Below, piece by piece: positions 1 to 32,000 of a stretch of 32,000 nucleotides of DNA. Below the pieces are notes generated by a model. The model was not told where the DNA came from. It saw only the letters and a program-made list of their open reading frames with translations, and made no database searches. Numbering within the stretch: position 1 is the first letter of the stretch; each line of letters begins with the position of its first letter. The stretch is from Candidatus Poseidoniaceae archaeon. Lineage in GTDB: Archaea > Thermoplasmatota > Poseidoniia > Poseidoniales > Poseidoniaceae. Location: assembly GCA_943789275.1 (NCBI GenBank), contig CALSTM010000002.1:390001-422000 (forward strand), written 5' to 3'. The translations under genes and the position numbers were made by a program.

Positions 1-2
1 TC

Positions 3-539
3 CTCGGTTGCAGATACTATCTGCACTTCTTTTTCGACCCTACAGCCACTGACGGCTTCCAAGTACAAGGCAAAGGTAGTCATGCAGGAAAGAATCTAGG
101 CCGGTTGGAATTGCTTTCAATGGACCGAAGAGATGAATCCAATGTCGATGAATTTTACAAACTCGGTTCGCTACGTGATTTGCGAGAAATGTCACTAGAG
201 CCGTCTTTTGTGGTCACCGGTAACCAACCGGTGGTCATTCGAGAATCACTGCTCCCCCGGGCCTTTGAGATGGCAGAAGGGACGGTTGCTGAATCGTTTG
301 AACTTGAGGAAGGAAGCCGTGGTATGATTGGACCGTTCTGTCTTGAGACCATCGTGACCGATGCTCTCGAGTTCAAGGTGTTTGAAATCAGCGCACGTAT
401 TGTCGCCGGGTCGAACCCGTTTGTGGGAGGTTCTCCTTATTCAGATATCAATGAAGAAAGAATGTCCACCGGCCGCCGTATTGCTCGTTCAATCCGTAAA
501 GCAAGTGACAACGATTGCTTGGGCGACATTCTTTCTTGA
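3..539 (+). CDS. purP: FAICAR synthetase PurP (5-formaminoimidazole-4-carboxamide ribotide synthetase), C-terminal part; 5' end lies off the window
   Basis: The frame is open from nt 3, with no stop before the listed ORF at 105 (..GCRYYLHFFFDPTATDGF..LELLSMDRRDESNVDEF..). Motifs LHFFF, LSMDRRDESNVD, IGPFCLE, FEISARIVAGSNPF, GGSPYS and MSTGRRIA match my recollection of the archaeal ATP-grasp PurP family. Stop TGA at 537-539. Confidence 0.75.
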   Translation, partial: LGCRYYLHFFFDPTATDGFQVQGKGSHAGKNLGRLELLSMDRRDESNVDEFYKLGSLRDLREMSLEPSFVVTGNQPVVIRESLLPRAFEMAEGTVAESFELEEGSRGMIGPFCLETIVTDALEFKVFEISARIVAGSNPFVGGSPYSDINEERMSTGRRIARSIRKASDNDCLGDILS

Positions 540-598
540 GAACAATGTTTCCGTATATGGAACGACACAGGCACCAAAGTCCGCTCAAAGCGAACGGT

Positions 599-1843
599 TC
601 AGTCAGAATCACTGTTCGATAGCGATTCTAAATCAGGGGCGTTCGGAAGACTGTTAACCGTTGCCAAGTACTCCTCGAGGGAGACTGCTCCGTCACCGTC
701 TTTGTCAGCCTTCTTGTGAATAACTTTGGCCTCTTCTACCGACATTCCGGTAGCAGTTGCGAGTTCTTCAACTGAAAGAAGAGCACTGCCATCAATATCT
801 GCGGAATCAAAACTGTTCTTGAGTGAATCAAGTTGGGATTCTAGTTCACGCTTAAGGCGTTCTCTTTCAGCTTCCGAGGCGACCTCGAAGGAACAAACTT
901 GCATAATCGGATCGCCGGCAGTCAACTCTGCAGAGAATTCTGTTAATTCTCCACCGTTGCTCACCATGATTTGGAACTTGGTTGGGTCTTTGGAACGTCG
1001 CTTCTTGTGCTTCTTGTAATAGTGGACATAGACGTGATATTGGCCACCAGGTGCTGTACCTTCCGGCCAAAACACGTTCTCAACAGGCTTACGAGTTTCT
1101 GCTCGGACGTTGGCATCAACATCCAATTCACCACCGCAGGCTGAGATTTTGTTTCCACCGTGAATACGCTCACCGGAAGGACATACAATGTGCAAATCAA
1201 GGTCATTGTAATTGTTCCACATAAGTGAAACCTGAACATCGGAAGATTTCGCACCTTCTCGCTCAAGTCGTGCTTGTAATTCCTTGATTGCCTTTGAGTT
1301 GGCGTTGTTCGATGCCACTTGCTCTTGTTGAGCATTTGCAATCTCCGCGAGGCGAGCCTCTTCGGCTGCCAAGAGATCTTCTTGCCGTTGTAACTCACGT
1401 TCTGCAGCAAGACGAGCCTCTTCTTGTTCTCTACGACGAGCTTCATCCTCTTCGTCACGAACTTTTTGAGCCGCTTCGTTTGCGAGGCGTGCCTCTTCCA
1501 AGGCTGCATTTCGAGCGTCTTCAGCGATTTGCTTGCGTTCTGCTTCTTGTTGGGCACGTGTCTGATTAAGTTGTTCTCGTGCTTGGCGTTCTGCATCTTC
1601 AAGAGCCAATCGACTTGATATGGTTTCTTGACGTCGACGACGGTTTTCAACGATGGCCAGTTTCCGATCAATCTCTTTCTTAGCGTTCCCAAAACCTGGA
1701 GCCTTGGTACCGTAACGTAGGCCTTCTGGATTCATACCTTGACGCACTGAAACAGTGATGTCTTTTCGAGTATAAATGTACCACAGACCGTAACAGAAAC
1801 CTCCACCTAGAGCGAAGGAAGCCACCAGATATGTTATCTCCAT
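599..1843 (-). CDS. Membrane-anchored protein: N-terminal TM helix, ~140-aa E/R/A/Q-rich helical spacer, DLDLH beta-sandwich-like module (DUF2135/YfaP-like, from memory), C-terminal EF-hand pair
   Basis: ATG at 1843 is preceded by GGGTGAT (SD-like) 5 nt upstream. aa 4-24 are hydrophobic (YLVASFALGGGFCYGLWYIY). aa ~57-198 are charged helix (EEDEARRREQEEARLAAERELQRQEDLLAAEEARL). aa ~201-321 read SLMWNNYNDLDLHIVCPSGERI..CGGELDVDAN..ENVFWPEGTAPGGQYHVYVHYY. aa 380-391 (DKDGDGAVSLEE) form a canonical 12-residue EF-hand loop, and aa 349-360 (DIDGSALLSVEE) form a degenerate partner loop. Confidence 0.85.
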   Translation of the reverse strand: MEITYLVASFALGGGFCYGLWYIYTRKDITVSVRQGMNPEGLRYGTKAPGFGNAKKEIDRKLAIVENRRRRQETISSRLALEDAERQAREQLNQTRAQQEAERKQIAEDARNAALEEARLANEAAQKVRDEEDEARRREQEEARLAAERELQRQEDLLAAEEARLAEIANAQQEQVASNNANSKAIKELQARLEREGAKSSDVQVSLMWNNYNDLDLHIVCPSGERIHGGNKISACGGELDVDANVRAETRKPVENVFWPEGTAPGGQYHVYVHYYKKHKKRRSKDPTKFQIMVSNGGELTEFSAELTAGDPIMQVCSFEVASEAERERLKRELESQLDSLKNSFDSADIDGSALLSVEELATATGMSVEEAKVIHKKADKDGDGAVSLEEYLATVNSLPNAPDLESLSNSDSD

Positions 1844-1985
1844 TGTATCACCCTAGGGAGTGCTAGTCTTTGGTAGCATCGGTTGATTGTCATTGGAATT
1901 AATTTCTTGACTGTTCTTGAATACTTTCTGGGACGTCGTACATTCATGGTTGCCTGTTTATAATCTCCCCGCCCTTAGGAGGTTC

Positions 1986-2624
1986 GTGCGAGAAATACAT
2001 TTACGATGGACTGCACAGACCGTAGCAAACTCGGAATATGCCCCAATAGCGAAAATTGCGCATTCCTTGGAAGTTGTCGGCCATCTTGACATCGGCGAAA
2101 AGGGTATTCGGCAACTGATTTTCCCCCACTTTTGTGAAGGGAAAGGCCCGAGCGATCTCAACGAAGTACCCTTCTTGAACGTCGAATCGGAACTCGATGG
2201 AGGGAAAAGTGGATATTTGGTGGTATGGAACTCTCATCCACTCTCTATTGCTGCTATTCGGTTTTCAAACATCCATATCCTACCGCCGTACACATACGGT
2301 GGAGAAGGTATCGAAATCACCGTAAGAGGCGTTCCTTCAGGCGTGTCTCAGTTCTTGAAAACATGCCGCGCTTGGCTCCCTCCTGATACGGTTAAAGTCG
2401 TAGAAATGGCGGATAATCAAAGCATCATTGAATCCACTCTCACTCCTCGCCAAATAGAATGCGTCAAGATTGCTGCATCTTCGGGGTATTACGACCATCC
2501 GAAAAAAATCAAATTACGTGAATTGTCGGAACTTATGGACATCCCTCGCTCAACGCTTCAGGAACACTTGAACCGGGCTGAGTTGTCAATGATGAAGTGG
2601 GCAAGCGAACAGATTAATTCGTAA
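1986..2624 (+). CDS. HTH_10 (bacterio-opsin-activator-type) archaeal transcriptional regulator
   Basis: C-terminal LTPRQIECVKIAASSGYYDHPKKIKLRELSELMDIPRSTLQEHLNRAELSMMKW is the typical HTH_10 signature. The ORF track starts at TTG 1917. I prefer GTG 1986 because AGGAGG sits at 1977-1982 and the resulting ~212 aa fits the family size. The start remains uncertain (1917 is the alternative). Confidence 0.75.
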   Translation: MREIHLRWTAQTVANSEYAPIAKIAHSLEVVGHLDIGEKGIRQLIFPHFCEGKGPSDLNEVPFLNVESELDGGKSGYLVVWNSHPLSIAAIRFSNIHILPPYTYGGEGIEITVRGVPSGVSQFLKTCRAWLPPDTVKVVEMADNQSIIESTLTPRQIECVKIAASSGYYDHPKKIKLRELSELMDIPRSTLQEHLNRAELSMMKWASEQINS

Positions 2625-2667
2625 TGAGCGTGCAAAACCTTGAGAACAAGCGTGTTTTACGAAGGGC

Positions 2668-3465
2668 ATGGACAAGGCCAGTCGTCTGCAAAAAATACTC
2701 CCGAATGGCCGAGGTGTGTGGGTGCCAATCGACCATGGCGCGTCTGATTTCCCCGTCGAGGGTTTGACCGACACTGATCATGTCATCCGTTCGTTAGTCC
2801 GTGCCGGCGTTGATGTTATTCTTGCCCAAAAAGGCGTGGTTAGCCATTACAATCATCTTTGTGAAGATTCGAAAACAAGTATGGTTGTTCATTTTTCAGT
2901 GTCAACACGGCATGCAGGTCCTGACAGTTCAAACAAAGTATTGGTTGGCAATGCTGACGAAGTACTTCCCCGGGGTGGAATTGGCGTTTCATGCCAAGTG
3001 AACATGGGCAGTCCAAACGAAGCTGCTATGGTGGAACGAATGGGGCAAATGAGTCGCTCTGCCCTCCACCATCAATTACCAATGTTTGGCATGGTCTATG
3101 CACGTGGAGAAAATCTCTCTATCATGGAAGGCGATAGCACCAATGCGAACGCACATGCAGTACGACTTGCGTTTGAACTCGGTTGTGATGCTGCAAAGAC
3201 CACTTGGACTGGTGACAAAGACAGTTTCGAAAAAGTGTCAGCAGCCGCCCCGATTCCTGTCCTCGTTGCTGGCGGTCCTGCAACAGGAGATTCCAAAGCG
3301 ATTCTAAGCATGGTCCGTGATGCACTGGATGCTGGAGCATCCGGCATATGCATGGGCCGTCAAGTCTTTGCTCATCCAAACGTCGAAGGGATAGCAAGAG
3401 CGCTGGTCATGCTTGTCCACCAAGACTCAACCGTTGAACAAGCAATAGATGCCTGTAACTTGTGA
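2668..3465 (+). CDS. aroA': 2-amino-3,7-dideoxy-D-threo-hept-6-ulosonate (ADH) synthase, class I aldolase family (AroA')
   Basis: The 265-aa product aligns by eye with Methanocaldococcus MJ0400-type ADH synthase: VPIDHGASDFPVEGL, ILAQKGVV, MVYARG, AAKTTWTGD..SF, PVLVAGGP, GASGICMGRQVF. It lies directly upstream of DHQ synthase II. Confidence 0.85.
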   Translation: MDKASRLQKILPNGRGVWVPIDHGASDFPVEGLTDTDHVIRSLVRAGVDVILAQKGVVSHYNHLCEDSKTSMVVHFSVSTRHAGPDSSNKVLVGNADEVLPRGGIGVSCQVNMGSPNEAAMVERMGQMSRSALHHQLPMFGMVYARGENLSIMEGDSTNANAHAVRLAFELGCDAAKTTWTGDKDSFEKVSAAAPIPVLVAGGPATGDSKAILSMVRDALDAGASGICMGRQVFAHPNVEGIARALVMLVHQDSTVEQAIDACNL

Positions 3466-3474
3466 GGCTTTAAC

Positions 3475-4500
3475 ATGGAACTATGGCTCGATAATCGGCA
3501 ATCTATAGAAATTGAAGAGGTGTTGGCTGATGGTTTTGACCAACACATAACCTCCCGTCAATCCTCAATGGAGACAGATGTTTACGTCGTACAAGACCGC
3601 CTCTTTCGTAACGAACGAGTGATTGGAAGTTGTATCACCATTTTTGACGAATCAACCCAACAAAAGGCCCGCTCTCTTGTAGGAAGTGTCGAATGGCTGG
3701 TTCTTGAGTTCCAAAACTGGTCGATGATTCCCCTCGAAAATCTCATTGCCGCATGTGAAGGCACACCAACCAAAATCGCAGCAGTCATCAATGAAGCAGA
3801 ACAGGCTAACGGTGCTGGCTTTGCTCTTGAGAAAGGAGTGGATGCTTTAGTTGTAGTTTCGGACGAGAAACTGGTGGAAGCCGCCCTCATCGTTAAGTCT
3901 CAACGGCTTGAGATGCAAAAACCGCTGCTCGCTTCTGAACAATCTTCCAAGCATACGGGAATCAGTATCCATACCATTACTTCAATCGAAAACGGAGGTA
4001 TTTCGGAACGGTATTGCATTGATACAACGCGATTCTTGCAACATGGAGAAGGACTCTTGCTTGGTTCAAGCGCTTCCAGTTTCGTACTGGTGCACGGTGA
4101 AACCGTAGAATCGGAATATGTCCCACCCCGGCCGTTTCGCGTGAATGCAGGACCTCCTCATGCTTACGTCAACATGGCTGACGGGACAACAAAGTACCTT
4201 TCGGAATTGAGGACTGGAGACGAAATACAACTTACAAATGCCGAAGGTTTTCAACGCAGTGCGACCATTGGCAGGCTCAAGATTGAAATCCGTCCGATGA
4301 TTTTGATTCGGTGGATTGATGAAAATGATAAAGAAGGGAGCATGTTCTTGCAGCAAGCGGAGACAGTACGCGTCATCGGAGAAGACAAGCGACCAAAATC
4401 AATTACTGCATTGAAAAAAGGCGATTGTATTCTTGGTTGGTGTCAGAAGGGTGCTCGGCACATTGGTGCTGAAATTTCGAGTAATGTATCTGAACGGTGA
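3475..4500 (+). CDS. aroB': 3-dehydroquinate synthase II (archaeal type, AroB')
   Basis: Motifs WSMIPLENLIA, RYCIDTTRFLQHGEGLLLGSSASSFVLVHGETVESEYVPPRPFRVNAGPPHAYV and TKYLSELRTGDE are near-identical in pattern to MJ1249-type DHQS-II. There is a 9-nt gap from aroA'. Confidence 0.9.
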   Translation: MELWLDNRQSIEIEEVLADGFDQHITSRQSSMETDVYVVQDRLFRNERVIGSCITIFDESTQQKARSLVGSVEWLVLEFQNWSMIPLENLIAACEGTPTKIAAVINEAEQANGAGFALEKGVDALVVVSDEKLVEAALIVKSQRLEMQKPLLASEQSSKHTGISIHTITSIENGGISERYCIDTTRFLQHGEGLLLGSSASSFVLVHGETVESEYVPPRPFRVNAGPPHAYVNMADGTTKYLSELRTGDEIQLTNAEGFQRSATIGRLKIEIRPMILIRWIDENDKEGSMFLQQAETVRVIGEDKRPKSITALKKGDCILGWCQKGARHIGAEISSNVSER

Positions 4501-4504
4501 AACA

Positions 4505-5413
4505 ATGGCAGTACTCGGCTCAGGAAAGGCAAACGGTGGATGCAGTCTACTGCATGCTGCTGGCCTTGGCTACGGTGCAAGCATTGGTTTGGATATCCCG
4601 ATTGCAGTTCGATTACTTGACAAACCAAGTAAACGAGGGTCTGATGACCCCGATGGGCTGCTCCCTGCTATTCTTGATGCTTGGGTCGAAGCTGGTTTTG
4701 AACTACCGAATGAACTTGAAAAGGACGACTTGCATTGGGCTGTCATGAGCAAAATCCCTCCACGTCAAGGCCTCAAATCCAGTGCTGCAACGGCGATTGC
4801 TGCACTAAAGGCGCTTTCTGAGGCGACTGGAATGGATGTGGATGATGAAATGTTAGTGGCCATGGCCGCACAAGCTCAAATCTCTTCTGGAATCTCCCTT
4901 ACTGGTTCTATTGATGATGCGTGGGCTTGCCTGAAACCTGGATGGAAACTTATTGACCCACAGGCAGACAGTATCGCTGAAGGCGTACTTTTCGAAGGAA
5001 AGGGGCCCAGTAACGACGATTGGTTGGTCATGGTTGTGTGCAGAGGGGAACGTTCACACCGTCCGCAGTTGGAAGACTTCCCTCCCCATGGTGCCGCATT
5101 CCAAAAAGCCCTTACCGCTTTACAAGAAGAAAACGAATTGGTTGCCCTCACGTGGAACGGTCGAGCAATCGTTGCCGTCATGAACGATGTTCAAGGCCGT
5201 AAGATCACCAACGATGCGATGCTGAATGGTGCACGGGCAGCAGGAATGTCTGGTTCCGGCAATGCAATTATTGTGCTCGCCCCTAAGGTCAGCAAGCCAA
5301 GTTGTGACCGACTTAGAGCCTTATTTGAAAACAATAAAGACATCGTGAAAGTGATTGAAACTTCGTTTATGACAGCGGAAGATGAACAACTGGATGAAGA
5401 CGCAACTACTTGA
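4505..5413 (+). CDS. aroK: Shikimate kinase, archaeal GHMP-kinase type
   Basis: ATG 4505 lies 4 nt after the aroB' stop, with GGTGA 5 nt upstream. The listed 4433 start would overlap aroB' by 68 nt. Motifs IPPRQGLKSSAATAIAALKA (GHMP motif II-like), SLTGSIDDAWA and AGMSGSGNAIIVLA parallel MJ1440-type shikimate kinase. Confidence 0.8.
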   Translation: MAVLGSGKANGGCSLLHAAGLGYGASIGLDIPIAVRLLDKPSKRGSDDPDGLLPAILDAWVEAGFELPNELEKDDLHWAVMSKIPPRQGLKSSAATAIAALKALSEATGMDVDDEMLVAMAAQAQISSGISLTGSIDDAWACLKPGWKLIDPQADSIAEGVLFEGKGPSNDDWLVMVVCRGERSHRPQLEDFPPHGAAFQKALTALQEENELVALTWNGRAIVAVMNDVQGRKITNDAMLNGARAAGMSGSGNAIIVLAPKVSKPSCDRLRALFENNKDIVKVIETSFMTAEDEQLDEDATT

Positions 5414-5442
5414 AGGAAGGGCCGCTCGAAGTATTGAATCCA

Positions 5443-6525
5443 ATGCATATGCACCTCGGAGAACGCATCCGACTGAACCTGTTTGGCACCAGTCACGGCC
5501 CACGAGTCGGCGCCATGCTAACCGGAGTACCCGCAGGCATTCACATCGATTACGAGGCCGTTCAACAAGCCATGAATACTCGACGTCCAGGAGGACGCTA
5601 TGCAAGTAAGCGAAAAGAGCCGGACATTGTCGAATTTCTAAGCGGTGTTGAGAAAGGAGAAACAACGGGAGAAGATATTGAACTTTCAATAGCGAATACC
5701 GATGCTAAATCTAGAGATTACAGTTTCCTCCCTGACCATCCACGCCCCGGCCATCAAGATATGGTCATGCACAAACGAACGAACGGCGAGGCGGACCTTC
5801 GTGGCGGAGGTTCTTCCAGCGCTCGTCTGACTGCTGCTTTAGTTGCCTCTGCGGCCCTTTTATCGCCGCTCTTGGAACCGCTCGGGATTCATTGTGAGGC
5901 TCATGTTGGAGCAATCGGTAGTGTAGAGGCGGCCTCCATGGAGAATTGCCCACCGCGATGGGAAAATGACGATTGTAAGGAAATGCGTTGCAGGGACCCT
6001 GTTGCTGCATCGAAAATGATTGAAACTGTGGAACATCATCGTATGAGCCGTAACTCAATTGGAAGTCGTGTTGATTTACAAGTATCTGGTGTTCCCCTCG
6101 GGCTCGGAGAACCGTGGTTCGATGGAATTGAACCTGCCATGGCTCGAGCGATGATGTCTATTCCTGCTGCGAGAGGTGTCGTTTTTGGAAGAGGCTTCGA
6201 TGTGGTCAAAATGACTGGGATTGAACACAACGATGCATGGGGTGGCTCTCCTGAACGCCCAATGTTGGTCGGTGTAAAACCGGATGGAGTGATTGCTGGC
6301 TTAGCCACAGGTTCTCCAATTCACGTCTCTGTGGCTTTCAAACCTCCGTCATCTATCGCTTCTGAGCAGCACACCCTCAACCTAGCATCTGGAACCATTG
6401 AGCCGCTGGTAGTGGGCGGTCGCCACGATCCGGTTTTGGGTCCAAGAGCCGTGGCAGTAGTGGAAGCCATGGCGAAAATTGTTCTGTCCGACCTCGCATT
6501 ACGTGGAGGTTTTCTTGATGCGTAA
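5443..6525 (+). CDS. aroC: Chorismate synthase
   Basis: Motifs LFGTSHGPRVGAMLTGVPAGI, RRPGG, RPGHQD, GGGSSSAR and GGRHDPV are chorismate-synthase signatures. The start is ambiguous (TTG 5410, ATG 5443 or ATG 5449); I report the first ATG. Confidence 0.85.
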   Translation: MHMHLGERIRLNLFGTSHGPRVGAMLTGVPAGIHIDYEAVQQAMNTRRPGGRYASKRKEPDIVEFLSGVEKGETTGEDIELSIANTDAKSRDYSFLPDHPRPGHQDMVMHKRTNGEADLRGGGSSSARLTAALVASAALLSPLLEPLGIHCEAHVGAIGSVEAASMENCPPRWENDDCKEMRCRDPVAASKMIETVEHHRMSRNSIGSRVDLQVSGVPLGLGEPWFDGIEPAMARAMMSIPAARGVVFGRGFDVVKMTGIEHNDAWGGSPERPMLVGVKPDGVIAGLATGSPIHVSVAFKPPSSIASEQHTLNLASGTIEPLVVGGRHDPVLGPRAVAVVEAMAKIVLSDLALRGGFLDA

Positions 6526-7840
6526 AACCATCACTGTTCACAAATTTGGAGGTTCCTGCCTCCGGGACATATCGGACCTCAATCGTATTGCTGAAGTCAT
6601 TCAGCACTGGCCTGGGCAATCGCTGATTGTTGTCTCTGCATTGTGGGGTACAACCGACCGTCTAATGCGAGCAAGCCAAGAACCAAGATATGCAAGCCGT
6701 TTGGTAAGTGACCTCTCTCGCCAGCATCTTCGCTTTGCACCATCCCTCAATGGCAGTGAAAATGGTCATTTATTCCGTTCAGTTTTGATGGGGATTGAAC
6801 AGTCGCTGAAGGAGTTGGCGCAGAGTCCAAACAATTGGATTGCCATCAACCGACTGTTGGCAGCAGGTGAGCGATTGTCCGCATTGGTCGTGGCGCAGCG
6901 CCTAAAAGAGCATGGAATTGATGCACATCCAGTAGGTGCTGAAGACATCGGGCTCAAACTGAAAGGCATTAACAGAGCGCCAGTGGTTGACCTCGAAACT
7001 TCAATGGACGAATTAGACCGCTCAGCTTTTTTCGGAACTCCGGTGATTACAGGATGGTTTGGAGAAGGAGATGACGGGGAACTCGCCTTACTGGGGCGAG
7101 GTGGAAGCGACCATACTGCCACCTCAATTGCGAGGTTGGTCGATGCAGACAAAGTTATTCTGTGGAAGGATGTAGATGGAGTGTTACCTATTAATCCTCG
7201 ATGGGGGGTGCAATCTTCACCAATCCCTTACCTTGGTTACAGTGAAGCTGTGGAACTAGCAAGGCTCGATACTCCGGTCTTACATCCTGCAACTGTAGAG
7301 CCACTTCGTGGGATTGGAATCCCTTTGGAAATTAGAGACCTTCGCAGCATAGTAAAGGAACAAGCGGCCTCAATCATTGGACCTGACTTGATTCAAACCC
7401 ACAAAGTGAAAGCAATCGGTTGTCTTCCGAACGTGACACGCTTAACTGTGAATTCATCTTCTCTTGAAGTCCAAAGTGAACTTCTTGGCCGTGTTCTTAT
7501 CGACCTTGCAAAGGAAAACATTGCCTGTTGGAATCTTGACACAATACCTGGTCAAATATCGTGGATTGTCTCTCAGCATGACCTTGAAAAAGCAAACCAA
7601 ATTATCACAAACCATTTCTCAGCTCCGGGCGTTTCTGAATACGGAGTTATGTTCTCACTTGTAGGTAACAAGTTACCAAATGTGAAAAACACTCTTTTGT
7701 CACCAGAAATGACATCGATACTCGAATTGGAAATCGTCTCGGTTACCGATCATGCGGTACGGGTCATTTCAACGAGAAATGACATTTCGCTCATGCTTGA
7801 TACCTTGGCCAATTATCTTGAATTGACCATAGAGGTCTAG
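6518..7840 (+). CDS. lysC: Aspartate kinase (amino-acid kinase domain plus C-terminal ACT-like region)
   Basis: MRKTITVHKFGGSCL.. N-terminus, SALWGTTDRL, LGRGGSDHTATSIA, VILWKDVDGV and YSEAVELARLDTPVLHP are aspartokinase motifs. ATG 6518 has GGAGGT 9 nt upstream and overlaps the aroC stop (ATGCGTAA, 8-nt overlap). Confidence 0.85.
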   Translation: MRKTITVHKFGGSCLRDISDLNRIAEVIQHWPGQSLIVVSALWGTTDRLMRASQEPRYASRLVSDLSRQHLRFAPSLNGSENGHLFRSVLMGIEQSLKELAQSPNNWIAINRLLAAGERLSALVVAQRLKEHGIDAHPVGAEDIGLKLKGINRAPVVDLETSMDELDRSAFFGTPVITGWFGEGDDGELALLGRGGSDHTATSIARLVDADKVILWKDVDGVLPINPRWGVQSSPIPYLGYSEAVELARLDTPVLHPATVEPLRGIGIPLEIRDLRSIVKEQAASIIGPDLIQTHKVKAIGCLPNVTRLTVNSSSLEVQSELLGRVLIDLAKENIACWNLDTIPGQISWIVSQHDLEKANQIITNHFSAPGVSEYGVMFSLVGNKLPNVKNTLLSPEMTSILELEIVSVTDHAVRVISTRNDISLMLDTLANYLELTIEV

Positions 7841-7842
7841 AT

Positions 7843-8769
7843 TCAATCTTCAGCACGCTTTTCACGGTAGCTTTGCAAGTGAGTTGGAAGGTTAAGGGCA
7901 AACAAGCCACCAACGACGCTGAAAACAAAGAATGTACCAAGGGCGACGCCGTAGACTGAAATCAGTTCTACGGATTCTTCCATTCTTAGAGCAGTATCTG
8001 AAGAAAAGATACCTACAAAGAACGGCAAGATTGTGTTTGCAGAAAGAACGATGGTAGCGAGGATTGTTGCAATGATTGGGTTGATCAGAAGAGAGCGGTG
8101 GTATTTTCCAACAATCTTCTTTGGATTCATGACATAGACTTCATTGGTTCGAATACTGGTGTCAAGCATTGAATAGCGCAGGACACCGTTGGATAATTCG
8201 AAGTACATGATGAGAAGTACTGCATAGACAACGACAAGACCTGAAAGCAAGAATGGACTATCTTGTAAGCCAAACATATCGTTCGAAAGCGTAACTTTCG
8301 AAGAGGCAAAGCGTAGAATAGCGAGAATAAACATGAGGTTGCTGGCGAGTGTAAACCGTCCATCTCGCTGGAAAGTACCCCAAAAACCGGTGCCTGTTGC
8401 ACCAGCAATGAGACACAGTTGGAGAATTGTTGCCACTCCAAGGCTTCCTGTTAGCATGTACCAGATTGTACCATCTGGAGGAGAAATGATGTAGGTCATC
8501 AACGACAATGCCACCAGGACGCCATAGACACCAAGTTGAAGGTTCTGAACCATCTTATCAGGTGCTAAGAACTTCGTTTTAGGAACCAGAGGACCACCAA
8601 GTAGGCTTTCGATGAACGATGGAATTTCGACATCTGGAATAGCGTCCTTTGGAATTTCACTCCCGGCACCGACTTGTCCTGCAGCCTTCTTTCGTGAAGG
8701 AGCAGATGAACGAACGGTTTTACCGTCATACAAGTGAGCAGTGTCGCTGGATGGTCGTGATACGGTCAT
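7843..8769 (-). CDS. Polytopic membrane protein of unknown function; last gene of the MoxR/DUF58 operon
   Basis: ATG 8769 has GAGGTGA 5 nt upstream and lies 9 nt after the DUF58 stop. A ~75-aa soluble N-terminus is followed by about 6-7 hydrophobic helices (e.g. LGVYGVLVALSLMTYII, LGVATILQLCLIAGATGTGFW, FLLSGLVVVYAVLLIMYF, LINPIIATILATIVLSA, YGVALGTFFVFSVVGGLFAL). I recognise no catalytic motif. Confidence 0.7.
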   Translation of the reverse strand: MTVSRPSSDTAHLYDGKTVRSSAPSRKKAAGQVGAGSEIPKDAIPDVEIPSFIESLLGGPLVPKTKFLAPDKMVQNLQLGVYGVLVALSLMTYIISPPDGTIWYMLTGSLGVATILQLCLIAGATGTGFWGTFQRDGRFTLASNLMFILAILRFASSKVTLSNDMFGLQDSPFLLSGLVVVYAVLLIMYFELSNGVLRYSMLDTSIRTNEVYVMNPKKIVGKYHRSLLINPIIATILATIVLSANTILPFFVGIFSSDTALRMEESVELISVYGVALGTFFVFSVVGGLFALNLPTHLQSYREKRAED

Positions 8770-8778
8770 GTTCTCACC

Positions 8779-10092
8779 TCAGAATCCTCTTGCCCCAGCA
8801 AGTGCGGTTGAAAGGAGCATGTCAGGCTCCCAATCCATAATATTGACACCAAGTCCACGAAGTTCGCTGATGAGAACGTCGCGCTCAGTTTTCATAACTT
8901 CGTATCCAGTTCGGTCAATGCGTCGGGCATCGAATTCAAACTCGAGCGAAGATGGAGTTAATACAGTTACGTCAAAGTCACGAGCCCGGAAGTCACGCAA
9001 CGCATTGACGATGGTTGGGTCATCTTCGAGATTCGACAAGAAGATGATTGGACTGCCCTTGTTGATGTGCGGCATGATTCTGTTGACAACGACTTGCAAT
9101 GGGATGTTCCCACGTGCGACAGCGCCTGCAAGTTTCGTCAGAATCACATACAATTGTTTCTTTCCTGTGTCTCGGTCAACACTCACAACTTCATCACCGT
9201 AAACGATGACACCAACGGAGTCACGTCGACCGAGGAAGAACTTCGCAAGAGATGCAGCAGCTCGGGTTGAATACACCAAGGCATTGCGAGATACTGGTCC
9301 TGTTTCAGCAACAGATCGTGAATCTACAATAATGATGATATCAGAAACTGCGTCACGTTCTCGTTCGTTCACCATGAGTTTTCCTGAACGAGCGTATGCA
9401 GACCAGTTGATAGCACGGAACGAGTCACCTTCAAAATATTCACGCAGTGAATAAAACTCCGAACCCGGACCAGGTTGCCGAATGTTAACAGCACCAGTGA
9501 AAATCTTCGGAACTCGGGACTTCACAAACGTCTCTTTGAGGTCTTCCATCTTCGGGAACACAAGGAAATCATTGTAGACATGCAATTCTTTTTCCTTGTG
9601 GAACAATCCGAACGGGTCTTGAATCCTGACAGCCACAGGACCAACACTGTAGAAACCTCGGAGTGGGCATTCAACGGTGTATTCAATCAACGTTTCACGG
9701 CGGGGACCAAGTTCCATCAAAATGTAATTTGCACCGTCTTTGATGCGCATTACTTCAGGGACACGGTCTCGAACTTCCAAAATTTTAGCAAGAGATGAAT
9801 GGTTTTGCATCCTCAGCGTGATGTTTAACTCACCGTCTTCAAAGATACGTGCACTCGACATTTTTCGCATTGCAGTAACGCTGTTGAGCGCCGCACCCTC
9901 TTCACCCGACCATTCTTCTGCGCGTCGGCCTGTGGCCGCGACGTCAGCGTGTCCGCCGAAAAGAGCAGCCCAGGTCAAGAAGACGAAGATGACAACTGCA
10001 ATCGTAACAAGTTGGGAGTTTCGCAAGGTAAGACCGAGCAAATACATGGCAATAGCCAAACTACCTAACATTGCAGATTTACGACTCCACAT
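8779..10092 (-). CDS. DUF58 family protein (vWA-like fold) with N-terminal TM hairpin
   Basis: Signature LREYFEGDSFRAINWSAYARSGKLMVNERERD followed by IIIIVDS. The N-terminal hairpin is LGSLAIAMYLLGLTL / VTIAVVIFVFLTWAALFGG. The track starts at GTG 10101; ATG 10092 has GAGGTGA 5 nt upstream and is preferred. Confidence 0.85.
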   Translation of the reverse strand: MWSRKSAMLGSLAIAMYLLGLTLRNSQLVTIAVVIFVFLTWAALFGGHADVAATGRRAEEWSGEEGAALNSVTAMRKMSSARIFEDGELNITLRMQNHSSLAKILEVRDRVPEVMRIKDGANYILMELGPRRETLIEYTVECPLRGFYSVGPVAVRIQDPFGLFHKEKELHVYNDFLVFPKMEDLKETFVKSRVPKIFTGAVNIRQPGPGSEFYSLREYFEGDSFRAINWSAYARSGKLMVNERERDAVSDIIIIVDSRSVAETGPVSRNALVYSTRAAASLAKFFLGRRDSVGVIVYGDEVVSVDRDTGKKQLYVILTKLAGAVARGNIPLQVVVNRIMPHINKGSPIIFLSNLEDDPTIVNALRDFRARDFDVTVLTPSSLEFEFDARRIDRTGYEVMKTERDVLISELRGLGVNIMDWEPDMLLSTALAGARGF

Positions 10093-10125
10093 CACATTCA
10101 CCTCAAATTCAGTTTAGAACTGTAA

Positions 10126-11292
10126 TCAAACAGTCGGGACTGGAACTTCTCGTAGAATAGCTTGAATCACTTCACCGGACTCAAGGCCCTTGATTTGATG
10201 CTCAGGCTTGAGAATAATTCGGTGTGCAAGTGCAAGTTCAGCAATCGCTTTGATATCATCAGGAGTGACGAAGTCACGACCACGAAGTGCTGCAGCAGCA
10301 CGAGAGGTCTTGAGCAATGCTTGGGAACCACGAGGAGAAGCGCCGACCAAAACACGAGGGTCTTCACGTGTACGGGAAACAACTTCGACCATGTACATTC
10401 GCAGAGCAGGGTCAACGTAGACGAATTCACATGCTTGTTGCATGTTAATCACCATTTCTGGGTGAGTAATGACTTCGACTTCAACTGCGTCCTTTCCACG
10501 AGAAATACGACGAGAAAGAATCTCATCTTCGTCAGCACGGTCAGGGTATCCAACGGACATCTTGAACATGAAACGGTCAAGTTGTGCTTCAGGAAGTGGG
10601 TATGTACCTTCTTGTTCGACAGGGTTTTGAGTTGCCATAACAATGAACGGTGCAGGGAGTTTGTGGGTCACTGTACCAATGGTAACTTGCTTCTCTTGCA
10701 TAGCCTCAAGCAATGCAGCCTGGGTCTTTGGAGGAGCACGGTTAATCTCGTCAGCAAGAAGAAGGTTACAGAACAATGGTCCTGGCTTGAAGGTAAATTC
10801 ACCCTTCTTTGCGTCGTAGATGTTTGTACCGGTGATGTCTGCAGGGAGCAAGTCAGGCGTAAATTGAACACGCTTGAAATCGCAACCGAGCGCATCAGCG
10901 AACGTGTTGGTCATCAGTGTCTTAGCCAGACCTGGATAATCTTCGAACAGAAGGTTACCGTTGGAAAGGATGTTGATCAAGACGTTATCGATAACGTGTG
11001 CTTTACCGATAATAACTTTCTGGACTTCGGCACTGATTGCGCTTGCAATCGAACCGACGGCCTTCAACTTCTCTTTGTTTTCTGGGCTGGTTTGGTGCTT
11101 CGGTTGAACCGGAGCGGCCGGTGCTGGCGCTGCTGGGGCTGGCGCTGCTGGCGCTGCTGGCATAGGCGCTGGTGCTGCTGGCATAGGTGCCGCAGGCATT
11201 GGCGCTGCTGGTGCAGGCATTGCAGGTGCTGGGGCCGCAGGAGCTGCTGGCGCTGGCGCGGGCGGGGCTGCTGGGGGGGCGGGGGGTTGCAT
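10126..11292 (-). CDS. moxR: MoxR-family AAA+ ATPase with unusual ~63-aa Pro/Ala-rich N-terminal extension
   Basis: Motifs GNLLFEDYPGLAKT (Walker A region), FKRVQFTPDLLPADITG, LLLADEINRAPPKTQAALLEAMQE (Walker B/sensor), MATQNPVEQEGTYPLPEAQLDRF and GASPRGS. ATG 11292 has GGAGGA 9 nt upstream. Confidence 0.92.
   Translation of the reverse strand: MQPPAPPAAPPAPAPAAPAAPAPAMPAPAAPMPAAPMPAAPAPMPAAPAAPAPAAPAPAAPVQPKHQTSPENKEKLKAVGSIASAISAEVQKVIIGKAHVIDNVLINILSNGNLLFEDYPGLAKTLMTNTFADALGCDFKRVQFTPDLLPADITGTNIYDAKKGEFTFKPGPLFCNLLLADEINRAPPKTQAALLEAMQEKQVTIGTVTHKLPAPFIVMATQNPVEQEGTYPLPEAQLDRFMFKMSVGYPDRADEDEILSRRISRGKDAVEVEVITHPEMVINMQQACEFVYVDPALRMYMVEVVSRTREDPRVLVGASPRGSQALLKTSRAAAALRGRDFVTPDDIKAIAELALAHRIILKPEHQIKGLESGEVIQAILREVPVPTV
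11104..11292 (-). repeat. GC-rich imperfect tandem codon repeats (GCN/CCN) encoding the Pro/Ala-rich N-terminus of MoxR
   Basis: The plus strand reads ..gctggcgctgctggggctggcgctgctggcgctgctggcataggcgctggtgctgctggcataggtgcc... The translation is MQPPAPPAAPPAPAPAAPAAPAPAMPAPAAPMPAAPMPAAPAPMPAAPAAPAPAAPAPAAP. Confidence 0.8.
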
Positions 11293-11311
11293 GTCTATTT
11301 TCCTCCAATTA

Positions 11312-12961
11312 TCAATTTCCCCAACGACGTATGTGAGGAATAACTTCCCTCAATTCTTCGTTGGAGTAGGAACGGCTGGAGCTGATGAGCTCAACCAGGC
11401 GCGGGTCTCGAACCATTTGCATGATTTCCGCAGGGGTTTTTCGCATGAATTCATCACGCGTCAAATCGTTAAATTGCCGAACCTTCGAAAGCAGCGCTTC
11501 CCTGGTTCGGATTTGGTATTGAGAAGAATCCAGTTTCTTTGGACGTTCTCTGAATCGAGTGAGGTCAAACACATGGCGCCAGTTCTCTTTTTCTGGAACT
11601 ACCATGATGGCAATAGCAAGCAATGCAAAGAGGTTGAGGATGATGAGCCACTTGAGGACAACATCACTGGTTAACAGAACTACAGCGCCCATGGCTTCGG
11701 TAAAAGGAGATGCAAGAGCGCTCGATACGTGACGGCTTTCATCAAAGACGACGTAGTGTTCCGAAGGAGAGCGACGGATGGTGTTTGAAAGTTCAGCGTT
11801 ATCGAATTCCATCATGTCGTAAATCAAGGCGGTGAAATATTTGCTGTTACCACTCCATTCGGTTTCACCTTGAGCAGAAGAGAGGCCATTCGGGTCTGTG
11901 TCCCAGCAGTTGTGGCCGTTTTCGATGTAGGCAGGAGAAGTGCATTGGAGGTAGCCGTTCTCATCAGCCAAATCTTGATCCCACAGGTGGTTCGCAAGAA
12001 CAGAGTGATCGGATACGAAAACGATCGAACCGGTGACATCGACTTCACCGATATCGTTGTTTGGCTTTTTATCAAGAACGTCGCTGACTGGATAGTCGAT
12101 ACGGATAATGAGGCCTGTCATCCCTTCTCCAAGGGTTGGATTGAGGTCGCTGTCAATGTTGTCAGGGTACTTTGCAACACGTGCTGATGTTGACGCTGCT
12201 GCAAGAATGTTGACTTCACGGTTCGAATCTGTTTGTTCATCGAGCACTTGAATTGCAGTAGGTCGGTGGAAAAGGACTGGCATTCGACAGTTGTCCACTT
12301 GTGCGCTTGAAACTGCTTCATCCGAACATGGTATGAGTTTTTCATCGCCCATATCGCTGATGTTTTGGTTCACGCTAGCGGCGGACCAAAGACGACGGTA
12401 ATCTGCAGGTTGAATCACTCCGACTGAGTCTTCGACTTCGTAATAGCGTTGGTCGTCATAGACGGGTGCGTCGAAGTATTTCACACCAAATTCCTCCGCC
12501 ACAAGTTGTGCGTTGGTTGAACTTGCAGCCAAGATGACCTTACCTCCTTTTTCGGTGACGAAGTTATGAAGAGCTGATGCTTCTGCGGCATCGAATGGCT
12601 TTTCAGGACCTGCGATGATCAGCATTGTACGATGAGGGTCGTTCCAGTCGTTGACGAGCATTGGCGTCGACATGGTGTTCGCAATACTGTAGTCTTTGTC
12701 CTCAAGGACATCTCTCATTTCAGTCAACTGTTGCATTGAATACTCGTCTGTAGCATTGTTGTATGGGGAAAGGACCGTTGTCTTATTCCAACTGACTGCT
12801 GTGACAATAAGAATCGACAAAAACAGCGAAGAAACAAAGCCAACTTTCAGCCAAGTTTCAATAGAAATTTTGCTGGAATCTTCTTCTGCTATTTCTATCC
12901 CCCCTTGTGCGATTGCCGTAGTCTCAACGGTATAAACAACCGTCGGAACATCGCTCCACAC
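11312..12961 (-). CDS. Bitopic membrane protein with large Cys-containing ectodomain, DUF4350-like; first gene of the MoxR operon
   Basis: N-terminal TM (LKVGFVSSLFLSILIVTAVSW). The stretch MLIIAGPEKPFDAAEASALHNFVTEKGGKVILAASS resembles the DUF4350/GldG-like core. Paired cysteines (IPCSD..VDNCR; LQCTS..GHNCWD) suggest an extracytoplasmic location. A second TM (WLIILNLFALLAIAIMVV) is followed by a ~95-aa basic cytoplasmic tail. The only start option at the 5' end is GTG 12961, immediately after an in-frame TAA, so the start is uncertain. Confidence 0.65.
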   Translation of the reverse strand: MWSDVPTVVYTVETTAIAQGGIEIAEEDSSKISIETWLKVGFVSSLFLSILIVTAVSWNKTTVLSPYNNATDEYSMQQLTEMRDVLEDKDYSIANTMSTPMLVNDWNDPHRTMLIIAGPEKPFDAAEASALHNFVTEKGGKVILAASSTNAQLVAEEFGVKYFDAPVYDDQRYYEVEDSVGVIQPADYRRLWSAASVNQNISDMGDEKLIPCSDEAVSSAQVDNCRMPVLFHRPTAIQVLDEQTDSNREVNILAAASTSARVAKYPDNIDSDLNPTLGEGMTGLIIRIDYPVSDVLDKKPNNDIGEVDVTGSIVFVSDHSVLANHLWDQDLADENGYLQCTSPAYIENGHNCWDTDPNGLSSAQGETEWSGNSKYFTALIYDMMEFDNAELSNTIRRSPSEHYVVFDESRHVSSALASPFTEAMGAVVLLTSDVVLKWLIILNLFALLAIAIMVVPEKENWRHVFDLTRFRERPKKLDSSQYQIRTREALLSKVRQFNDLTRDEFMRKTPAEIMQMVRDPRLVELISSSRSYSNEELREVIPHIRRWGN

Positions 12962-13043
12962 TTAATGCTTGTTCATGCATGATTTGAAGCCACAGGTTAA
13001 TAGGAGAGGAAAAAGCGTTATCTTAAGGTTCTTCGATTCGTTG

Positions 13044-13078
13044 AAAATACCGCAAAAATGCTAAAAATAACAGAAAAA
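13044..13078 (-). terminator. Cluster of oligo-T tracts (archaeal-type intrinsic termination signal) downstream of the surface-protein gene
   Basis: The minus strand directly after the TAA (13095-13097) reads ..CTCCCGTTTTTCTGTTATTTTTAGCATTTTTGCGGTATTTTC... That is four T4-T5 runs within ~40 nt, in the only sizeable (133-bp) gap of the minus-strand gene run. Confidence 0.4.
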
Positions 13079-13094
13079 CGGGAGAAATAGTGTT

Positions 13095-14060
13095 TTACCG
13101 CTGTTTGCGAAGTACAGAAACCAATCCGAGCAGAATCAGCAACTCCAAGCCGCCAACCCAAGGTACGGAATTGGATTCTTCAGTCAATATCGCTTCATCC
13201 TCATCCCGGTCATCGTCGTTGGATGGGGAATCATCTTGCTCCGACTCTGATGCCTTCACGTCCACGTCAAAAGTTGCACTGCGTGAGGCTTCGTCGCCTT
13301 CGGATTCAAGGGAAAGCGTTACTTCACAGACTCGAGTTTGTTGACTGCTCGAGGCTTCAAGTGTAAGGGTAACAAACGTGTCCTTGCCGTTTTGGGCGCC
13401 GGTAGGATCTACCACGGTATTGGAAAGTTCTTCAACACCCACCATGGTCAAATGAGGGCAACTCCTAAACTGAACTGTGGCCTCTTTAATGGCATCTTTC
13501 GTGTTACCATTGTTGATGATTTGGGCTGAGAGTTCAATGGATGAGCCTGAGAATAATTGTTCCTCGGGAAGAGTGACTGAAGGCCTAAGATCAAAGATTT
13601 TTGGAACACTAAAATCACCATCTAATTCTTGAGAACTGGCTGTTGTGTCGCCAACTTTCTGTTCTGCGGTAATCGTTAGGGTCGAATCGTTATTCGGATT
13701 GTATTCGCGCGCAGCATCGTCATCAACAGAATCAAACTCAATCGTGAATGTTTCGTTACCGTTTGCGGCGACTGAGAAAGTCTCAGGGCCAGAAAAAGTG
13801 AACGGCACCCAAGTATCAAACTCGTACTCAAGCGAAAGTTCCAGTTGCGTCATTGCGTTGTTTTCGACATAGACGACAACTTCGCCTTCAGCATCCCAAT
13901 CAATATCCATGTCTACTACGAAGGTCGAATCCATATTGGTTGCCCAACCGATTGTCCATGATGGTCCATCAATGGGTGATTGCGCTTGAACAGAAAAACC
14001 GCTGCACACAGACAATCCCAAAAGGAAAGTCGTGAGAAATGCGACGGTCTTTTCCCCCAT
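13095..14060 (-). CDS. Secreted, highly acidic surface protein (Ig-like/CARDB-like beta domains) with C-terminal TM anchor
   Basis: Signal peptide MGEKTVAFLTTFLLGLSVCSGFSVQAQS. Two beta-rich segments, the second CARDB-like (LFSGSSIELSAQIINNGNTKDAIKEATVQF). Asp/Glu/Ser-rich stalk (ASESEQDDSPSNDDDRDEDE), then VPWVGGLELLILLGLVSVLRKQR at the extreme C-terminus. Confidence 0.7.
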   Translation of the reverse strand: MGEKTVAFLTTFLLGLSVCSGFSVQAQSPIDGPSWTIGWATNMDSTFVVDMDIDWDAEGEVVVYVENNAMTQLELSLEYEFDTWVPFTFSGPETFSVAANGNETFTIEFDSVDDDAAREYNPNNDSTLTITAEQKVGDTTASSQELDGDFSVPKIFDLRPSVTLPEEQLFSGSSIELSAQIINNGNTKDAIKEATVQFRSCPHLTMVGVEELSNTVVDPTGAQNGKDTFVTLTLEASSSQQTRVCEVTLSLESEGDEASRSATFDVDVKASESEQDDSPSNDDDRDEDEAILTEESNSVPWVGGLELLILLGLVSVLRKQR

Positions 14061-14069
14061 AGTATCACT

Positions 14070-15044
14070 TCATTCAAGCATTTTTTCAACCGCACGTTTG
14101 GTCAGCACTCGAACCATTGATTTACGGTAGCGGGGCGGAAGAGAGGTGTTGTTTACTGGTTTGACACTCTTTCGAATCTCAGCAGCCAAGGTCTTGACAG
14201 AATTCATTCCATCCCATTCTGTTTCGAGAACCGAAGCTACTTCATCTGGGTGGCATCGGGGAATGGATTCAAGGGCTGTGGTGGCCACTTTGAGAGAAGA
14301 TGCATCCCCTGGAATCCATGACGCAGCAACGCCCGCTTCAGGGAAATCCCAAGTGTCACGGACTCGCAGTTTTTGATAAGAGCCAGTTCGGGATGCGCCT
14401 TCGTCAGAAATGGTGATTTTGAGTAAAAACTCACCCTTTTCGAGAACATTCTTCTTCATTCCATCAAGTTGGTAAAACTCTTGCAAAGGCATCGTACGCA
14501 ATCCATTGGGGCCGATAAGGTGGACTTCAGCATCCAGCACCATAAGCGTAGGTGCGATGTCGCCTTGATAGGTTGCCACACACAATGTGTTTTGATTCGG
14601 AATAACCCGACAATCAGCACCTGTACCGCAGTCTGCTTTGTGGCACCAGTCAATAGAACGCCGCCAGTCTTCGCCTTGATTGTACCAGAAACAACGTGTG
14701 TCAAGGCATAAATTACCACCCAACGTAGCATTCCTTCGAATCAACGAAGAGGCGACTTTACTCGCTGCTTCAACAACCAAGGGATGTATTCCGTTTTCAG
14801 TGGTAAGGTCTGCAAGTCGTGCCATGCACCCAATTTCTTGCAACGATAAAGTATCTACACCTTCAATTCGAGCGAGAGATATAACGTGAGGTTTTGGATT
14901 CAAGTGCCATTTGTAATTCGGTAGCAGGTCGGTACCTCCGGCAACCCAATCAAATTCTTCACCCTTTTCCATGAGAGAGCCAGCCAGTGCGCAAGCCTCC
15001 TCAACCGTCGTTGGATTGTGCAAAACAAACGGTGGCATAAGCAT
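14070..15044 (-). CDS. Xanthine dehydrogenase family, FAD-binding medium subunit (CoxM/XdhB-like)
   Basis: F.LHNPTTVEEACAL.. followed by WVAGGTDLLPNYK and ATLGGNL is typical of the FAD_binding_5 domain. Its ATG shares one nt with the large-subunit TGA (TGATG at 15042-15046). Confidence 0.85.
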   Translation of the reverse strand: MLMPPFVLHNPTTVEEACALAGSLMEKGEEFDWVAGGTDLLPNYKWHLNPKPHVISLARIEGVDTLSLQEIGCMARLADLTTENGIHPLVVEAASKVASSLIRRNATLGGNLCLDTRCFWYNQGEDWRRSIDWCHKADCGTGADCRVIPNQNTLCVATYQGDIAPTLMVLDAEVHLIGPNGLRTMPLQEFYQLDGMKKNVLEKGEFLLKITISDEGASRTGSYQKLRVRDTWDFPEAGVAASWIPGDASSLKVATTALESIPRCHPDEVASVLETEWDGMNSVKTLAAEIRKSVKPVNNTSLPPRYRKSMVRVLTKRAVEKMLE

Positions 15045-17857
15045 CAGTTTTCACCCCCCATTTCTCGCTGTTCTTTTTTCAACCAAGCCCTGCCTGCAAG
15101 GCCAAGTTCAGCCAATTGCTCAGGGTCCGGTTCGGTGGCTGTACGCCATCCTTCAACTTGGTCTTCCAAAGGAATAGTCGGGTCAAAGCCAAACAGAACG
15201 CCGTTCACATACGGGCTCGTGTCTTCGGTTCGTTGACGGGCTTTGTCACGGATTTTATGTTCTTGAGCACGTGCAACAAGTGTTGGTTGCAATGAACCAT
15301 GGGTCAAACGAGGGCTTGGAAGGTCCAATGGGTCTTCAACACCAGTATTTTTGAGGGTCTTTTCAATTCCTTTGAAAACGACATCCGGAGTGAGCGGTAA
15401 GTCGCGCAAACGGATACCAATTGCATCGTATACTGCATTCACAACTGCGGGTAAAATAGGTAGAAGCGGTCCTTCACCTGCTTCCTTGGCGCCGAAAGGC
15501 CCCTCAGGGTCACATGATTCGATGATGATGGGCTCAACATGCGGCATCTCATGCACAGATGGAATCTTGTAGTCCAGAAGGTTTGCATTCTGTAAGTGAC
15601 CAGTACGGCCATAGACCATCTTCTCAGACAATACCTGTCCAAGTCCCATGTGGCATGAACCGATAATTTGTCCTTTCACGGCCATCGGATTGAGTGCCTT
15701 GCCGCAATCGTGAGCCGCCCAAACATCGGTACAACGGATGATTCCAGTTTCGACATCAACATCAACTTCAGCCACATAGGCTGAGAAAGAGTACGCCGGG
15801 GCGAGGCCTGCTGCAGCACCCTTGTGAACGCCACCCATTGGTGGAGAACGGTATGCGCCGCTGGCAATCAGCGAACCCTTGTCTTCCTGAGCCTTGTGAA
15901 GTGCCTTAAGGTATGAAACTCCAATTGCTGGGTCGTGCTTGTAGTAGATTCGTCGATCGTTGAGGACCAAATTATCTGGGTGGTATCCAAGAATATCCCA
16001 AGCAGCGTTGAGCAATTGCTCTCGAATCTCAAGTGCTGCTCGAATTGCAGCATTGGCATTCATGAACGTCACCCGGCTTGAGTATGAGCCCAAGTCCACT
16101 GGAGATGTGTCGCTTTCATGGCTTCGGACATGAATCATTTCAATAGGTAAAGCCAGTACTTCTGATACCACTTGAGCAACGGCTGTAGTCGAACCCTGTC
16201 CGATGTCAGCAGCGCCGGTATGAACGGTGACGCCCCCATCCATATCGACTTGGATATGGACAGTAGCGTGCGGGAATCGATTCGGGTCCCAATGGATAGG
16301 GAGCCCAGAGCCGGAGATGAAGAAACCACAACCTATGCCGATTCCTTTTCCGAGTGGCATTTGGCGGAACTTTTCATCCCAATTCGAACCTTCACGAACT
16401 TTTTCCAAAGCCTCTCGCATACCGTTCGAAGTTATTCGGAAACCACTGATTGTTCTGCTGTGTGGGGGGAGAAGGTTGGCAAGTCGCAAATCAATTGGGT
16501 CGACCTGCATGGTTTCAGCCATTTCATCAAGTCCGACTTCAACCGCACATCGGGTGTTCACTGCGCCGTGCCCACGCATTGCACCCGATGCAGGTTTGTT
16601 GGTCCAAACTCGAGCTCCAGTATAGTGGAAAGAACCCAATTCGTAAGGTGCGGTGGCTAATACACCGTTGTAGTATGAAGTGACGTGTCCGAAGGAAGCA
16701 AATCCACCTCCGTCAATCAGAGCATCGATATCAAAGCCTGAAATTCGCGCATCATCGTCTGCAGTCATCTTCACTTCGATATGGCTGGGGTGGCGGCCTC
16801 TGTTAATCCAATAGACCTCTTCACGGTCAAAAGTAATTCGAACAGGTCGTCCCGCTTTACGAGCAAGGATTGCCGCACACATCTCGTGAGGGAACGGGTC
16901 GGATTTCCCACCAAACCCTCCACCAACAAAAGTGCGTATAACGTTGATTTGGTGCATTGGGACGTCAAGAACGGTCGAAAGAGCTCGATGCGTGTAATGA
17001 GGGACTTGTTGTGGCGTGTAGAGTTGAAGCCGTCCATTGGGCCCCCAATGAGCGACAACTGCGTGAGGTTCGGTGAATCCATGATGGACACCTGCCATAC
17101 TCCATTTCCCATGGGATTCAGCGTGCGGCTTCTCGACCAGAGAACGGTCGCCAAACTCTTGGAACACTCGCTTCTGCACATTGGTTTTCGACAAATGGTA
17201 CTTGCCTCTCCAGTGAATAGGTTCATCTGCATCTTCAAGGCCCTTTTTGGGATCGAATACAGGTTCAAGAACTTCCCATTCCACATCGAATAAATTGAGT
17301 GCCTCAAGTGCCGTTGCTTCATCAACTGCAGCAACACAAGCGACGAGATCTCCAACGTGGCGGACTTTCTCAACAGCCATTGCGTGCTCGTCTTTGGTCA
17401 CTGGCAATACTCCGAAGCGGTGAGGTGAATCTTCTCCGGTGGCAACGGCCAATACTCCGGGCAGAGCCTCAACACGAGAGGTGTCAATCGACTTAATCCT
17501 GGCATAATGATGCGGGGAGCGAAGAATCTTGCCAATGATTTCATTTGGCAAACGAACATCGTCACCGTACCATGCTTGTCCTGTGACTTTGGCATTCGAG
17601 TCAACCAGAGGGATTTCTTTTCCAACGGTTGTACCGGTGCGGGCACGGTCGTGTATGTGTGAGCCAGCTGGTTGTTCCTCATTCCCACCGACGGACTCGG
17701 GAATGAAATCCAAATCTCGTGGTTTCATGCGAGGGTGCGAACCGCCGGAGCCGGGCGGAGGAAACGATTGCTTACCCGCAACGCGCTTGCCGTCCTTTCG
17801 AGTCGTTGGGCCTGAGCCACCGGGTTGTTGACGATATCCTCCTGACATCATCATCAC
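15044..17857 (-). CDS. Xanthine dehydrogenase/aldehyde oxidase family molybdopterin-binding large subunit, with N- and C-terminal extensions
   Basis: Core motifs VGKEIPLVDSNAKVTGQAWYGDDV, LRSPHHYARIKSID, FVGGGFGGKS, GAMRGHG and GAKEAGEGPLLP (catalytic Glu region). An extra ~76 aa of Gly/Pro/basic N-terminus and ~100 aa of C-terminal tail lie beyond the usual end. The start GTG 17857 is followed by three ATG codons. Confidence 0.9.
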   Translation of the reverse strand: MMMMSGGYRQQPGGSGPTTRKDGKRVAGKQSFPPPGSGGSHPRMKPRDLDFIPESVGGNEEQPAGSHIHDRARTGTTVGKEIPLVDSNAKVTGQAWYGDDVRLPNEIIGKILRSPHHYARIKSIDTSRVEALPGVLAVATGEDSPHRFGVLPVTKDEHAMAVEKVRHVGDLVACVAAVDEATALEALNLFDVEWEVLEPVFDPKKGLEDADEPIHWRGKYHLSKTNVQKRVFQEFGDRSLVEKPHAESHGKWSMAGVHHGFTEPHAVVAHWGPNGRLQLYTPQQVPHYTHRALSTVLDVPMHQINVIRTFVGGGFGGKSDPFPHEMCAAILARKAGRPVRITFDREEVYWINRGRHPSHIEVKMTADDDARISGFDIDALIDGGGFASFGHVTSYYNGVLATAPYELGSFHYTGARVWTNKPASGAMRGHGAVNTRCAVEVGLDEMAETMQVDPIDLRLANLLPPHSRTISGFRITSNGMREALEKVREGSNWDEKFRQMPLGKGIGIGCGFFISGSGLPIHWDPNRFPHATVHIQVDMDGGVTVHTGAADIGQGSTTAVAQVVSEVLALPIEMIHVRSHESDTSPVDLGSYSSRVTFMNANAAIRAALEIREQLLNAAWDILGYHPDNLVLNDRRIYYKHDPAIGVSYLKALHKAQEDKGSLIASGAYRSPPMGGVHKGAAAGLAPAYSFSAYVAEVDVDVETGIIRCTDVWAAHDCGKALNPMAVKGQIIGSCHMGLGQVLSEKMVYGRTGHLQNANLLDYKIPSVHEMPHVEPIIIESCDPEGPFGAKEAGEGPLLPILPAVVNAVYDAIGIRLRDLPLTPDVVFKGIEKTLKNTGVEDPLDLPSPRLTHGSLQPTLVARAQEHKIRDKARQRTEDTSPYVNGVLFGFDPTIPLEDQVEGWRTATEPDPEQLAELGLAGRAWLKKEQREMGGEN

Positions 17858-18492
17858 CGAGCGTGGCCTGGAGGCATATTGGGTTCTTCAGGACCCTCTG
17901 GGTGAGGGTCTGGATGTGGGTCGCTTGCAGGCGTCGCAGCCTCAACTTCACCTCGATGAATGGCGGCTGCGCCTTGGATTGAATCAATGATTTGTTGGTA
18001 TCCTGTGCATCGGCAGAGGTTGCCTTCAATGGCACAAGCAATTTCTTTATCGGTCGGTGAATCGTTTTCGTTCAGTAAAGCCTGAGCAGAGATGAGGAAA
18101 CCAGGCGTACAAAACCCGCACTGTGAGCCTCCATGTTCTGCAAAACAAGTCTGAATCGGAGCGAGATGAGCGCCGTGGGCAAGCCCTTCGACTGTCGTAA
18201 TTACTGAGCCTTCAACCTGTCCAGCAAGGCACAGACAGGATAGACGAGGATTGCCATCTATCATCACGGTACAGCAGCCACAGGTTCCGAGGTCACAACC
18301 TCGCTTTACACCCAGAGTTCCAACCTTGTCTCGCAAGACATCGAGCAGAACCGCATTGGATGGAACCAGCACTTCGACTGGAGTCCCGTTGACCTCTGCA
18401 GACCAGACGTTTTTCGCTGGACTTGGTATCATTTCGATATGTTCGCTACCCACCATAATCTGTCGCCAAAGGCGACGTGGTGGACCCCGCAT
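17854..18492 (-). CDS. Xanthine dehydrogenase family [2Fe-2S] small subunit (CoxS-like) with Pro/His/Asp-rich C-terminal tail
   Basis: GCDLGTCGCCTV (plant-type 2Fe-2S), GSQCGFCTPGF and NLCRCTGY (second cluster). The tail is ATPASDPHPDPHPEGPEEPNMPPGHAR. The start could be ATG 18492, 18456 or 18432. Confidence 0.9.
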   Translation of the reverse strand: MRGPPRRLWRQIMVGSEHIEMIPSPAKNVWSAEVNGTPVEVLVPSNAVLLDVLRDKVGTLGVKRGCDLGTCGCCTVMIDGNPRLSCLCLAGQVEGSVITTVEGLAHGAHLAPIQTCFAEHGGSQCGFCTPGFLISAQALLNENDSPTDKEIACAIEGNLCRCTGYQQIIDSIQGAAAIHRGEVEAATPASDPHPDPHPEGPEEPNMPPGHAR

Positions 18493-18530
18493 ATCAACAT
18501 AGGGTATGCTTCTGTTGCTAAGGTAACAAC

Positions 18531-20144
18531 TCAGGAATGAACGGCGGGTGCTGGAGTGGGGCGTTTCTTGACCGAGACGACGTCATCACTCCCGGCTGGA
18601 GGATCAACCCAATCGGGGTCACCGGGAAGAACGAGGCCTTCACCTAAGCCGACCAAACGCCCAGCTAACTGCCGTTGTTGTTTGACGAGCAAGTCCCATT
18701 TGTATTCATCGTCTTTCCATGCTTTCCATCTGCGCATAGCCCGTGAACTGATAACCAATCGAGCGTATAATCGCAAGTGCAGTTTGGCGGATGTCGGCCA
18801 CCACATAAACAGGAGTGAGAACACCAGTAAAGAGGGAAGGAATGTTAACAATTCCAACAACCAATGCTTGACAAGAATCTCGTTCACTGGACTTGCAGTC
18901 GCAAGAAGCATCCATGTGAGAGCAGCAGATGCAACTATCCACCATAGGGGGAAGAAAATAACCGCAGTCAGCACCTTGAGAGTTCCAATGATGGACTGGT
19001 CAGCCCCTCGTTTTTTCATGATTTTTACCGCCGTAGCGTTGGCACGATAAGGGACGAGATTTCCAAAAACAGCGCTCCAGGTAATGAGCCCAAGCATCCA
19101 AACTCCCGCCCACAGCCAAGACAACATGATTTTTGCTGAATCTTTACGGGTCAAATGTTCCGGACGGGCATCGACATCAATCGGTGTAATGTTTCGTTCT
19201 TCGAGTTGCTCAAAATGATGCTCGCAATCTTCAACCAATTTGCCAGTGAGGGACGGATCGTGTTCAGCAAGGTATTCCCAGCCCGCACGGACTCTTCGCG
19301 CACCCATCACGGATTCCGCATAACTTGGTTTGACCAATTTACCGCCCGATTGACGTGCTTTTTCAGCATAGGCCAAACTTCTGCCTTTCCAAATCAGCGT
19401 TCGCTCCCTCCAAGTCGTCTTTGAGAGGCTGGCACGGTTCAATTCCACACCAATTGAATTGGTGACCTCCGTGACCCATTCTCTGTCGATTGTATCCTGT
19501 TCATCGGGATCCTCAACCAAAGAGGGGATCGGTGCAAATTTCATGACCCTCTCCACGATGACTGCAGCCCTTTCACGGAAAGTGTGAGATTCAGAGTAAT
19601 GCAACCCTATCGGCACCAGTTGTGGTTCGGAACGGCCGTTGGCATGAGCTTTTCTTCGTGCAGCGAGTAAGATTCGAGCAGCACCCGAGCGAGCGCGCTT
19701 GACGGATGATTCTGTGTGCGTTGTACCCTCTGGGAAAATAATAAGACGGCCTCCTTCAGCGACAATAGAAGCCACACTGTCCAACTGGTTTTTGTTTCGT
19801 GACTTCGCTCCATCAACATCATCAGAATCTTGTGCCCTTTCGATCGGAACTGCGCCTGCGCCACGGATGAGTCGTCCAAGAAGTGGAACCTTGAACAGCG
19901 TATGTTTGGCAATCATCGATAATCGCCCGGGGAGCGATGCGTGCATCAGCATGGGGTCAATGAGACCACTCGGGTGCCAGGCAATGAAAATAATTCCACC
20001 TTCTTGAGGAAGGTTTTCGTCATCGACAATGTTGATTTCTCGAAACCAAATACTGACGAGTGACCTCGACATACGACGAACCCAACGATAGATTCGGTTG
20101 ATACGAGGGTGACCATCACCTTGAGGGTCTTTCGGCCAGCGCAT
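18531..20144 (-). CDS. Glycerol-phosphate/lysophospholipid acyltransferase family protein (PlsC/LPLAT superfamily, GPAT-like subgroup) with C-terminal membrane domain
   Basis: IIFIAWHPSGLIDP (an H-x5-D variant, as in the Sct1/Gpt2-like LPLAT subgroup as I recall it), LIIFPEGTTH (FPEGT block) and IGLHYS. The C-terminal ~200 aa contain about 4 hydrophobic helices (e.g. WLWAGVWMLGLITWSAVFG, VIFFPLWWIVASAALTWMLLA). Confidence 0.75.
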   Translation of the reverse strand: MRWPKDPQGDGHPRINRIYRWVRRMSRSLVSIWFREINIVDDENLPQEGGIIFIAWHPSGLIDPMLMHASLPGRLSMIAKHTLFKVPLLGRLIRGAGAVPIERAQDSDDVDGAKSRNKNQLDSVASIVAEGGRLIIFPEGTTHTESSVKRARSGAARILLAARRKAHANGRSEPQLVPIGLHYSESHTFRERAAVIVERVMKFAPIPSLVEDPDEQDTIDREWVTEVTNSIGVELNRASLSKTTWRERTLIWKGRSLAYAEKARQSGGKLVKPSYAESVMGARRVRAGWEYLAEHDPSLTGKLVEDCEHHFEQLEERNITPIDVDARPEHLTRKDSAKIMLSWLWAGVWMLGLITWSAVFGNLVPYRANATAVKIMKKRGADQSIIGTLKVLTAVIFFPLWWIVASAALTWMLLATASPVNEILVKHWLLELLTFLPSLLVFSLLFMWWPTSAKLHLRLYARLVISSRAMRRWKAWKDDEYKWDLLVKQQRQLAGRLVGLGEGLVLPGDPDWVDPPAGSDDVVSVKKRPTPAPAVHS

Positions 20145-20201
20145 GCGCCAACCACTTCGTTCTATCTTTTGAGTTCATCTCCGGCTTGAACGGAAAAATC
20201 G

Positions 20202-22214
20202 CTACAATGATTTTTCTTCATCATCCACTTGTTGGGTAATGACATCACTCATTTCTTGATCGCCAAGAGCGTTGAAATCAATGCCGGCAAGAGTGCCTTC
20301 CTCTTTGTTTGTAATGACGTTGATGACCAGAAGAACAATCAGGAAAAGAACAACGAAAGCACCCAACCCAAGAAGCATTGAGGTACTGGAAACACCCGTG
20401 TTTGAAGATTGGGTTTCAAACGCAGATGCTGTATCCATAAGCATGATGTTGGCAGTAATCAACGGCGAAGAAGTGTGGCCACCGGTGTCGTTTGCTTTGA
20501 TTCCGCGCATCGAAATCGTATGGTTTCCTTCCAAATCGATTCCCGGTAGGTGTTCCAGTTGGTGGATAATGTCGATTGCAGTTAATGTTCCTGAAGTATC
20601 GCCGTGACCAAAACTGTGAACGTTCGACCAGTCATCTCGCAGGTGGTTACTACGCCATTGAATGGTGTCCACATCTCCGGTTGCTGAATAAGAAAGGACT
20701 TCATTTGGGAACATGTGGATACGGCTATCGGCACCGTTTTCAGTCGAAAGTGTGACTTCCATAGACGAATCAAAGGCATAGTCTCGTTCTGCAGCCTCAT
20801 AGACTGCATCAAGCGCACGAACTTCTCCGTGACCGTAGACGTTGTTTTGTCGGTTCTTGGTCACCAAGTGTTGAGCGTCATTATCGTCGCAACCATCGAT
20901 TCCTGCTGCATCGCCCATGTAAGTACAAGCACGGTATTCAGCAGTTTCTTGCATGATGTTTCGAACTTCAAACGGCGTCAAATCCGGATTCGCTTGGAGC
21001 ATTAAAGCAGCAACACCTGCTGCACCCGGGGTCGCCATAGATGTGCCCGACTTATCGGTGTACTGGTCGCCAGAGTTGTATTGAACAGACATGACGTTTG
21101 AACCAACATAAGCGACATTGGGCTTAACTCGGTTTTCTTCAGTTGGGCCTTGACTCGAATAGATGGCAATGCTGGAGTCTTTGTCAAGTGCTCCAACGGT
21201 AATTGCATCTTCCGCACTTCCAGGTGTCCCGATGGTACCTCGGCCAGCAGAGTTCCCTGCAGCAATGAACAACGAAATGTCGTTGTAAACCATTTCATTG
21301 GCCATTCGATTTACGCTGTCTTCTTCGGATGAGGTCCATTCGATAAGTCCAAACCCGCCGAGAGACATTGAAGCTGCTCGAATGTTGTATTCGTAACGGT
21401 GGTCAACTGTCCATTCCATGCCCGCCATAACGGTGGCAAAGGAGCCGGAGCCTGCTGCATCCAGAACTTTCACACCAACGAGGAAGGCTTGCGGAGCCAT
21501 GCCAATATGGTCGTAATTTGGCGCTCCAGTTCCAGCAGTAGTTCCAGCACAGTGAGAGCCGTGTCCTTGGTCGTCGTATGGGAATACTTCTGTTCCGTTC
21601 ACGAGGCTTGGATTGTTAACCGGGTCGTAGAAGGCGACGACTTTGGGGTCGTTGGTCGTTGGGTCATCGTCGAGGTCGTCGAGACTTGAGTGAGCACCGT
21701 CAATACCGGTATCGATAATGGCAACTGCAGTACCAGAGCCGTCGTATCCCGTATCTGCCCATACTGTATCGACACCATGGAGGACTGCTGCATCTCCATT
21801 GGTCACAGAGAGAAGGCCGTCGAGTTCAAGCATAACGACACCAGGGAGGATGGACGCATCGAGGATTCTGTCCACGGGTACGCGACCTGCCAATGCATCA
21901 ATGCGGTCCAAAGTCCATTCATGGACATAATCAATTTCACGCTCAAGCATTGCGATTTCTTCGCTTCCCGGGGTATGGTCAAAGTCGATGATGAGTGGCA
22001 AGGTGTTGTCTTGGTCAAGGAAGTAAGGGCTATCTTTGTGGACTTCGATCATATCACCGATACCGTTACCGTTTCTGTCGACCGTTGTTTCGACCCACCA
22101 GCCTTCTTCGACGGGTTGTTCTGATGTTTCGGAAACGGGTACAGCCATTGCCAAGGTTGGCAGGACCATTATGCTCAAACAGAGGAATGTGATTGCTTTT
22201 CGTGCCGCAGACAT
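20202..22214 (-). CDS. Secreted subtilisin-like serine peptidase (S8) with C-terminal TM anchor and acidic cytoplasmic tail
   Basis: Catalytic blocks VAIIDTGIDGAH (Asp), GHGSHCAGTTAG (His), IAAGNSAG (oxyanion Asn) and SGTSMATPGAAGVAAL (Ser). ATG 22214 has GGTGA 5 nt upstream and gives the signal peptide MSAARKAITFLCLSIMVLPTLAMA. The C-terminal TM is MLLGLGAFVVLFLIVLLVINVI. The listed start 22265 adds 17 non-signal residues. Confidence 0.88.
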   Translation of the reverse strand: MSAARKAITFLCLSIMVLPTLAMAVPVSETSEQPVEEGWWVETTVDRNGNGIGDMIEVHKDSPYFLDQDNTLPLIIDFDHTPGSEEIAMLEREIDYVHEWTLDRIDALAGRVPVDRILDASILPGVVMLELDGLLSVTNGDAAVLHGVDTVWADTGYDGSGTAVAIIDTGIDGAHSSLDDLDDDPTTNDPKVVAFYDPVNNPSLVNGTEVFPYDDQGHGSHCAGTTAGTGAPNYDHIGMAPQAFLVGVKVLDAAGSGSFATVMAGMEWTVDHRYEYNIRAASMSLGGFGLIEWTSSEEDSVNRMANEMVYNDISLFIAAGNSAGRGTIGTPGSAEDAITVGALDKDSSIAIYSSQGPTEENRVKPNVAYVGSNVMSVQYNSGDQYTDKSGTSMATPGAAGVAALMLQANPDLTPFEVRNIMQETAEYRACTYMGDAAGIDGCDDNDAQHLVTKNRQNNVYGHGEVRALDAVYEAAERDYAFDSSMEVTLSTENGADSRIHMFPNEVLSYSATGDVDTIQWRSNHLRDDWSNVHSFGHGDTSGTLTAIDIIHQLEHLPGIDLEGNHTISMRGIKANDTGGHTSSPLITANIMLMDTASAFETQSSNTGVSSTSMLLGLGAFVVLFLIVLLVINVITNKEEGTLAGIDFNALGDQEMSDVITQQVDDEEKSL

Positions 22215-22334
22215 TTCTTCACCAGCCTCACCCAAACCTCTTCGACATTTGAACCCATTGAACACCGGTGCCTACCGATGGGGAGCGGAGGGCGGTGAAT
22301 GAACTTGAATAAAATACAAAAATACGGGTCAACT

Positions 22335-22342
22335 CTTAAATG
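22335..22342 (+). promoter_or_regulatory. TATA-box-like element (CTTAAATG) for the giant membrane-protein gene, probably leaderless or short-leader
   Basis: This A/T element lies ~30 nt upstream of ATG 22371. There is no SD-like motif before that ATG, which is the typical archaeal geometry of a TATA centred ~26-27 nt upstream of the TSS. An A/T-rich stretch (AATAAAATACAAAAATAC, 22309-22326) lies further upstream in the shared divergent region. Confidence 0.3.
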
Positions 22343-22370
22343 AGGTTTGAGTTACTCCATCTCGATTATC

Positions 22371-25300
22371 ATGCCTGCTCCAAGACGTTCCGCACCACGG
22401 CGTACTGCACCTGTAACCTCGGGTCTCCTCGAAAAAGCAACTGCTCCGGCATCAAATGGAACGATTTACAACGATACAACGCGAGTTGAACAGCCGATGA
22501 TCATTCGAAGTCCGGGGAACCCGATTGATTCAGCCAATCGAGACTTGATGAAATTCTCTCAACTTATCATGATGGGTATTGCCCTTGCCGCAATCTGGGG
22601 TGGATTGTACAACATCGCCTTCGCCGAAGATGCTTCGAACGACGATTTCCTAATTCTGTTCCTCGGAGGGTTTTTGTCTGCAGGAATCGCCATTGGTTGG
22701 ATTGCAGCACAGAGTAAAAAGAACGACTATGTTCTCTTTGAAGTTCAAGACTACATGCTTGGTATCGGCCTCTTCTTTGCAACAATTGGAACCGTTTGGG
22801 GCTCTCGATGGTTGATTGGATTCGTCACAGGCGAAGGTATCACCGATGTCTTCGGAAGTCAAGCTCAATTCTTAGCAGGCGGATGGACAGACCCAGTGAC
22901 AAACGAATGGGTCGACTGGCATCCGAATGCAAAGGCGATCTATGTTCAAACCGCCGCCATCATGGCGCTTATCTTCGCAGAACTCCAACTCTTCAAACGT
23001 TTCAAAGGAGCGACTGGATTTGGTCGGGCTGTCTCAGCATACGCCCCAATTCTGGTGTTGGTTGCTGCTGGAATGGGTCCTTGGATGCGGTGGACTGACA
23101 ATGTCATCTCCTACGAGATGGGACTGTCCCTCATTTTGCTTTGCTTTGCCTCAATGGAATTGGCGCTACGATCCAACAAAGCGTTGAATTTCGTGGTCGT
23201 GGCAGTTGTATCCGGCCTTACTCCTATTTTGTTTGAAGTATTCAATACCAACGCAGAAGTTGGTGGAGAAGGGGGCGCATTGTCCCTGCTCGTATTCATT
23301 ATTGCCATCCAAGGATATTACGCTTCAAGGCAAGAGTTGCGCTCTGAATTAATTCAGAAGGCATCCATCGTCTTGGTCGGTGAAATTGTATTTGCCATGT
23401 TTGTTGCTCGTAGCCAGGACCTCAACCTCCACCTTGGCCCTGTTAAGTCTACGGAACTCGGCATCGACCATCTCTTTGGTTTGAGTGTCGCCTTGTGGAT
23501 TGCTGTTCTCGCTTTTTACTTTCCTGCAGTACAACAACGAAGAGTCCCTTGGATGCCAATTGGTCTAGCAGCAGCCTTGGTCGTTTTGCCAAATGATGGG
23601 AGTGTCATCCCATGGGCTATCTCACTGTTGATGGTGCCTTACATGCTCTTCATCGCAAAAGCAACTCGACGATGGGTTGCAGATTACACATTCACTATGC
23701 TCGCAGTTGCTTACTTCATGACCGATGTTATTGCCAACATAGAGAACATTCCGCTTTCAGGAACCTTTGGTTATGATGGGATGCAGGTCGTGATACCGAT
23801 TGCTCTGTTCATTACCTCTGAATTCGCACGACGTACTGATAAAATATCCTCTTGGACACACTTGGTCATGCTCGCTGCTCTTGTCCTCTCACGAACAATT
23901 ATTCAAGCTGAGGATTGGTTTATGCCATGGATATTTGTTGGCTATATGCTGTACCTCGCCCGGGATGCGTTCTCGAAATTGTCCGAAGAAAGCGAATGGA
24001 AAGAGAAGATGCAGGCGACACTCGTCGTCATTATTGCCAATGCCTCGATGATACTTCTCGCTGTTATTGACCGACTGGATTTACCACAGATTCTCGATAA
24101 GGTTCCCCTTCCAGAATACTTTAATTATCAAATTTTTATTCTTGGGATTATAAGCTATCTCATGCTCTACAAAGCCCGTACTATAGAATTAGATGCGGGT
24201 CTTTTATTCAATTGGACAAAGCGTCTTGCATCAAAAGCTCCGGTTTACAATCCTGAAACGAACACATGGACAACACCAAACCAAGATACTGAACAGGAAG
24301 TTGTGGACTGGCAAGAGAAGAACAGTTGGAGCCAACTCACCCGTATTTCGCTTGTTGTACCTTTCTTCATGATGAGTTTTAGTCTAGTGACGATGTCAGA
24401 CCCCTGGAATGGTTTCGATACCGACGGTTCTCAATCACTGGTGACCCACCCATGGATTTTGATGCTCTTAGCACCTGTTTATGGATTGGTCCATGAAATT
24501 CGAGGAATGGAGACCATTTCCTCAACGGTCCGTTCAGCAGGTGTTTGGGTTTTGTTCGCTATTACGGTACCTGTATCAATTAGTTTCAATATCGTTCGAA
24601 GTGAGATGCTCCAATTACCAGAGTATGTAGATTATGCAATCATACCGGTTCCAATTCTACTCGACCTTATCTTACTCAGTGCTCCGTTGTATGTGAACAG
24701 TTTGATCACAAAACGTGGAATTGACACCGAACATTTGTCCGAAAATGCAGACCGTTGGGCCATGCTCGGCCTGATTGCATTTGCGTGCCTTGATACATCG
24801 GGTGGCTTGCTGTTAATCTCTATGCTTGGACTGGTAACGGTGCGAAGTGTCCGACATCGACATGTCATTCCATTGATGATTTCTCCGGCTGTGTTCATCC
24901 TCTTGCAGTCAACTTGGCTGACTTACACTGGAATCGCTCGAAGATTGTTGGAATCAATGGATGCTCTTTCCTACGACTTCATGGACGACGGTTTCCTCGG
25001 CTTACCACGAATTGGAGGCCTCATTATCTCTGGCCAAATGTTGTATGCCATCATTATGGACAACCAAATGGTGAAAGACAGTTCATCGAACCGTGAACCG
25101 TTACCGTGGTACGGTTTGTGGGGATGGGCGTTGGTAGGAATCCTTGCTGCCTCGTCAAGCATCGGATGGATACCTGCTATCTTCTTTGCTTTCCTCATGG
25201 TCAACTCATGGCTTTCGGGTACCGTCAACTCAATGCCAGTGCTCCACTTGGGATTCATGGTGAGCCTCATTGTTGGAATGGGAGTTGAAGATGTCACCAG

Positions 25301-26486
25301 CACCTTTGCATTGGCCTTCTCTTGGAGCGCTTTAATCACTGGATTTGCAGCGCTTGGATTCAGTTCAATGGGCAGCAATGGAATGTTGTTCAAGAATGTT
25401 CCAGCGGCTCGTGAAGAGTTTTACACCGATGGACGTAAATCTGAAATCATCAACACGCTCTACATCGCCACCTATGTTCTGTTTTTGCTAAGTTACGAAG
25501 CGCTCAATGGAGTTGGTACCATCATCGGCGCTGTGGTCCTCACACGTGATATCGTCACCAAGGGTTATACAAGCGCTGCTTTGTTTGTTCCAGCCATACA
25601 CGCTCTAGCGTTGTTTAACCTTCTTGTGCAAACTGAGATCAACATGGTGCCAGAAGGCGTATTGCTTGGTTCAGTTCTCTTGGTCGAAGGATTAGCTGTA
25701 TCTTGGTTTTCCTTGCAAAACGACAGAGTGTACGACTTCAAATTCTTTGATTGGGAGAACGATGATGTATTCCTGGATTTCATTGACCGACTCGGGATTG
25801 CTGGGGTGTTGTTTTCATTGTCTGGGATCTTTTTCATATTCGCTGATTTCGATCAGTCAACGGTTGGATGGCTGTTAGCAACGGTCGTGCTCATTGCAGT
25901 AGGAATTCAAGGATATTCACCAGAGAACGATGCACGCTGGAGACGTATTATCGGCGGGTACGGCTCGATCTTTGCCTTTATCGGCTTCAGCAGTGGAATA
26001 GACAGCAACACAATGCAATCTCTTTCTTGGATTGGAGTTGGTCTGATTGCACTGGGATGGGGATTCTTAATGATGCAACGTCTTGAAAATGACGAAGCCA
26101 TCTATGAAAACGACCCCGATGCTGTGCCAATGGCCATCGCTTCGAACCAAGCCATTCTCATGGTTGAGCAAGCAGTCGAAATCCCTGAGCCGGTATTCGA
26201 GCAAGAGGATGAAGAACCAACTGAAATGGAAGAAGCTGTTCCTCAACCTGAACCGGTCGTAAAGAAAGCGACTCCAAAGGCTAAAGTCAAGCCAGTGGTG
26301 GAACAAGTTGTTCTCCCCGCTGCCATCGAGACCGGATTAGGATTTGAGATTCGACTACCACCTGGTAAACTCGAAGCCATTGTCAAGTCAATCAGTTCAA
26401 CACCGCATGAAGGTTACAAGCCGGTTGTTGGTTTGCATGAGAGTGGTAAAATTGTCATTGATTGGGTTGAAGTTCATTCAAGCTAA
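22371..26486 (+). CDS. Giant polytopic integral membrane protein (~1371 aa, roughly 35 predicted helices), unknown function
   Basis: A single uninterrupted ORF. The track starts at TTG 22347; ATG 22371 is preferred. The basic N-terminus (PAPRRSAPRRTAP) is followed by near-continuous hydrophobic 15-25-aa segments up to aa ~1190. Next comes an acidic/Pro-rich linker (EIPEPVFEQEDEEPTEMEEAVPQPEP, KKATPKAKVKP) and a small C-terminal domain (GFEIRLPPGKLEAIVKSISS..GKIVIDWVEVHSS). I recognise no catalytic or transport motif. Confidence 0.8.
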   Translation: MPAPRRSAPRRTAPVTSGLLEKATAPASNGTIYNDTTRVEQPMIIRSPGNPIDSANRDLMKFSQLIMMGIALAAIWGGLYNIAFAEDASNDDFLILFLGGFLSAGIAIGWIAAQSKKNDYVLFEVQDYMLGIGLFFATIGTVWGSRWLIGFVTGEGITDVFGSQAQFLAGGWTDPVTNEWVDWHPNAKAIYVQTAAIMALIFAELQLFKRFKGATGFGRAVSAYAPILVLVAAGMGPWMRWTDNVISYEMGLSLILLCFASMELALRSNKALNFVVVAVVSGLTPILFEVFNTNAEVGGEGGALSLLVFIIAIQGYYASRQELRSELIQKASIVLVGEIVFAMFVARSQDLNLHLGPVKSTELGIDHLFGLSVALWIAVLAFYFPAVQQRRVPWMPIGLAAALVVLPNDGSVIPWAISLLMVPYMLFIAKATRRWVADYTFTMLAVAYFMTDVIANIENIPLSGTFGYDGMQVVIPIALFITSEFARRTDKISSWTHLVMLAALVLSRTIIQAEDWFMPWIFVGYMLYLARDAFSKLSEESEWKEKMQATLVVIIANASMILLAVIDRLDLPQILDKVPLPEYFNYQIFILGIISYLMLYKARTIELDAGLLFNWTKRLASKAPVYNPETNTWTTPNQDTEQEVVDWQEKNSWSQLTRISLVVPFFMMSFSLVTMSDPWNGFDTDGSQSLVTHPWILMLLAPVYGLVHEIRGMETISSTVRSAGVWVLFAITVPVSISFNIVRSEMLQLPEYVDYAIIPVPILLDLILLSAPLYVNSLITKRGIDTEHLSENADRWAMLGLIAFACLDTSGGLLLISMLGLVTVRSVRHRHVIPLMISPAVFILLQSTWLTYTGIARRLLESMDALSYDFMDDGFLGLPRIGGLIISGQMLYAIIMDNQMVKDSSSNREPLPWYGLWGWALVGILAASSSIGWIPAIFFAFLMVNSWLSGTVNSMPVLHLGFMVSLIVGMGVEDVTSTFALAFSWSALITGFAALGFSSMGSNGMLFKNVPAAREEFYTDGRKSEIINTLYIATYVLFLLSYEALNGVGTIIGAVVLTRDIVTKGYTSAALFVPAIHALALFNLLVQTEINMVPEGVLLGSVLLVEGLAVSWFSLQNDRVYDFKFFDWENDDVFLDFIDRLGIAGVLFSLSGIFFIFADFDQSTVGWLLATVVLIAVGIQGYSPENDARWRRIIGGYGSIFAFIGFSSGIDSNTMQSLSWIGVGLIALGWGFLMMQRLENDEAIYENDPDAVPMAIASNQAILMVEQAVEIPEPVFEQEDEEPTEMEEAVPQPEPVVKKATPKAKVKPVVEQVVLPAAIETGLGFEIRLPPGKLEAIVKSISSTPHEGYKPVVGLHESGKIVIDWVEVHSS

Positions 26487-27857
26487 TCGCCGTTCAGCAC
26501 CTTGTGAACCGGTTACTGAAGTTACGTAATCGGATTGCGGAGCCGACGGGTAGGCAGACCAATACGTTTCACGCATCTCTTGGTTAGCATCCATGCATGC
26601 AACCACGTCACCTGGCCGTTGGGAGAGTTCAACCGTCTGGTTTAGGTGAGCAATAATCGGTTCGATGTTCGAGAGATTCACCAAACCCCAGCCGGTTTGA
26701 GTACATGGGGCGACCGGCGAGATGGGCATTGTTCCAGAGGTTGGGTCCCAATCAAGTTCGGGATACCAAGCTGAAAGGTTGAGCGCTTCGCGAACTTGGG
26801 AATTTGAAACTTGGAAGGGGTTTCCTTCGTCATCTGAACCGTTGACAAGCATGCCTTCTCGCAATGCAGGGGATGCACCAGAACGGTCATCGTTAAATTC
26901 TGCTCGAAGTGATTCCAGAACGAAAGACAGTATACCAGCAGTTCGAGGTGTGGCGAAAGAAGTTCCCGATGTTTCGTGATACCCTTCGATATCATCGTGG
27001 TTCGGAAGAACCTGAGTCCAATCAGCAGAAATGTCAGGGTACGAGCCAGACATGATTTCTTTTTGGTCATCGCCTTCTTCAGCATAACCTGCAATACCAA
27101 TCGACCATGGTGGCCCAGCTGTGGCGTCTTGAATCGCTGGGGAAGGACTGTTGTCTGCAGCACCTGCATGCATCTTACCATGCTCCACTACAGCGACCTC
27201 AGTTCCACGCTCAATACCCGGTACAGGTAAGGAGCCCGGAGCTCCAAAAGAAGTCGAAATAATATCTACCAAAGGCTGATTCGCCGCTGCAAGTACTGCT
27301 TCAGTACTGAACCCTTCGACGAAGAAGATGACGGCGTTTGGATTCGCATCCAATACAGCACCTGTTACCGCAGAGCCGTGGCCATCGCTTGGGTCGTCGA
27401 GAATGAGAATCTCGCTGTCACCGTCCGGAGAAGAGCCGATAATTTTGGTCCCTGGAAAGTAAACAATATCTGAAGCAGCCAAGGTGTCCCAACATGATGA
27501 CTTGTCCGAATCGTAGCGTTCTTGCCATGTACCCTCAAAGGTTAGCTCGCAAATTTTGTTGACCCCTAATCCCTCCAACAGCCAATCTGGGTACGTCTCA
27601 TTGGTTCGGAAATGGTCGTGGTAGACATTGATACCTGTATCGATTGGCGCAACGACGGAAAAGGCTCTCCAATCATCGTTTGACGATTCGTTTTCACTTA
27701 CACTTTGTTGGTTCGTTTCACCGCCTAAAGACAATGCAAAAAAGGAGAAAATTAAGAGAAAGGTTAGAATGCCAACAGCCACGAGAGATTTCGGAGCTAT
27801 CGAAGACTGCGGTGTGAGTTGAGCCGTCAACGCATCCTCTTCGGGGGTATCCGTCAT
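26478..27857 (-). CDS. Subtilisin-like serine peptidase (S8) with N-terminal signal-anchor
   Basis: VVAPIDTGINVYHDHF (Asp), SDGHGSAVTGAVL (His), GAADNS (Asn) and SGTSFATPRTAGILSFV (Ser). ATG 27857 is preceded by GGAGGGAGAG and yields MTDTPEEDAL..KSLVAVGILTFLLIFSFFALS. The listed 28115 start would run antisense through orn. Confidence 0.82.
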   Translation of the reverse strand: MTDTPEEDALTAQLTPQSSIAPKSLVAVGILTFLLIFSFFALSLGGETNQQSVSENESSNDDWRAFSVVAPIDTGINVYHDHFRTNETYPDWLLEGLGVNKICELTFEGTWQERYDSDKSSCWDTLAASDIVYFPGTKIIGSSPDGDSEILILDDPSDGHGSAVTGAVLDANPNAVIFFVEGFSTEAVLAAANQPLVDIISTSFGAPGSLPVPGIERGTEVAVVEHGKMHAGAADNSPSPAIQDATAGPPWSIGIAGYAEEGDDQKEIMSGSYPDISADWTQVLPNHDDIEGYHETSGTSFATPRTAGILSFVLESLRAEFNDDRSGASPALREGMLVNGSDDEGNPFQVSNSQVREALNLSAWYPELDWDPTSGTMPISPVAPCTQTGWGLVNLSNIEPIIAHLNQTVELSQRPGDVVACMDANQEMRETYWSAYPSAPQSDYVTSVTGSQGAERRLA

Positions 27858-27927
27858 AACTCTCCCTCCGAAGGGCACTTCAAGAACCCTACGCCCATTT
27901 GAAAAACTCATTCCTCTTGGGCGTTTC

Positions 27928-28482
27928 ATGGGTGAAGAAAATGAACGCTTGGTTTGGATTGACCTCGAAATGACGGGTCTGGACATAACCAAAGAGTCCA
28001 TCATCGAAATTGCGACGGTCATCACGGATGGTGAATTGAACATTCTGGCAACGGGCCCAAACTTGGCAGTAACGGTGTCAGAAGAACTGCTAGCAGGAAT
28101 GGATGAGTGGAACACATCGCACCATCATGCAAGTGGACTTGTCGAACGGGTTCGTACTCAAGGTGTCTCGTGCTCAAACGCCGAACTCCAAACACTTGAA
28201 TTCCTCAAAAAATGGATACCAAAAGGTGTTGCACCGTTGTGTGGAAACAGCATTTGGAACGACAAAAAGTTCATGGAAAAAGAAATGCCTCTCCTGGTCG
28301 ATTATCTGCACTATCGAATGATCGATGTATCGACGGTGAAAGAACTGGCTCGACGCTGGTACCCTGAAGCAGGGAGATACGAAAAGAAAGGAGCTCATTT
28401 AGCGCTTGATGATGTTCTCGAATCAATTGAAGAATTACGTTACTTTCGAGAGAAAGTATTCATTCCAAAAAAGCAATCATAA
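27928..28482 (+). CDS. orn: Oligoribonuclease (DEDDh 3'-5' exoribonuclease)
   Basis: LVWIDLEMTGLD (Exo I, D-E), EIATVITD, MDEWNTSHHHASGL, GNSIWNDKKFM (Exo II) and GAHLALDDVLESIEELRYFR (Exo III, H..D). The ~184-aa length is typical of Orn/REXO2. Confidence 0.88.
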   Translation: MGEENERLVWIDLEMTGLDITKESIIEIATVITDGELNILATGPNLAVTVSEELLAGMDEWNTSHHHASGLVERVRTQGVSCSNAELQTLEFLKKWIPKGVAPLCGNSIWNDKKFMEKEMPLLVDYLHYRMIDVSTVKELARRWYPEAGRYEKKGAHLALDDVLESIEELRYFREKVFIPKKQS

Positions 28483-29343
28483 TCGCCAATTCGGTGCATT
28501 TGCATCGACGTTCTTGAACGACGCCATCACTTGAGCGACAACAGCCACAGCAATCTCCTCTGGTGATTCCGCCCCGATGTTCAATCCAATAGGGCAAATC
28601 ACAGCGTCGAGGATTTCTTGAGAAATGCCTTCACTTTGGCATGTTTTCTGAAAGGCTTGCCACTTTGACCGGCTACCAATAACCCCTAATCGAGGACCGT
28701 TGACCCCATCAGGTAGAACGTTCTTGACATTGAACATATCAAGCAGTTTGAGAAGACGTTGTTGGTCTTCGCTCCAATCATGACCGAGCAGGAGGACATC
28801 CGAAAAGCGAGTCATCGATTGAAGCGTTTCCTTGGCAAAATAAGTATCAATTGCATCACTGGAACGGTAAACTGCATTCGGGTAAAGGGTTGAATCTGCA
28901 AATTCTGAGCGAGTATCGTGCACAGAATGCTTCCACCCTAATGCGTCAAGAGAGGCTGCAATCGCTTGGCCACAATGCCCTCCGCCCATTATCAACACAT
29001 GCGGCATTGGTATCATCACCTCTAACGAGAGGGTCACTTGACCCCCGCACAATGAATCAAGGGGCGTCACTTCATAGCCCTTCGCACCCTTGTTTAATCC
29101 AAATCGAAGCACTTCACCGAACGGTGCTCGGTGAGAGGCCAGAAGATTACGACATCGAGAGAGTACCTTCATTTCCAAACCTGCACCGCCAACTGTCCCC
29201 GTCCAATCTTGATTCAGGGACATAGCCAGACGAGCGCCTACCTTACCTGGGACGCTTCCAGCTGTCTCAACAACACTGGCAAGAACCACTCGCTGGCCAG
29301 AGGCCAACTGCGACAAAGCCCATGCCATCACCGCTGCAGTCAT
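28477..29343 (-). CDS. xdhC: XdhC/CoxI-family molybdoenzyme maturation (cofactor insertion) protein
   Basis: N-terminal VVLASVVETAGSVPGKVGARLAM (XdhC_CoxI), a central Rossmann-like IMGGGHCGQAIAASLDALGW, and C-terminal ICPIGLNIGAESPEEIAVAV. Confidence 0.85.
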   Translation of the reverse strand: MTAAVMAWALSQLASGQRVVLASVVETAGSVPGKVGARLAMSLNQDWTGTVGGAGLEMKVLSRCRNLLASHRAPFGEVLRFGLNKGAKGYEVTPLDSLCGGQVTLSLEVMIPMPHVLIMGGGHCGQAIAASLDALGWKHSVHDTRSEFADSTLYPNAVYRSSDAIDTYFAKETLQSMTRFSDVLLLGHDWSEDQQRLLKLLDMFNVKNVLPDGVNGPRLGVIGSRSKWQAFQKTCQSEGISQEILDAVICPIGLNIGAESPEEIAVAVVAQVMASFKNVDANAPNWRL

Positions 29344-29388
29344 GTACAGTGCTGCAGGCAGTTACACATACGCTTTACGCAAGCCGCT

Positions 29389-29982
29389 TCACAACTCGTT
29401 GAGGAGTTCTTGTTCATGGTGAGAAAGCGTTTGCAAATCCTCTGGTGTATCAATATTTAATCCAATCAGTGGAGCCTCAACAACGTGTTCTGTGAAGCGT
29501 ACGAGTTCCCTCAAAGAAGCATCAGCCTTTGCGGTCAAAACCGATTCAATAGCCACCGAATCCATGAAGACTGGATGGCCCTTTCGACCTTTGAAAGCGA
29601 GAGCTGCAGATGTTGTCAATGTGAGAAGAGATTTGACGTGAGCAATGGTCCAGCCGGGCCGATCAACCGGTGCAACAATCACGCCTTTGGGAAGGCGACC
29701 CTTCTCACCTGCTAACGACAAAAGCGCACATTGAAGACTTCCAGTTCGGCCCTTTTCAGGGGATGGGTTGGAAAGAACTGTCGAACCAACCGTTTCTTGC
29801 ATGATGTCGAATACAAGTTCTCTCCGGGTGACAATTACGATTGGTGAACAACCGGCTTTGTCCAGTTTTTTGTAGGCCATACCAACGAGTGTTGTGTCAC
29901 CAATTCGGACCAATGATTTGGGCTGTCCAAGTCGTTGGCTTGCACCTGCAGCGAGAATTATTGCTGGGTGAGTCCGAACCAT
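29389..29982 (-). CDS. mocA: MobA-like NTP transferase, probable molybdenum cofactor cytidylyltransferase (MocA-like)
   Basis: MVRTHPAIILAAGASQRLGQPKSL matches the MobA/MocA N-terminal nucleotide-binding loop, and there is a PVDRP motif. ATG 29982 (197 aa) is preferred over ATG 30051, which would add 23 basic residues and butt against the divergent gene's ATG in a CATG palindrome. Confidence 0.75.
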   Translation of the reverse strand: MVRTHPAIILAAGASQRLGQPKSLVRIGDTTLVGMAYKKLDKAGCSPIVIVTRRELVFDIMQETVGSTVLSNPSPEKGRTGSLQCALLSLAGEKGRLPKGVIVAPVDRPGWTIAHVKSLLTLTTSAALAFKGRKGHPVFMDSVAIESVLTAKADASLRELVRFTEHVVEAPLIGLNIDTPEDLQTLSHHEQELLNEL

Positions 29983-30021
29983 GTCAAGTTCACGAGGAAG
30001 TGGGCTTTGTCTTTTGCTCTT

Positions 30022-30029
30022 GATATAGA
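30022..30029. promoter_or_regulatory. TATA-like element (GATATAGA) in the divergent mocA / orphan-gene spacer
   Basis: It is centred ~25 nt upstream of ATG 30050 (+), which fits leaderless geometry, and ~43 nt upstream of ATG 29982 (-). It is the only A/T-rich hexamer in the 67-bp spacer. Confidence 0.3.
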
Positions 30030-30049
30030 CTCGATTTCTCTGGCTCTTC

Positions 30050-30766
30050 ATGTCTCAAACTGGATACAGAATGTCAGAGCCGGAACTTCGTTCCGTTGAA
30101 CTGCTTCAAGGGGTTGTCAGATCGACCTCTGCCACACTTGTTCTACTCACTCAAACCGAAATCAAGGTAAGGGTTCGAGGGGAATCAAAACGTTGGTATG
30201 AAATCTATGCCAAATACCACGGACATGATGATATTTTTGATCATGGTGACAACGGATGGAATTGCTCGGTGAACGCTGGAAGACGTGAGACCGACATCAT
30301 TGATGCCAACGATTATTGCGCTCAATTATGCCTTCATGCTAACGAACATAACCTCCCGATTGGCGACCAGGTCGTTTCTTTGATTCTATCGCTATCCAAC
30401 GACATCAAAACCGCAATGGAGATACCCTTGCTGGCTCAGTTCATTGTATGCACTCGGCAAATGTTGGCGAATATTATGATCTTCCAAGACACAATGATTG
30501 TTACCGAAGAGATGGCCGAATATGGGCACGATTGGATGGAAGAACAGCAAGAAGAGGAATTGCACAACCAAAATGCAGAGTATCAGCACGAACATTTGAT
30601 GGAGGAAATGTATTCGTTAGAAGATTTTCTTGATGAACAGAGAGAAACGGATGAAGAATTGGAGGCGCAAAGGGAAGCCATCGAAGAAAAGAAAAGGAAG
30701 AGAGACGAACAGTTAGCTGATTTTTGGAACCATGTTGCCGACAAACTCCATGATAACGACTCATAG
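30050..30766 (+). CDS. Hypothetical acidic protein with Cys/His-containing N-terminal half and E/Q-rich helical C-terminus
   Basis: A 238-aa ORF with no overlapping alternative. The N-half is RWYEIYAKYHGHDDIFDHGDNGWNCSVNAG..YCAQLCLHANEH. The C-half is EEQQEEELHNQNAEYQHEHLMEEM..EELEAQREAIEEKKRKRDEQ. I recognise no family. The start may be ATG 30050 or ATG 30071. Confidence 0.55.
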   Translation: MSQTGYRMSEPELRSVELLQGVVRSTSATLVLLTQTEIKVRVRGESKRWYEIYAKYHGHDDIFDHGDNGWNCSVNAGRRETDIIDANDYCAQLCLHANEHNLPIGDQVVSLILSLSNDIKTAMEIPLLAQFIVCTRQMLANIMIFQDTMIVTEEMAEYGHDWMEEQQEEELHNQNAEYQHEHLMEEMYSLEDFLDEQRETDEELEAQREAIEEKKRKRDEQLADFWNHVADKLHDNDS

Positions 30767-31909
30767 ATTCTTGGTAATTTCTCGGCCAATAATCATTTTT
30801 TGAACTTGCGATGAGCCTTCATAAATCTGCATAACTTTCGCTCCACGCATCAGGCGCGCAACGGGATACTCTTCAGAATAGCCGTAACCACCGAAAACTT
30901 GGACTGCATCGGTTGAAACTTCCATGGCCGTATCAGCAGCAAATCGTTTTGCATGCGCTGCAGATTCAGTGTTCTGGACTCCTGCATCAGAATCTGCTGC
31001 CGACTTCCATGTTAGCATGCGAGATGCTTCAATCTTGGTCTTCATATCGGCAAGCATGAATTGAATGGCTTGGTGCTTATACAGCGGTTTGCCAAAAGTG
31101 GAACGCTCTCCTGAATATTGTAAAGCATGCTCATAGGCAGCCCGAGCAAGACCCGTAGCATGGGCTGCGATGTTGGGTCGGCTCATGTCAAACGCTTTCA
31201 TAGCGTTCATCCAACCGCCTGATTCTGAACCTCCAACCAACTGGTCCGCAGGAATGCGAACATCATCGAACTGTATCGAACGAGTATCTGAGCAACGCTG
31301 ACCCATGTTGGTTTCTTTCTTACCAAGAGAAAATCCCTCGGCTGTGCTTTCGACAATGAAACCTGACATCCCTTTGTATCCTGCATCGACATCAGTCTTG
31401 GCTAGAACGAAAAAGAAGTCAGCATAACCTGCACCCGTGATCCACATTTTCGAACCGTTGATGACGTATTCATCACCGTCTCGAACTGCGGATGTCTTGC
31501 ACGCTGCAACATCGGAACCTGCACCAGGCTCGGTGACTGCATAGGATGCGAGCTTACCTTCTTCCGATACCATTCGCAACCACTTTTGCTTCTGTTCCTC
31601 AGTGGCACCCGTGATAATTGGTGCACATGCCAGCGAAGTTGCGTAAGCAGCAGTCGCAAATCCAGGGTCTCCCCATGCTAATTCCTCATTCACAAGGACT
31701 TCTTCCATAGAACCAAGTCCTGGTCCACCGTAATCCTCTGAAATATGTAAATTGAGCAATCCCATTTCGTGTGCTGCCTGTATGGCTTCTTTCGGATAAA
31801 CTGATTCTGCATCCCAATGTTCTGCATGTGGACGGATTTCGTCAACTGCAAACTCATGGGCCAGTTCCTTGAGCATCTCTTGCATCTCGTCCAGTTGGAA
31901 GTTCACCAT
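30761..31909 (-). CDS. Acyl-CoA dehydrogenase (short/medium-chain type)
   Basis: YGGPGLG, YAVTEPGAGSD, GSKMWITGAG, ERSTFGKPL, FGGYGYSEEYPV and RGAKVMQIYEGSSQVQ are canonical ACAD blocks. The track starts at TTG 31915; ATG 31909 (MVNFQLDEMQ..) is preferred. Confidence 0.9.
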   Translation of the reverse strand: MVNFQLDEMQEMLKELAHEFAVDEIRPHAEHWDAESVYPKEAIQAAHEMGLLNLHISEDYGGPGLGSMEEVLVNEELAWGDPGFATAAYATSLACAPIITGATEEQKQKWLRMVSEEGKLASYAVTEPGAGSDVAACKTSAVRDGDEYVINGSKMWITGAGYADFFFVLAKTDVDAGYKGMSGFIVESTAEGFSLGKKETNMGQRCSDTRSIQFDDVRIPADQLVGGSESGGWMNAMKAFDMSRPNIAAHATGLARAAYEHALQYSGERSTFGKPLYKHQAIQFMLADMKTKIEASRMLTWKSAADSDAGVQNTESAAHAKRFAADTAMEVSTDAVQVFGGYGYSEEYPVARLMRGAKVMQIYEGSSQVQKMIIGREITKNL

Positions 31910-32000
31910 GGACAACCCAAGGAGTCGCCCCTTATCTCTTCATTGATTCAGAAAGTAATCCACTTCCGATTGTACGCTTCCAATGTGATAAGGAAGAGAA

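What the first reader, a model, noticed from the sequence alone, without database searches (positions are those of the whole stretch)
20202..27857. Orphan ~1371-aa, ~35-helix membrane protein bracketed by two membrane-tethered S8 peptidases
Seen: 22371..26486 (+) is one uninterrupted ORF that is almost entirely hydrophobic helices (about 35 by eye). It has a ~65-aa basic N-terminus, a ~190-aa acidic/Pro-rich tail and a small terminal beta-looking domain. I see no Walker motif, no WWDYG (AglB-type), no RND/MMPL-style large loops and no peptidase or transferase signature. Across a 156-bp spacer it is divergent from a secreted S8 subtilase that has a C-terminal TM anchor. At its 3' end it overlaps, convergently by 9 nt, a second S8 subtilase that has an N-terminal signal-anchor. 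Both peptidases keep intact Asp/His/Asn/Ser residues. Inference: two surface proteases held at the membrane on either side of an enormous membrane protein could form a proteolysis-coupled uptake, scaffolding or envelope-remodelling unit. Proteins of this size and helix count with no assignable function are rare, so this is the strongest candidate in the window for an undescribed system.
Basis: partly seen in the sequence, partly recalled or inferred. Interest (0 to 1): 0.7.

Follow-up and report, generated by a model that had tools for sequence, protein, structure and literature searches.

The report
Giant 38-helix archaeal membrane protein family
A real, strongly conserved 1371-residue membrane protein with about 38 membrane-spanning segments, found throughout the abundant marine archaeal order Poseidoniales, matches no known protein family or solved fold and in one half of the order sits next to a conserved surface protease, but the proposed three-part "protease-giant-protease" unit is not conserved.

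Summary
22371..26486(+) encodes a 1371-aa protein with about 38 membrane segments, flanked by two membrane-tethered S8 peptidases with intact catalytic motifs.

The protein is not an orphan. It belongs to a family spanning Poseidoniales (Marine Group II), with 283 full-length members retrieved here. dN/dS is 0.08.

It has no relative in Pfam, NCBIfam, PADLOC, PDB sequences or PDB folds (Foldseek). An exhaustive HMM search of 1.84 billion representatives returned only its own family.

The inferred topology is N-in/C-in. A 78-aa acidic linker and a 55-aa ββαββ domain of unmatched fold lie in the cytoplasm.

The triad is not a conserved unit. The downstream peptidase (S8-B) is clade-specific: 32 of 68 loci have it and no sampled locus outside that clade does.

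The upstream peptidase (S8-A) is a conserved Tk-SP-like anchored subtilase found across the order. It is adjacent to the giant gene in three gene arrangements, including one unrelated neighbourhood. It is not adjacent in eight other clades.

The parts
22371..26486 (+). Giant polytopic membrane protein gene (1371 aa + stop), a member of a family that spans Poseidoniales
   Evidence: ORF. More than 240 and more than 220 full-length homologues found in two searches. dN/dS 0.08. AF2 core model pLDDT 80.5, pTM 0.65.
22371..22529 (+). Cytoplasmic N-terminal tail (aa 1-53), basic, starting with the conserved M-x-A-P-R-R motif
   Evidence: Composition. Positive-inside analysis. N-termini compared across clades.
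22530..26084 (+). Membrane core (aa 54-1238): about 38 membrane segments with short, mostly acidic external loops and Arg/Lys-rich cytoplasmic loops
   Evidence: AF2 helices plus hydropathy. Family-averaged K+R is 43 in 'in' loops and 9.7 in 'out' loops.
23541..23678 (+). Most conserved element: short-helix hairpin aa 391-436 with the near-universal motifs R-x-P-x-M-P-x-G-L-A ... W415 ... Y424 ... R433-x-W-V
   Evidence: These columns are >=93% identical across 29 sequences spanning all clades. The helices are 12 and 16 residues long.
24741..24857 (+). Second conserved short-helix hairpin, aa 791-829, with the signature D808-x-(S)-G-G at its tip
   Evidence: D.SGG is present in 262 of 283 full-length members. 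D808, G811 and G812 are >=93% conserved across clades.
26085..26318 (+). Cytoplasmic acidic/Pro-rich linker (aa 1239-1316), poorly conserved
   Evidence: D+E 19, P 11 in 78 aa. Lowest conservation and most gaps in the family alignment.
26319..26483 (+). C-terminal 55-aa ββαββ domain (aa 1317-1371), inferred to be cytoplasmic, with no match to a known fold
   Evidence: AF2 pLDDT 88.5. Foldseek against PDB: best E=0.75, TM 0.28. PDB profile and Pfam searches found nothing significant. The domain is conserved in MGIIb-type members and missing in one 1242-1258-aa sub-clade.
22215..22370 (.). 156-bp divergent spacer. It carries a conserved CGGGTSAA-N3-4-TTAA element about 35-50 nt upstream of the giant ATG. 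On the S8-A side it carries a conserved TTGAA-N4-TTGAA element plus a GGTGA Shine-Dalgarno-like site. The middle of the spacer is not conserved.
   Evidence: Alignment of spacers from 18 loci. Reading these elements as promoter or ribosome-binding sites is an inference.
20202..22214 (-). S8-A: signal peptide, propeptide-like region, subtilisin domain, C-terminal domain, TM anchor and acidic cytoplasmic tail. It is the conserved neighbour of the giant gene in MGIIa-type lineages.
   Evidence: Pfam S8 E=1e-46. Catalytic motifs and TM segments. Closest solved relative 3afg/9ues, E about 1e-49. Adjacency statistics. dN/dS 0.02.
26478..27857 (-). S8-B: a divergent S8 peptidase with an N-terminal signal-anchor. 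It is a clade-specific neighbour and not a conserved part of any unit.
   Evidence: Pfam S8 25.6 bits. Catalytic motifs. No PDB hit at E<=0.01. Present in 32 of 68 loci. Absent from L081-L093.
18531..20144 (-). Context only: PlsC-type acyltransferase with a C-terminal membrane extension, downstream of S8-A on the same strand. It is absent from the Poseidonia-type clade.
   Evidence: Pfam Acyltransferase E=5e-22. Present in 32 loci and absent in 27.
13095..18492 (-). Context only: molybdenum hydroxylase genes of the xanthine dehydrogenase/CO dehydrogenase family (2Fe-2S, Mo-binding and FAD subunits). This is the older syntenic left-hand neighbour of the giant gene.
   Evidence: Pfam. The same arrangement occurs in L087 and L088.
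27928..30051 (.). Context only: RNase T/oligoribonuclease (+), XdhC (-) and MobA-like (-). XdhC is the older syntenic right-hand neighbour.
   Evidence: Pfam..

Best explanation
What it is (shown). The ORF encodes a functional giant integral membrane protein that defines a family spread across the archaeal order Poseidoniales (MGII). The family has not been described. The protein has about 38 membrane segments. Both ends are in the cytoplasm: a basic N-tail at one end, and an acidic linker with a small ββαββ domain at the other. Very little protein is exposed outside the cell.

How it most likely works (inferred, low confidence). It is a transport-type membrane machine that acts with the neighbouring anchored subtilase S8-A at the cell surface. 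S8-A is held at the outer face by its C-terminal helix and cleaves extracellular or envelope proteins. The giant protein supplies the membrane pathway, most plausibly for uptake of the products, and possibly the docking site for the S8-A anchor.

Candidate sites (inferred). The two near-universal short-helix hairpins (R-x-P-x-M-P-x-G-L-A and D-x-S-G-G) and the conserved membrane-embedded acidic residues (for example D765 and D808) are the candidate substrate or ion pathway.

What is not part of it. S8-B is a later, clade-specific addition and not part of a conserved unit.
For: The gene is real and constrained.
- dN/dS is 0.08.
- 283 full-length members of 1218-1812 aa keep the same architecture across MGIIa- and MGIIb-type clades.

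Topology.
- About 38 membrane segments come from AF2 (pLDDT 80.5) combined with hydropathy.
- Family-averaged K+R is 43 on the inferred cytoplasmic side and 9.7 outside.

Features typical of transporters or enzymes rather than a passive scaffold.
- Near-universal polar and charged residues lie within or at the edge of the membrane: R146, Q193, R391, R433, R721, D765, D808, W-R-R.
- Two hairpins have helices of only 12-17 residues with conserved tips.

Link to S8-A.
- The orthologue is adjacent in 61 of 63 loci of the window clade.
- It is tandem, S8 then giant with a 50-70 bp gap, in L077, L081 and L090.
- It is tandem, giant then S8 with a 73 bp gap, in L085. That neighbourhood is entirely different, and the S8 there is a full-length orthologue at 53-56% identity with the same domain order.
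- S8-A is highly conserved, with dN/dS 0.02 and about 60% identity to Thalassarchaeaceae orthologues.
- Subtilase genes are reported as highly transcribed in both Poseidoniales families (PMC9723583).
Against: - No homology or fold match ties the protein to any transporter.
- No internal repeat typical of many transporters was detected.
- Eight sampled clades carry the giant gene without an S8 neighbour.
- The MGIIb S8-A orthologue that was examined has unrelated neighbours. Adjacency is therefore not required.
- Within MGIIa the whole 20-kb block is collinear. Most of the adjacency count thus reflects one ancestral event, and inverting a single gene in place does not break adjacency.
- The independent evidence rests mainly on one clade (L085).
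- A 38-segment peptide importer has no precedent that I know of.
- Physical contact between the two proteins was not tested.
Confidence: 0.35

Rival explanations
1. The giant protein is an autonomous housekeeping membrane protein of Poseidoniales, for example a membrane or envelope biogenesis, lipid-handling or structural protein in a Thermoplasmatota lineage. Its function has nothing to do with peptidases. The S8-A adjacency is a historical accident that conserved gene order has preserved.
For: - Both genes occur across the order but are unlinked in MGIIb-type and several other clades.
- The whole block from MoxR through Cox to XdhC is collinear even between MGIIa and MGIIb, so gene order in this region is simply stable.
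- The two genes are divergently transcribed in the window, and the spacer shows no shared conserved operator.
- The giant evolves much faster than S8-A (30-89% identity against 59-97%).
Against: - The S8-A orthologue is again next to the giant, in a different order and an unrelated neighbourhood, in L085.
- It is co-directional with a 50-70 bp gap in L077, L081 and L090, which looks like an operon.
- By rough estimate, chance re-association of one specific gene in a genome of roughly 1800 genes has a probability of about 0.1%.
Confidence: 0.3
2. The giant protein is an export or assembly platform and S8-A is its dedicated processing protease. This would be analogous to the anchored subtilase mycosin within the type VII secretion membrane complex, or to LanP-type leader peptidases beside their exporters. 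The giant would move or hold a surface protein that S8-A matures.
For: - S8-A has the mycosin-like layout of signal peptide, S8 domain and C-terminal TM anchor. Its best NCBIfam hit is T7SS mycosin (88 bits).
- S8-A is unusually conserved for a nutritional protease (dN/dS 0.02).
- In L085 the pair is followed, 10 bp downstream and co-directionally, by a 1589-aa protein. Very large surface-type proteins flank S8-A in L093.
Against: - The mycosin hit is far below the family cut-off (88 against 278.75 bits).
- No ATPase or other energising component is conserved nearby.
- The giant protein has no similarity to any secretion component.
- No large candidate substrate gene is conserved next to the pair in MGIIa.
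Confidence: 0.12
3. The giant protein belongs functionally to the molybdenum hydroxylase cluster that surrounds it (CoxS/L/M-like, XdhC, MobA). It could be a substrate importer or a membrane docking partner for that enzyme.
For: - The arrangement XdhC(-) | giant(+) | CoxS(-) is found in MGIIa and in a Thalassarchaeaceae contig with no intervening genes (L088). It is also found in another Thermoplasmatota lineage (L087).
- On the NJ tree this arrangement spans the root of the family.
- In a different context (L083/L084) a MoCF_biosynth gene lies two genes upstream.
Against: - The giant gene is always on the opposite strand to the Mo genes, so it is not co-transcribed with them.
- No His or Cys is conserved in the membrane core, which argues against haem or Fe-S electron transfer.
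- Six clades have the giant with no Mo gene nearby.
- The wider region is collinear anyway.
Confidence: 0.06
4. One reading: both tethered peptidases and the giant protein form one three-part proteolysis-coupled unit.
For: In the window clade all three genes are tightly packed, with a 156-bp spacer and a 9-nt overlap. All are under purifying selection.
Against: - S8-B is missing from 36 of 68 loci and from all distant clades.
- It is unrelated to S8-A beyond the S8 motifs.
- It is convergent with the giant gene.
Confidence: 0.05

Closest known systems
Cell-envelope proteinase plus peptide uptake in lactic acid bacteria (anchored S8 proteinase PrtP feeding the Opp transporter). Known to me from the literature, not tested here.
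   Same: A surface-tethered subtilase works beside a membrane uptake system. This is the logic of the best explanation.
   Different: Opp is an ABC transporter with a binding protein and ATPases. The giant protein has no ABC, Walker or binding-protein features and is a single chain of about 38 segments. The pairing here is inferred from gene order only.
Mycosin (MycP) in the type VII secretion membrane complex. Family TIGR03921; the role of MycP is from my own knowledge.
   Same: S8-A shares the layout of signal peptide, S8 domain and C-terminal TM anchor. Its best NCBIfam match is this family. In both cases an anchored subtilase is genetically tied to polytopic membrane protein(s).
   Different: The score of 88 bits is far below the 278.75 cut-off, so S8-A is not a mycosin. 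No EccB/C/D/E-like proteins or ATPase are present. The organism is an archaeon.
Tk-SP-type subtilisin-like protease of Thermococcus (PDB 3afg; also 9ues)
   Same: It is the closest solved relative of the S8-A catalytic domain (E about 1e-49, residues 149-429).
   Different: S8-A carries an extra C-terminal region, a TM anchor and an acidic cytoplasmic tail.
Other giant polytopic proteins of unknown function (for example Pfam DUF2339), and large multi-helix systems such as RND/MMPL, Mrp/complex-I antiporter subunits, GT-C glycosyltransferases and AglB
   Same: They have many membrane helices and few soluble domains.
   Different: No Pfam or NCBIfam model of any of these matches at E<=1. There is no WWD(Y)G motif and there are no large external loops. 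Foldseek against PDB returned only α-solenoid noise with TM<=0.25.

Membership tests
Peptidase S8 (subtilase), for S8-A | Pfam PF00082 above the gathering score, with Asp/His/Asn/Ser catalytic motifs | tested here: met
   159.8 bits against a cut-off of 21.8. Motifs DTG, HGSH, AAGN and GTSMATP are present. PDB subtilisins match at E down to 1e-49.
Peptidase S8 (subtilase), for S8-B | Pfam PF00082 above the gathering score, with catalytic motifs | tested here: met
   25.6 bits against a cut-off of 21.8, which is marginal. Motifs DTG, HGS, ADN and GTSFATP are present. There is no PDB sequence hit at E<=0.01, so this is a very divergent member.
Type VII secretion mycosin (TIGR03921), for S8-A | Score at or above the curated equivalog cut-off | tested here: not met
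   88.2 bits against a cut-off of 278.75.
AglB/STT3-type oligosaccharyltransferase and other GT-C enzymes, for the giant protein | Match to the STT3/GT-C Pfam models, the WWDYG motif, and a large external C-terminal domain | tested here: not met
   No Pfam hit at E<=1. No WWD motif. The C-terminal domain is 55 aa and inferred to be cytoplasmic.
DUF2339 and other Pfam families of giant membrane proteins, for the giant protein | Any Pfam-A model matching | tested here: not met
   Zero Pfam families at E<=1. The precomputed Pfam column is empty for all 240 homologues listed.
RND/MMPL, Mrp/complex-I antiporter-like, ABC, MFS and other known transporter folds, for the giant protein | Sequence model match or structural similarity to a solved member | tested here: not met
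Rhomboid-type intramembrane serine protease, for the giant protein (considered because of the x-S-G-G motif) | GxSG serine together with a conserved catalytic histidine in a later helix, and a Pfam Rhomboid match | tested here: not met
   No His is conserved in the core across clades. The Ser of D-x-S-G-G is itself below 93% conserved. There is no Pfam hit.
Known anti-phage defence systems (PADLOC), considered because of the weak IteS/IetS S8 hits | The giant protein or the gene set matches a PADLOC system | tested here: not met
   The giant protein matches no model. S8-A matches only the generic 'subtilase' model, plus IetS at 12-22 bits.
The Poseidoniales giant-protein family itself, as defined here | 1200-1800 aa. 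About 38 membrane segments. Motifs R-x-P-x-M-P-x-G-L-A, D-x-x-G-G and W-R-R. An acidic linker followed by a C-terminal ββαββ domain. | tested here: met
   The window protein has all of these features. It is 34-96% identical over its full length to family members.

The most novel reading that the evidence does not exclude
The giant protein is the founding member of a structurally new class of single-chain membrane machine with about 38 segments, specific to Marine Group II archaea. It physically teams up with a conserved anchored subtilase to form a previously unknown archaeal system, either for taking up the products of surface proteolysis or for exporting and maturing surface proteins.
Probability: 0.2. 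Interest if true: 0.8.

Novelty: categorically new. Interest (0 to 1): 0.55.

Why it matters
Poseidoniales (Marine Group II) are among the most abundant archaea in surface oceans. They remain uncultured and are thought to live largely on proteins and other high-molecular-weight organic matter.

A giant membrane protein conserved across the order, with no recognisable relatives, is one of the larger blank spots in their cell biology. In half of the order it is genetically tied to a conserved subtilase; subtilase genes are reported as highly transcribed in this order.

If the two proteins act together, the pair offers a concrete, testable handle on how these cells couple surface proteolysis to the membrane. 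If they do not, the protein is still a candidate new membrane fold and a lineage marker.

The negative result also matters. The eye-catching 'two proteases around a giant' layout is a local, clade-specific arrangement and not a conserved system.

Tried and rejected
Searches that found nothing for the giant protein:
- Pfam, NCBIfam and PADLOC scans.
- PDB sequence-profile search with a 28-sequence alignment: best E=1.9.
- Foldseek of the AF2 core against PDB: only α-solenoid noise.
- Exhaustive profile search of 1.84 billion representatives: 177 hits, all from the same family or fragments of it, with no bridge to another family.

Internal repeats:
- hhalign of all non-overlapping pairs of 160-aa slices of the family alignment gave a maximum probability of 2.9%. 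A duplicated-module architecture is therefore not detectable.

C-terminal domain:
- The PDB profile search gave a best E of 1.2, to an Arc-like ribbon-helix-helix β-strand/helix segment. I judged this not significant.
- Pfam gave E>=0.11. Foldseek against PDB gave E>=0.75.

Libraries that were unavailable:

Ideas tested and dropped:
- The S8-B orthologue might be the short S8 gene near the MGIIb S8-A locus. It shows no similarity.
- The basic N-tail of the giant or the acidic tail of S8-A might track adjacency. Neither shows a clean correlation.
- The divergent spacer might hold a shared operator. It holds only two separate conserved elements.

Functions considered and rejected:
- Rhomboid-like serine protease, presenilin/GxGD protease, HExxH metalloprotease, aquaporin-like NPA channel, Walker ATPase and GT-C transferase. 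The defining motifs are absent or not conserved in each case.

Literature:
- The searches found no description of this protein. They found only general statements on Poseidoniales peptidases and lineage-specific hypothetical membrane proteins.

Full report
**1. Observation**

- The giant ORF is 22371..26486(+) and encodes 1371 aa. Homologues begin MAAPRR/MPAPRR, so the ATG at 22371 is the start, not the TTG at 22347.
- Hydropathy finds hydrophobic stretches along the whole chain. Combined with AF2 secondary structure it gives 32 clear TM helices and 6 short hydrophobic helices, so about 38 membrane segments.
- The N-terminal tail is 53 aa and basic. After the last helix come a 78-aa acidic/Pro-rich linker and a 55-aa terminal domain.
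- No Walker A, WWD(Y)G, HExxH, GxGD or NPA motif is present.
- S8-A (20202..22214, -) is a clear subtilase. Pfam gives E=1e-46. It has a signal peptide, a C-terminal TM anchor, an acidic tail and intact D/H/N/S motifs.
- S8-B (26478..27857, -) is a very divergent S8. Pfam gives 25.6 bits against a cut-off of 21.8, and there is no PDB hit. It has an N-terminal signal-anchor and intact motifs.
- The 156-bp spacer and the 9-nt convergent overlap are as described.
- All three genes are under strong purifying selection, with dN/dS 0.02-0.08 against L001 and L002.

**2. Not an orphan, but unassignable**

- A word-indexed search found at least 241 homologues. Nearly all are full length (about 1300-1400 aa) and 34-96% identical. 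The few that carry names are 'Candidatus Poseidoniaceae', 'Poseidonia' or 'Euryarchaeota archaeon'.
- A search with the most divergent genomic copy (L077) opened a second large clade.
- An exhaustive HMM search of 1.84 billion 50%-identity representatives found only 177 hits. All are members or fragments of this family. The weakest full-length ones (about 100-150 bits) include proteins named Thalassarchaeaceae, which is MGIIb.
- The family therefore spans the order Poseidoniales and close Thermoplasmatota. I found no evidence for it anywhere else.
- 283 full-length members (1218-1812 aa) are in hand.
- None carries a Pfam domain. The window protein matches nothing in Pfam, NCBIfam or PADLOC. 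A family profile finds nothing in PDB sequences, with a best E of 1.9.

**3. Structure and topology**

- AF2 on residues 51-1245 with a 97-sequence alignment gave pLDDT 80.5 and pTM 0.65. The model is almost entirely helical, with two small β-hairpins.
- No internal sequence repeat is detectable.
- I assigned sides to the loops in alternation, starting from a cytoplasmic N-terminus. Family-averaged K+R is then 43 in the 'in' loops and 9.7 in the 'out' loops. This is a strong positive-inside signal for a 38-segment, N-in/C-in topology.
- By inference, the acidic linker and C-terminal domain are cytoplasmic. The external face consists of short acidic loops, the largest about 33 aa.
- The C-terminal domain folds confidently (pLDDT 88.5) as ββαββ. 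It has no significant match in PDB by fold or profile, or in Pfam. It is retained in MGIIb-type members and lost in one sub-clade.
- Columns at least 93% identical across all clades define the family signature:
  - R391-x-P-x-M-P-x-G-L-A, then W415, Y424 and R433-x-W-V, in a hairpin of 12- and 16-residue helices;
  - D765;
  - D808-x-x-G-G at the tip of a second short hairpin;
  - W1190-R-R.
- No His or Cys is conserved in the core.

**4. Gene neighbourhood**

I took 80 loci from distinct GTDB species and located every window neighbour in them by tblastn.
- The entire block of about 20 kb is collinear.
- S8-A is divergent and adjacent in 61 of 63 informative loci.
- S8-B is present in 32 of 68 loci and absent in 36. 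The 36 are all the loci whose giant protein is 32-39% identical to the window's (the 'Poseidonia sp.' clade). There the RNase T gene follows the giant gene directly.
- The acyltransferase shows the same split (32 present, 27 absent).

Beyond this clade I read individual contigs.
- L077, L081 and L090 carry the S8-A orthologue on the same strand, 50-70 bp upstream of the giant gene. They have no S8-B.
- L085 belongs to a deep clade. There the giant is followed 73 bp downstream by a co-directional S8, in a completely different neighbourhood. That S8 is a full-length S8-A orthologue at 53-56% identity with the same domain order.
- Eight other clades have no S8 neighbour: L082, L083/84, L086, L087, L088, L089, L091 and L092.
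- S8-A orthologues at about 60% identity are abundant in Thalassarchaeaceae. The one examined has unrelated neighbours.
- S8-B has no counterpart in any of these loci.
- On an approximate NJ tree the S8-A adjacency occupies both main MGIIa-type clades, with losses, plus the L085 lineage. The arrangement XdhC | giant | CoxS spans the root.

**5. Interpretation**

- The triad is not a conserved unit. S8-B is a late, clade-specific neighbour.
- The S8-A link is real but moderate. Most of the count reflects one ancestral juxtaposition inside a stable block, and inverting a single gene in place does not break adjacency.
- The tandem arrangement with an operon-like gap, and the re-occurrence in a different order and context (L085), are hard to explain by chance. 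I put functional coupling at roughly 50-60%.
- Several features fit a transport-type protein or enzyme better than a passive scaffold: conserved intramembrane and interfacial polar residues, short-helix hairpins with conserved tips, and minimal soluble mass.
- The best-supported mechanism, held with low confidence (0.35), is a transport-type membrane partner of the anchored subtilase. The subtilase cleaves substrates outside and the giant protein provides the membrane pathway and possibly the docking site.
- What is shown: the architecture, the conservation and the gene-order pattern. What is inferred: the topology, the interaction and the transport function.

**6. Rivals**

- (a) An autonomous housekeeping membrane protein whose S8 adjacency is historical (0.30).
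- (b) An export or maturation platform with S8-A as processing protease, by analogy with mycosin/T7SS or LanP/LanT (0.12). S8-A scores 88 bits against a mycosin cut-off of 279, so it is not a member of that family.
- (c) A functional tie to the surrounding molybdenum hydroxylase cluster (0.06). The synteny is old. However, the giant gene is always on the opposite strand, the core has no redox-type ligands, and the block is collinear anyway.

**7. Comparison with known systems, and novelty**

- S8-A is an ordinary, if unusually conserved, Tk-SP-like subtilase.
- The giant protein fails every membership test I could apply. These were AglB/GT-C, DUF2339, RND/MMPL, Mrp-like, ABC, rhomboid and defence systems.
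- I found no description of it in the literature searched. PMC9258230 notes that Poseidoniales-specific modules contain many hypothetical membrane proteins and two new conserved peptidase families, but does not describe this protein in its main text.
- I therefore rate the protein family as outside every known kind. Two caveats apply: sensitive fold comparison could not be run, and there is no functional evidence.
- Interest is 0.55. The family is real, abundant and very unusual in size and helix count. Its mechanism is unproven, and the most striking part of the original claim does not hold.

Noticed in passing
window 13095-18492 and 28477-30051; L087, L088: A molybdenum hydroxylase gene set (2Fe-2S, Mo-binding and FAD subunits, then XdhC and a MobA-like gene, all on the minus strand) is split by the opposite-strand giant gene. 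In a Thalassarchaeaceae contig (L088) CoxS and XdhC abut the giant gene directly, so this interruption predates the MGIIa/MGIIb split.
   Followed up: partly
P0440, P0446, P0463 (S8-A orthologues): Some Thalassarchaeaceae S8-A orthologues end in a PGF-CTERM-like signal (…SPGFTPGFASVVAGASLLGAAMLGRDKDD) in place of the TM anchor and long acidic tail. This suggests archaeosortase-type lipid anchoring in those lineages.
   Followed up: no
L042 (NZEQ01000021.1) and P0501: A contig labelled 'Verrucomicrobiales bacterium' carries the full Poseidoniales gene block. An S8-A orthologue is labelled 'Acidimicrobiaceae bacterium'. Both are probably mis-binned archaeal contigs in public MAGs.
   Followed up: no
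L001 and L004 (both from MAG SI034_bin128): One MAG holds two copies of the whole locus on different contigs. The giant proteins are 89% and 87% identical to the window's. This is most likely two co-binned strains, not a duplication.
   Followed up: no
P0218-P0240 (1242-1258 aa) and P0283 (1812 aa); L086: There are two family variants. One sub-clade lacks the C-terminal ββαββ domain. One Ala/Gly-rich member (P0283) carries several hundred extra residues.
   Followed up: no
window 18531-20144 (-): A PlsC-type (bacterial-style) acyltransferase with a long C-terminal membrane extension lies downstream of S8-A on the same strand with a 57-bp gap. It is present only in part of the family's range. 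It may be relevant to the reported bacterial-type lipid genes of MGII (that report is from my own knowledge).
   Followed up: partly
window 22215-22370 and orthologous spacers: Two short DNA elements are conserved across distant loci. CGGGTSAA-N3-4-TTAA lies upstream of the giant gene. TTGAA-N4-TTGAA followed by a GGTGA site lies upstream of S8-A. The GTG-start extension of the S8-A ORF (22215-22265) is probably 5' leader and not coding sequence.
   Followed up: partly
L085 14088-18857; L092 1-1873; L093 1-2583 and 14111-17911: Very large (900 to more than 2400 aa) surface-type proteins recur near the giant gene or S8-A in distant clades. They carry faint Ldl_recept_a, FG-GAP/CARDB or DUF7151 matches. 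They are possible S8-A substrates.
   Followed up: no
window 7843-12961 (-): A MoxR-type AAA ATPase, a DUF58 protein, a DUF4350 protein and an unannotated 308-aa ORF form a cluster immediately beyond the cox-like genes. An AAA_3 gene occupies the same position in L088.
   Followed up: no
window 2668-6525 (+): An archaeal-type shikimate pathway run: a DeoC-family aldolase, 3-dehydroquinate synthase II, a GHMP-type kinase and chorismate synthase. It is ordinary and unrelated to the finding.
   Followed up: no
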